From: Glaucostegus cemiculus
Lineage: Eukaryota
NCBI GenBank assembly: GCA_976551045.1
Contig: CDPCPM010000076.1
Coordinates: 26,226,001 to 26,290,000, forward strand
Direction of reading: 5' to 3'
Length of the DNA: 64,000 bases
In this document: positions 1-64,000 of the stretch, piece after piece
Numbering within the stretch: position 1 is the first letter of the stretch
Layout of the letters: each line of letters opens with the position of its first letter
The notes under the pieces: model-generated
Told to the model about the DNA's origin: nothing
Databases searched by the model: none
The model's input: only the letters and a program-made list of their open reading frames with translations
Made by a program: the position numbers and the translations under genes

Positions 1-1493
1 TCACAAAATGCAGATAGTCAGAGAGTGGTACTTTGCACCCCCATTCGTCCAATGTTGAATTCTTTGCGGAAGGAAATTAATAGAAATCACTGAACTGATG
101 TGAATTTCAATGTTTTGCAATGTGTTGTCACTGAAAAAAGTCTTGAAAAGGTTAAGTATTGTAAAATGAAGTGTAAATGAGTATTTAACACTCATAATTA
201 CTGCAAACAACTCTTTTTATCCTGAAAACCTGGGTTTATACTTGAGGAATATCAAATTTCTTCATACCACAATAACAATTGCATAGGTTTAAATGAGTAA
301 TAATATCTTTTAAACACTTACTTATAATTTGCCTGTATGTACCTAAATCCCAAACGTAGATCCCAATCTGAGAACACAATTCACAATATAAAATTTTGTG
401 AAGGTAAATGATGAAATTTGCTTGCGAATTCCTGGTTTGTTGTCTGAAAATTCTTCTCTGTGCTTGATCACTTCACTGCCCCTGGACTCAAGTGATCCCA
501 AAGCCGATGTCAGAATGAATTAACTTTGGGGAAAAATAAACCCCACACCTCAAAGACTGCAAGATCTTGTTACAGACAGCTTTTGGGGGGGCAACAGAGA
601 GTGTGTCACCACCAACTAGAAAATCTTGGATTTATATGCTATCTTCACTCATCTTGTCCTGAGTCTGCCTTCAAAAGCATCGGAAAGACACATGGCAGTG
701 AGGATGGGAATAAATGTGAAAGACATAGTTATTTAAGGTGATTATTGTTCTAACCACGGATTTTGTTTTCATACAGTTAGAATTGGCTGGAGCAAGTTTG
801 CTCTGACAGGTAGGGGACAAGGAAATTGTGAAGTGAATCATATTTCTGATTTTGGACAAAGTATCTGTGGCAGATCGAATTTGTAACAATGCAATCAGGT
901 AGAAGTGACCATTCAGAGGCAGGAGGAGCAAATCACATCTTGCTAAATGACATTCCCTTCTGCAGAGGCGAGCACTTAAGACATGCACCAATTGTGGTTC
1001 CTATGGTAGAGAATCCAGGTGTTGTTCCAGCAGGTGCAGTGATACAGCTTAAAGGAACACAGTTAGAATTTAGACACACAAGCCACTTTTCTTCTGCAGT
1101 TGGTTGCTTGTTTTTAATTTGCTAGAACAGCAGAAACAAGTGTTGTTGTAGATATAAGAACTATTTGCTTCCTATCCATTGACAAGTTTGCACAATTCCT
1201 ATCAAATTTTATCAGCAATTGATGAAATATCCATATTTTCTCCTTAATTGAAGAATGCCAAATCCTGCATCACCTTGAGTAGAACTGGCAAAAAGGTCAG
1301 CAGCAACTACATCACTCTGCTGAAAGGCATTTCAGGTGGGAGGAAGCGTCCAGTGGAGCAGTGGTGGGAGAGTGCAGGGAAGATTTTCTGACCAGGAATG
1401 TAAATGAAGATTATACAGGAATTAGAAGAATCACATAATACAAAGATTAATTAGCCACATGCTAGCACAAAGCAAGGCCGTCATATTAAAAAG

Positions 1494-1660
1494 AAACTGC
1501 TGGAGGGACTCAGCAGGTCAAAAGAAAAGCAGGTCAGATGAAGAGTCTTGATCCTCAACATCGACTGTACATTTCCCTCCACAGATGCTGCCTGACCCAC
1601 TGAGTTCCTCCAGCAGTTTGTTTTTTGCTCCATATTCCAGCACGTGCAGTCTCTTGTGTC
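1494..1660 (+). mobile_element. Fold-back (Penelope/retrozyme-like) short element with decayed hammerhead-like core
   Basis: Inverted arms at 1494-1520 (AAACTGCTGGAGGGACTCAGCAGGTCA) and 1593-1619 (TGACCCACTGAGTTCCTCCAGCAGTTT). The spacer contains CAGATGA-AGAGTCTTGATCC-TCAACATCGAC. Homologous to the copy at 63805-63977. Confidence 0.7.
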
Positions 1661-3499
1661 TCGAAGGCTGTAAAATTATTTGATTCAGAATTTTTGAAAC
1701 AGTCATGAAATAAATATTGCAGAAGAACAAAAGTGTTTATAGTAACCAAAAGCATTTTTTCTACATTGCTCTGTTGATATTTCTGAATACCACATTAAAT
1801 TGTTAGTGCCTTTAAGTACTTGGTGAGCTTAGTAAATGAAACAGAAGAATTTAACATCCACACAGTGACAGTGGCTACATTTATATTTCACTAAGACTTA
1901 TGCTGGGAGTGCAGGTTCTGAACAATCAGCCCTTACACATCCATATGCAACCTGAAAGTAAACTTGGTGAGATTTTCTGGCTGATTTTCCCTCTATAGAC
2001 TGAGGAATGAACTTTGGAGTTTTCTTTTCTGTTTGGCGCTGCAGCACACTGGGCAGGACAATGACCCAGTGAACTGCGGGGCAGCTGAGCAGATGTTTTT
2101 GCCAAATCAAGTTACCTAAGGAAAGTTTCAAAAGCAGTCACTTAAATAGTGAGTGTGTTATAAGATGTTGCTTCCAATGCCCACAATTCTCACATCTATA
2201 CTTTGCATTGAAAAGCTCTGTGCTGCAGCCCATTTAAAACATATAATTTTCTTTGAAAGTGTGGAATGTAATGCTTTCTCAGAAATTAGTTTGAAGAAAA
2301 AGCCTTCAATAGAATTTTAATTACATGTCCAGTCCTTGAAGAAAATAATTGAAGGCACAATCATACTTTTATATTCAAGCAAGTTTGTAATCAATTTCCT
2401 AATTGTTTATCCCTCCAACAATTTGTGCTTTAATATACTTTCACATTAAACACTCTATTAAAAAAAAATCTGGAAATGGCAAGTAAGTGGGAAATTAATT
2501 CAACAGTTTAATCTAGAGCTAATAACAGTTGCAACCTTGAAAAAGATGGTACAGCAGGGAGGTAATTAACAGTTTATTCCCATTTGATAAAAATAATCCA
2601 CTTTAATTCCATTGTAATTTCACCTCAAAATATGGAGCCACAGGCTGGTGCTGTGCTCTGCTATGATTAGCTGCTTATTGCCATCTTATTTACAGCAAGA
2701 GTTACTAATGCCTCATTGTTGAACTGGTTTTAAAATATAAACAGTTATCAATGTGGTTTATGGAAGAACTGGTAATGGGCAAAAAGATAGTCATAGTGGT
2801 GTAACAAAAAAAAAAACATGTCAATGGCAACTGTACCTTTCAAATGCCCTATTTATTGAAAACAGTTCACAAGGAATCACATTTCAATGGTTCCAATATG
2901 CCACATCACGTTTGTTTTGGAGTATATTTATATGCATTGTGCTCACCTGCTGGCTCTTTATGAATCATTTAGAGAAAGAAAAGAGGTGGATAAAAGTGGA
3001 ATAATGAACTTTTTTTTCCCTCAAAGTATAATGGTACAGCTACTTTATGAACACAGTATGGCTGTTGATGCTGGGTTTTCCATTATTATTTAAGATGCCA
3101 TAGAAGGGATGAGCACATTAGCTCTGTTCTTTGTTGGAAAAAAAATTAAATGGTTTAAAAAGGATCTTTTCTATATTGCCCCACTTTTTACTGCTTGGTT
3201 TCTCACAATGCAAGATTTAAAGGTATGATTACAGCTGGGGGCCATCTACAAACCCATTTCTTTTGTTCCATTTTCACAATAATTCTTGGTTGCTGTCCTC
3301 TGAAATACAAGAATGGTGAATCAGAAGGTTTCAAACCTTTGCTTTCCACAGACATGAATAATACAGGAAAGTGATATCTCGATGAGCAATGATTTATCCT
3401 TGGGAAACAGGCAGCAAAGCTCCCAAAAGGTCAAGATCATTACTGTTTTCGAAGTCCGTACAACTTCTCATTAACATCTCTATTACATAGTTTAACCAC

Positions 3500-3548
3500 T
3501 TGAATGCTAAACATTCATTAATATTTTGAATGCTAAACATTCATTAAT
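3500..3548. repeat. Tandem duplication of a 23-bp unit (period 26)
   Basis: TTGAATGCTAAACATTCATTAAT occurs at 3500-3522 and 3526-3548. Confidence 0.9.
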
Positions 3549-3609
3549 CCTCTAAATTCATTTCTCAATGTTTCGCAGATATTTGTCCTAAATTCTTAAT
3601 GCAGGGATT

Positions 3610-3755
3610 AAAAAACTAGGATGCTGGAAAGAAAAACAGAATATCCTGCAAAGCATCTGAAGGCCAGGTCTGTGATGAAGGACTCTTCACAAAACATTAA
3701 CATTTTTCTCTTCTGAATATTGAGTAATCTGTTGTACATTTTTCTTTTTCCTTGA
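3610..3755. mobile_element. Very degenerate copy of the fold-back element
   Basis: GATGCTGGAAAG...GCATCTG...GTGATGAAGGAC...AAAACATTAAC...TTTCTCTTC follows the motif order of the better-preserved copies. Confidence 0.4.
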
Positions 3756-3857
3756 ATTGTGGAAGCAATTGATGTACTTCTGGTCCTCATATATTGTACC
3801 AGTCTGTTCTGTACAAACAGGAGTGAATTGTTTCAGACTTAAGTTATTTTTTAAAAC

Positions 3858-4210
3858 AGAAGAACATACGAAATAGGAACAGGACTAGGCCATCTGCTCT
3901 ACCATTCGCCAAAATCATGACTGATTTTCTACCTCAGTGATACCTTTCATCGGTATCTCCATACCCCTTAAATGTCTGAAAATCAATCTATCTCTATTTT
4001 GAACGGACTTAATGACTGAGCCTTCACGGCCCTCTGGGTTAGTGAATTCCAAACGTTTATCACCCTCTCAGTGAAGAAATTTCTCCTTACCTCAGTCCTA
4101 AATTACCTACTACTCCCTAAATCTCAAACTGTGACCCCTATCCCAGGCTGCTCAGTCAAGGGAAGCATTCTCCCTGCATCAAGCCTGTCAAACCCTTTAA
4201 GAATCTTTAC
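3858..4210 (-). mobile_element. CR1-type LINE 3' fragment
   Basis: Begins GAACATACGAAATAGGAACAGGACTAGGCC, an inverted CR1 tail. GAATTCCAAACGTTTATCACCCTCTCAGTGAAGAAAT is the reverse of the FFTERVINVWNSL motif at the CR1 ORF2 C-terminus. Confidence 0.8.
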
Positions 4211-4239
4211 ATACTTGTCATCTCTGGGTCAGGGACACA

Positions 4240-4570
4240 TAGGTTTGAGTTTCACATAAGAGTTTGAGCATACAGTATTACCTAGTGGAGTACTGAAATT
4301 GTGTTCATTTGTGACAATTTAACGGACATGTTAAACTTTCTTCCACTGGTTCAGGTGGATGGTGGAATTCTACCATCTTCCATGACCAGTATTGTGCCCA
4401 CAACAATATCACCAATAATAAAGGTTTGACAGGTGAATTACCTCATGTTGCTTGTGGAGGATTGCTTTGCACAGAATGGTTACCATATTTCCAAATGTAA
4501 TAGCTACCAGATTTCATAAAACGGCTCTATGTGCTTTGCTTTATCAGAAAAAGTGTATAAATATAAATCA
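4240..4570 (+). mobile_element. Degenerate Deu-SINE (SacSINE1/AmnSINE1-like)
   Basis: Motif order TTCAGGTGGATG ... CAACAATATCACCAA ... TTGCTTGTGGAGGATTGCTTTGCACAGAATGGTTACCATATTTCC ... TATAAATATAAA resembles the recalled Deu-SINE consensus and the copy at 61075-61480. Confidence 0.5.
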
Positions 4571-7500
4571 GTAACTGTGAGTCATCATGGTGATTTGAAT
4601 GTACTGGAGCAAGAAGTTGTACCAGAAAGTTTTCAGTCAACTCAGTAACACACAGGATGGTATCAACCTGCAGGGGCATGGGTGTAAAACATCACTGGAG
4701 CTGCCAGCACCAGCAGGTATAATATTTTGGCAGGCTTGTTTCATTGTTATTATTACTCATTGAGAAAATGGACCAAGTTTTTATATTTATTTATTAAAGG
4801 CATAACAAATGGAGCAGAGGGTTTAATAGTTGTCTGTGAAATACAAACATAGATGTGTCTCAGATTTGCTAATGCAATACAATTGAACCCACTGTTTCCA
4901 TGGAACAGTAGATCAATGATAGGCAGGCAGGAATTTGGTGAGCTGCAAGTGAAGCTGGGTGACTTCTGAAGCCCTTTGAACAATGTTAAATTGAGGTTTT
5001 CCATGATAAGAGTGGAGACACTGAGCAGCACTAGATCACGGCCCATTCCAAATTGTCATGGAGCAGCTCTGCACCAAAACAGACTCCCCAACTCATGCTT
5101 CACCCCCTGAGACTGAATGGGCAGTTGTCAACCATGCTTAGTGAATGATACCATCCCAATTTGCTCATTCCTGTATAAATGCAGAGGTTTGCAACAGTAG
5201 CAGGTCTGCCTGGGGGCATATCGGTGGCTACCTACAGAATGTCCAGTTCAGATGGAGGGAATTTAAATTTTCCTTGAACTTCACATATTATGTTGCAGAA
5301 TCTGCTGCCTTGACAAATGTTCCACTAAAAAAAAGGCAGCAGAGTCTCAGCTATTGTGTGAATTAGCAAATACCTTTCTTATTTTAACTTTAACTAATAA
5401 TCTTATCATTAATTTTAACTAATAATCTTAGATGTTATTTTATAATAACATCTAAAGTGTATAAATATCTTTAAATTTTTTGAAACCAAAATCTATATTG
5501 ATAACATCTAGAAATTCATCCCTTGTCAATTATGCTAAATGTGCTAGGTAATTGTGCCAGCACATTGTACTCTCTCTCTGAAATTCATTCCATTTGAAAT
5601 CAATGGAATGAATTTTGGAAGCAGGATACATTGCACTGATATGACTTAGTACCACCAATTGGGGATGAATTTCTAGATAACAATTATTTGCTTTAAAAGG
5701 CAAATGAGAAATGCCAATATATAGAAACAACTATAGGTGGTGCATTTGTATTCGAATGAAGAACCATGAAAGCAAATTTCTAATTGCTGCAAGTAGATTT
5801 ATGTTAATACTAAACTAACAATGAAAACCAGTTTTAGTCCTCAGGGATTTTATTTTCTTTGTGTGCTTTTGTATGACACCATTTAGTGCATTTTGGATGG
5901 AATTCTTGTTTGTATTAACACTATTGTTAGCCTGTTTAAAGTAAATAGATTAATAAAGTTAGTATAAATATGTTAACTTCCCAGCTAAGTATAATGGATA
6001 GAGGAAACAAAACCTTCACTGATGTACTTGTACACTTTTAAGAAAACTACATATAAAGGACAAGGTTCTAAAGGAAGCTAGAGAAAGTTGTGATTTGCAG
6101 ATTTCAAGGAGAGATTATTCACTTAAACTGATTTCCTCATTTGCATTATTATTATATTTGAAAGTAAATGCGTGAGCTCAACTTTTTGAAAAAATAATGG
6201 CCAATGATTGTGACAACTGTTTTGTCCAAGAAGAAGTGTAACACTGTCTCTAACACTAAAATTTGAGAACATTTGGCTAAGGTGGAAAGCAAGATTTATA
6301 CTCCTTTGCATGGTAAGTGATTCTCTTTCATCTTCAGTGTTCCAGTTTCTCTGAGTACGACCTTTACAAAACATCTATTAATTTTACTTTTTGATCTTGG
6401 CCCTTTGAAAAGGTTTTGTTTAAAAATTCTCACAGAGACAATCATACTATTGTGCATTATGCAGCTGGAGATTGTGAGTAAATAGGACTCCTTGATATAT
6501 GTGATGGAACACTGGTGTAATTGTACAACATTTTTTTGTCAGTGACAAGAATTAAAAAGAACCTTTCTTTCAGGGTTTATTAACTGGAAAAAATGCCTCA
6601 GGTCAATGGAACCATGTTAACTACCAGCCTTCTGACTGGTTTTGCCTCTTTGATGAAAAGGCTGTGTAAAGTGATATGTAAGGATAAGAAAAATAAATAC
6701 AGCTTCAATAAGGCACAGTTATTGTAATTAATCAGGTATAGAGAACTGTAATCTAAAGTCATTACAAGTTCACAGTTGATAGAAGTATATAACTGATAAC
6801 TATTAAAGGCAATTTTTGTTTTGGAGACCAACTTATTAAGGATTAGTCTATTGATTATTCTATTTTATCTGACGTTGGTGGATACAATAGCAGCTTGATA
6901 CCAATTGTAGAGAGTCAATGGACATTCAACCATGGTCAGAAAGAGATGGGAACAAGCAACATCAAACATCAACTTGCTCCTTTTAATAGTTTTTAAAGTT
7001 TGAAGGATAATGAAAGCTCTTGGCCATGGCCATTGAGCTAGCACTTTCATCAAAACATTATTCATTCTCAATTTACCAACAAATTAGCAGTTCTTGATGG
7101 ATGTAGGAGATGGGTAACGTACTAACTTGGCATTACAATTCTGAAAAATTACCAATGCAAAATATCTACAATTAGATAACAAAAATAATAAACATTCATG
7201 AATGTGACAAATTCATTTATTCCATTAAAGTTCACCACTCTCGAATTCTGAATATTCCATTATGGTATTAGTCTGTTTTCTGAAACTCCCATGTGCTTTC
7301 CTCTTAGCTAATGTACCTGAAATGATTCCAGACATTTCACACTGAGTTTTTCTAATATGTTCTAATTTACATTTTACGTTAAATTTTCTGTGCTTTGGCC
7401 TGTTTCCCTCCCTTCATGCAAGGCAACACTGTGGGGTTAACTACATTATTTTACTACTTTACTACATCTTGAGGAAATTCCATCTTAAGTTTTTATTCAA

Positions 7501-8619
7501 TTTTGCCTATTAGTCCTAATCTCTCCCTGTAAAGTTGGGATCAGTGTCTCCAGTGACCAGAATGACATGCAGTATTTTAAACTTGATCATTGTATTAGTA
7601 AATCCTATTTATTTCACTTGTTGTATTGACAATTTTATTTGCTTTGAAAAATTAGCTAGGCATTAATTACACGGTTTGCCATATTTTCAACTGCTTTACA
7701 TTTTTCAATATGAATTTAAATATGAATTGCCATTTATGTGCCTAATAGTACAATCAATAGTAATCATTGTATAGCTGTGGTTTGGCCGTCACGAAGTCAT
7801 CAACTTCAGTTAGCACATTCAGCAAGATCACATTTGCTGCTTTACATTAGACTGTGCAGATTAGAAATAACAGGTTACAAATACTGCAAATGTCATTGAT
7901 TCCCAATAAGGCTAGCAACACCTTTCACAAATTATTTAATCTCTTATTTTATCTTGGGTGTTATTAGGATTTCCTGTGAAGCCTTGCCAAAGCTTCCTGA
8001 AATTCTAAAACAAAAATATGGGATGTTCTGTTGTTTTACGTGTTATATTCTCAGAAGTCCAAGTTTGTCAGGGTTGATTTTTTTCTTTTCTAGATCTAGA
8101 TGCCTGTTCTACATTAAAGAATCACCATTAAGATACTGTGCCTGCCTGCCACTGGATTCACATACAATTATTTTGCCTGTAATTGATGGTAGACATTGTT
8201 CTTTGGCTGTTGTAGTCATTCTTGTTCTTTATTATTTGCACAAACACCCTGATTTTAACTCATTGTTTGACAGAGAACAATGCCCAGGTTACCCTTCTGG
8301 TGGAGACTCCTTGGTTCCTGACATTCCCAATTTTTAGTGATGATTCAGATGACACCTGACTAATTTGCTTGTGAAGAGCCATTTTGATAGTAATCAGGAT
8401 AATAAGCTAAATCAGGGTTTGATGATATCATAGGACTCCAACAATATTGGCCAGATCAGTGTATAGCATGTTAGTATATTTATAATCAGCATACAATGTA
8501 CAGACAAGTAGGAAACTAACTAAACTGACAGTCTCCTATAGAAAGCCCATTGGCAGTCGAAATCCCCCTTCTGATTTGGTTTCATTCCACTCTGTGAAAC
8601 CAAACCAATGCGCAATGAA

Positions 8620-9090
8620 AATAAAAACAAAAGCACTGTCGATGCTGGAATCTAAAATATAACATAAAATGTGGGAAATGCGCGGCAGATCAGGCTGCAT
8701 CTGTGAGAAGAGAAAACAAATAATGTTTCAGCTCAAAGACCCTTTATCAGAACTGGCACGGAGACAGAAGAAGTTTGTTAAACTGCAGTGAGTGTGTGAG
8801 AAGGGAGATATCTCTGGTAGGGCAAAACTGGGGTGACCATGGGGAGTAAATTGTAAACAAAATTACCTGATCAATAAATGAATGGGAGCAGTTACAGAGT
8901 GAGGAGACAGATAAAAGAACATCGACAGAAGAATATGGGAATTGCCAAATACAGAGCAGGAAGACATGCCCAACAGATCAGGCTGGGCATGTCCTCCACT
9001 CCCAGAGGGAGAGAAGAAACATACAAACAAGCTGAGCTAATATCACAGATGGATGACTGACACAGAGAAATCAAGTTGCCTGAAGTTGCA
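8620..9090 (-). mobile_element. Penelope-type terminal fragment with hammerhead-like core
   Basis: 8620-8757 is the reverse of the fold-back arm. The minus strand reads CTGATAA-AGGGTCTTTGAGCT-GAAAC-ATTA. A purine-rich stretch follows, as in the 24505-25110 copy. The right boundary is uncertain. Confidence 0.55.
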
Positions 9091-10134
9091 CAATGAATTC
9101 TTCATTATACAACCAATGTTCCAAACATGTTCTTCCCTTCTAGTTTTTTCTGATTCTAGGAAGTAAACTATTTGCTCCAAAAAATAGTTAAATTTACCAA
9201 ATTGGCAACTGATGCAGTGTTATGATACTGAGTTCACTTGCAGTTATGTACTAAGAAATCAATGATTAATTGTAAAAGTGAAATCTATTTTCTGATCATT
9301 TGTGGGAAATGAATTTAATTTGTTGAAAATTTCCACCAATTCACATATACGTAGTAGCTCCAATGGTCAAGTGGCTTCAGTTCCAGAGTATGATTGACTC
9401 CTAATACTCTCAATGTATCTAACAAGGCACAACATACACTGTCTTTTGAGTCTTGTCCACATCCCATGAACAGATGTGAAAAACAAGTTGATTTATCATA
9501 CCAACACAGATTTGGAAATCCTGTGGGAATTTCATTGCATGACAAATACACACATTTGTGAAAATCTTCAGGAGACATTTAATTATTTTAAATTCTTTGG
9601 ATTCAGAACCATTTTTACTATCCAGTTATAATTCAGTGCAGTCAATTAAATGTAAGGTCATACTGATCACAGAAAACTTACTGATCCAAACTTTTATGCT
9701 AAGTAAAAATGCTTTTAAACCCCAAAGAGATTATAATGTATTTTTAAACTTGTTTCTGAAGTGAGTGATATATGAGTAGTTTTCATTGCACACTAACAGC
9801 CCACATAAACCTCATGTATGTAAAAGTTCATGAGAGAAGAACTTGTCTCTTCTGGATCATTTTTGAGATTGCATAATTCTTTTTCAATTATGTTTAATTT
9901 GAATATTGTATAACAGTGAACTTCTGATTTTATTTCTTTATGGAAACCTATGTATATTGAAAATAACATAACCAATTGGCCTTGTATCTTTAGCTCTTGG
10001 CAAAGTCTACTAGTAGTCAATGTGTAACTCCCAGCTTTGAATTTCCTTCCATTAATTTCAGCAGTGGAATAGCTACATTTAAAATCAAAACCTGTTTATT
10101 CGTAATGGAGTGGTTGAGTTTCTTGAGAGTACAA

Positions 10135-10652
10135 TTTCAGTTCTGGTCACCCCACTGCAGTAAGGATGTGGAGGCTTTGGAGAAGGTGCAGAGGAGGTTC
10201 ACCAGGATTCTGCCTGGATTCGAGGGCATGTGCTATAAGGAGAGATTGGATAGAATTTGATTTTTTGAAATGTCAGAGGCTGAGGAGTGACCTGATAGAA
10301 GTTTATAAAATTATGAGAGGCAAAAGTAGGGTAGACAGTCAGATTCTCTTTCCTAAGGTATGTGTGTCAAGTACTAGAGGGTATAGCTTTAAGGTGGGAG
10401 GGGGAAAGTTTAAGGGAGATGTGCAGGGAAAGTTTTTTACACAGAGAGTGGTAGTTGCCTGGAACGTGCTGGTAGGGCTGGTGGGGGAAGCAGACACAAT
10501 ACTTGTGTTTAAGAGGCATTTAGACGGACATGTGAACATGAAGAGAATGGAGAGATATGGACCATGTGCAGGCAGATGGGATTTGGCATCATGGTTGGCA
10601 CAGACATCATGGGCCGAAGGTTCTGTTACTATGCTATACTGTTCTATCTTCT
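10135..10652 (+). mobile_element. CR1 (HER1-like) LINE 3' fragment, frameshifted ORF2 end plus 3' UTR
   Basis: Translations QFWSPHCSKDVEALEKVQRRFTRILPG and RLRSDLIEVYKIMRG...FFTQRVVVAWNVL are hallmark CR1 ORF2 C-terminal motifs. The tail is GGGCCGAAGG...TGTTCTAT. Confidence 0.93.
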
Positions 10653-10962
10653 ACAATAAGTGCCAAAGCTAGTTCACAGGTGGGGATGGGGTGGTGGGGG
10701 AGGAGATACACTACACATCATTGCACAGCAGGGATGTGGTGAGTTGTTCGAGCTTACCCATGACAGTCAATTATGTTGCTGAGATCCTGTTGTCACTTTA
10801 AATCTTACTGAGAGTTACCAGGTGGTGAAACATTTCCACACTTAATTGTACAGATGAGCTTGGATCTTACTGCTCAGAGGCAGGGGTGCCTGCATGAGAG
10901 AGTCAGCCTCATGGATGTGGAGCCAAACGTGGGGATGTGGGGAACATTGTGTGTGACCGTGG

Positions 10963-11788
10963 TGTTACGAAACCAGCAACAAAAGAAGCACACCAATTCA
11001 TACTTCAGTGTTAAAACTACTTTATTAATAACTACATCTGATAATACGTAAAATAAGAATAAAAAGTTAGTATATTAGTAGACAATAAAATACTAGAATC
11101 TTAAACTTTAACCCCAAAACTACTCGTCGTGTGTGTGGGTCGAATTCCTAAACTCAAAGTCCAGGAATTAGTTCTTAAAGTTCAGTTCAATAAGCCGTAA
11201 GATGAAACACGAATAAAGGCTTCTTCACAAGCACCGTCCACCGAAGACAAAACATAGATATGGAGAGAGATTAGAGAGGAATCACGAAATCCGAATGTTC
11301 CACTCGAAACTCAGATGACACTTCAGGGCTAACTCGGTAGTGACTTTCTCACCCCGAAAACTCCTGGATCGTGACTGTCCATGCAAATACCTGTGTTCTT
11401 CTACAGGTTAGCAGCAAAGTGAATTCCGTCACTTTGTTCCACAATATCTGCGACTCTGAAGAGTATCCAAAATGTGGTTGTCCACGCAAACACCTGTGTC
11501 CTTCTACAGGTTACCGACAAAGTGAACTCCACTGGACTACTCCAGAAATGCATCCACGGATTTTAGTGACAAACACAGTTACTGTCCTTCATCCATTGAC
11601 AGAAACAAAACAGGCTGCCATCTCTCCTTCTTCTCTCTCTCCGTCTGTTTGTCTCTCTCTCTCTCCTTTTTCTTTCTTGTAATGACCTCATCACATTAGT
11701 CTTATCTTCTGTTGACGTAATATGTTGCACACACACACAATGTCCCATCTTAAAGGGGTATTTGCCTATAGTAAGCTACTTCGTAACA
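10963..11788 (-). mobile_element. Solo LTR (826 bp; Gypsy/ERV-like)
   Basis: Termini TGTTACGAA...TTCGTAACA form a perfect 9-bp inverted repeat with TG...CA ends. A GTGG 4-bp target-site duplication lies at 10959-10962 and 11789-11792. AATAAA occurs on the minus strand near 11020. CpG is more frequent than in the flanks. Confidence 0.85.
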
Positions 11789-12971
11789 GTGGGCATTGGC
11801 TACGGTCAGGAGAATCTGGGCTGTCATCCTAGGATGACTTTTTCGGTAAGCAGTGTCTGATGAAGCAATAAGATTTTTGCACAAAATAGGTCCATGTCTC
11901 TCTTGGAGGAAAGGAAGAAACTGGACACAGCCAAACCAGGCTGCAGGTCAATGAAGCAACTGTTTCCCCAGCCAGAGACAGGTGCAGTGTAGGGCTGCTT
12001 TTGAATAAAGCTGGGTACAGCAGACAGCAATGCGACTCACTGGACTGTAGGTTGTCCTAACCATCAGACCTACTGGTAAGCTGGAAGGCACTGAACATGG
12101 TTGGCAGGGGTTGTGTGCTTTACAGCACACAAGACACAGACCTATTCCTCCCAGAAATGTGGCCATATTAGTCACAATATTGGCTGCTCAACATCTGGTT
12201 CAACCTGAACTGCACAAAGTACACACATCTGCACAAAATGTTTCCATCAGGGTCCTTCAGGCAGGCTCAGATCTGTATACGATATGTAGCACACTTAAGG
12301 GCTGCCTCCAATAAGGTGTCCACTTAACTTGCCAGCAAAGTCGTCGAAGGATAAGGTCACCACATGGAATTTACACCCTCAGTGGCCATTGTTTCTGTCT
12401 TAGAAAATGGAAACGGCAAAGTAGATTTCTTCCCTAAAATTCTATTAATACATTACTGATGTCATTTTAAACATTGTCTGTATTTCCTGCCAGAAACAAG
12501 GACAGTGGAGGAACTTCCCAATTATAATGCAGCTCTCAGATAGTCAGAACTGCCAGTCCATGCTTAAAGTAACAACAAGCAGAAGTCTTTGGACAGAAGT
12601 CTAATAAAAAAGACATTCCCGTGTAGTTTATCTTCCGAATGCCTTCAGAGAGCTCGAATATCCATGTGACAATATCAGTTTTACTTTGTTTAACTCTCTT
12701 TGCCGGGGGTGGGGCGGTGTCGTTGCTATGTTCAAGTGTCCACGTAAGTGAAATAAAAACAGAAATAGCTGGCAGTATTTAGCAAGTTAGTTGGAAATAG
12801 AGGAGAAAAACACCGGCTGGGATGATGCCAAGTGGGTCTTGCCATCTGCACCCACTGCTCTGAGCTGGGTTCCATGAGGATGCGTTTATTGGCTGAGCAC
12901 ATCCTGAATCCGATCAGGAAATGTTTTCCGAGTATTTCCTCTTGTGTAGCACCCACACAACCCTAATACAA

Positions 12972-13468
12972 TGACTGATGGGTTAATTTCTCACCATAAA
13001 TTGAACTTTGTTTGATGGTGAGTGGTAGGATCTGGGGGAAGTTGACAGGAATGTGGGGAAAAAATAAAATGGAATAAATGTAAATAAGATATAAGATATC
13101 TTTATTAGTCAGATGTACATGAAAACACACAGTGAAATGCATCTTTTGTGTACAATGTTCAGTGGAAGTCCGCAAGTGTCGCCACGCTTCCGGCACCAAC
13201 ATAGCATGCCCACAACTTCCTAACCCATATGTCTTTGGAATGTGGGAGGAAACCGGAGCACCTGGAGGAAACCCACACAGACACGGGGAGAATGTGCAAA
13301 CTCCTTACAGACAGTGGTTGGAATTGAGCCTGGTTTGCTGGTGCTGTAATAGCATTACGCTAACTGCTACACTACTGTGACTGCCCATGCATGTTTGATG
13401 AGTGCTTGAAGGCCGACACCAAGTCAATGTGCTGAAGGGCCTGTTTCCGTGCTGCATGTCTCTGTAAC
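12972..13468 (+). mobile_element. Older V-SINE 3' half with CR1-derived tail, interrupted by a younger SINE
   Basis: GGTTAATT...GGTGAGTGGTAGGATCTGGGGGAAGTTGACAGGAATGTGGGG (to about 13085) resumes at about 13390 and ends CTGAAGGGCCTGTTTCCGTGCTGCATGTCTCT. It matches the reverse complement of 18250-18415. Confidence 0.65.
13086..13386 (-). mobile_element. tRNA-derived V-SINE (HE1-like), full length
   Basis: The minus strand has an A-box-like TAGTGTAGCAGTTAGC and a B-box-like GGCTCAATTCC. The V-domain reads GTGGGTTTCCTCCAGGTGCTCCGGTTTCCTCCCACATTCCAAAGAC, and the tail is AATAAAGATATCTTA. Closely related to 54378-54672. Confidence 0.88.
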
Positions 13469-13934
13469 AATTTCAACATCAGGGACTTATGGAGTGACAT
13501 CATCCCCAAGGCAACACACCTTCTGAAACATTGCAGGGGGCTACACAATACTGAGAATGCCTGTCACTGGCTACTCCTGAGACACCCTACAGCACCAACC
13601 TGAGATGCCATGGCCCACTTAGCCATTTGCCAAAGCTATCAAGCTTTTGGAAAGCTTCTGCACATCTAGACCAGCAGAACCTGTCAGAAATTATTACTGG
13701 TGAAATAAATAATGGAGATGTTTTTAAAAAAAAATTAAAATAGAATAGTGATTTAAAATAACTTAAAAATGTTAGCATCTTTCTCCCTTGCAGCTGTAAA
13801 CCCAGTGATGGAGCTTAGTGACAGATCCAGTCTTTGGAAATGCATGCAGTCAAGTCCCAAATCTGCTGGAGTTAACACAAGGAAAAGCCAGCAGTCGGCC
13901 AAAGAACTGGCGGCATTTGCCTGTTGGCTCCTAT

Positions 13935-14080
13935 CCATTAACATTTCAGGTTGATGGCTTTTTAGTCAGTCTTGAAACATCAACTCTTTTTCTCTCCACA
14001 AATATGCTGCCTGATTTGGTGAGCATTTCCAACAATTTTTCTTTTCATTTCAGCTCTCCAGCATCTTCTGCATTTTACTT
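13935..14080. mobile_element. Degenerate fold-back (Penelope-type) element
   Basis: TTAACATTTCAGGTTGATGGCTTT is followed by GAAACATCAACTCTTTTTCTCTCCACAAATATGCTGCCTGATTTGGTGAGCATTTCCAACA...CCAGCATC. Confidence 0.6.
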
Positions 14081-14081
14081 G

Positions 14082-14326
14082 GAACATAGAATATAGAATA
14101 TTACAGCACAGGAACAGGCCCTTCAGCCCACGATGTTGAAATTAAGCTAATGGTGCCTAATTAAACAGGTTCCTTCTGCCTGCACATGATCCATATCCCT
14201 CCACTCCCTGCTTGTTCATGTGCCTATCTAAGAGCCTCTTAAACTCCTCTTTCATATCTGCATCCGCCACCACCCCTGGCAGTACATTCCAGGCACCCAC
14301 CACTCTCTGTATATAAAAAAAACTTG
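14082..14326 (-). mobile_element. CR1 LINE 3' end
   Basis: Starts GAACATAGAATATAGAATATTACAGCACAGGAACAGGCCCTTCAGCCCA and is the reverse complement of the family at 10430-10652. Confidence 0.88.
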
Positions 14327-16631
14327 AACGGAAGTGTAAGCTATTGATGTGAGTGGAAGGCTCTGCAAATGGATGCTGAATGTTCCGGCTCCAGACTTAT
14401 GATAGTGCGATAGAACTGCAGTTGTCTTGAACAAGTTAGGTACCATAAAGTACATTTTTAATTTTGTACTGAAATCTATTGAGTCTGTCTTTGGCTCTTT
14501 TTTGTTGTCATAATTAGCAATCTGGAACAAATCTATTTCCGGTTGACATTTTAGCAGTGAAGCCTCCTCATTAATGTATTGGGGCTATGATCCCATTTAA
14601 AATTTATTTGGATTAATAATCTGGTGCAGGATGCCTAAAATCCATTGCATTTGAACTCTTGGAGTCATGATTAAGAATTCAAATACTAACAGGAATTGAT
14701 CTAATTTGGTTTGTTATGGAAGCAAAGCTATAAGTAATGCTCCTGTCAGCCTTTACAGTAGTCCTGCAGGTCAGCTGCAAATCAGATGGTGAGTAATGGG
14801 CCAAGTATTAGAGTGTGATTTGTTTTTTTAAAAGTCATAATATTCATGTTCCTGATCATAGCTTTAGTCATGCTGATGAAATCTACATGATAAATGAATA
14901 ACTGGGCACATTTAATTTTATCAGATTTCCAGAACAATTTTAATAAGTTTGCCAGTCATTCCTGATAAATTAACTAAAAGATACAATCATTTGAATTAAT
15001 ATTGGCCAAATCATTGTTCTGAGCATTAGAACTCGTAGCTTAGCAACACTTTCTAGTATTTGAAAGTCGTTGCATTTGTTCTCTTGCTGAATGTTGGAAA
15101 GCTGGATGCTTTCAGCTGGAAAAGAGATCTGTGATACAATTCGAAGTGTTAAGTGTTCATGGTTATTCTGTACAATGGACATTTATTGTCATGTTATATT
15201 GTCATAAACATATATTTAAAGTGGATTACAGCTTGAAGTTAAAACATACTGACATTGTTAAGGTGCATACACTGAATCACTTACGTACTGAACCTCATTG
15301 CAAAAGGAGAAAAGTTCATCTTTGAAATTGCCATTAAAACAACATATTTTCACAACTGCCTGTTTTTTCCATTTACTTAGGTGCTTATAAATAGGGTTGT
15401 GCTCTCAGCCACTTGCAACGTGTTGTAAAATCTGGGTAACACCATTGCCAAAAGCTCCACAGAATCTATAAAGCTCTGAGCCAACTGTGACACAATGCAG
15501 GCTATACAAAGTTGCTCCTTTTGTGTCATTCTTTGTAAGGACTATGTGAGCCAATGAACCAAGAGACCCTGCAACATGTAACCCAATGTATTTAGTGCCT
15601 GATTTTGCAAGTCTGGGTCCAGGTTTAACTGGAATCCATCCAGTGTTGGTGCTATGTGCTATTCACTGTAATGAGTGCTTGATGTGACCTATAAAATCTG
15701 CTAAAATGTTGTCACAGTGTCATTTCACTTCTGCAGGCAAGCAACATAGTAATAAATCAGATATGAATAAAAATATAGCCTCAGTCCAAGCAGCAGAAAT
15801 CATCAGCTATTTACGAGTGACTGGTATTAGCTCAAATCTGCAATAGTTTAATAACTTTGAAATGCAATAAGTCATAACACTGCCCTCAAGCTCACAACAA
15901 AACCAGGAGACTATGAACAGAAGTTTGGCATCTTTGGAAAATAATTATTACCATAAGAGTAGGAAAACAGAGGAATGGGAGAAAAAGACATGGAAAATGT
16001 ACAGGTGTCCTAAATGGCTCCCTGGAATTTGGTGGAGTGGGCTGATTAGTGAAAACTAATGTCCTCACTGAAAGCCCAGGCATGTCAGAAATAATAAAAT
16101 GTTTACTTTGTGATGTAGGAATGGGATAGAAAGAACTATTTTTTTGCGAACTGGATGATAGTGAACATTATGAGCCCACTGTCTTTGGATAAAAGCATAC
16201 CTTTCAGTCATTCAGCCACCTGTTGTACACAGGCAAAAGTGGGAATGAGGATATTGCAGGGCAGTTGAATAAATATTGCCTGTTTTACATTTTGACAAGA
16301 GGTCAAAATACCCACCATACCTAACGATTTTTGTATTTTGTCAATGTCTTGAAGCTCTAGCATGTGAAACACAGTAACATCAGTAACGTATTCACCCCAT
16401 GGGTATACAATCAAATCCAATCCAGACCTGGGACTTTGAAGACGTAAAGCATCTTTTCCATCTTTCCAATTAGGGAGAGTATTATGTAAAAAAAATGTTT
16501 TAAACTAATTATTGAATTAGCTTAAACTATATAATGTCCAGAAGCAGCAAAGGCAATTTTCATAGAAAGAGGGAATGGTGTGAGGTTTTGCCCTGAGGAA
16601 GTAGGTATAAAAAACATTGGTGTGGACGAGC

Positions 16632-16651
16632 GGGGGCGGGGGGGGGGGGGG
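16632..16651. repeat. Poly-G tract
   Basis: GGGGGC followed by 14 G. Confidence 0.9.
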
Positions 16652-17653
16652 TTTGTGGGAAAAAATGTAGGGAGAAGCGTTGTACAACATCAGTGTATTA
16701 GTTGCATTAATATGTAATAACTGAGTGGATAATTCTGAATGTTTGCACAATTATGGCTTTTGTGTATTACTGCTTCTAAGATCATCACGTGTTTATTGTG
16801 TTTCTTATTAAACACAATGTTTTCCTTTCTGCAGACCACTAAACTTCACTGTTGCCTGGCTTACACAGGGAAAGAAAGATTTAAGAACAGATGGTAGTGA
16901 GATGAATTACTAAGGCGTATGTAATCTCCTGGGGCCATGTGTACCTTTGTATTGCATTTCCAACCATCTGTTATTCTATATTGTCCACCTCAACAATAAT
17001 ACTTGTAAAAATTCTTACGTTATTACTCAGGGCAGAGAGACCAAACATACCATGTACTACCGTGGTGTTCAAGTGTGTTTCTAGTCTTCAAGCGTTTAAT
17101 CTTTTGAGTTATGATAGATCTATTAAGCTTTCAAAATACTCATTTCATTTCCTTACTACCTGCAAGGATTTTCTACATGTAAATTTTCCATATCTTTCTT
17201 GTAATAAATGGTTCAATGATTAGAATAGTATGAATAGATGGAAAAATTGCAATTTATGACTGAAATATCACAGTCCTCAAAAGGATTTAGAGACTCTCAC
17301 GACTTCACAGTTGGTTAAGTGAACTGACAGATAAAACAAATGGCTGCCTTTGATCTGCAGAAGCTTTACACTCAAAATCCTGAGCTGTAAAGGGTAAATC
17401 AGACAGCAGGTGTTTGATGCTCTACTTTTGGTCCAATCACATAGGACTCAAGAAAAAGTGCATAGATAAAAATTCATCCTACTTGAAAATAAACAGCGGG
17501 CTTAAAGTAAATGTAACTTCATTTCAGATGTGATTTCAGAATTGCAATTTACTCTTTCTTTTGCTTGACCTGCCCCTGGCTTAGCTTTCTAATTATTACA
17601 GTATCTCAATGTAGCTTCCGCTAGCTAAGAGTCCTGAGAGGTTGATGTGGCAG

Positions 17654-17654
<1 letters not shown>

Positions 17655-17684
<30 letters not shown>
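17655..17684. repeat. (TG)15 microsatellite
   Basis: Read directly from the sequence. Confidence 0.95.
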
Positions 17685-17686
<2 letters not shown>

Positions 17687-17687
17687 G

Positions 17688-17908
17688 TAGGGTTGCTGAT
17701 TCTGATTGGACAATTTCCTGGAAATTTCATCACATAACTTCCTGTATCCCTATCCATAACTAATAAGTGAAAGCGTTAAGAAATTGAGAGATAAGCAACT
17801 TTTAAAAAAATCATGTTTTTTCTCATGGCTGCTTACAGAAATTCCTGGGAGATTAACCTTTAATTCCTACATATTTCAGGACAGCTCTTCTGAAGGTTAA
17901 CAGCCCTG
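17688..17908. mobile_element. Possible decayed hAT-type MITE
   Basis: Ends TAGGGTTGCTGA ... TTAACAGCCCTG resemble degenerate (T/C)AGGGTTGCCAA-type TIRs. No TSD was confirmed. Confidence 0.35.
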
Positions 17909-18244
17909 GTTTGAGGGCTATAAAGAAAGTGAGTAAATGTCCAAAAGGCAGTCTGGCTACAGGGGGATTTTTGATTCATTTCACCCTCCCTGGATTGAAA
18001 TGCTTTACTCATCAGCTAGGCTTGCAATCCTTCAACACAATAATGATTTGAAAGTATAAAACCTATGGTCTCTAGCTGTTATATTATCAAGTTGCTGCCG
18101 CAAAAATGTACCATCTTTAAATTTAGTGTTTAATTGAAAATAATGGGAGAACTGGGAATTTGTGAATGTCATGTATTAACTTGGTGGCGTTATTTCAGGG
18201 ACTTTTGCTACATCATGCTCAAAAAGTTATGAAGTAAGGCAGCA

Positions 18245-18557
18245 AAGAAACAGACCCACTGAGTCTGTGTTAGCCTGCAAACACCCAGTTATATTCATCC
18301 TACACTAATCCCATTTTATTCTCCCACAGACTCATCAATATTCCCCTCCTCCCTTTCCCCCCACGCATTTTTACCACTCACCTACACACTGTTGGGTAAT
18401 TTGCAGCAGTCCATTATGCTTTTGGGATGTGGGAGAAAACTGGAGCACCTGAAGGATATTGATACAGTCACAGGAAGAATGTGCAAACTCAACACGGACA
18501 ACACCAGTGGTCAGGATTGAACCTGAGGCAGCAGCACTATTAGCGGCACCACTATGC
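18245..18557 (-). mobile_element. V-SINE with CR1-like tail (older copy)
   Basis: V-domain on the + strand reads CTTTGGGATGTGGGAGAAAACTGGAGCACCTG...GAATGTGCAAACTC. The reverse tRNA head reads GGATTGAACCTG...GCACCACTATGC. Confidence 0.8.
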
Positions 18558-19389
18558 TAAAGATATTTGCATTAACTTACAAATGCACTCATTTTAGTGT
18601 CCTTGAGCACAATGTGTTTGAATATATTCTGATTTACAGGCACCTTGGTACAAATATTATCAGAATAGAATTATAACACAAAATCAGTACATTGTAATGG
18701 TTTGCCAAATCTCGCCTATATGCTTTAAAGATCGAATCACTTGTGTACAATGTGCATCTGTATATTTTTTTATAATTCAATACAAGCAAAAGAAAAGCAA
18801 ATTAAGGATTAATTAGACTGTGGTGGAAAGCAATAAAATCCCCACTTAGTAGCATACAGCTCAAATCCAAAGGCAGCTTTGACAAGGTTTGAATATTTAA
18901 CAGAATTAATTCCACAATATTAAGTAATTGAATATAAATATCTGGGCACATATGAAGTTGGGGTCACCAAAAAAAGGCTCCTGAGAAATCATGCAAGTCC
19001 TTGTTTTTTTAAAAAAATTGTTGTTTAAAGAGGCATTAAAATCCAACTTGTGCTTTTGCAGACAACATCTGCATCAAGATGCCACAGAGATGAGGGAGGA
19101 AAGGGAGTGCAGGAAAGGGAGAGAAAGAGAGAGAGAGAGAACCAATGGAGTGGCCTGACTGGGCTTTCTTGTGGAACCAGGTCACTCCTTAAAAATCATT
19201 GGAACACCAATGAAGGGGTGGGTGGAGTGGGGTAATGACACGCAGTTCTCCAGCTGGAGGTGTTACCCTACACCCACCACAAGGCATGGGCCAGAGCAAT
19301 CAGGCCTCATACCACAATACCACCAGGCCATTCAGGCCAGCAGTGGCACCAACAGCAGTTTGAGGCATCTGTCACCTGAAGACATCAAT

Positions 19390-19480
19390 GCACGAAAATG
19401 CTGGAGGTGCCCAGTAGTTCAGGCAGTCTCTGTACAGAGAGACAGAGTTAATGATTCACATTGATGAGCTTTCATCAGAA
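19390..19480 (-). mobile_element. Single arm of the fold-back element with an intact CTGATGA box
   Basis: The minus strand reads TTCTGATGAAAGCTCATCAATGTGAATCATTAACTCTGTCTCTCTGTACAGAGACTGCCTGAACTACTGGGCACCTCCAGCATTTT. Confidence 0.65.
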
Positions 19481-20911
19481 TGCAGATGCACAGAAGATTT
19501 GATCTAGGCTCATCACTGTTTGCAGTGAAATTTTTAATCTACTAGAACAGCTAGGCATGGAGGAAACTTGTAAAATAAAAATTAATGCCCAAGTGGGAAA
19601 ATATTGACTCATACTCCATTCACTACTTTCAGCATGATGTACAGTGTTGAGCTGTGTATTAATTATGACTGCTTTATGCCTCAAGTGCTTGGCACACCAA
19701 GTGTATGAGGTACAATATCCATTTTACGGATAAATTGCAATAGGAAGTGCCTGATCCAATTTCCTGCAACACACAACTTAAACAAGAAATGAAGGCAAAC
19801 ACTTCAAAATATGTACCAAACTCTTTTATGTGTAACTTTTGCATTGAAACAATCGGCTTAAATGGGTTCTACTTCCTGGCAAATGTTTCCATGCCTGATG
19901 AAGGACAGACACTGGGAGTATAAACCTTTTCTTTTGTTCAAAGAAAAAAATACAATGCATAATTTAATACTGTTTTTTTTATTTGAACACTTGGTCCCTT
20001 TTGATGACCTGTCATAATTTTTAATCCAAAAGCAGAGTGGATTGTGCGACCTTCCCATTCTCCTCAGCTGTGTCAAAATTCTTGTGTTGTGAATTGGTGA
20101 ATTGACTAAAGTGCATCTGGAAACAGAACTGACCAGATATTGTTAGTCACACACTATAGTGATTCCTTGCGACGTGATCCAAATGCACCTCAATGATCAT
20201 TGACATTCTGAAGCCATTTAATTGTACACAAGTATTTTCTCATGTTGAGGTATATGTGCTTGCAGGTTTACCTCTAACAAACACAAAGGTGATACAAAAG
20301 ATCGCAATTTAGTTCCAGTTAACTTAGACTTTCCTAAGAAATCACTTCTTCTTCATTTCACCATTCTTTGTTTGAAAATTGTCTAAATTTTTTTAACATT
20401 CTTGCATCCAATAAGAGATGGTTCATTCAATTACTAGGGGCACCATCAGTAGTATTCTTTAGTCAGGATACCAGTCTGACAAAACACAGTCTTTTCACTT
20501 AGCTAATATTACTTGCATCTCTGATTATGATTTGAATTATGCTTTAGGAGAAAATGAATGCAAGTGCCAGAGAAATGCCTTTGTAATGGGCATTCTGTTT
20601 GGGAATCCGATACTTTAGGATTAATGTGCAGAAAGTCCAAAAACTTGAGAGTTAGATTACTAATCTAACTTTTGAATGATACTCCAAATTTTCTACATGT
20701 AATCTCCCACCTATCAACTTAAAATCAGTTGTGATAGTGTTTGCTTTGGTGTTGTAGGTTTCAGATAGCCGTTCATTTGTTAACTCTTAAACCTTTTTTA
20801 AATTTGCAGAAGTGTTTTGCACAGGCACTGTGTATTTAATAGTTTTTCATTCTGTAACTGGATTACTCCCTTCGAAGCAATGACATGTTATCTTAACTAC
20901 TTGTTTGCTAG

Positions 20912-21043
20912 GTTTAACTGCAGCAGCCATGGCTGAAGCTATGAAGTTACAAAAACTGAAGCTTGCAACAATGAATAATCTCCATGGTAATGGTAGTCAA
21001 AATGGTGCAGAGTCAGAGAATGAAGAACTGAATTCTAGTACAG
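20912..21043 (+). CDS. DACH2: Dachshund homolog 2, internal coding exon (132 nt, phase 1-1)
   Basis: Acceptor cttaactacttgtttgctag and donor G|gtgagt. Encodes (G)LTAAAMAEAMKLQKLKLATMNNLHGNGSQNGAESENEELNSST(G), matching recalled DACH2 AAAMAEAMKLQK...GNGSQNG and lacking the DACH1 poly-Ala run. Confidence 0.92.
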
Positions 21044-21802
21044 GTGAGTTACCAGTCTGTAAGTACAAGCTACTCAAAGATGCAAATCATTTTGGAATGG
21101 TTTGTTGTGACTATTTATCTACAGATATTTTACACAATTTCATCAGTGCTTCTCCATATAACAAGTGCTATCACAGAATTTTTCCAAAAAATGTACAACT
21201 TTGCAAAGTGCACTCTCAAAAACTGTGGTCACTCTCAAACTGACCATGGGACGGTAGTGGTGAATTCATAACATTCAGTGCTAATGATTTGGATAAAAGC
21301 CTCAATTAGTTTGTGGCAAGGAAGCAAAACAATGGCACCTATGAATTGTCACTATTGTTGACAATTTACACTGCTCCACTCACAAAAGTGGGAGCCCATC
21401 ATTAACCAGCTTCCTTGGATTTGACTTGCCACAGATTATTCTGGTTATTAATCATGATGCAAGAACCCCATTAATGGAATGATTCACAGACCTGACATTT
21501 GATTTAAAAGCTCGGAAAGAGAACATTTGAAAACGCCTAGTCTCATTCCTGTATATAGCAAGTTATTCTTAGAAGTTAATTGCATTTTAGATATATTTTT
21601 CTTAAATTTACATTTCCCAACTTATTTTCTTTCTCCAGCTAGCCTTTCTATATCTAAATTGACTGAAGCTCACCCTCTTTCATTCTCTATCTGCAAATTT
21701 CACGAGTTAAGGAAGTTGGCTAATGTTCTCCTTGAGGTTCAACAAGGTTCTAAATGCCCTGTTGCCCTCACTCTGTCACTAACAACTCACACATCCAACA
21801 TT

Positions 21803-22983
21803 TGGTAGGCTGGTCCTGAATGGTAGGGTACATGGGATCCAAGGTGTTTTGGCAAACTGGATCCAAAGTCAGGTTGGCGAAAGAATAAAGAGGTTAGTTG
21901 TGGGTTGTTGTTTTTCTGACTGGAAGTCTATAAACAGTGGTGTACTACAGGAATAAGCACTGGAACCTTTGTTGTTTGTCATATAAACAAATGACTTGGA
22001 TAGGAATGTCTGATAAGTAAGTTTGTTAACGACACAAGACAAATGGAGTTGTAGACGGTGAGGATGGTTGCCTGAAAATACAAAGGGACATAGATCAGCT
22101 GGAAAGTTGGATGGATAAGTGGTCGATGGAACTTAATCCAGACAAGTGTGAGGTAATTGAATTTGGGTCATATAATACTGGCTGAACATATATAATAAAT
22201 GGTAGAGACATTAAAATTGTTGATGTTCAGAGGGACCTTGGGATACATGTTCCTAGTTCACTGAAAGTGGCAACACAGGTGGATAAGGTGGTGATGAAGG
22301 TGTTTAGCTTGCTTGAGTATAAGAGTTAGGACATAATGTTGCAGCTGTACAAGACATTGGTTAGGCCACTCTTGGAATATTGTGTGTAATTCTGGTCACC
22401 ACATTATCATAAGGATGTGGTAGCACTAGAAAGAGTCCAGAGGAGATTCATCAGGATGATACCTAGAATGGAGTGCCTTAGTTACAAGGAGAGATTGGGT
22501 AGGCTGGGATTATTCTCATTAGAATGCAGGAGGCTGAGCTATGACTTTATAAAGATTTATAAAATTATGAGGGGCCTTGATATAGTAGATAGTCTTTTTC
22601 CAAGGGCAGGGAAGTCTAAAACTAAAGGACATAGGATTAAGATGAGAATGGAAATATTTAAAAGAGATCTGAGGGACATGTTTTTCACATAGAGGGTGGT
22701 GGGTATCAGGAACTGCTGCCACAAAACAACAAATTTCTTGACATTTCAGTCAGTGATGATAAACCTGATCCTGACTGATTCTGAACAAGCTGCCAGAGGA
22801 GGTGGTAGAGGCAGGTAAAATCACACAGTTTGAAAGCTTTTGTTCAGGTGCATAGATAGACAAGTAGTAGAGGGGCATGGGCCACATGCAGGATAATGGA
22901 ATGAGCATAGACAGGCATTGGGGTCGGCATGGATGAGTTGGGTTGAATGTCCTGTTTCCATACTGTATGACTCTATAACTCTA
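21803..22983 (+). mobile_element. CR1 LINE 3' 1.2-kb fragment (decayed RT C-terminus to tail)
   Basis: Shows decayed SGV.QG..LEPLLF..Y.NDLD and KF.DDT-like motifs, plus YKTLVRPLLEYCV.FWSPH and ALERVQRRFIRMIP. The tail is TGTATGACTCTATAACTCTA. Multiple stop codons are present. Confidence 0.93.
22722..22782 (+). mobile_element. Short 3'-tail retro-insertion nested in the CR1
   Basis: 61 bp ending GATAAACCTGATCCTGACTGATTCT, flanked by GAACTGCTGCCA and GAACAAGCTGCCA. Confidence 0.7.
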
Positions 22984-24504
22984 AAAATAATCAGGGCTGA
23001 AGCACGAGGGAAGAAGAATCCAGATTGCTCACTCCAGAAAATTCTTTGATATTTATAGTATTTATGTACTATAAATACTTAGGTATGAACATTTGGTTGC
23101 AAAATATTACACCCCAATCTAATGTGCCAGGTGTTTCTTAAAATGCTTTCTGCTATAGTGTTTCCATGCCGAGGGTATGAGATAACAATAATGAGGAATT
23201 ATTATATTAACTCAGTTAAAAGACTGCATTGCTTTTAAGTCTGTGTTGTTACAATGTGCATATTATTTATAAGAGAATATGTAGGGAATCCTTAAAATGA
23301 TAGCAACTCATTCAGAGTCCTTTGCAACAAATCTGCCGTCATTTTTTACCAACCGGACTCAAGCCTCTGAATAAGTTACTGGCAAATCAAATGATCAGTA
23401 AGTGGTTCTGCAACTCAAATGAAAATATTACAAAACACTACTTACAAGTAAGCAGAGATCACATCTGGAATGTTTAAAATGGCAATGTTCATATAGATAT
23501 AATAATGTGGGACTGAAGGATTTTGGAAGTTAGCCCTTTGCTGAAAACAAGCCACAGAATTATATTATTGGCACATAGCTCAAGACTCTGTTGTACAGAG
23601 CAAGGAGCCTTAGAGTGGAGACAACAGGCTCTTGAGAAAATCCGAGGTTCAGGAGAAAACAGGAAAGCTGAAAACAAAGACCATACAAGCAGGATATTAG
23701 AGATCAGAGCAGTAGGAGAGAGTGGCGAGATCTCTGGGAATGAACTGAAGCAACGTAGGCAAGGAATGATGTGGGAAGTGGATGTTTTAGGGAGATAGTA
23801 TTGGAACCTAGTGATGGGAGAAAACTGTGGGGTGTCAAATCAGAATATGTGGACAGAGCAAGAATACTGATGAGCACTGAAAAAAAATTAGATTGAATAA
23901 AGGTGATATTTTGCATCATATTTTAATTGTGAAGATTAGTTTAAAGTTTTAAGAACATAGCATCTCACTGTCAGTGGGAATAATAATCCTTTTCTCGTGT
24001 CATTTTATCAATGACTGGAATAAAGATGTAATATTACGGTATGTGGCATTTATCAGTTGTTAAGTGCTTTATGATGATTATTTTCATGAAAGTAACTCTG
24101 TCTGTCTGCATTTATGTTGTTAAAATGATACATTTATGTAAACTACTGTGCAGTTATTTGGAAGGCACATTCTAAATAATTGCTATTGATTTTCATGTTT
24201 GAACAATTGTCTGGGTTCCAAGTTGGCAGGGAGAGATAAAATATCTGCCTTCCATTGGTGCTTTGTGGTTCTACATTGCTCATTTTCACTGTATAGGTAA
24301 CAGATACCAAATCTACCTTTACCTGGAGTCCTGTTATGGGCCTATTCCAGTATTTTAAAAAATGGAAATAGAATCAGATCAGTAAGTGGTTCTGTAAAGG
24401 CTTTGTGTATAAAATGTAATATTGCCATGTTCATCAACATTCTACAGGGAAATGTTAAAAACCAAGGTAATGTGTTCACAAACATACATCTATAATTATA
24501 TAAT

Positions 24505-25110
24505 AAATACAATACTGCAGGTACTGGAAATCTGAAATAAAACAGAACATGCTGGAAATGCTCCAACCTGGTGTGAGAGAAGCAGCATTAACATTCTTGG
24601 CCTTTGACCTTACATCATAACTGAGAAAAACTAGAAATAAAGCAAGTTTTAAGTTGTAGAGATATGGATGAGGAAGAGGAAGAGGGAAAAGAATCTGTAC
24701 TAGAGTAGAACCCGGGGGAGATTGACACATATGATGGTGGTGTTACTGAATGAGAGTGCCAATGTTAGTGATTTGCACAAGGAGTGTCTGGGGGATGTAT
24801 CAATTAGAGGAGATGATTAAAACCTGAAATTACCAGAAGAGAGTAGAAACGAACTACTGAATCCTGGAACTGGGAGATGCAAGACTTCTGTTATACACCA
24901 TCCTCACTTGCAACATTCAATGATTCTGCCCTCCACCTCATCATAGGCCCTGCCTTTTGTTCTGTACTCTCCTCCCCACTTTATCTGCAACTTATGATTA
25001 GTTTTATCTGTAACATTTCTGAGTTCTAAAGAGAGTCTTAGACCAGAAACGTTAACTCTGTTTCTCTTCCTACCTGCTGTGTTTGTTCAGCATCTTGTGT
25101 TATATTTTCG
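24505..25110. mobile_element. Long inverted (head-to-head) Penelope-type remnant
   Basis: The left arm is CTGCAGGTACTGGAAATCTGAAATAAAACAGAACATGCTGG...GCAAGTTTTAAGTTGTAGAGA. It is mirrored by TCTGCAACTTA...GTTCTAAAGAGAGTCTTAGACCAGAAACGTTAACTCTGTTTCTC...CAGCATCTTGTGTT. Confidence 0.6.
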
Positions 25111-26879
25111 AACTGCTCCTTTTTCAACAATTTATTTAGAATATTACTTAGCAGTTGTTTAAGGGTCTAAGAGGACAAATTGATATGAAGGAATGTGAGC
25201 AACTCAATAGGAAGGCTCAAATGATTACTGACAATGCTACTTGATTTCCCCTACATATTCTCATCCCACCACGTGTAAACTGCTGGAACATGGATGTTTT
25301 TTGTATAAATATGCACCAGCGAAACTTACCAAGCCATTCTCTGAACAGGACTTTCCAATATATTGTGCCCCAGACAAATGTTTGATATAGTAACGTTAGA
25401 ATTAACACTTATTTACATGTTTATGTTTGATTGGCTTTCACATGAGACTGAATTAAAGTTAATGTTCAAGTAATATAATAGTATAGTAATATAAGATGAA
25501 TGGAATTGCTTCCAGTTAACTTGGATTAACATTATCTTCCCATCCACCAAATCTACAAGATCTCCAAATCAACATTATTATTGACAAAATCTAATATTCT
25601 TCCTGTTTTTTAGCTTTATGATTTCAAGTAACACATAGATAAATTAAATGCAATTTCAAGGTTGACATAAATTCATATAAATAAATATTCTGAGCACTAC
25701 TGTTTGGCAAATTACATCATCAGTTCCGGATCATAGTCCTTTGTGAGACAATACAACTCATTGAATGGTCAGTTTAAATAGTCACTGGATTCAGACTTGA
25801 GTAATTTTTACTTCATCTGTCAGTGGTCTTAACCTTTATTTAATGGTTTCTACATGACTCTGCATCACCATTCCCTCATGACCAACAGGCTGTACCATTC
25901 TGCTGTGCTCCAAATTCGAAACACCATGCTTTATTGTTTTAGTAAATTGCTTTGCGATTTATTGCTGCCTGTGTTTTGTAATCCATAAAAGACTAAGATG
26001 CATGTGCAAATTTACACAGAGCAGTTGGCTGATTGATTCTGCCACTTGCCACATAAGCAGAGCTAGATATTTGTGCAAGTTTCTATATCTCATTGTCACC
26101 TAGCAGCTTCTTTACAGGAGATGGTTGGAAACAAATTGCATTAACAATCCAAAATTATTTCCAGGGGCACGGAATGGAGGATTTTTGCCAATTGCAGGAT
26201 GATCAAAGTATCTTCATTAACATAATTAATTTTATTACAACAAACAAAAACTTGTGAAGCTTTGAACTTGTGATAAGAGTAGTCAATTATATTTTTCCTT
26301 AATGAGTACCTTAATATGAAGTCAAAATATGAAGTTGAATAAACAGGTGAAAAGTATGACTGCAGTCTTTTCATGCATTAATATGGTGTTAACACTGATG
26401 GTTTGAATTTGTGCTACCTGGATAGTATTAACAAGTTAATGCACTTTAATAGCACCAAATTAATACAAGTTCTCTGGCACTCAAAGGGCACAATCAGTGA
26501 CTAAGAATGAGCTGTGTGTCAGTCAGGTGGTAAATCTGCAGCCAGGTTAATCTGTTGAGAATGCAGTTACATTATACAGGGATGAATAAAATCAGTGCTC
26601 TGATTGATCGAATAAAGCATACACAGATCTCATCAGTTCCGGGTAGTAACTTCATGAATTACTAGAACAGGATCCACACATCTAAATTACAATATTTAGA
26701 AGGCCACTCCTGATTAAAATATTTTTTTCTGATACAATCTGGATGTTTCCCTTCTATTATGGGTTGCTGAATCTGATGAAGAAGTGAGAGAATCTTAAAA
26801 TAGACTACTTGTGTTGGTTTTGGTTCTATTGCAACATTTTCCATCCTCTTTCAGTGGGCAAATCAAACATTATTTAGAT

Positions 26880-28600
26880 CTTTGAACCCATTGTCTTTTG
26901 AGGACATTCTCATTTCCAAATTATATAACTCATATTTTGCTTAACAGTAAAGGAAGTGAATTCACAACCATTTGAGAGAATACATTTATCAGTCCAAAAT
27001 TACTACCTCCTTTCCCTGAATGTTTTATTGAGATCATCTCTCAAATTCTACATCACAGTCTCGTCCTCTCAATCCTGGGGTAATCCACTCGTGCTGGAAA
27101 CCTGCAGTAAGCCCCCTTTATAACACTCTCTCAAATGCCGGTTAGTCCTTAGGTAAGGAGATCACAGTCCTTTGAATGTGGACTTACCCAATATAACTTA
27201 TCAAGACTTCTTCACTTTTATACTCCAATCCTTTTGTTATAAGTAATATATGAACCTCCTTCCATAATTGCTCCCTCTACCTACATTAACTTGCAGTGAT
27301 TTATGTGCATCACGTCCTTCTGAAATCCATGTTGCCCAGTTTCCCTCACTTTTATTTAAATCTGCTCTTCCATTTTTCTAGCAAGTTTTCTAGCAAGCTT
27401 TATATTTCTCAACATTATATTCCACCTGCCCACTTTTTATCCATTCACACAACGGGCCTCTATCCTTTTGTAGTTTCTTTACATTTTCCTTACAGCTTAT
27501 TTTCCCACCTAGCTTTGTACAGAAGCTTGAATGCATTATACTCAGTCCCCTCATCTGAGTAATTTATATGTATAATAATAACTTAGTCCAAGACAGCAAT
27601 CCATGCAGTACCACACCATTTACAATCTGTCAACAGAAATATGACCCAATTGTTCTGACTCTACTTTTTGTCAGTTAGCCAATCCTCAGTACATTTTAAA
27701 AAAGTAATCCCCAACCCAGAGTTTTGTTTAATAACCAGATCAAGCTTTTTTTTGGAAAATCCATTATTTTCTCCAATACTTTTTCTTTACTAATACTAAT
27801 TTATTTAGATTAACCTGTACTACTGGATCATTTGATTACTTCTATTTCCAAGACTGCTTATTTTGCCTTCTACTGTTAATGCCCTTGTTCCTCATTATAA
27901 TTTCTGCTGTTTGGCTCTTATTTATTTTGCTGGCTAAAATCTTTAAAACATTCTTAATATATTTGTCAAATGATTTTCCTTTTATTAATTCACATTGACT
28001 GTGCCTACATTTAAGATTTATTGTCATGTTGCAAATAATAGACCATAATATTTTTCCCGCTACTAATGCAAGGCTAAGTGGCCTGTGGTTCCATTTTCTT
28101 TTCTGAAATATACTGATCTACAGCAAAGTTTACCACTTTCCAATCTTCCAGGAAAATTTCAAAATCTAGGACAAGCTTCAAGATTAAACCCAATGCATCT
28201 ACTGTCAAGTGTTTTATCTCTTAGAATGTAGGCCATCAGGTCCATGCATTTTGTCGGCTTGTAGTCTCATTAATTTCTCGAAGACTGGTTCTTCACTAAC
28301 GTGATTCCCTCTATGGCACTAGATCATTTGACTGCTTCTATTTTCAAGACATTTTATTTTACCTTCTACCTACCATTTCCTTTTTCTTCATTATAATTTC
28401 TGCTGTCTTTCTCTTTAATAATTGATAATCCTTTTCTTTTTTTAGCAAACCTCTAGAAGCTTTTATAACTCTTCTTTTTTATAGTCTTGCTGGTTTGGTT
28501 TATTCTCATCCTTTTTTTCCTCTTTACTAATATCTTGGTCTTCAATTGCCAAATTCTGAAAATATTTTGGCAATCTTGTTAGCCAAGGGATTTTTATTTT
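26880..28600 (-). mobile_element. Old, heavily decayed CR1 LINE
   Basis: The minus strand of 28055-28095 reads NHRPLSLALVAGK, matching the CR1 NYRPVSLTSV.GK motif. Further CR1-like stretches lie at 27140-27700. Boundaries are approximate. Confidence 0.6.
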
Positions 28601-28734
28601 TTAGAGACTTGGTTATCAATTCTGAATTATTTTTTAATGGTGACAACTGCCAAATAAAGTGATCCTTAGTTCTGGGATAGCCATATTTCCTAATGACATA
28701 GATGGAGACCATTTGGCTTATCAAGTCTTTGTTG

Positions 28735-29010
28735 GCTTACTCATTGCGCCTCTAAATTTCCCTGTAACCTATTCTCCCACCATTGATTCACACCAAACTC
28801 TACTATCTACCAACACCAGGGGCAGTTTGTAATGGCTAATTAACGTACCGACCTGAATGTCTTTGGAATGTGGGAGGTAACCAGAGCACCCAGAGGAAAC
28901 CCATGCAGTCACAAGGAGAGTGTGCAAACTCCACACAGACAGGAGGTCAGGACTGAACCTAGGTCTCTGGAGCTGTGAGACAGCAGCTCAACCAGTTGCA
29001 TCACTGCGTC
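28735..29010 (-). mobile_element. V-SINE
   Basis: GTCTTTGGAATGTGGGAGGTAACCAGAGCACCCAGAGGAAACCCATGCAGTCACAAGGAGAGTGTGCAAACTCCACACAGAC is followed by a reverse tRNA head. Confidence 0.85.
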
Positions 29011-29604
29011 ATTGTGGATGGAAACGTCCAGATTGATATATCAGTTTCTAAATAGCCTTCCTTCATTAAAAACAAATAACAATATAAAAATGAGCTCCTG
29101 TTCTCCCAATAACTTTAAACTCTAAAGTATTTGCTCAAGAAAATTTGGAAATCTCTAATTTTACATAGTCAAAATATTAATTGATATTGATGCAGTGCTG
29201 ATATTGAGATGCTAGAATTATTGTTATTCCTAAAATAGCTCATAATTAACAAATGTAAAGGAAAACAACTTGTTAATTTGTATGTTATCCATTGAATTCT
29301 GATTATAATATGAAAATACTTTGCTGGGTTGATTATCTGAACTTCCTGTTTAGGAAAGTTTGTAAATAAGGAATTCCTGCAGAAGTTACTGTATTAAATC
29401 ACAGTCTCAGACTATTTACCCTCACATCATCTTCAAAGACCATATGATAAATTTAGATTCTTGTCCTTTGCAAATCCTTCCATGTTCACAAAACAATTTA
29501 TCTGTACTTTACACATGACCAATTTTGATTTAAAATAGAATATATTTCCTGTATTGTGACAGTAATGCAGTTTTGAAAATACTATTTTTTTTAAATTCAT
29601 CTTT

Positions 29605-29820
29605 TCGGGATATGGGTGCAGTCAGCATTTATTGCCCATCCATAACAGCCCTTGAGAATGTGGTAGTGAGCTGCCTTCTTGAGCTCCCAATGAAGGCACT
29701 CCTGCTTTTGTTGAATAAGGAGCTCCAGATTGTAGACTCAGTGCCATTAGTAAACAGCAATATAGTTCCATATTGGGAAGGTGTGCGACTAGGAGGGAAC
29801 TTGCAGGTGATGATGTTCTT
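29605..29820 (-). mobile_element. CR1/L2-group LINE 3' end
   Basis: CAGCATTTATTGCCCATCC...CCCTTGAGAATGTGGTAGTGAGCTGCCTTCTTGA is the reverse of the family at 33100-33585. Confidence 0.65.
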
Positions 29821-29959
29821 GTTATTATAAAGCTTTTTAGGATGTCCCAAAGTCATAGAAGGCAGTTTATGAATGGAGATGCATCAGCAGGTGCTGCCTC
29901 ATTGCTCTGATACCTTTACCGATCTTTCTCTCTTCCTGCAGAAGTGGATTTAGTCTTTG

Positions 29960-30442
29960 TAACTAATGGGAAACTCTTAACCCACGGTGACTGTTCTCCA
30001 GAACAAGGGCATCCCAAGCTCATCAGTTGAACTGCAGTGCGTAGATGGTACTTGCATTTGTGCACACATAAGGGCCAAGCTCTGAGCCATCATTTACTTG
30101 TTCTGAAGCATATATGATAATGGGCCTTGCACTCAACATCTGCAGGACCAACATCCTCTACCAATCTGGCCTTGCTGCACATTTATTCCTCTCTGACAAG
30201 GTTCATGGCAAGACCCTAGATAACATGAACCAATTCCCATACCTTGGGGGTGATTCCATGCAGAAGACCACACAGACGCCCACAGAAGGGAGTGCAGCAC
30301 CTCACAAACTACCCACCCACCTACCCCATCAGCCAGCTCCTGCTTTGTCTGTGGAAGAGTCTGCAGTTCCCACATTGATCTCATTAGTCACCAGAGTAGG
30401 AGCGAGTTATCCTTGATCGCAAAGGACTGCCTGTGAAGAAGA
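29960..30442 (+). mobile_element. RTE-clade LINE fragment, internally deleted
   Basis: Encodes MGLALNICRTNILYQ...KVHGKTLDNMNQFPYLG, RTE RT C-terminal motifs. The 3' end TCCTTGATCGCAAAGGACTGCCT..GAAGAAGA is shared with 56385-56420. Confidence 0.75.
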
Positions 30443-33099
30443 CCACAAATGGAGTTATTTCTTTTCTTATAAATATACAGTCACAGTTTATTACTCCCAT
30501 TTTACTTTTTGCCACTAAAACCTGATTTTACAATTTACTGTACATTGAACTGGTTCAGCAGCTAATGTTGGGCCCCTACTGTTTGGTACAGTGGTTTCCT
30601 CAGCTTCACTGACCTTGCCTGGTAATGCTGCCTGTGAACATGGCAACAGTTCATAAGATTCATGAAAAGTAAATCTGTCCACTGCCACTGGAACATGCAG
30701 AATGAGCTGGTTCATGTCCCTAAATGCGACGGATGACAACTCAATCTCCTGGTAAAGTCACAATATAATCTTCATCCTCAGGAAATTGAGTCCATAGCAC
30801 TGGGAAAGCAGAAAGACAAGATGAAGGTGAAAAAAATACAGTAGCTCCTGATCTACAGGTTTACTTGCCGGCACTCAATAGTAATGGAATCTTGTCAAGG
30901 AAAATCAAAATCACTAAGGCTTTTGCAGTGAGGTTGGGACTAAAGGTTGACATTTTAAAAGAGACTCACATGTATTATTCAACAAACCAGGAACCATGAT
31001 TGCAGAGCCAGCAAGGAAAGGTGGATGCAGATTAGGGCTGGTGATAATGCCTGGGTTGCAATTCATAGCAGAACCTTTTAAGATATGCACCTGAAATGAA
31101 TCACTTATTAGTTTCTGACAAAGCCCACATTTTCTTTATTTTAACTGCATAATATTGATGCTTTGATCCTTGTGTTAGTTTTATACAGCTTCCCTCACAA
31201 GATTCTACCTAATACACAAATTGATGCTGGTTACAGAAGAAAGAAAATGATTTCCTTTTTAAATATTATCTTGGTTCCAAATAACCTATATATATATTTA
31301 ATTCTTTAAATTGACCCAAAACTGAATAGTTTTCACAAGATCATTGGCAAAGAGACAGTGCAAGTTAAACCACATTTCTAATTTCTATTATGACTAACAA
31401 TACATATATATGTATACATTATATATAATTTACTCAAGGGTATAGACGATCCAGACCATGTACTACAAAAACAAATATCTTCTTCATTTTGTTTATCTTA
31501 CATTGGATCACTAATGGTAGCCTAAAAATAGTCCTTATGTTTATGCATGAATTTCTCCAACTATGACTCCATCCCCTCCAGAAAGAATATTTTTAAAAAA
31601 CTGAATTCTTATTGAAGGTGAAAGGATTTTTTAATATATAAACAGTATTACAGTGAAGAGTTTATCCATTGTGTGCTGCAAAAATTAGCATACAGGTGTT
31701 TGATATGTTGGCTTACCATTACATTAAATATTTGTATGTTGATCTTTGCATTGCATCATTTCAAAGTCAAAGAATCAATTTAGAAGATGATGGTACACAA
31801 AGTATAGTAAAGTGGTAAAATAAAAGGAGCCAAATCCCATTTATGTAGTGTTTAAATTAATCTTATATTCTATTTGTATTTTATTGATGAGGAATAACTG
31901 GGAAACTATGTACTATACTAATGCAACAAGGACTCATTTATAAAGAGGGTCATCTTATGCCAGGTCAAATTTCTGCTGTTCCACATTCAACAAAAACTGT
32001 TCCAGTTTTAATATTCTGCTGTTATGGTGCTTTATAACCCAAAGACTTAAGGTTGCACAAGATCAAAAAGGAGGTCAAGGAGGAATTGCTGAGATAGAAA
32101 GGAAAGAAAACTGTGTGCAGGTTCATGACTGAAGCTCTGTGATTTTAGTCTCCATTTCCACTCTTGCTGATGCAAATGTATTTTGTTTAATGACCCTGAA
32201 ATCCTGGTTGTAATTAGATGTGGGAATTGTTCATAGCTTACAACAGATGATGCTCTTATAATAAAATGAATGGTGCTAAAATGGGCCCTGTAAACAGGAG
32301 TCAGATTTAGATAATCTTATTTTGCTGCCATGGCAACAAACTTAAGAACTGCAATAGAAATAAACATACAAAGTTTCAATGCTGAGTTTAAGTAAATGTA
32401 AGCAAATGAATAAAAAAGATTTGATTTTCCATCACCAATGTGACACAAGTACTGCTTATTGGTTTCCAGCCAAGTCAGCACATATTGTATTCGTGCCCCT
32501 TATTAAAATGCTCAAAAGGATTTTGAATTTGCCCCATAAAATCTTGGTAGTAAATCCTATGTGATGTAGTAACACTTTAAATGTTTTCTTATCCTTTTTT
32601 GCCATGCCATTTATAGTAGAACATCATATAACCTTCTTAAAATATTTGCCTCATATTGTATGAAATGAGTTATCTTTTAATTCCAACAGAAATATTAAAA
32701 TAGTTAAGATAATTCCATAATTACACATTTACTAAACGAGGTTCTGCAGTGAAAAACAAAATCATTTTCACACTATCAAATGAGCAGCAAGCTTGACCTA
32801 ACCAGGTAGATATTTGTTTTAACTTATGTGCAACCTTGTGTTAGACCATATGGTAGCTCAGAAACAAGGCTTGAACTTTATTTCATTTAGGAATCACATG
32901 GAAGATTGTATTTGAGCTCCTTCATAACTTTTCTTTTCCCACTATTTATCATACCTTCGTGCTCCATCTATGGACACAAGCTTGCTGTCATTCCCATGCT
33001 CTCCATTCCTGATTAACATCAATAGAAAGGTGGAGAAAGTCCAAAAACATTTTGCTGCTTGAAACCATATTTGAGGCTTTATTTACAAACTCTGAGAAG

Positions 33100-33585
33100 A
33101 GGGAATCTAAACTCATGCTCAGATATTCAATGACACTACTGTCGCCAAATCCCACACAATCACTATTGTGCATGGTTATCATTGACTGGAAACTTAACTG
33201 GCACAGTTGGAAGAATATAGCAGCTGCTGGAGCAGCTCATAGGCTGATTATTCATGGTGGGTAACTTACCTCTTGGCCTTGCACTCTCCCCCCACCTGCC
33301 ACTCCAAAGCTATTCCACCTTCCAAACCCACACTCCCTGCTGCCTTGGAAATTAAGTACAGCAGGTGCATGAGAGCACCACTTCCCTGAAGTTCACTTTC
33401 CAAGTTACACACCACTTTGACTTGTAAATATGTCAGGTGCATCAGTGTTTCTTCAGCTGGGTCAACATCAGCACTGTTGCAGTACTTCCAACACACAGAC
33501 TGCAGTGACTCAAGACAACAGTTCACCACATTTCAAGGTCATTGATGGATATCCAATAGCCCTGGCCTTACCAATGATGCCCTAA
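33100..33585 (+). mobile_element. CR1/L2-group LINE 3' fragment
   Basis: Encodes VIIDWKLNW. The 3' part GACTGCAGTGACTCAAGACAACAGTTCACCAC...GATGGATATCCAATAGCCCTGGCCTTACCAATGATGCCC mirrors 29605-29820. Confidence 0.55.
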
Positions 33586-36500
33586 AGACAAATAACAAAG
33601 TTCCACATGCATTGCACTGTGGTCATTTCTTGGATGAAAAGGTGGCATCTTTTATTTTGATTTGAAAGCTACTGTTGCAACATATCCATACCAGCCCAAG
33701 AATGCCTTAACTCCCTCTACTAGATTAAAGAATTTGATACAATCTGTGCTGGGATCAACTATGCAAATAGATGCATACAATTTTCTGCATCAGACCAGTA
33801 TTCAGATACACCTCTCCTAGCAGCAGAGATGATTTGCAAAACAATACCCTTAGTTGTTAGTAACACAGGTAAATTGATGCCATCTATCAGAAGTGTTTAA
33901 CACAACTCTCCCCAAAAGAAAATACCTACCCTCAAGTTTCTACCTACAACTAGATTTTTAATGGGATTTTGACAGTCTTGTGTGCAGTGAAAGTCCATAT
34001 GTCACAATCATACTGCAGTATTATATAACAATGAATAGTCGTGGTGAATGCAGCAAGTCAGATTTCCCCTTGCACTGGAAACCCCTTATAATTTACAAGT
34101 GGAGTGCAATTTCAATCCATCAAAATCAGAAGTTTTTTTTTATTTATTTCCATGATAGATTAAGAAGTGTTGGAATTTTAGCACCACTGGCTATCACTTG
34201 TAACTAATCATCTTTTAAATGGGGCTCATTAAAAAGTAACATTTGAAGTAGAGTTGTCATTAATTAAAAGGGAATTTTTATTGCTAAGAAATTATATCAT
34301 GCACTGCTGTTTAACTCGGTGCCACTGATTAACACCGTACTCACCACTGAGTAAAATGGTGACCACCATTTCCTCCATCACCTGTAGCTTGGTGGGAAAG
34401 AAAACTGAGTATATGGCTAAGGACTTCAGTGACGTCAGTAGAGTCACTGTTCAGGGCAGTGTGCTCTGGACAAAGGTGAGATCCTGTTTCTGCAGTTCTT
34501 GTTGAGAATGGGCTAGAATATTATAGGAATATTATAGAAAGACTAAGAGATGAAAGCGAGAATAGAATGGGCATTGCAAAGGTGAGCAACAGGGTGCTGT
34601 GAGCCATACTTGTTGAATGAGCTGGGAGCCAAGATGAGAAGAAAACTGGTGCTGGTGTTGGGATTGTACTGTAAGCGTTCAATAACAATGTGCTTTTATA
34701 TCCATCTAAAATCAATGGTTGTCAATCATACATCACAGCAGCCTGGAATTTCAGTGGCAAAAATGAGTTTAAACTTTGTATTCAATGCTGAAATTCCCAG
34801 AATCGCACAGCCTGCAAAGAGAAAGCCTAAGAATGATGTTGGCTCTTAACAAGCTTTTCAATCTGTACATTTAAGACACTTTTCATTATTTTGCTTAGCC
34901 AGAGGGTAGGACAAATGATAACCCTATTTTAGAACAAGTACAACTGATAGTCTACATATCAATTTGCTTCTGTGAAAAGCAACAGTGTAACCATTCGTGC
35001 ATTTATTCCCTTTATTTGATCATGAAACTGTATATAGGACTACAGTGACTGCCGTATGTTAAGCATATTTTGCCCCCTCATAAATTTCAAATTGATTAAC
35101 AACACAAGGAAATGTAGTTTGACCTGGCTCTTTGATCAGACATGCAGAAAATATCCATAAACATGCTATATCAAAGGGGAAATGAGTCTTTTTGTCCCAA
35201 GGTTGTTTTTGTGTATGTATGATCAAAGTGGGCCCAGTAATTATTATCATGAACAAGCCACTTTATTGGAGAATTTGAAGGAATTTCATTTTTGCAATGT
35301 ATTTTGAATTTAATTGCTTTTTTCCTTCTATATAAGTCCTGATGAACAATTGTTTCTCTACAGACTTTCCCTTGCAGAATAGTGGTTCCTGTTGACCAGA
35401 CCCCTAAAGTGGCAGCAGTTACAAAATTTTTTTCAATAGCCCTCAGAGGGACTTTCAGTTGATGTGTCCTGTGTGAATTTGAGTGTAAAATTTTAATTCT
35501 TTTCAATCCATTTAATACCATGTTCAATCTTATGGTTTGAATTATATTCTGAGGAATCCCATGCATAGCTTCATCAGATGTACATAATCACGCTGCTGGT
35601 GTGGGAGGAATTTACAAAAGCTTCACCCATTTGCACATTGCAACTTTAGTAAGGCATCAAAACCTGTTGTTTACTCAATTCTTGTGGGGTTCTGCAAGCA
35701 AATTAGAGAAACTTTTTGGACATCCTCCCACAGTCTCTTTGCCCCTGCACCCTTCCAATCCTTTGAATGCAGGTGCTGAGTCTGTTCAAAGACCCATCCT
35801 TCATACTTTTCCCTCTCCATCTCTAAATTCTTCTAACTCAGCAAATCTCTGAGAATGAATGTAAGGGTAGTTAAAAGAGGAATATCTTTTTCTCCATTTG
35901 TCTCAACTTCAGTGACCATGCCTTTATTCAGTTAGGTCGATTTTAAGACCTTGCTGCGTTAAGCCTGAGTGGTAGCTCATGTAAAATGGCCATCCGACTT
36001 TAAAAGAAGTCAATCATGGTGAACTTCTGTGCCTCAGTATGAAGTTCATGCCCTTGAATGTTGGAAACCTCATGGACAGTCCCAACAGCAAAAGAACTGA
36101 AGCCTAGTTGGTTCATATAGCCCAGGAACTCAGATGCTTTGGCATTGCTATTATTGTTCTGAGTGAGACACAATAGGCAACAAGTGACCAACTTAAAGTA
36201 CAAGGCACTGGAAGGACAAACAATAAGAGGAATGCTATCTTCATAGCTTAACAATAAGAATGAACAACTTTCCTGTAGGATGTCAGTGTCTAATGACCCT
36301 CCAGCTCAAACTATGGCAAAATGGCATGTAATGCTCATCAGTACATATGCCACTTCCCCATTGCCCTGGAAGCTTTGGATGTGACTGAGGTAGACTTCTG
36401 TTATGAACTTGGCAAAAACTCTGTTCCGCATCCTTCTGAACAACTTCACTGCCAGGATGAGAGCAGACTAACAGTGAAGTTGCTTAGAAGGATCAACAGC

Positions 36501-39500
36501 CTCTGTCAGCAAGGAGGGAATAAGGAAAGACATCTCTAACAAAGTCCTCCTTTTAACAAAATGATTGAAGTATGGTCTTATCATAACCAACAGCCATTTT
36601 TTGTGGTGTAATAAGGCACAAGACTTCATGACAATATCTCTCATCCAGGCATTTCAGACCATATGTTGTGAAGTTGTTTCCACCCACATCAAGGGATTTT
36701 ACTATTACCCTGGTGCTAGTATTTGTATCAGGTATTCACAGATGAAGAATATTGTTCCATTTACACAAGAGAAGACCTTTTCATGCAATAGCTCTCCCTT
36801 TTTCTTATATCCTTGGTGTAACATTGTTAGAAAAAGTTTGGTGCTATTCAGTGCAAGGGGTTCAATTGGACATGACTGGATTTGAACCAAGGATCTAGAT
36901 TTTAAATCTTGATGTTTCCAATTCTGCTATCTCACTTATGGGGACATATTTCAATATTTAACATTTTTCATTGGAAGTGAACATAACTTTGAATTGGGTG
37001 GGGGTGGCAGGGTGGGGTAAGAGAAGACAGAGATACAGAAAGAAGACTTTGGTCTTTTAATGCCAATTTACTGAAACCACAATAATGCATTGCAATTCAT
37101 TGTGAGGCATAGCAGCTAATGGGATTCCTGTTGAAATTAGTGTGTTCTTTTGATTGTTGACCACTTATTTATTTTTTTAAATAAGGATCTTTTGTAATAA
37201 AACCAAAACAATACCAGATCACAACAAGGTACTTTTATTAGGAAAGTAAATACTTCAGATCTTCTAGTTCCATGTTTTCTCAATAATGTATTAGAAAAAC
37301 AATGAAACCTCAGCCACTGCTGGAATATCACATTGACAGAGTGCCTCATCTTCCGCAAGGAATCAAAACTCTGATTAAGGCTTCTTTGATGTCTCTTAGG
37401 ATGGCAGACTCCTTAGATCCAAGTCTGAAAGCTTTAACTTCCTTTCTTGTTGTAAAGAATTCATACACAAGATCAATAAGAAAGAGGTAACCTGAAAGCC
37501 ATCACAATAGTAGGAAAATGGTATTGCTTCTTATGTTAAAAAGGGAGGATAAATTGACAGACAACATAGATTATAGAAAATAATTTTACCTGTATATATC
37601 ATAACTATTGATTTGCTTCTAAAATTTGAGGGTACTGCTATTTATGAACAAGAGCTACAAGAAATTCATATAAGCTCATTATGCATCTGAGAATTTAACA
37701 AGTTGATTTAGTGAGATGTCATTGGTATTTGACATGGAGCATTTATGAACAGGAATATTACCAAGACTAGCTTCATTGGAGATGCAAATGTCATTGACAC
37801 TCAAGGGTAGAATAAGCAGACTCTTAACTTCAGGAGGCTCATGAATTAAGCAACAGCAGTTAAAATAATCCTAAAAGTCTCTCTGTTAAATAAATATTTT
37901 AATATAAGGCTACGAGTTCAAGGGTGCTAAAGCTCAATATTGCAATGCTTCCATTTCAGTGTAATCCATTTAAAATTTCCCTTCCACCCTAATGCATCCA
38001 ATTTTCTGAATGCCAGCTCCCCACACCTTTTCTACTTGCCCACAATTTCACAGGGTGTCACTATTTGTTAATAACAACATTTAGATGTGCCATAAATTAT
38101 CAGGGTTGCAGCCTCACCCACAGAAAACTAATAAAATGACCATCCAGTCATGGAGATGACTGCAATCCAAATTCTTGTTTAGCCTGCCTCAAGCGCTGGA
38201 GCTAACTTTCTCTGAAGCATTGGATTAACACCCCAGCTTCCTGCTCTTGGAGAGAAAAAAAGGTGTGCTTCCTCCTTTAAAAAAAACCAAAGCATCTTTG
38301 GGAGTAGAAAGGAAATAATGTGAGAATACACGGCATGGCAGGAATACAGAATGGGAAGTCTGTATTTGAAAAATAAGAAAAAAGGGATAACTGGAGAACA
38401 ACAAGTTACATAGAAAGGACAAAAGATGAGAAAGGGATGGAGTTAAGTAGAGGGGTTCCAATTGGAGGCAATTCGTCAAGGAAAACTAAAAGCAACAGAA
38501 AAATAGGAAGATCATGATTAGATTGCCAGACATACAGAGGTCACCACAGAAGAAAGCCAACCTTCTATTTTTTTACGACCCCACTCTTGCGACTTCAATA
38601 AGCTTTATTTGAGAACTGTCCTGCTTCCACCACAACATTTACTCTTCCTTGGCATAACATTGCTTGACATGCTCTGAATGTACTGCACATCACCTAGATT
38701 ATTATTTTAGTTCTCCTTTCAAGGTGTGTAAATATAATATGATAGTTGTTGGGTATTTTATTTTCCTGGTACAGCTCAAATGTCCAAATAATTTCATTGA
38801 TAATTTGGGTAATTAGCTAAATCATGGACTGTGGAATTTCTATAATTAAAAAAAGTACAGGCATCTGTTGGAGTTGCACCATATTGATGGATGTCGATGT
38901 ATCATACAGGGACATATTGACATCCATACAGGAATCATCTGATTGAAAATTCTTAACTAGCTTAACTAAGAATATTGTTAATATTGATTTAATATTTCAC
39001 CTTCATTATACTTTTACCTCTTGTGTGTAATTAGCAATAGCAAATTGTGTTTCTCATCTATTCTTCCACATCTCTGCAACTTTTACCAATGCTACAGAGC
39101 AGTGAATGTGAAGTGGAACTTTGTTCAAGCACATCTCCTGAAGGATTGTCTAAGTGGCTAACAACATATCTGCTTTGCTGATGCATTATAGATACAATAG
39201 ATAGGATGTGGATATATGAACCAGTAGGTATGAAAGGCTAACATGGTAGAATGATATAAGAGAGAAAACAAATCGCTATAATGTATCACATTCAAATCCA
39301 TTTCAAAGTAAAACACATGGAAAGCGGCAGAAATGTAAATATTTAAAATATTAGATTTAAGTAACAGAGAGAAGCATCTCAGCAGAATACCATATTCAGA
39401 TAATCACAGTGGAAAAAGAAAACTACTCAATGAATATTAAAATTAGAAATTTTGTGCATCTGAATGCAGAGCATCCTTGTAGTTTATAAACAATGCACGA

Positions 39501-41821
39501 GTTCTTTTTGGTTGTATATTGGATGCAGAAGGCCAGGGGAGCCAGTCCAAGAACACAGCTGTAAAGGCTGGTGAACTAATTGCTTTGCCTTCCGCCTCCT
39601 CATTCATCTTCATTCTTCACCAGTTACAGAAAATTATCAATATTCTCAGTTGTATTTCATCCTTAATCCCTTTTTTGTGCAGCATTAGGCACTGCCAGAT
39701 GATTCCTTGGCAGGAGTCGGGGTGAAGAGCCATGAAATGCCACTTCTGGCAGATGGCATTGCTCAGAAGAAATATGACAAACACATGCAATTTGTTAGTG
39801 AGCTCTGGTATTACTAGCAATGCGAGCTTTCATAATCACCCAAGTGGTGTTATGGTGCAAAGGTATGGAAAGCTAGGATTTTAGATAAGAACTGTCATGA
39901 AAATGCTGAACAAAATAGACCCACATACACAGCTTATTCCTGCCCAATCAGTACAAGGACTCCACCACACAGACCTATGAAGATCCCATCTTCAGTTCAG
40001 TCCAGTGCAGAGACAAAGAAATACCCTTGTGACAGAACAGCCATGTGTTACATTGTTAAAATGTGGCCGCATGAGTTCCTATCAGTGCCCAAGGGGCTGT
40101 TTATCCTGCTGCAAATGGGTCATCATACTAATTACTTTTGCAGAGTTGTCTGATGAATTCTCACTACAACACAACACAGGTTTTTATTTTCTAAAGGTAA
40201 TCCTGAAACTCATTGACTGGACATGGAGATATCATGCTAACGGAGCAAAAGCAAAGTATGTGAAAGGGAAAGGTTTCCCACATTAAATTTAAGGAGCATT
40301 TTCCTCTTTAAACAATAGGCTACGATATCAGCAAATGTCAGCACTACACTTTTAATGGTCTTATTCTTGAAGAGGAAGTTGGATATAAATCAGATTTGAA
40401 GATATATGGCAGTAAAATCTGACAATTTTTTAGTGCAATGCACATCATTGGTCAAAAGTAATTCCATGGGTTCCGAACAATTTCCTCAGAGAGTGTAACT
40501 TTCCATTTAATAAACTGCACTTAATATAGATACATTTCTATACAATTGCAATACTCCATGCATCACACAACCTTTGAGAAAGCTGACAATGAGCACCGTC
40601 ACAAAGTCACCAGACCAGTGCTCACAAATGAGTAACTTGAGAGAAATGGCTATAATTGTATTTGATTACCTTGGCAGGCAATAAGGCAATATTTCTGAAT
40701 AATTTAAGCCCCTGCATGTGCAGCAATTTATGTTTGGATATAAAGCACTTAATTGCAATTGCCAATGGAATATTACAGTGTTGGTTCAGCTTGATGCAAA
40801 CACCTTCATTACAGTAAGCCAGAGCCAAAGTAAAAGTTGCACCTGAAGCCCTCTGGGCAAGAACATGTTTGTTTGAATTTCTACATACACATGCACCGAA
40901 AGCAATATGGGAGAACACACTCTTGCCTGAGACTAGGGGAGCTGGGAGTCTATGTTTGCATGATCGACAGGTGCAATACACTTTGTTTTGCAATATCCCA
41001 GGAAAATTACATTTAATCCCTCGAGATCTATAAACTCCGTCATTACAAAAAAGATATTTTAGCCAATGTTCATGAGACAAACCTAGTAAAATGTTCAAAA
41101 TTCTATTTGTGCCCACATATATAATAAAAGCACTAACATTTCTGTCTGTCTTCCATTAGTGGTGAATCCAAACTTTAATTAGTGTGTTGTTGGTTTTGAA
41201 TGGGATAATTTTAGGGCTTCCCAGTAAAACTGTCTTCAGCTTCATGCACATGTCACTAACCTTACCTCAAGAGTGCTGCATCATTGAACTGGATTTTGCA
41301 GTAGCTATGATAGCAAGGCTAACAGGTCTCACCATTACTTATGCTTGAATTGGAGAGCAATTTACAGAAACCCCACATGAGCTTTAACCAGGGGATCAGG
41401 AAGCTGTTGGCTGAGTTGTCTTGCTCCTCCAGAAAGCGTACTATAATATTAACCCACTGAAAAACTTGCCATTTGAAATAGTGTGTGATATAAAATTGCT
41501 GGTGTACACAAACTGAACCCAACGAATGAATACTTCATTCCAGATTGAGTACCCTTGAAACAATGTGATGAATCTTGATAACTGTCAATCATTTTTTCTG
41601 ACTTTCATTGATGGCCTGCTGCTGAAATGCAAGGGTAACTCTTCTTCCAACTTGATTCCTCTTAGAGTAGAGTTTGTTAGCTGCTAATTCAGGTTTATTG
41701 CAAATTGCAGAAGAAAAATGGCAGATTAACTCATAAATAGGAGTTAAATCTGATTTATTAGAAGTTTCACTTATGATGCTAGGATAGTTTAAAAAGAAAT
41801 AGTGACTATTAGCATCTACAG

Positions 41822-42010
41822 AGCACTGCCAGGGGTAGTAGTGGAGGCAGACTCAACTGTGCATTCACAAGGGAGCTGGACAAGTTCATGAAAGGAAAAT
41901 AATTTGCAGTGGTATGGGAAGAGGACAGGGAGTGGCCCTTATTGGATTGCTTTTGCATGGAGCCAGCATGGATACTAGGCCAAATGGTCTCTTTATGTTG
42001 TAACCTTAAT
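41822..42010 (+). mobile_element. CR1 LINE 3' end (old)
   Basis: GCACTGCCAGGGGTAGTAGTGGAGGCAGAC...ATTCACAAGGGAGCTGGACAAG...GGCCAAATGGTCTCTTTATGTTGTAA. Confidence 0.7.
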
Positions 42011-44871
42011 GACCCTGCATTAACTTGACTTAAGGAAAGTAATTCAGGATAACTTCAATAATAAAGTAATGATGTAGATAATCCTCAATTCAGAAGTGTG
42101 TAAAATTATAGAATATTTTTAAATTATGGGCGCTGGAAGCCCATGAAGATATAGCTTAAGAATACAGTGAGGTCATTTACCTGTGCCAGTGAGCATGGTA
42201 GTGAAAAACATTGTATATTTCCTTTACCTTAAACAATATAATGAGGCAGATTTTGCTGCAGCAGAGTATGTAACATTGCCGACCATTGCTTATAGTTGCC
42301 TTTGCACTCTTTAGTTCAAAATAATATATTTGACCCACAAAGTTGCTGGTAAAGCAGGCTGAAAAGCAGTGCAGCAAAATTAAACTGTGCATCAGGGATT
42401 TAAGTGAAAAAAGAGAAATGAACAGGTTATCTCATTGACCAGTAAGGTACAAGGACTGGGAAATAAACAGTAGAAGCACCAAGAAGAAGGGCAAATTTAA
42501 GTGAATTCAATGTCAAATTAGTTACAGAAAGAAAGAGAGAGAGAGAAAGAAATATTAGATTGAAGGAGTGAATTTTTTTTTGTTTGTAGAACTAATATTA
42601 TAAAATGGATTAGGTGTATAGTCATTTTGGGGTTGCACCAATGACCATTTTGACTGTGAAGCTGCTACTGGAAATTCAGACACCACTGATTTATCACCAT
42701 AGTTCTTCAGTGAAGGAGAGCACAGTGTGTGGGACCAAGATCATGGCCATGGGATTTGTGCAAGGGGGAAAAGAAAGGAGCCAGCAGCTTGAAGGCGTGA
42801 TTGGGAGTGCTTTACTCATCAGGAGGTAATCAACTTCAGGGTGTTGGAAGGGTGTGAAGGCACAACCTGAAGTATTTAAGGATGGGATTTACCTCAGCAG
42901 GGTCCCAAGTACAGAACTACACTATGAAAATATGGCTGTCCCAGACTGACCAATTACAGTTGTTTTTGGGAAAACCTTATCTAATTTCTCTCAGACTGTG
43001 TGTTGTACAGAGAATGGCATCACCCAATATCACGTCAAACATGCGGTGATTCTTCCTGAAATGGTTGCTACTGTGCTTCACTCCATACATTTTCAATTGT
43101 ATAAAAATAAATCACTATGTAATTAAATTCCTACACCAAATGTTATTAAAAAAAATCACAACCTGAATAAACAGGACTTGACATTTTATTTGTTTCACAG
43201 TTAGAGTGATTGGTAGCCATTAATTCCTGGCTCCTTAAATATATCTACACTGGCAATATTAGCCTTAATTATCTGTGTGGTGGGTTTAGTTTGCATCTTA
43301 AGGCAACTGCAATGTCTCGCTATTATCAGGGACTAAGTTGCTGTTTTCACAAAGCTAATGACAAATTGGACATGAAATTTAGCTTATTTGTGCCAAATGG
43401 TACCTCTGCTCCTTGCTTGAAGTTGCTCTACCATTTATGTATAAATAATGGTGAGGATCATTAGCCTGAAACATTTTGACAGAGAAATCTGGCCTCTTGT
43501 TTCTTCAAAATAACAAAGTTCAATATACTTATAATACCCACATGTATCATATATCTGTGTCAGGAAATTCAGGATACTTCTGCCAACCTATTCAAATCTC
43601 ATGTAGAACTTCAGATGAAAATAGTGCCCCTATCCACATCAATCTCTTTCAGTAGCTTAGATCTAGATATTGAATAAATATAGACTTGTTGCTTACTTTT
43701 TCCTTCTATTTTACACAACACGCTTAGTGTAGTTAAAATTCACAAGAACTTAAACATGGCAATCTGTTCCATGCATAATTCCCCCCCCCCCCTTTTTTTG
43801 TCCATTAATACTAAACAGATTTAATGGCATATTCACACCTATATTTTGTATCAAACAGGTAGAACCTAAATTAACTCAATCTGGGCACCTGCTTGTAGTT
43901 ATATAACCCCTTTAATATAGCAAAATATCCCAAAAACATCAAAATTCCTTGGGCTCATGCTGTCAATCCCCAATTAAGCTGAGACTCTTTGCAAGATTTT
44001 CCTACAGTTGGCCACTTTGAATATTTTTTCCAGAACTGCAAGCGTGTTCTCTCAACCCTAGGTATAAAATATGCACCAATGTGGATGTCCAGCAGCACAA
44101 TCCATGGAGAAAGAGAATGGGGGCAGCTTGATTAATGGAGGAGAGCTGTAAACACATCCTTAAGATTGAACAAAGATGTGACCGACGCTATACCAATCTC
44201 CTCATGTCTCCATTCTTACTGTCCAGTTCTAGTTCACCACTAATTCCTGATTCTTATCTGTAGTTTCTGTTTTAACTCAAATATTGTGATGTTTAAGTCT
44301 ACTTGTTCTTGGATACTGTACAACATCAGGTACACTTTATCACATCACACTGTCCTTCAGTGACAATTATAGGACACCTTGCAATTAGATTCACAAGATT
44401 AAATGTTTAGGAATACAGGTATGGATTTAAATATTCATTTCTTGATATCAATCTTTTAAATGCTGAGTGTTATGATAATATCTTCACACACTTGACCGAT
44501 GGTTAAATATGGTTATAATGACCACCGTAGTGTGTTTTATGCTGGAATGGTTGTCAGAAAGCTGATTACAACATGAGGTACAGCTGAGTGCTTTCATCAG
44601 TTTGAATCTCTTATATCAGCATAATCCAGACTGGAACATTAATTATTACTACCATTAATAGATAGATTGTGATGCAAGCACTGAACTACAGTTAAGCTCA
44701 TTCTAGAAATACTGGCTTTCAACATACATTAAACATCCCTGGCTTCAAATGGAATTACCATGATTTGATAATCTCTCTCAGTGCACAATGAGGGAATAAT
44801 TCCAGTGGTTTAGAGAATACCAACAGCAATGGGGATTGCTAAAGCCATATTATCATTAAAGTTTTTGATGT

Positions 44872-45080
44872 AAAATACTGCAGATGTTGGAATAAAAATG
44901 GGGAAACCTAGAAATGCTCAGACATGTGGAGAGAGAAAAAAACAAAGTTATCATTTCAGGTCTATGACCTTTCAGTAAGATTATTTTAATGAAAGGTTAT
45001 CAATCTGAAATGTCAACTGTGTATCTCTCTCCACAGGTGCTGCCTGACTTGCTGAGTATTTCCAGCATTTTGCACTTTCA
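44872..45080. mobile_element. Fold-back element with two opposed hammerhead-like cores
   Basis: TGTGGAGAGAGA...GTTATCATTTCAGGTCTATGACCTTTCA is mirrored by TGAAAGGTTATCAATCTGAAATGTCAACTGTGTATCTCTCTCCACA, followed by GCTGCCTGACTTGCTGAGTATTTCCAGCA. Confidence 0.72.
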
Positions 45081-46654
45081 TTAAAGCTTTGGATGAGGGG
45101 ATTAAAAAAAAAATCACCTTTGGGAAAGTAGCAGGAAATTCAAGTGCATTTTTGGATTATCTCAGCACAACAAAATAGTTGACTAATTGGGCTGGATTCT
45201 CTACTTTGCAGTGTTGTTTAGAACTTTGATTCACAGCTCTGACATGCCATAATCTTGATCTGGTTCTTGGTTAGAAGTCATCATTACTTGGGTCCTAGTG
45301 ATATTACAGTGGTTCACAAGGAGCAGACTGCCCTCAGTTTAAGATTCTTCCTCAAAAACAAACATAGCACAATGATTTTGACCACAGAACTGATTTTTAT
45401 TTAAAAATCCAAAGTCTAAACCTGATCAAGTCTTTTGTGTACACAGAAGCCAATTTAGTAAATTCATTCTGGATTTTGGAAGCCACTAGGTGCGAATAAT
45501 AATATTAAATAACTTGTATTACATGCCCTGTCATAATGTGAGCAAAATTTCTTTGTGCATTTGAGGCCTGCTTCATCATTAGTTTAAGGGAAGCAAGCTT
45601 ACCTATTCTGCTGTTGTGGTATCAGGTGTTTGTGGTCTTTTGTTTAGGCCCTTCTTTTAAGTATTTTCCTCAAGGTTTGCTCCCACATCTCTATCCTTGT
45701 TGATATCCTTAAGGCCCCATACTGTCCCACAGTCCAATCACATGTCCAACAATTCCCCTGGTTTCCATTTCCATCCCCCAATTTCAGGTCCCATTGTCAC
45801 TTCTCCCACCCTACTCCATTATCCCAGGGCATCCCTCTGCAGAGAATGGTATGCAAACAAATATGTAATTTGGGAGTATCCCCACTAAACTAGAGTTCCC
45901 CTACCCTCTCATGCAGTACCACCTTAATACATCTTTTCTGGTGCAGTACTTCTAGATCAATGTGTTAGATTTGTTTGGCTTTAGGTAAGATTAAGACACT
46001 ATTGGTACAAAATGGAGGGATAGGAAGCCTCTGCTCCATTTATAGGACCCTACAGATCTACATTTATTGTGTTGAACCTACAGCACATTCCATCTGGTGG
46101 ACTTGAGCTTTAGCTCGGGTAGAAAGGGGGGTGAGAGCAGGAGACCAGACCCCAGCTCTTTCCAATATTTACATAAAATGAGTGGGGAAAGGCAACCTAC
46201 ACACGTCCTTACTGTAGGGAAAAGAAATCTAGAACTGATGGAAGATTTTATGATTATATTTTCTCCTTTTTTGCCATTATCCCATTCCCTACTCTAGCGC
46301 TTCATTTCAGACTATTGACAAATTGGGAGTGCTTAGTAATAACATATGAGGCAGAAATACCCTGTGCAAACATTGAGGACATCTTTCCCAAATGCAGATA
46401 AAGCAAAGCCCCAGATTAAACAAAGAAAGAGTTGTGGTAATTAGAAAACCAAACTGGTTGAAGATTTCCTGTATTTGCTTTAGCTAATCAAGTTGTAAAC
46501 CTAATGGTTATAAATACATTTTTCCTGCTTTTTTTTAGAATGATCAAAGGTATTACTCCTCAAAAGTTCAGTGAATGGCTTAGATATAAGCAATGCCCTG
46601 TAATTTATTTACTGACATTTCCTGTCCTATTGTAATTATACAAATGATCAAATG

Positions 46655-46957
46655 ACTTTTTCCCAGTGCAACAATGGCTAACACAAGGGGACATAATTTA
46701 AAGGTGATTGGAGGAATGTATAAGGGGGATGTCTGGTAAGTTTTTAACCCAGAGGGTGGTGAGTGGGCAGAGGTTGTGGGGGCAGATAGATTAGGGACAT
46801 TTAAGAGACTCTTAGATAAACAGATGAATGATAGAAAAATAGGGAGCTATGTGGGAGGGAAGGGTTAGATAGATCTTAGAGCAGGATAAAATGTTGGCAC
46901 AACATTGTGGGCCAAAGGGCCTGTACTGTGCTGTAGTGTTCTATGTTCAATGTTCTA
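46655..46957 (+). mobile_element. CR1 LINE 3' end
   Basis: TTTTTCCCAG...GGGGACATAATTTAAAGGTG...CAGAGGGTGGTGAGTG...GGGCCAAAGGGCCTGTACTGTGCTGTAGTGTTCTATGTTCAATGTTCTA, ending in a tandem tail. Confidence 0.88.
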
Positions 46958-49900
46958 TCACAGCTCACACAAGAACAAAACACAATATCCTGAATCTAGA
47001 AATCTGATGTCACCTAAGAAGTGCTTTAATGTCAATGATGTATATCTCCATCCCTGTACTGTTCATACCTTCAACTGTTCACATAAGTGTGTGTGTGTGT
47101 GCACAAGGTATAAGATGAATAGGAATCCCATTGATTGCAACTACTCAGTCAACCTGCTTTGCAGAACCATGCTCACTTTAGCTGGTAAATGGGAAGTAAT
47201 ATCCTTATGGATTTATGGTTTGAGGGCTTGTCCCCATAGGTTCAGAATACTAGTTACTGGTACACTGGGGACCAATTATTGGTAACCATGACCTATGGCT
47301 CAGTTAGATAGCTGGAGAGTTAGGCACGGCATCTTGATGTTAAGTGTCACTTATTACTGTAATAATCCAAAACAGTACAAGTGGGTTTGAGGCTCAAATC
47401 CATCAGTTGTTGGAAATGCACAATACTACTTACTGACTGTACACATTATTTCAAAAGTTTTCATGAGCTAGAATTTTTCTGAGCTCATAGGTAGACAATT
47501 CAAGATTATATTCTTACAAGCTACACAATCTCCTTGGATTGAAGTAACAAATGAGTTCCTGCGATCCAAAGCCTTTTTGTAAATGAGTAGATACCAGGGA
47601 AGGTCAAGGGTTTCAGTACAAAGAACTGCAGAATAAAGGCAAAATTATAAACTGACTTCCTTTCATCTGAAGAATCGTTTTGAAAAACAGGTTCCCCTTG
47701 AATTGGCTTAGTTGTTCTGATTTATTGAAAAAGCATGCTTTTCAATATTTTCAATGTTTTTATGCAGATCGTTGTTGGTTAAATATCGCAATATCATCTG
47801 GGTTTGATCATTAACTTCATTATTTGGGAAAAATCCTTGATAAATATTTAGTCATGTTGCTTTCGATTTTCTTTGCTGGCTTCTGGAGTTTCAAGTTATT
47901 TTGATAGATGTTACTGAGATCAACTGCAAATTAAGTGTTTGCCTCCATTTCCAGTTTCAGGAACAAATACAAAGTGCGATGAAGTTCTGCTGCAAGTTTA
48001 ACTGTGAAGAACATAACAAAGCCCTCGTCACTTGTGTTTTATTCAGGAACCAGGTTTACAATCAGTATTCACATCAGTGCATAATATAGGGGATCTTGCA
48101 CTGATCACAATCAGTCATTTTGAAGAAAGGTGGCCAGATCAAGCACTTGATGTGTGCGGTGGTTCCATAGAGAACTACCAACTGTCCACCCTACTTTCAA
48201 CATGTCATTGACTAAGGAGAAGTTGGAGATGTACAGGAGGTCAGATGCCAGTGTATTGGACCTCACATTCTGCTGCTGGACCCAGAAGCAGAGTACAGTG
48301 GTCATTTAGCATCTGGTTTCTTGGCTTTATCCCAACCATGCTGACTTACTATCATTTGAATGGAGTCGGCAACCTTCATTAAAAAGAATAAGTTCAAGTT
48401 AAGTTTTGTGTTTCAGTTCACTTTATATTTTAATTACAAATGTTTAATGCATTTTAAATTTAAAAAAATTCTAAATGTAGTTATCTCCATCTAAACTTTT
48501 TAAATGTCTTTGAATATCAGAGTTATCAAGGGCCATGAGGGTGGCCTTGGACGCAGAGCCTAAGGTTTCATCACTTGACACCAGGTCAATATTTGTAGCT
48601 ATGGGGATCACGTGTGTGAACGCGAGCTTCACCATGATCCGCTGCACTATTTTTCTAGTGGTAGTTTGCACCGGTTACAGGCAGAGTCAAAGTCTACATC
48701 GACATTTAGAAATTCTATTGTAGCCACAGTATTGATACTTAACATTTGTTCGTAGAAGGTATGAACTCATTACCTAAATTTAAATTATTACAAGATTTCT
48801 TACAAAACATGATTTTTGTTTTTACCATGAGACTGAAGATCCAGCAGGTTAAAGACATACTTTTAAGTATAAATGGTTTATTGGCCCATATTTATACATA
48901 TGTCTTACCATTCATAAATGGTGGCTTTGTTAATTCTGACCAGGCACAATTTGTAGTATTCCAGGACTTTTATGCCACAAAACATGACAAGGAAGATTTG
49001 TATGAGAAAGTATTCCAACTAACCAAGATTATCCAATCCAGAAAGGCCCTACACTTCAATCATTAAATTATAAACTTGGTTCTTTATTTATTACAGGGAT
49101 TTGCCCACTATTATTCCATATGAGTCTATTCCAAGTATTAATTGCACTGAAAAATTGCTTTCCAAAAAACCTTGTTTTTGTTACTCCATGTTACTCAATG
49201 TTCTGTATGCAACTCTTTACATACTTCTTCACCGGCCAAAAGCTCAGTAGAAGTATTAATAAAATATTAACTCTGCACTGTATTGCAAGTCTGACATAGA
49301 GTTGTCCAGTTTCAGATTTAGTCTAAATGTTAAACTACAATAAAAGGTAGTCTATTGTTTCTTTAAGGTCAGAAGGTTATAATTAATACAGCATGACAAT
49401 ATCACTCTGCAAGCATCCAGTGAATTATGGATGTCAAGGTGACAGCACATTTGCCTCAGGTATTTACCAGAGCCATTAGTGTTGCTGTAGGCACTCTCTG
49501 CCTATTAAGAATGTTCCCTTATGTAATAGTCAGAACTCTACAGAGAAGAAATTTAATTCATATTATCATTGAAAATAATCAGTCTTCAAATCTGTAATGA
49601 AAAACACCACCTGCTTGTTTACCCACAGATCTCTCTCTGCATAATGAGCAATCTCATGCACATTGATTTTAAGATTTCTCTATTACCAATTTAATGTGTT
49701 CTCATTTTAAACATGATGCACCAGTATGCAATAAAAATATTAATTTCCAACATGACTACTGCGCTGAGTATTACTGGTACATTGTGTTCAAACAACTGAA
49801 TAGCTATATTACTATAACACTTAAATAATTGGAAGAAGATTGAAAAAAAGAAAAAAAGTTGGAGCATTTTATACAATTTATATCACATGGTAGAACACAT

Positions 49901-51260
49901 TTCTTTGATCCTGTACATTTATAAGTCTAGACTATCATAAAAATGTGAATAATAGAAAAATCCTGATGAATATTAAACCAGGTTATTATTTATTACAGTG
50001 CCCATGATAGTTGTTATGGCTATAGTAATGCCATTCACATAAATATTACTTTATGATGTCCAAGTTTCTTTTGGAGATATTTTCAATTATTTACCATTGC
50101 CAGTATTCTTTACTATGAATATCTAATTTGTATTGGAAACAGTTTGAAAACGATGCTTTGATAAATAACCAAGTGTATATTTGGAAATTCTAGGAATATT
50201 TGGAGAATGGATAAAATGAAACTTCATTTTTGATAATATTAGACACTGCAGAAGAAAATCTATATCACAAGTATTTAAATTCATCTGATTTTTTTCATGA
50301 AATTGATATAACCACTCCTATTATGGTTGCCCATTAAGACCACAAATATACATAAATAGAATGAAGAGCATCTTGCTGTCCTTATGGCACTTTGCCAATA
50401 TATTGGCACCACAATACAGTGGTATATGTCAAACAAAGGTCACATCCTATCTAAACTGACTGCTGTTATTTCAGAGAACTCGCATTTCACAGGTTACTTA
50501 GTAAAGATGGCCAAAAGGTGTTCAAAAATGCTGATGTTTTAAAAGGGAAATTCTAGTGATGGAGGTGATTGGAGTCATAGATAACTGATGTCTCAGTGGT
50601 GCTGCCTATGATTATGCTGTATTGCTAGATTATCAGGTGTATGGGTAGGACGTGTTCCAATTTGTAATTTTCTCCCTGTAGCAAAAAAAATTTCTTCAAC
50701 AAAGCTCAACTTTTCTTTGAAGAAAATTACTTAAAACTTATGCAGAACCAACTCAAAATACTTTTATTAGTCTTCCAGCAGTTCCCAAATCAAATATCAC
50801 ATACAAATTAATTGGCTGATGACTAATGAAAACACCTCAAACTTTGAGTGAAGATGCAATGGTATCCAACGATGAAATGTCACTTTAAGAAGCTAAACAT
50901 CCATTTGAGATCAAAGTCTCAGCTGCTGAAAACAAATTGAACAAAAGATAACTTCAGTTCTTAGGCACATGAGGAAACTCATTTAAAGTCTACTTGCTGT
51001 TGGTGTCATGTTGCCTGTTTGCACAACACATATGGGAGTCGCTGCTGATAAACTACAATGCTATAAACAGGAGATGTTATGATAGCCCTCAGATAATTTA
51101 AAACTTAAAGGTATTATTTTACACTCTCTTTGTTTCATATCCACACATTGTTTCAACTGTACTCATGAACCCATTGCTCAGTCTGCCAAGAAAAGGAAGC
51201 ATGTATTCTTCAGTTGTGTTTAATTACCTAATTTATGATCCATTTGTTCATGCACTTCAG

Positions 51261-51416
51261 GTGGATGTGAATCTTCGTGGGACAAAGAGAAACTCCAGTC
51301 ACCCACAACCACAGGGTCACAGCATGTAGTCAACCATGCCACATTGTCTGGTCAACACAATCTTGCAGCCACACACCCGCTTAGCCCACTCCAGCAGAAT
51401 CACCTTATAGCCAACA
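51261..51416 (+). CDS. DACH2: Dachshund homolog 2, internal coding exon (156 nt, phase 1-1); absent from the ORF track
   Basis: Acceptor tgcacttcag and donor A|gtaagc. Encodes (G)GCESSWDKEKLQSPTTTGSQHVVNHATLSGQHNLAATHPLSPLQQNHLIAN(R), matching recalled DACH2 ESSWDK.K.QSP...PLQQNHL. In frame with both neighbouring exons. Confidence 0.92.
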
Positions 51417-53777
51417 GTAAGCATAGTCTGCATGCAACTTTTTTTTTCTAGGCCTGCAAGGACTTGCTAGTATTTGCACGTGTATGATGGTGTTGGATGA
51501 CTGCCGCAAGGTTAGGAACTCAGTGCACTAAAATGTGTAATGAGTGAACTCCAAACCTCCAAAAGCAAATGAATAGTGTTGGAAAGTATGTACACCTAAA
51601 CAAAATTCTGAAGCAACATTGTACATTTGAAATATACCCCAACACTATAAGGGAGGGGATGGAGTGAGTGGGTAAGAAGAGAAATTCAATAAAATTGCAA
51701 GAAGGCATGTTTTTTTCCTCCACATAACACAACATGCTTCATTGATTCTATATTAAGGGCATTTCAATAATATTAGACACTGTAGCTCAGCTCATGTTAC
51801 AGGTAGAACTCGCAGAGAAATCATCCTTGCAGCTACCTCTTTTGCAAGAATCACAACCACTGATGATAAAGCTTCTCTTGCAGCAAAGCTCCCAAGATGT
51901 TCCCTGATCTGCTGGGTTGGGAGGATTTATAGCCAGTTATGAGCACAGGAATCCTCATTCACAGCAATTAGTATAACACCCATGTGCCTCCTTGGGAACT
52001 TTATACAACTCATCATGTCATCAATAAAATCTGGTACATTAAACTACTATTTGATGCCTATTTGTAAACATTCTATTTATAGGGAGATACAAATACAATT
52101 TAACATTATGATTTATATATGACACACACCCATATGCACTTTCTATACTAGACATTACTGTGGGAGAAAAGATTGAATCTAGCCTTGCTGATATTTGAAA
52201 ACATAGCCCGAATTATAGTGCTTCGTTCCCTGTTAGAGCTACCACAGTATCTTTGATCATGAACCATCAAATAGATATATAAAAATCTCTTTATATTGTT
52301 TGAAAAGAATCACTTTCATCATGCTGTTGTTGGAGAGCTTAAAAATTACAGGGAATAGTTTGAAAAAAAAGGATTTGGAAAGGGGAAAAGAAAGGATCTC
52401 AGATTGCAAAAGAAATTAGTAACAGGCTTCTAAAAATCATTATATTAAGATTGTACTTGCACAAACTAATTAAAGTTGAAAAGAATGAAAATTTGTTATG
52501 TTATCCATCACATCTTGCATGCTGGCCTGTTGTGATCCAACAACTGATGATTGTGTTGTGATTTAGGGTTTTCCTCAATGTCTTTGTCTTATTGACCTTC
52601 CAATTGTAATGTTTTTGCATGAACGAATTGATATTTACTGTCAGAATTGAACCCTTTAAGGCTTTTCCAGTAATTATTCAGATCTGCAGCAGCCAATCAT
52701 CCATGATTAAATGGTTATGACTTTAAATAGTTGATGAGTCAGTCCTTGCTCATCATCTGCTGTCTGTACCCCTGTCAACTACCCTTAACAAATACAGTTG
52801 AATTAGTACCTGGAACAAAACCCTTGATTTGTAACTGCTTCCCTGATTCACTGAGCTAGCCTCATCCCATTAACAGGTCCAGTTCAGCATAGAATTTTTC
52901 ACTGCTTGCCAGGGATTGGTAATATAATAAATCTCAAAGCAGCAGCAAGCTATGTTTACCAGGTTCACGTTGTGTCCATAACTGATTTCTTCGATTGACT
53001 GAGGTGGCAATGCCAAATGTTTGGGGTTGAGTGGGGCAATTTTAGACTATTCCAGGAATCCCATCAGATAGGTCCCTAACAGGTCCAACACTACTCATAT
53101 AACCTCCTTTGACAATTTATTTTCTCTTTATGTATTGGTATCTGATCTGGTAAGAGGTTAGGCAATCTTTGTGATGACCATGGAAAATAATCAACTGATT
53201 TTCACGTTGGTTACATACTCATTTGCCAAGAGTATCATTGGCACATGCACAGGTGCAGCTCTGGGTTGGATGAAAGTCCCAGAAATCAAGAATGGAAGTG
53301 TGGACTTCCAGAGGAATTACTTTTCAATTCTGCTTCTGCCAGTTTTGTATCACAAGAATGAATTGGATAGGTTTGGCAGACAGTTCTCTCTCTAAGTAGA
53401 GGACCATTGTGAAACTTGGATTTTCTACTGGTGGATATCTCAGTTGTGTGGCCATTTACATAAGCTCTCAGCTCCTACGCGATTAATAACTTCATCATTG
53501 GGCAAGGGACCGAGGTGGGGGTAGTGAGCAGTTGCTGTAGTCTGTGATGTGATTTATACACTTTGATGCCCAATCTCAATTTTGAAATCAAAGGAAGGGG
53601 ACCTCCACTTTAGACTTGTTTTAGCTAAGTCTGAAATAATTATTTCTTTCTTTATTTAAACCTAATTAAAACAAAAAAACCCACAAAATGACTACATGTT
53701 TATCATAATTAACCTTGTGCAGTATGGTTGTTGGACCACTCCTTGTCATATTACAGACACTGCTTTTAAATAGAGTT

Positions 53778-53795
53778 TTACCATCTAGTGGTCAT
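53778..53795 (-). promoter_or_regulatory. CTCF-like motif
   Basis: The minus strand reads TGACCACTAGATGGT, matching the CTCF core CCASYAGRKGGC except at the last base. Confidence 0.35.
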
Positions 53796-54331
53796 CTAGC
53801 AATCAAAAGCGTAAAGGTGTTTGCAATGTGTTTCAGCTGGGAATGTACTTAGTCAGATATGCTTCCTGTACACACAAAATATCATTGTGATAATTCCTAC
53901 ATAAATCCAAGACCAAAAACGTAAGAGGTGCCAACTTCCACAAAGAGAAGAATGTTGTGGTATAGTTTAAGTCAAATCTAAGTGAAAACTGAGCAAGGAT
54001 CTGTTAAAATGACCTGGCTACTTAACCATGCATAACCCAAACCACTTTAAAGCCACCATTTTCTACAGTTAAATGTATTACACATCCAAAGCAAGCAGCT
54101 GTTTCTTGAATTTGTGCAAACATTTGGGACTATATATAAAAAAGTTACCTGGGCAACTTTATCCAAAGAGTGAATAAAAAAATCATTGCTCTCAAACAGT
54201 AATACAGCTATCCTGGTATCATTCTTGTTTCAATTGTGACTCTGAATGCTATTTATTCCATTGCAACAGAAGTCAATTCTTCCTGCAATCAATAAGATTT
54301 AAAAACAAAATTGGACCCCTTATCTAGCATG

Positions 54332-54350
54332 CACACCACCTAGTGGGCCA
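54332..54350 (-). promoter_or_regulatory. CTCF-like motif
   Basis: The minus strand reads TGGCCCACTAGGTGGTGTG. Confidence 0.35.
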
Positions 54351-54377
54351 GATCTTGGTGATCCATTTGCCCAGCCC

Positions 54378-54672
54378 AGATAAGATATCTTTATTAGTCA
54401 CATAGTACATTGAAACACACAGCAAAATGCATCTTTTTTGCATAGTGATTTGGGGGGCAGCCCGCAAGTGTCGCCATGCCTCTGGCGCCAACATAGCATG
54501 CCCACACCTTCCTGACCTGTATCTCTTTGGAATGTGGGAAGAAACCGGAGCACCTGGAGGAAACCCATGCAGACACAGGGAGTGCGTACAAACTCCTTAC
54601 AGACAGTGGCCAGATTTGAACCTGAGTTGCTAGTGCTGTAAAGCGTTACGCTAGTCGCTACACTACCGTGCC
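54378..54672 (-). mobile_element. tRNA-derived V-SINE, full length, relatively young
   Basis: The minus strand has the head GGCACGGTAGTGTAGCGACTAGCGTAACGC, a B-box GGTTCAAATCT, the V-domain and the tail GTGACTAATAAAGATATCTTATCT. It retains CpGs and is a sister of 13086-13386. Confidence 0.9.
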
Positions 54673-55221
54673 ATCTATGGCTCCCTCACATTTGTAATTG
54701 CTATTCTGGATGTGGAAGACAAAGGACCTATTTCCAGCTGTCAGAGCTATGAATGTTTCAAATGTCTCTGACATTTACACATCTAACAAATAATAAAATT
54801 GAAGTCAATAATTAAAACATGAAAAATTATTAAAACATAAATAATTAAAAACATTAACTAAAAGTGAAATAATAAGTTATGTTGCCTTACTCCTTGCCTC
54901 CTATTCCATAGCCCTAAAATTCCCTTTGAAACCAGTAGGGTGTCAGTCCCTGTACTGTCTAAATTCACATTGGATCCAACAGTGGATTCCTAAGCTTAAC
55001 ACTATGGAATCATAGTAGGACAGTGATCCAGCAGTGAATCAGACTCTGCATTCCAAATTTTTCAGGACCTCCAGGACTTGTGTATTTCACAGTGCAAGCA
55101 CAGCTGTCGTGGACATGGAATTGTTCAAAAGGCTAACAGAACCAACAGTAAGATTGGACAGCAATATCTGGTCCAATCAGTTTACACATAAAAGGTGCAC
55201 AGGCAAGAGGTTTATCCAGTA

Positions 55222-55329
55222 CAGGCAGAATAACTCTTCAAATGTTGTACAGTTTTGTGTTCTATGACTGAGCTCTGCACTCAAGATATAACATAAAACT
55301 GTACAACATTTGAAGAGTTACGCTGTCTG
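55222..55329. mobile_element. Palindromic MITE candidate (Tc1/mariner-pogo-like, TA TSD)
   Basis: TA|CAGGCAG...CTGTCTG|TA, with a perfect 26-bp inverted repeat at 55231-55256 and 55295-55320. Confidence 0.6.
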
Positions 55330-55744
55330 TACTTAAAAGTGAAAAGGTACAAAACAAGTAGGTTCGCAACCAACCCAATCTCAGTGCAGACTGATGCCAA
55401 GAAATGTTGCATCATTTCACCAACACTTTCTTGCCACAATGCTGCTCTTTCTCTCCAACAAGCATCCTAGAGTGAGCAAATCTGAAGTTCCAGTGGGAAA
55501 ATGTCCAACCTATGTGAACTCCACTCTTAAATCAAGTCTGTACCAACCTTTTGAATCAAGCTGCAGTATGCAGACAACACTGGCATTTGCAAACATTAAG
55601 AAAACAAACTCCAGGTCTTTTTGACTCATTCACTGAAGTGTACAAGAAAACAAGCTTTATACAACATTTGTAAAACCAAGCATCCATACTACATTGCCTT
55701 TTATCAATATAGGTTCAAGACAAAATCCTGGTAAAATGTTGGCT

Positions 55745-56420
55745 TGGTCTCATATCTCCAGATCTGCTCCTCAATGAAGGCAAACTTCAACACAGCCTTT
55801 CCACAACCTTTGTTTGAAGATCAAGACTTCAAACCTGGCTCATTGCTCATGATCAATATGCAGCACTAATCCCTATCCTCCTATCTGCTTCTGAGATCTG
55901 ACTACCCATGGAATCCTCAGATCCAGTGGCAGGATGTGAACCAACAGCAGTCTCTGCTCCCAGGCCAACATCCATAGGATGTTGGGCAGGATATGTTGTT
56001 CATATGCTCGGTGTTAGACTCCCAAAACAGATACTCTCTTCCAAGCTCTGTCATGGTAAAAGGTTACTATGTGGGCAGAGGAAAAGATCCAAGGATGTTC
56101 TCAAAGCTTCTTTGAAAAACTGAAACATCCTCACCAACTAGTGGGAATCTCTTGCCCCTAACCACTCAAAATGGAGAAGCAGCATTGGGATAGTGTAGAG
56201 AATATTGAGTCTATTCTTCAAGATCACATAGAATCCCAGCATAAATGGTGGCTAGGATGCATTATCACAAACTAGTCACCTGCCCGTTCTATCAAGCACT
56301 TACTGCCACATCTGGGACAGCCTGTGGGTTCCTCATTTACCTTAGTAGTCATCTCACTTCCCAGAGAACTAGATGAGAAACAAGTCATCCTTGATCCAAA
56401 GGGACTGCCTAAGACAAAGA
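55745..56420 (+). mobile_element. RTE-clade LINE 3' fragment
   Basis: Encodes WAGYVVHMLGVRLPKQILSSKLCHGKRLLCGQRKRSKDVLKASLK, the RTE C-terminal RLPK...GKR..G.QRKR.KD.LK motif. It shares its 3' tail with 30400-30442. Confidence 0.85.
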
Positions 56421-57941
56421 GTTAATATTGCTGCTACCCCTTGGATAATTGAATTGCAAAGAAATACTTGGAAGATTTAATGTAAATTAAAGTGTTTTAA
56501 GTTTATAACTTGCTCTTTAATAACAACATTATCACTTTTTGTCTATGTTTCTGTGAAGCAGTATTGCACCTGTTTTCTTTGTTAAGGGAACTGCATAAGT
56601 GCTGGTTACCATTGGTTGTCTCCGATGGCAAAATATATAATGTGTGCCAGTGCATGTTCCAAAATTCCTTGGTGATCTTTTCACTGACGGTTGCTGGTCA
56701 AAGTAGTGGCCTGGTAGAAAACCAAGTCTTGTTCACCGTTTCATTTCCAACAAGAGGAGGGCTCTCCCAGTGTTAGTGACCTACATCATGTACTCTTGCA
56801 ACATTGGGAACTGGCCCAATGTACTATTGGAAAAGAAGCTGCTCTCAGTTGTTGATCAAATAAAATTGCACTTCAAGCTGTGGAGTGTGTTTGTCACCAT
56901 TTATAAATCTCCCCCAAGTGTGAAATGGGGCAGATTCAGTGGACATGAAAATGGTTCACTTTATCCACCATATGTAGTTCTGGATTTTAAATGGTGTATG
57001 GTGCACATAAAACCCATGGCTGTTCATATTCTAACCCTTTAATGTTTGCGTCTCGAAAGCTGTGCTTAAAGCCATCTCTCTAGGTACCAGAAAATGTTTA
57101 TTTTTGTACATGTTGAAAATGAAGACGCTCACTATCCAGCCTCCATTGTCAAGGTTCATTAAATAATATTATTAATCAATTTAGTCCATTTACAGAACAA
57201 CCATAGGCAAACCTTCCCTGGGTTTTCTAACCTGGCTACCTGAACACAATACAAACTTTACATCTGCAGAGTTAGAAACTGATCTTCTGTGAGGAGAATT
57301 TGTTTTAAAAAAAGGGGTTCACTAAAAGTAGATGTCCCAAACTTTGCTGCCAAAAAAATCAGCTCCAGTATACAGGATGAGAGGCCATCTATAATTTTTA
57401 TCTGTTTTAAATTGTTGTGTGAAGTTATTTTGGTACATTATGTGGCAGTATCATCAGCAAGGTAATTGGTGCTTATTGCACAGAGGAAGAAAACAAAATT
57501 GATGCATTTACTCACAAGTTGACAAATTCTTGCACAAAATTGGTCATTCATTATGGACTAAACATCCAAAAGTGAAACAATTTAAAAAAAACATGCATTC
57601 CAGATCAGTATAGGCAGTAGGTGTAATGGATGAGGGAGGAAGTAGTGGTCAGATATTAAGGCATCATTAACAGTTGCTCTCAGAATCCTCAGTTATTTGA
57701 TAGCAGTTAGAAGGCAACCAATCAAAACAATACTCCTCATATGACCATCAATAGTTCTGCTTTAGGCATCTAATAAATAGTTATTACATCCTTGCTGATT
57801 CCATTTCAATAACCATAACATGTTAAAACAGAGATGTGATGATGGAACACAGCAAAAGATACATAACAAATGAAACTGGTCACAGTAAAGCAGAGAAGAA
57901 AGGCATTACAACTTCTTTTTCTGTTTCTTTTAATCTAAAAG

Positions 57942-58114
57942 GACTCGAGTTGCCATTCATGATGATGCCCCACCCCCTCATACCCGTCAGCCTACCTCCT
58001 GCATCGGTTACCATGGCAATGAGCCAGATGAGTCACCTCAGCACCATAGCTAACATGGCAGTGGCAGCCCAAATGCACAGTCCCTTATCCAGAGCAGGAG
58101 CTTCTGTTATCAAG
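57942..58114 (+). CDS. DACH2: Dachshund homolog 2, internal coding exon (173 nt, phase 1-0)
   Basis: Pyrimidine tract plus acceptor taatctaaaag, and donor AAG|gtaaga. Encodes (R)LELPFMMMPHPLIPVSLPPASVTMAMSQMSHLSTIANMAVAAQMHSPLSRAGASVIK, a strongly conserved dachshund block. Confidence 0.95.
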
Positions 58115-59994
58115 GTAAGACTGAAGGCACTGCACTCCTCACCTAACAATGACTGGTAATCAGCTTTTCATTTTTCTTCACGATCAATAGCAAAACTGTT
58201 GAATGCTTTATTTCCTAAAGGCTGTTCCACATCCAGATGTGGCCTGACATTTCTTGAGAATAATGGGAATGAATACATAAGGTTAAAATTGCAAAAAGAA
58301 AGCACCTTGCATTAATGGTTTTACAGCAGTTTGATCTGAAATTTGCAGTCTGCAAACTTGATTTTAAATCCATATGCGGTAACTGAACATATACTGCTTA
58401 TCTACAAAAATAACTGCTGGCCTTCTCTGAAAAGAGCAGCCACAAACTGTTGATAATATTTTATATCTGGTAAATGAGTACAACTGTATTAAATGGTAGA
58501 TTGTTAAATTTTTGAGATGCCAAGCTCTTGTCATATCCTCAATAATGGTGGAGGTGGAGGGGGAAATGATGAGCAGAGCAAGACAGAAACTGTTGAATAA
58601 GCTTCAGAAAGCTGATAGAAATTAATAATCCTTTTAAACTGTTTTAACAGCTCACCCTGCACATTAAATTTATTTGTTATAATTGAGAATGAATGGTAAT
58701 ACATCTGTCTCTGCAATTTGACAGCAGGGTTTCAGAGAGTTGTGAAAAATAGTGTGGGTAAAGTTGTCCTTTCTCACTCTAAGAACAGATCCACCATCAT
58801 TCTAAGACAAAGTATAAATTTATGGTGTCACTTGAATGCCTTAATGCCATTCTTTAAAAATCTTAAGTATAGTATGCCAGAAGGTTAAAGGTGGCCAACC
58901 ACCATAGCTCCTTGTTATTGTGTCTGGCTGAACAGAGTTGTTGCTGCCAATGTTGTCATGTACAGCATATAATTTTCATGACAAAAGATAGCCACTCCTT
59001 TTCCACAGACAATAATGCAGTTGCCTGATAGTCCTTTTAAATTATATTCTGTGGCAGTATTGGCTCAAAAAAGTAGTGGAAACAATCTTTTTAAAAGAAT
59101 TGTTAGCATTTAATCTCCGTCCTGTTCCCTCTGTTTTTATTTCCTGTGGCCTTTCTCAATGGTGTTACCTGTGCCTGGCAGGCCACATTGGTGACCCACG
59201 CTTTCACCAGTGCCAATTTGATGTTTCCACCAAGGAAGCATCCAATTTTACATCCTTTTTCTGCCATACTTCATATTGCTTTTTGTCCAAAATGTTAAAC
59301 TGGAGCGGAACAGCAGTGGCTTTTGTGAAGAAATACCACCAGGAAGGCTGTGTACAAAGTATAGCAAGTCAAACATGAGCATGTGAATTTTACCTTTATG
59401 GTACATTGTAATGCCGTATAAATTTCTTCATGCTAAGCAAAGCTGATTAAAATAACAAGTGATGTGACAGCTGACATCTGCCAAATAATTGCTGACAATG
59501 GCATGAGAGTTCTCCTTTTTTAAAACTAGATATATTTATTTAGTTTAAATTCATTGAAAGTATGACATCAAATCACACTATTCAATACATTTCCCAGTAT
59601 TGAAAATACTTCCTGCAGAGACAGGAGGTAATGGTGCAAATCTTTGGAGAATAGCCTTGTTTAGAAGCTAAAGGATAATGTGATCACCATATCCTTCATA
59701 AACCTGTCACAACTGGTATTGGCTGCTTTGATGGTTGGAAATATAATATAAAAATAAAACCATCACCATCTGCAATGGTAAGTGACCTTTTATTTCACAA
59801 TCATAATTGGGTGAGATTTGTCCTTTACCCATGCATGACAAAGCTAAATCTGACATAAGAACCTTTATATTGTTAGGAGCCCTACAGAGAGAAAAAGAAA
59901 CATCTTTCTTTAGTCAGACAATCCATCTTTAAGTCAAAGTCTTGTCTTCCTGTTCTGTTGGACAATTAAGTTTCATTTCATCTAATACCAAGCA

Positions 59995-60180
59995 AAATTC
60001 TGATATTCCAACCAAACATTCTTCTCTCAATATCACAGAATTAAATAAATCAGCCTAATATCCTCATTTTGCTTTGTAGGGTGATGCTGATCTAGAATGG
60101 CTGCAACAATAAATGTAAAAAATAATTCACTGTGTCAAGTACTTAATAAGATTAGGACCCATTATGTGAATGGAAATCGT
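59995..60180 (+). mobile_element. Deu-SINE 3' remnant
   Basis: CATTCTTCTCTCAATATCAC...CTCATTTTGCTTTGTAGGG...GAATGGCTGC...AATTCACTGTGTCAAGTACTT follows the order seen in the other Deu-SINE copies. Confidence 0.4.
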
Positions 60181-61074
60181 ACATTATCACTATCTAAACA
60201 CCATAAGCCAATACTATAGCTATATACTTTTTCTGCTTATCCTTACCAGAGAAAATAGATTGGAATAAATAGACTTGACATATTTTCTCCCTGTACAGAT
60301 GGATAGTTTCAAGTGCTCACACATGTATGATTACTTTCATCGTTAAGCTTTCATTGCTTGGTTTAATGTCATACCATTAGTCACTTGATTTATTTAGCAA
60401 ATGATATAGTTACTTATCAGATTTAAAACAGGCTTCCACAGGATAGTGGTTACCTAATGAGGCGATACTTGTAGGGCTTGAGTAACAAAATGCATATTGA
60501 CTCATTAGCTCACTGACTGATAATAGGTTTGTTTAGTTACATGCTTAAGCATAATTCCTAAACTAGTCATGCCTTAAAATAACAAGGCATTAAAATAGTT
60601 GCCTAGTCTCATATTTAAATAGTCCCCTGGGACATGATGTTTCATTGCATGATATAGAGTCCCACTTCATTTATGTTTTAGGAATTGGTTCATATGCAAT
60701 TTTTTTTTGCTTCTGTTTTTCCTCATCAAATTTCTCCATTTCTGTTTTCTCCAAACAGAAGGTACTTCACTGAAATTTAGTTTTTATGATCACTTTTCAC
60801 TTTCTGTTATGGTGATCAATGAAAAAGCCTCAACAATGACCAACTGCAATGGGGAGTTCACAACAGAGTTCAATTTGTCCTCATCTGATGTTCAAACTAA
60901 GATGGCTTGATCATGACACTGTGCAGTGTTTCCCCTCCAATCCACAATTGCTTTTAAAAGCCTTAAAATTGCCAGCAAGCACTGACCCAAGAAGCAACTG
61001 TGTCCATTCTGAGACTTAATCACCCTCTGGCAAAAACAGCTGAGTCAATGGAGCAATATTATGCATAGATTTGT

Positions 61075-61480
61075 ATCAGCTTGGCTTGATTAGCAGTGCT
61101 CATCATCAGGACGATTTGGATTTAAGCCTCGATGCAGATTTTGAGAATAAAATTCTGACCAACTCTCCAGTGTCACATCAAGGAGCTATCCTGTTAAAGG
61201 CTCTATCTGCTCTTTCAGTGGCTCAATTGGATGCTTTCAGTCACTGCTGAGAGTGAAACAGGGATGTGTCCCACTGGACTGACCAGCTTTACTCTCTCAA
61301 TTGTCACAAACAGATTAACTCTCATCCATCCTACTTCTTTTTGTGGATTTTTTTGTGTGTAAGGAAAATTGCTGCCCTATTTCTATCATAAACGATTGCA
61401 AATGAAACCAATCTGCTGTGAATGAAAACACTTTAATTGTGATGAATACAATAGGACACTATGTCAAAGAAAGAATTTTA
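61075..61480 (+). mobile_element. Degenerate Deu-SINE (SacSINE1/AmnSINE1-like)
   Basis: A tRNA-like head is followed by GTTAAAGGCTCTATCTGCTCTTTCAGTGG...CAGGGATGTGTCCC...AAACAGATTAACT...TTTTTGTGGA...TTGCTGCCCTATTTC. Confidence 0.55.
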
Positions 61481-61564
61481 AAGCACAAGGCAGATGTTCA
61501 CTTGGATTCAGAAATGACTGTAATCCACACTGGGCACAGTTTTTATCCAGTCAGCTTTTGGAAA

Positions 61565-61602
61565 GGTGGGGTGGTGGGGTGGTGGGGTGGTGGGGTGGGG
61601 GG
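61565..61602 (+). repeat. (GGTGGGGT)n G-rich tandem repeat, G-quadruplex-capable
   Basis: Five runs of four or more G with 1-4 nt loops. Confidence 0.85.
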
Positions 61603-63804
61603 AGTCCTTAGATAAATTATAAGAAAGGTTCTGCTAAATAGTAAGCAATCACTCTGGTCCCCAAAGTAAATAGATTTTATGAAGGAATCAAGGACAGAAA
61701 TTTAAAAAGGCAAAAAGCTGGATTCTTTGCATAGCTCCACTGTATTAAAGATCATGTACATTTCTATAGTGTGCTGCTACTTTAAGAATATGGACATTAG
61801 CAGTTTTGACATTTATATTGCTGGAAGGTGGAACTCTATCTGGGATTAGCACCTGCTCACTATCCAGATAGTTTATTAAAATAACCCCACTGACTAATGC
61901 AATTTATTATGCCCATTCAGGATATTTCTGGCAAATACCTAGTCAGTTCAAGTCTGCTAAACACAGGCTTATTTCCTGTAAGAGTCAAAAGGGTGATTAT
62001 GGAAAAAAATGACCTCACTCCTTTTATTGGCTATACACTGCCTGCTGCAGGAACTTCTTCAGTCAATATCATGCAATAAGTCAAATGTAGAATGAATATA
62101 GCTTTAATTTTGTTTTGCTTTCATTTAACCCAAAATTGATTTCTGAATCTTCTGACAGTACAACTGTGAGCAATTGTTGATGCTTAGATTTGGGGTATTG
62201 TAGAATCCCTTGACTGGGGATTTTAAGGTTATGTCCTGCCAGCATGTTAGGGGGACCCCTGCAACAATGGAACATTCTGTCACTGGCTTTCCTTGGATCT
62301 GGTAAAGCCACCCTGAAACCTTCTTGCACTTTCTGAAAACTTGTATTGGACAGGCCATGTGGACATTCCATTTCTCTGATACTACCTTTTCTGTTTTTTA
62401 CTGGAATTTCCCTCTGTCAATTCTTCTTGTCATCAGCAATATCGTGCAGAATGTATTTTTGTCCTCCCTATAAGGTCCCAATTCCTGGTATTGTCCCAGA
62501 ATCTCCATATGATGGGATTCCTTATCTTCTTGCATTTCCCTTCTTCCTATAATATTTATGCTTTTAGTTCACAGATTGAGGGTCACTTACTTTACCTTCC
62601 CTTTTACTCTTTTGAACCTCAGTGCCAATGTATATTAAAGGCCTTCTCTTAACATAACATTCTTTTAACTCATAACATTAAAAAAATTACCTTGTTTTAC
62701 TTCTAATTCATGTAACTATTCTATATATTTTTTTAACTTAATGGGCTAAATCTTTAAAGTTTAACATAAGCTTTATGTGAGCTTCATCAATTGCATCATG
62801 GAATATAATTTGCTGCAGTTGATTTATGATTGGTTGGGAAATGGCACAGAGGTTTGTTGTTCACCCATTCAGAGCACAGAATGTGAGTTGGCCATTCTGT
62901 CTATGATAAAGTCATAGCAGACCCCCATTTTACGTAACCTTATCAACAGATCAATGTTGTCTGACTATTTTACAGAAGTAACTTTGAGTTAATTTTTAGT
63001 TCCACAACAGTACCGTTTATTTGATTTAATCAATAAAAAGACATAAAGGTTTATTTTGAGGGAGTGGAAGTCCAACAGCATTCAAATTGTCTGTGTAATA
63101 CAACTGATCTCTATATTAGTGTCAGCCGTCTCTCCCACTACTCACACTTCTAGCTCCCTAATAATTCCTCCCATATTCTTCTTCAGCCATCTGAGGGAAT
63201 GAAATTTGGATGCTTGAGAATACTCCATGGAGTAAAAGATTTCATGGTTTCATTTTAGAAATGGTCTAATGCTAAGAGGGTCTCCATCAAGTAAGCTTAT
63301 TAAAACTACAAATCTTTAACATTTGGAGGCACCTGTTTCTGAACAAAACATAAGCCTACCAGACACACATTGATTTTGTTGGGGGTCCAACAAGAGCTCC
63401 CAATTCACACTTACTGTTTTTTTTCCTTGATCAACTTTATTTTCACCAGATCAGGTATTCCATTTGACCTTAGGCATGTGGAGTACAGCATAGGCTGTGA
63501 AAGTTCAGACCAGCCTACACTGATCAGAAAGTATTGGAGGAATAAATGGTTCACTGTATAAAACTGAGTGCAGTTCTGGAAAAAAAATTATGCTTGACTT
63601 AAAAACTAGAACATCAGTAATGGTAAGTTTTATTCTAAGGAGTAAGTTATTTTTCATTGCATATATTTCATAATATTGTATCTACATGGAAACTCCCCTT
63701 ATTTTTGAGTTTGGTTTACAACAAGTGAGATTAAAATATAAGCAGAAAACAAGTTGATTTTCAGATATTAACAAATGCTAATGGCAAGGTGGATTTTTAA
63801 TGCG

Positions 63805-63977
63805 AAAAACTCAATGATGCTGAAGGAACTTAGCAGGCCAGGCAGCACCAGAAGAAGGGTCTTGACCCAAAACGTTGACCTCCTGCTTTTCTCCATGGAT
63901 GCTGCCTGGCCTGCTGACTTCCTCCAGTATCATTGTGTTTTTCATCTAGATTCCAGCATCTGCAGTCCTTTGCTTCT
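63805..63977 (+). mobile_element. Best-preserved fold-back element with hammerhead-like core
   Basis: 35-nt inverted arms at 63813-63847 and 63900-63934 with 4 mismatches. The spacer reads CAGAAGA-A-GGGTC-TT-GACCC-AAAAC-GTTGAC. Confidence 0.78.
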
Positions 63978-64000
63978 TTGGATTTTCAATGTTATTCATT

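Follow-up and report, generated by a model that had tools for sequence, protein, structure and literature searches.

Truncated Penelope-like pseudo-LTR insertion as the probable identity of a hammerhead-bearing fold-back element in Glaucostegus cemiculus

A 64,000-nucleotide stretch of the Glaucostegus cemiculus genome (GenBank assembly GCA_976551045.1, contig CDPCPM010000076.1, positions 26,226,001 to 26,290,000; hereafter the window) carries near its right end a short fold-back sequence with a hammerhead-ribozyme-like core. The locus raises the question of whether such sequences form a retroelement family of their own or are parts of a larger element. The genome is 2.85 Gb in size, with 37% GC and CpG dinucleotides at 0.16 of the expected frequency. 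The original prediction favored the former view and described a dispersed, non-autonomous, ribozyme-processed family with Penelope-like or retrozyme-like features. We conclude with high confidence that the window element is a truncated pseudo-LTR (pLTR) of an EN+ Penelope-like element, present as two head-to-head pieces within a 13-bp target site duplication (TSD). The two pieces likely derive from one aborted insertion, and the hammerhead between the arms is likely dead.

The window element spans 174 bases (63804-63977) and lies between two 13-bp direct repeats (63790..63802 and 63979..63991, neither assigned a strand) that are identical at 12 of 13 positions. Its inverted arms (63804-63847 and 63900-63943) are 44 nt long and 89% complementary, and the folding energy of the strand, which forms a long hairpin, is -88 kcal/mol (z = -10.35), a stability equaled by 0 of 200 shuffled sequences. 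The left arm (63804..63847, minus strand) represents a second element end, which is inverted, 5'-truncated and tailless, with its outer end at +67 relative to the predicted cut. To its right follow a damaged minimal type I hammerhead (63848..63880, plus strand) and the pLTR downstream of the predicted cut (63877..63946, plus strand). This pLTR segment includes the right arm and stops where the shorter of two 3' end classes in the family does, +65..+71 after the predicted cut, as do 40 of 100 sampled arms. The last ~31 bp (63947..63977, plus strand) are a one-sided tail belonging to the longer end class at +99..+103 (50 of 100 arms; loci L291/L312 and L304/L311). Both the 13-bp duplication and the one-sided tail had been missed by the original prediction.

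The window hammerhead was read against a column profile of 79 related ends, with positions numbered from established hammerhead knowledge and the layout as in PMC4209133. The 5' strand of helix I has been lost at the junction, and the core (63849-63855) has A in place of U4 (at 63850), either by mutation or as a remnant of the junction. Stem II is perfect (63857-61 with 63864-68), which confirms the GGGTC/GACCC stem previously reported for this copy. G12 is replaced by A at 63869; the same position is G in 49 and A in 30 of the 79 related ends, in line with the earlier reading of CAAAAC as a CpG-decayed CGAAAC. Helix III is a short palindrome (63872-75), and cleavage is predicted after 63876. 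Since the helix I 5' strand, U4 and G12 are all missing, the hammerhead of the window copy is very likely inactive, judging from established hammerhead chemistry. Pyrimidine tracts that terminate in AG, or in what CpG decay makes of it, were also observed at 63886-63898 and 63939-63949, and at -50..-31 in the family. These pLTR tracts look like splice acceptors, one of them directly at the start of helix I, and dispersed pLTR copies could supply the introns of host genes with cryptic acceptors.

Eight clear copies in the window (E 5e-13 to 3e-45) were identified with profiles made from four sets of genomic relatives; the reversed window gave 0 matches at E 0.05. All seven copies listed originally are real, and an eighth had been overlooked (25018-25115); eight copies in 64 kb amount to one per 8 kb, close to the spacing of one per 8-9 kb proposed before. 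A possible copy at 3610 was found to be a weak arm fragment only (3614-3675, E 0.008). Together with 12734-12790 and 51890-51933, it makes up a set of three weak fragments (E 0.005-0.036) that consist of arm alone and may represent older copies. The description of a fold-back family applies to four of the eight copies (1494, 13935, 44872 and 63805), and the other four lack an inverted arm. Apart from the element described above, the fold-backs comprise a member of the U4-to-A subfamily (1488..1665, plus strand, with its inverted arm at 1488-1520; E 3e-45), a copy that lost the first core box at the junction (13938..14080, plus strand, inverted piece 13938-13966; E 9e-18), and a head-to-head copy (44872..45090, given on the plus strand, with 44872-44980 on the minus and 44981-45090 on the plus strand; E 7e-33 and 3e-13) in which both arms hold hammerhead remnants. 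The single-ended copies include one of an older subfamily in which G8 is changed to A (8624..8762, minus strand; E 1e-31), one with an intact first core box and a damaged second box and stem II (19386..19482, minus strand; E 1e-16), one that is heavily decayed (24504..24627, minus strand; E 7e-15), and the newly found copy, with G5 changed to A (25018..25115, plus strand; E 5e-13). At least four subfamilies are recognized among the copies. Core or stem is damaged in eight of eight, so the earlier statements that each window copy is defective and probably inactive were right.

The copy at 13938-14080 adjoins a repeat (14080-14285) whose end we take to resemble the tail of a CR1-type LINE or a shark SINE. 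An open stretch of 181 codons (10127-10669, plus strand) contains a motif that presumably resembles the C-terminus of a CR1-type LINE ORF2. No tRNA-derived SINE head was seen (ARAGORN, 0 genes).

Because the 79 ends were picked by a fuzzy core match, the profile is biased towards intact cores. It contains both core boxes, a bulged A, a stem II of 4-5 bp beginning with G-C, a four-base palindrome for helix III, U17, and a helix I in which 3 bp precede a mismatch. The family majority has the core boxes, an NUH site, helices I and II and the palindromic helix III, and in the window subfamily position 17 is U and helix I contains an A-C mismatch. The CTGATGA box proposed originally is a real core, with the correction that its variable position is A, not T, in the window subfamily (70 of 79 ends). 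Genome-wide, the intact-core pattern has 1,221 exact matches versus 0 for a reversed control. Of the 55 arm-anchored copies in which the motif is covered, 25 keep all core boxes, and the majority of three of four subfamilies retains both core boxes. At the U4 position of one subfamily pattern, a hand count of the first 100 listed of 167 matches gave A 38, T 54, C 7 and G 1, indicating that a lineage with a changed catalytic core, represented in the window at 1529-1665, has spread widely.

Structural searches and covariation were less informative. A search of the whole window against Rfam at gathering scores was negative (0 hits), and an intact copy searched at E <= 10 gave four chance hits at E 4-9, none of them to a hammerhead family. 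Energy folding of three intact cores as monomer and dimer did not produce the expected hammerhead dimer. Over the whole structure, 81.1% of cells are paired versus 80.5% in shuffled data (93/500), and the covariation score (38/500) is likewise not significant; with slid partners, just 14-35% of cells are paired. The sole two-sided change is at pair 2.1-1.1 (C-G 21, U-A 16) and is probably one event, two of the subfamilies having C-G here and two having U-A. By hand count of the first 100 of 1,931 matches, this pair is C-G in 95, U-A in 3, U-G in 2 and C-A in 0 (Fisher p 6e-5, from copies that are related to each other). At pair 10.1-11.1, the first 100 of the same matches hold three A-C mismatches versus one A-U.

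The larger element emerges from loci elsewhere in the genome. At many of the 30 closest loci, the core and right arm end a longer pyrimidine-rich sequence, and 6 of the 30 are preceded on the same strand by a GIY-YIG-like frame; RT motifs were reached by walking upstream from core and arm loci. Locus L082 has one natural open frame of 476 aa with RT motifs, a C-x4-C-x2-C linker and GIY-YIG. When compared with 3244 candidates, this frame matched 33 longer proteins (841-1650 aa) at E <= 1e-20, the best being 51% identical. Two of three scanned homologs scored above both the Pfam RVT_1 and GIY-YIG cut-offs and the third above RVT_1 only. The genome's own RT and GIY-YIG fragments are below the Pfam curated cut-offs (three of eight matched in each of two scans), and no uninterrupted full-length ORF was found in the genome. 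The C-x4-C-x2-C linker is present in proteins P0001, P0003 and P0004; a search for solved structures similar to P0001 gave 0 matches. At locus L311, a direct repeat (442-1071 and 3503-4163; ~630-660 bp, 77%) flanks the ORF and has a hammerhead core in each copy, which makes one clear case of pLTR-ORF-pLTR. At locus L312, residues 1-904 of a homolog were mapped in broken pieces, and the tail runs into sequence matching residue 1. The RT + GIY-YIG frame, the L311 repeat and the L312 tail together identify core, arm and tail as the pLTR of an EN+ Penelope-like element. Penelope ORF remnants were found neither in the window nor in its two neighboring stretches, so the link of the window copy to the ORF is by homology.

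The four features tested identify the family as an EN+ Penelope-like element that carries a minimal hammerhead. At family level it combines an RT with a C-terminal GIY-YIG in one ORF, partial-tandem pLTRs that each contain a hammerhead (L311), and an inverted 5'-truncated copy with a one-sided tail and a short TSD of variable length. The original prediction is upheld here in its hammerhead likeness, as the layout is minimal type I, and in its Penelope link, as the motif belongs to the terminal repeat of RT + GIY-YIG elements; it had proposed a search for a linked Penelope RT/GIY-YIG ORF, which exists outside the window (L082, L311, L312), and for tandem copies, and the window has no tandem array of the unit. 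A CX2-5CxxC linker before a C-terminal GIY-YIG is a distinguishing feature of Neptune and Nematis elements (PMC8557442). The family has both the C-terminal GIY-YIG and the linker in this position, and the motif points to Neptune or Nematis as the probable clade. The copy at locus L312 (563-4100) is near full-length at ~3.5 kb and runs from pLTR ~+63 at its start to ~+68 at its end. It corresponds nearly exactly to a single circularly permuted unit, probably flanked by a duplication of 9-11 bp, an arrangement that fits a tandem or circular template.

How the copies end was examined in a sample anchored on a 35-nt arm motif that lies downstream of the core. Of its 5,800 exact matches, the first 100, all located on five contigs, were used; sampling by arm motif involves no selection on core or junction. 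Three arms (L213, L239 and L282) were dropped, their break being set by a non-element flank of the reference, as were two more that are the second arms of counted insertions (L255 and L257), which gives n = 95; the TSD count retains the latter two. The two 3' end classes described above are ~33 bp apart, as measured with references that stop at about +106, and any longer run-on is beyond the measured range. Flank matches of at least 8 bp were observed in 22 of 86 pairs versus 2.0 expected, with lengths of 8-16, and are divided into 15 of 36 two-ended and 7 of 50 one-ended cases. A few of them sit away from the ends and may be chance, and the other 64 of the 86 pairs lack any duplication of at least 8 bp. 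Among the 38 two-ended cases the junctions are scattered and, since they differ among copies, the hairpin is not a self-copying unit.

The 5' breaks are distributed unevenly. They fall at -40..+20 of the cut in 45 of 95 arms, at -200..-41 in 8 and further upstream in 42, and the sequence upstream of the breaks is clearly foreign or inverted-arm DNA. Break density per base is 1.2 at -40..-31 versus 0.05 at -100..-41 (n = 97), a step that indicates an edge, not a smooth decay; at the hammerhead 5' edge, breakpoint density falls ~15-fold per base. There is no breakpoint peak at the cut site, with 7 of 95 at -5..+1. At helix I, the edge falls on a pyrimidine tract that terminates in CAG, and in Drosophila an intron end maps to the 5' end of helix I (PMC4209133). 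Candidate causes of the edge are a transcript 5' end, a splice acceptor or polymerase stalling. No literature on such a breakpoint pattern was found among titles and the opening lines of abstracts, which argues only weakly that none exists. Near the end of the GIY-YIG frame, 5' breaks form another cluster (18 of 97 at -450..-301; L186-L285).

Three RNA runs, of unconfirmed species match, contain 8,365 to 24,933 reads on the intact pLTR on both strands, and 82-90% of the pLTR reads continue into unlike sequence. In these standard-library runs, which bear only weakly on self-cleavage, neither read starts nor read ends pile up on the pLTR, which fits read-through of many copies. The unique flanks of the window copy have no reads in the three runs, a result that is uninformative on expression with the species match unconfirmed.

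These data bear on two other explanations of the short copies. Long inverted arms, small size, flanking duplications and a high copy number (the 5,800 exact matches to the 35-nt arm motif) would all be expected if the arms were the terminal inverted repeats of a MITE-type DNA transposon. However, an adjacent inverted arm is present in 37 of 95 cases, and 58 arms are single-ended; where the ends can be classified, they differ by a tail found on exactly one of them in 25 of 29 cases (p = 5e-5 versus an even split). The duplications vary from 8 to 16 bp in length, and an RT + GIY-YIG protein is what is linked to the element. A MITE or TIR transposon is largely refuted by the unequal ends and variable duplications, and we give this explanation practically no weight. 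The separate family of the original prediction would correspond to non-autonomous, retrozyme-like elements, of which short hammerhead RNAs self-excise, circularise and are re-inserted by a Penelope protein. The concentration of short arms around the cut (45 of 95, versus 8 in the next 160 bases), the 1,221 intact cores and the presence of the family in RNA reads of both strands (species unconfirmed) would suit such elements, and in a 2026 preprint animal retrozymes are traced back to Penelope pLTRs and reported from one chondrichthyan genome (bioRxiv 10.64898/2026.07.22.740005). Yet retrozymes are by definition tandem arrays whose hammerheads are of the canonical type I, no such array is present in the window, and the short copies begin at many different positions with scattered junction pairs. 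Breakpoints and read ends fail to accumulate at the cut, and the 42 of 95 arms that break further upstream extend >200 bases into the pLTR or ORF. With core and arm forming the terminal repeat of long RT + GIY-YIG elements, and with such junctions, breakpoints and reads, the claims of a separate non-autonomous family and of ribozyme processing are not borne out, and we consider retrozyme-like propagation very unlikely. A non-LTR retrozyme in the strict sense was rejected for the window, which has no head-to-tail array and in which the cores are minimal, not canonical.

A further explanation accepts the Penelope assignment and holds that, in this lineage, the motif is non-functional as a ribozyme and is kept as a structural or protein-binding signal. 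It concerns activity only and is compatible with the main explanation. The success of the U4A form (38 of the first 100 listed matches) and the U17 and helix I A-C mismatch of the window subfamily are consistent with it, as is the report that hammerhead mutants had no effect on Poseidon insertion in vitro (PMC11167929). On the other hand, three of four subfamilies keep both core boxes in the majority, and helix I has a compensatory change. We consider this explanation possible but somewhat unlikely.

For the preferred explanation, an aborted insertion of an EN+ Penelope pLTR, a mechanism can be proposed from work on the Poseidon protein. In vitro, this protein cuts and extends both target strands, and it starts reverse transcription from a pair of adjacent internal RNA sites, by which the tail is defined (PMC11167929). 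In G. cemiculus, the element's own protein would similarly make the insertion, and each cut strand would prime a short cDNA, one from each start site. Both cDNAs would stop early, in or near the hammerhead, and their joining head to head would leave a hairpin. Alternatively, the inverted junction may arise by self-priming on an antisense template and not by two-strand priming (PMC3846280). By analogy with published systems, the hammerhead of intact elements would cut after GUU or GUC, weakly, and only as a dimer or aided by protein (PMC4209133, PMC11167929). More speculatively, and in our view doubtful, the stubs may be run-off cDNAs primed in the upstream pLTR of an uncleaved RNA that has its 5' end, or a splice acceptor, where helix I starts, with the one-sided tail resulting from strand-specific start sites.

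The window copy is a dead stub, and its layout is an ordinary one already published for Penelope elements. EN+ Penelope insertion units consist of an inverted 5'-truncated copy, a one-sided tail of 30-40 bp and a short TSD (PMC3846280, PMC8557442). The rotifer unit has an inverted pLTR, an optional 31-bp tail on one and a TSD of 8-10 bp (PMC3846280), and Drosophila has inverted terminal repeats of variable size (PMC2377424). The head-to-head copy, the tail at one end and the variable duplication are shared with EN+ insertion units, and the longer copies have the partial tandem pLTR-ORF-pLTR structure of EN+ Penelope-like elements (PMC3846280, PMC8557442). The difference is only in size, as the window copy has 174 bp and is without ORF sequence. 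Like Poseidon PAc of Anolis (Frangieh 2024, PMC11167929), the family has a hammerhead ~70-100 nt before two 3' end positions, a tail between both 3' ends and no RNA read ends at the cut. Unlike Poseidon PAc, which belongs to a different clade, homology to ORF residue 1 starts after the tail (L312) and not inside the hammerhead.

The motif itself is similar to the minimal hammerheads that metazoan Penelope pLTRs carry (Cervera and De la Pena 2014, PMC4209133) in its core boxes, G10.1-C11.1, the extra base between positions 9 and 10.1, the short helix I, and a palindromic 15.2-16.2 with no real helix III. Both also occur as many single dispersed copies with some opposite-strand pairs. Stem II is 4-5 bp here, in contrast to 7-8 bp in the Schistosoma example (PMC4209133), and further differences from the published motif are the U17 and helix I mismatch of the window subfamily and the U4A of one lineage. 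Dimeric Penelope hammerheads are credited to Lunse, Weinberg and Breaker, as cited in PMC6765202. The portions of PMC4209133 available to us name no cartilaginous fish among the hosts, and no description of this Penelope pLTR family was found in the accessible parts of the shark and elasmobranch literature; the family may be named in Repbase or Dfam. Type I hammerheads and Penelope ancestry are shared with animal non-LTR retrozymes (PMC7229834, bioRxiv 10.64898/2026.07.22.740005), and the short copies are non-coding, as are those retrozymes (PMC7229834). Retrozymes form head-to-tail tandem units with canonical hammerheads and circular RNAs (PMC7229834, bioRxiv 10.64898/2026.07.22.740005), whereas the copies described here lie dispersed, either singly or head to head, and have minimal cores and 5' ends that vary.

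For the locus itself, a dead stub, the significance is small, and hammerhead scans of the G. cemiculus genome should be expected to return mostly transposon debris. With at least 5,800 exact arm matches in one subfamily, the family allows Penelope insertions to be studied in a large natural sample, and the statistics of its breakpoints and tails are relevant to the formation of inverted copies and to the part of hammerhead cleavage in transposition. If the stubs are indeed run-off cDNAs, the ribozyme would mark the end of the template without cutting during insertion, and thousands of stubs would record how Penelope elements insert.
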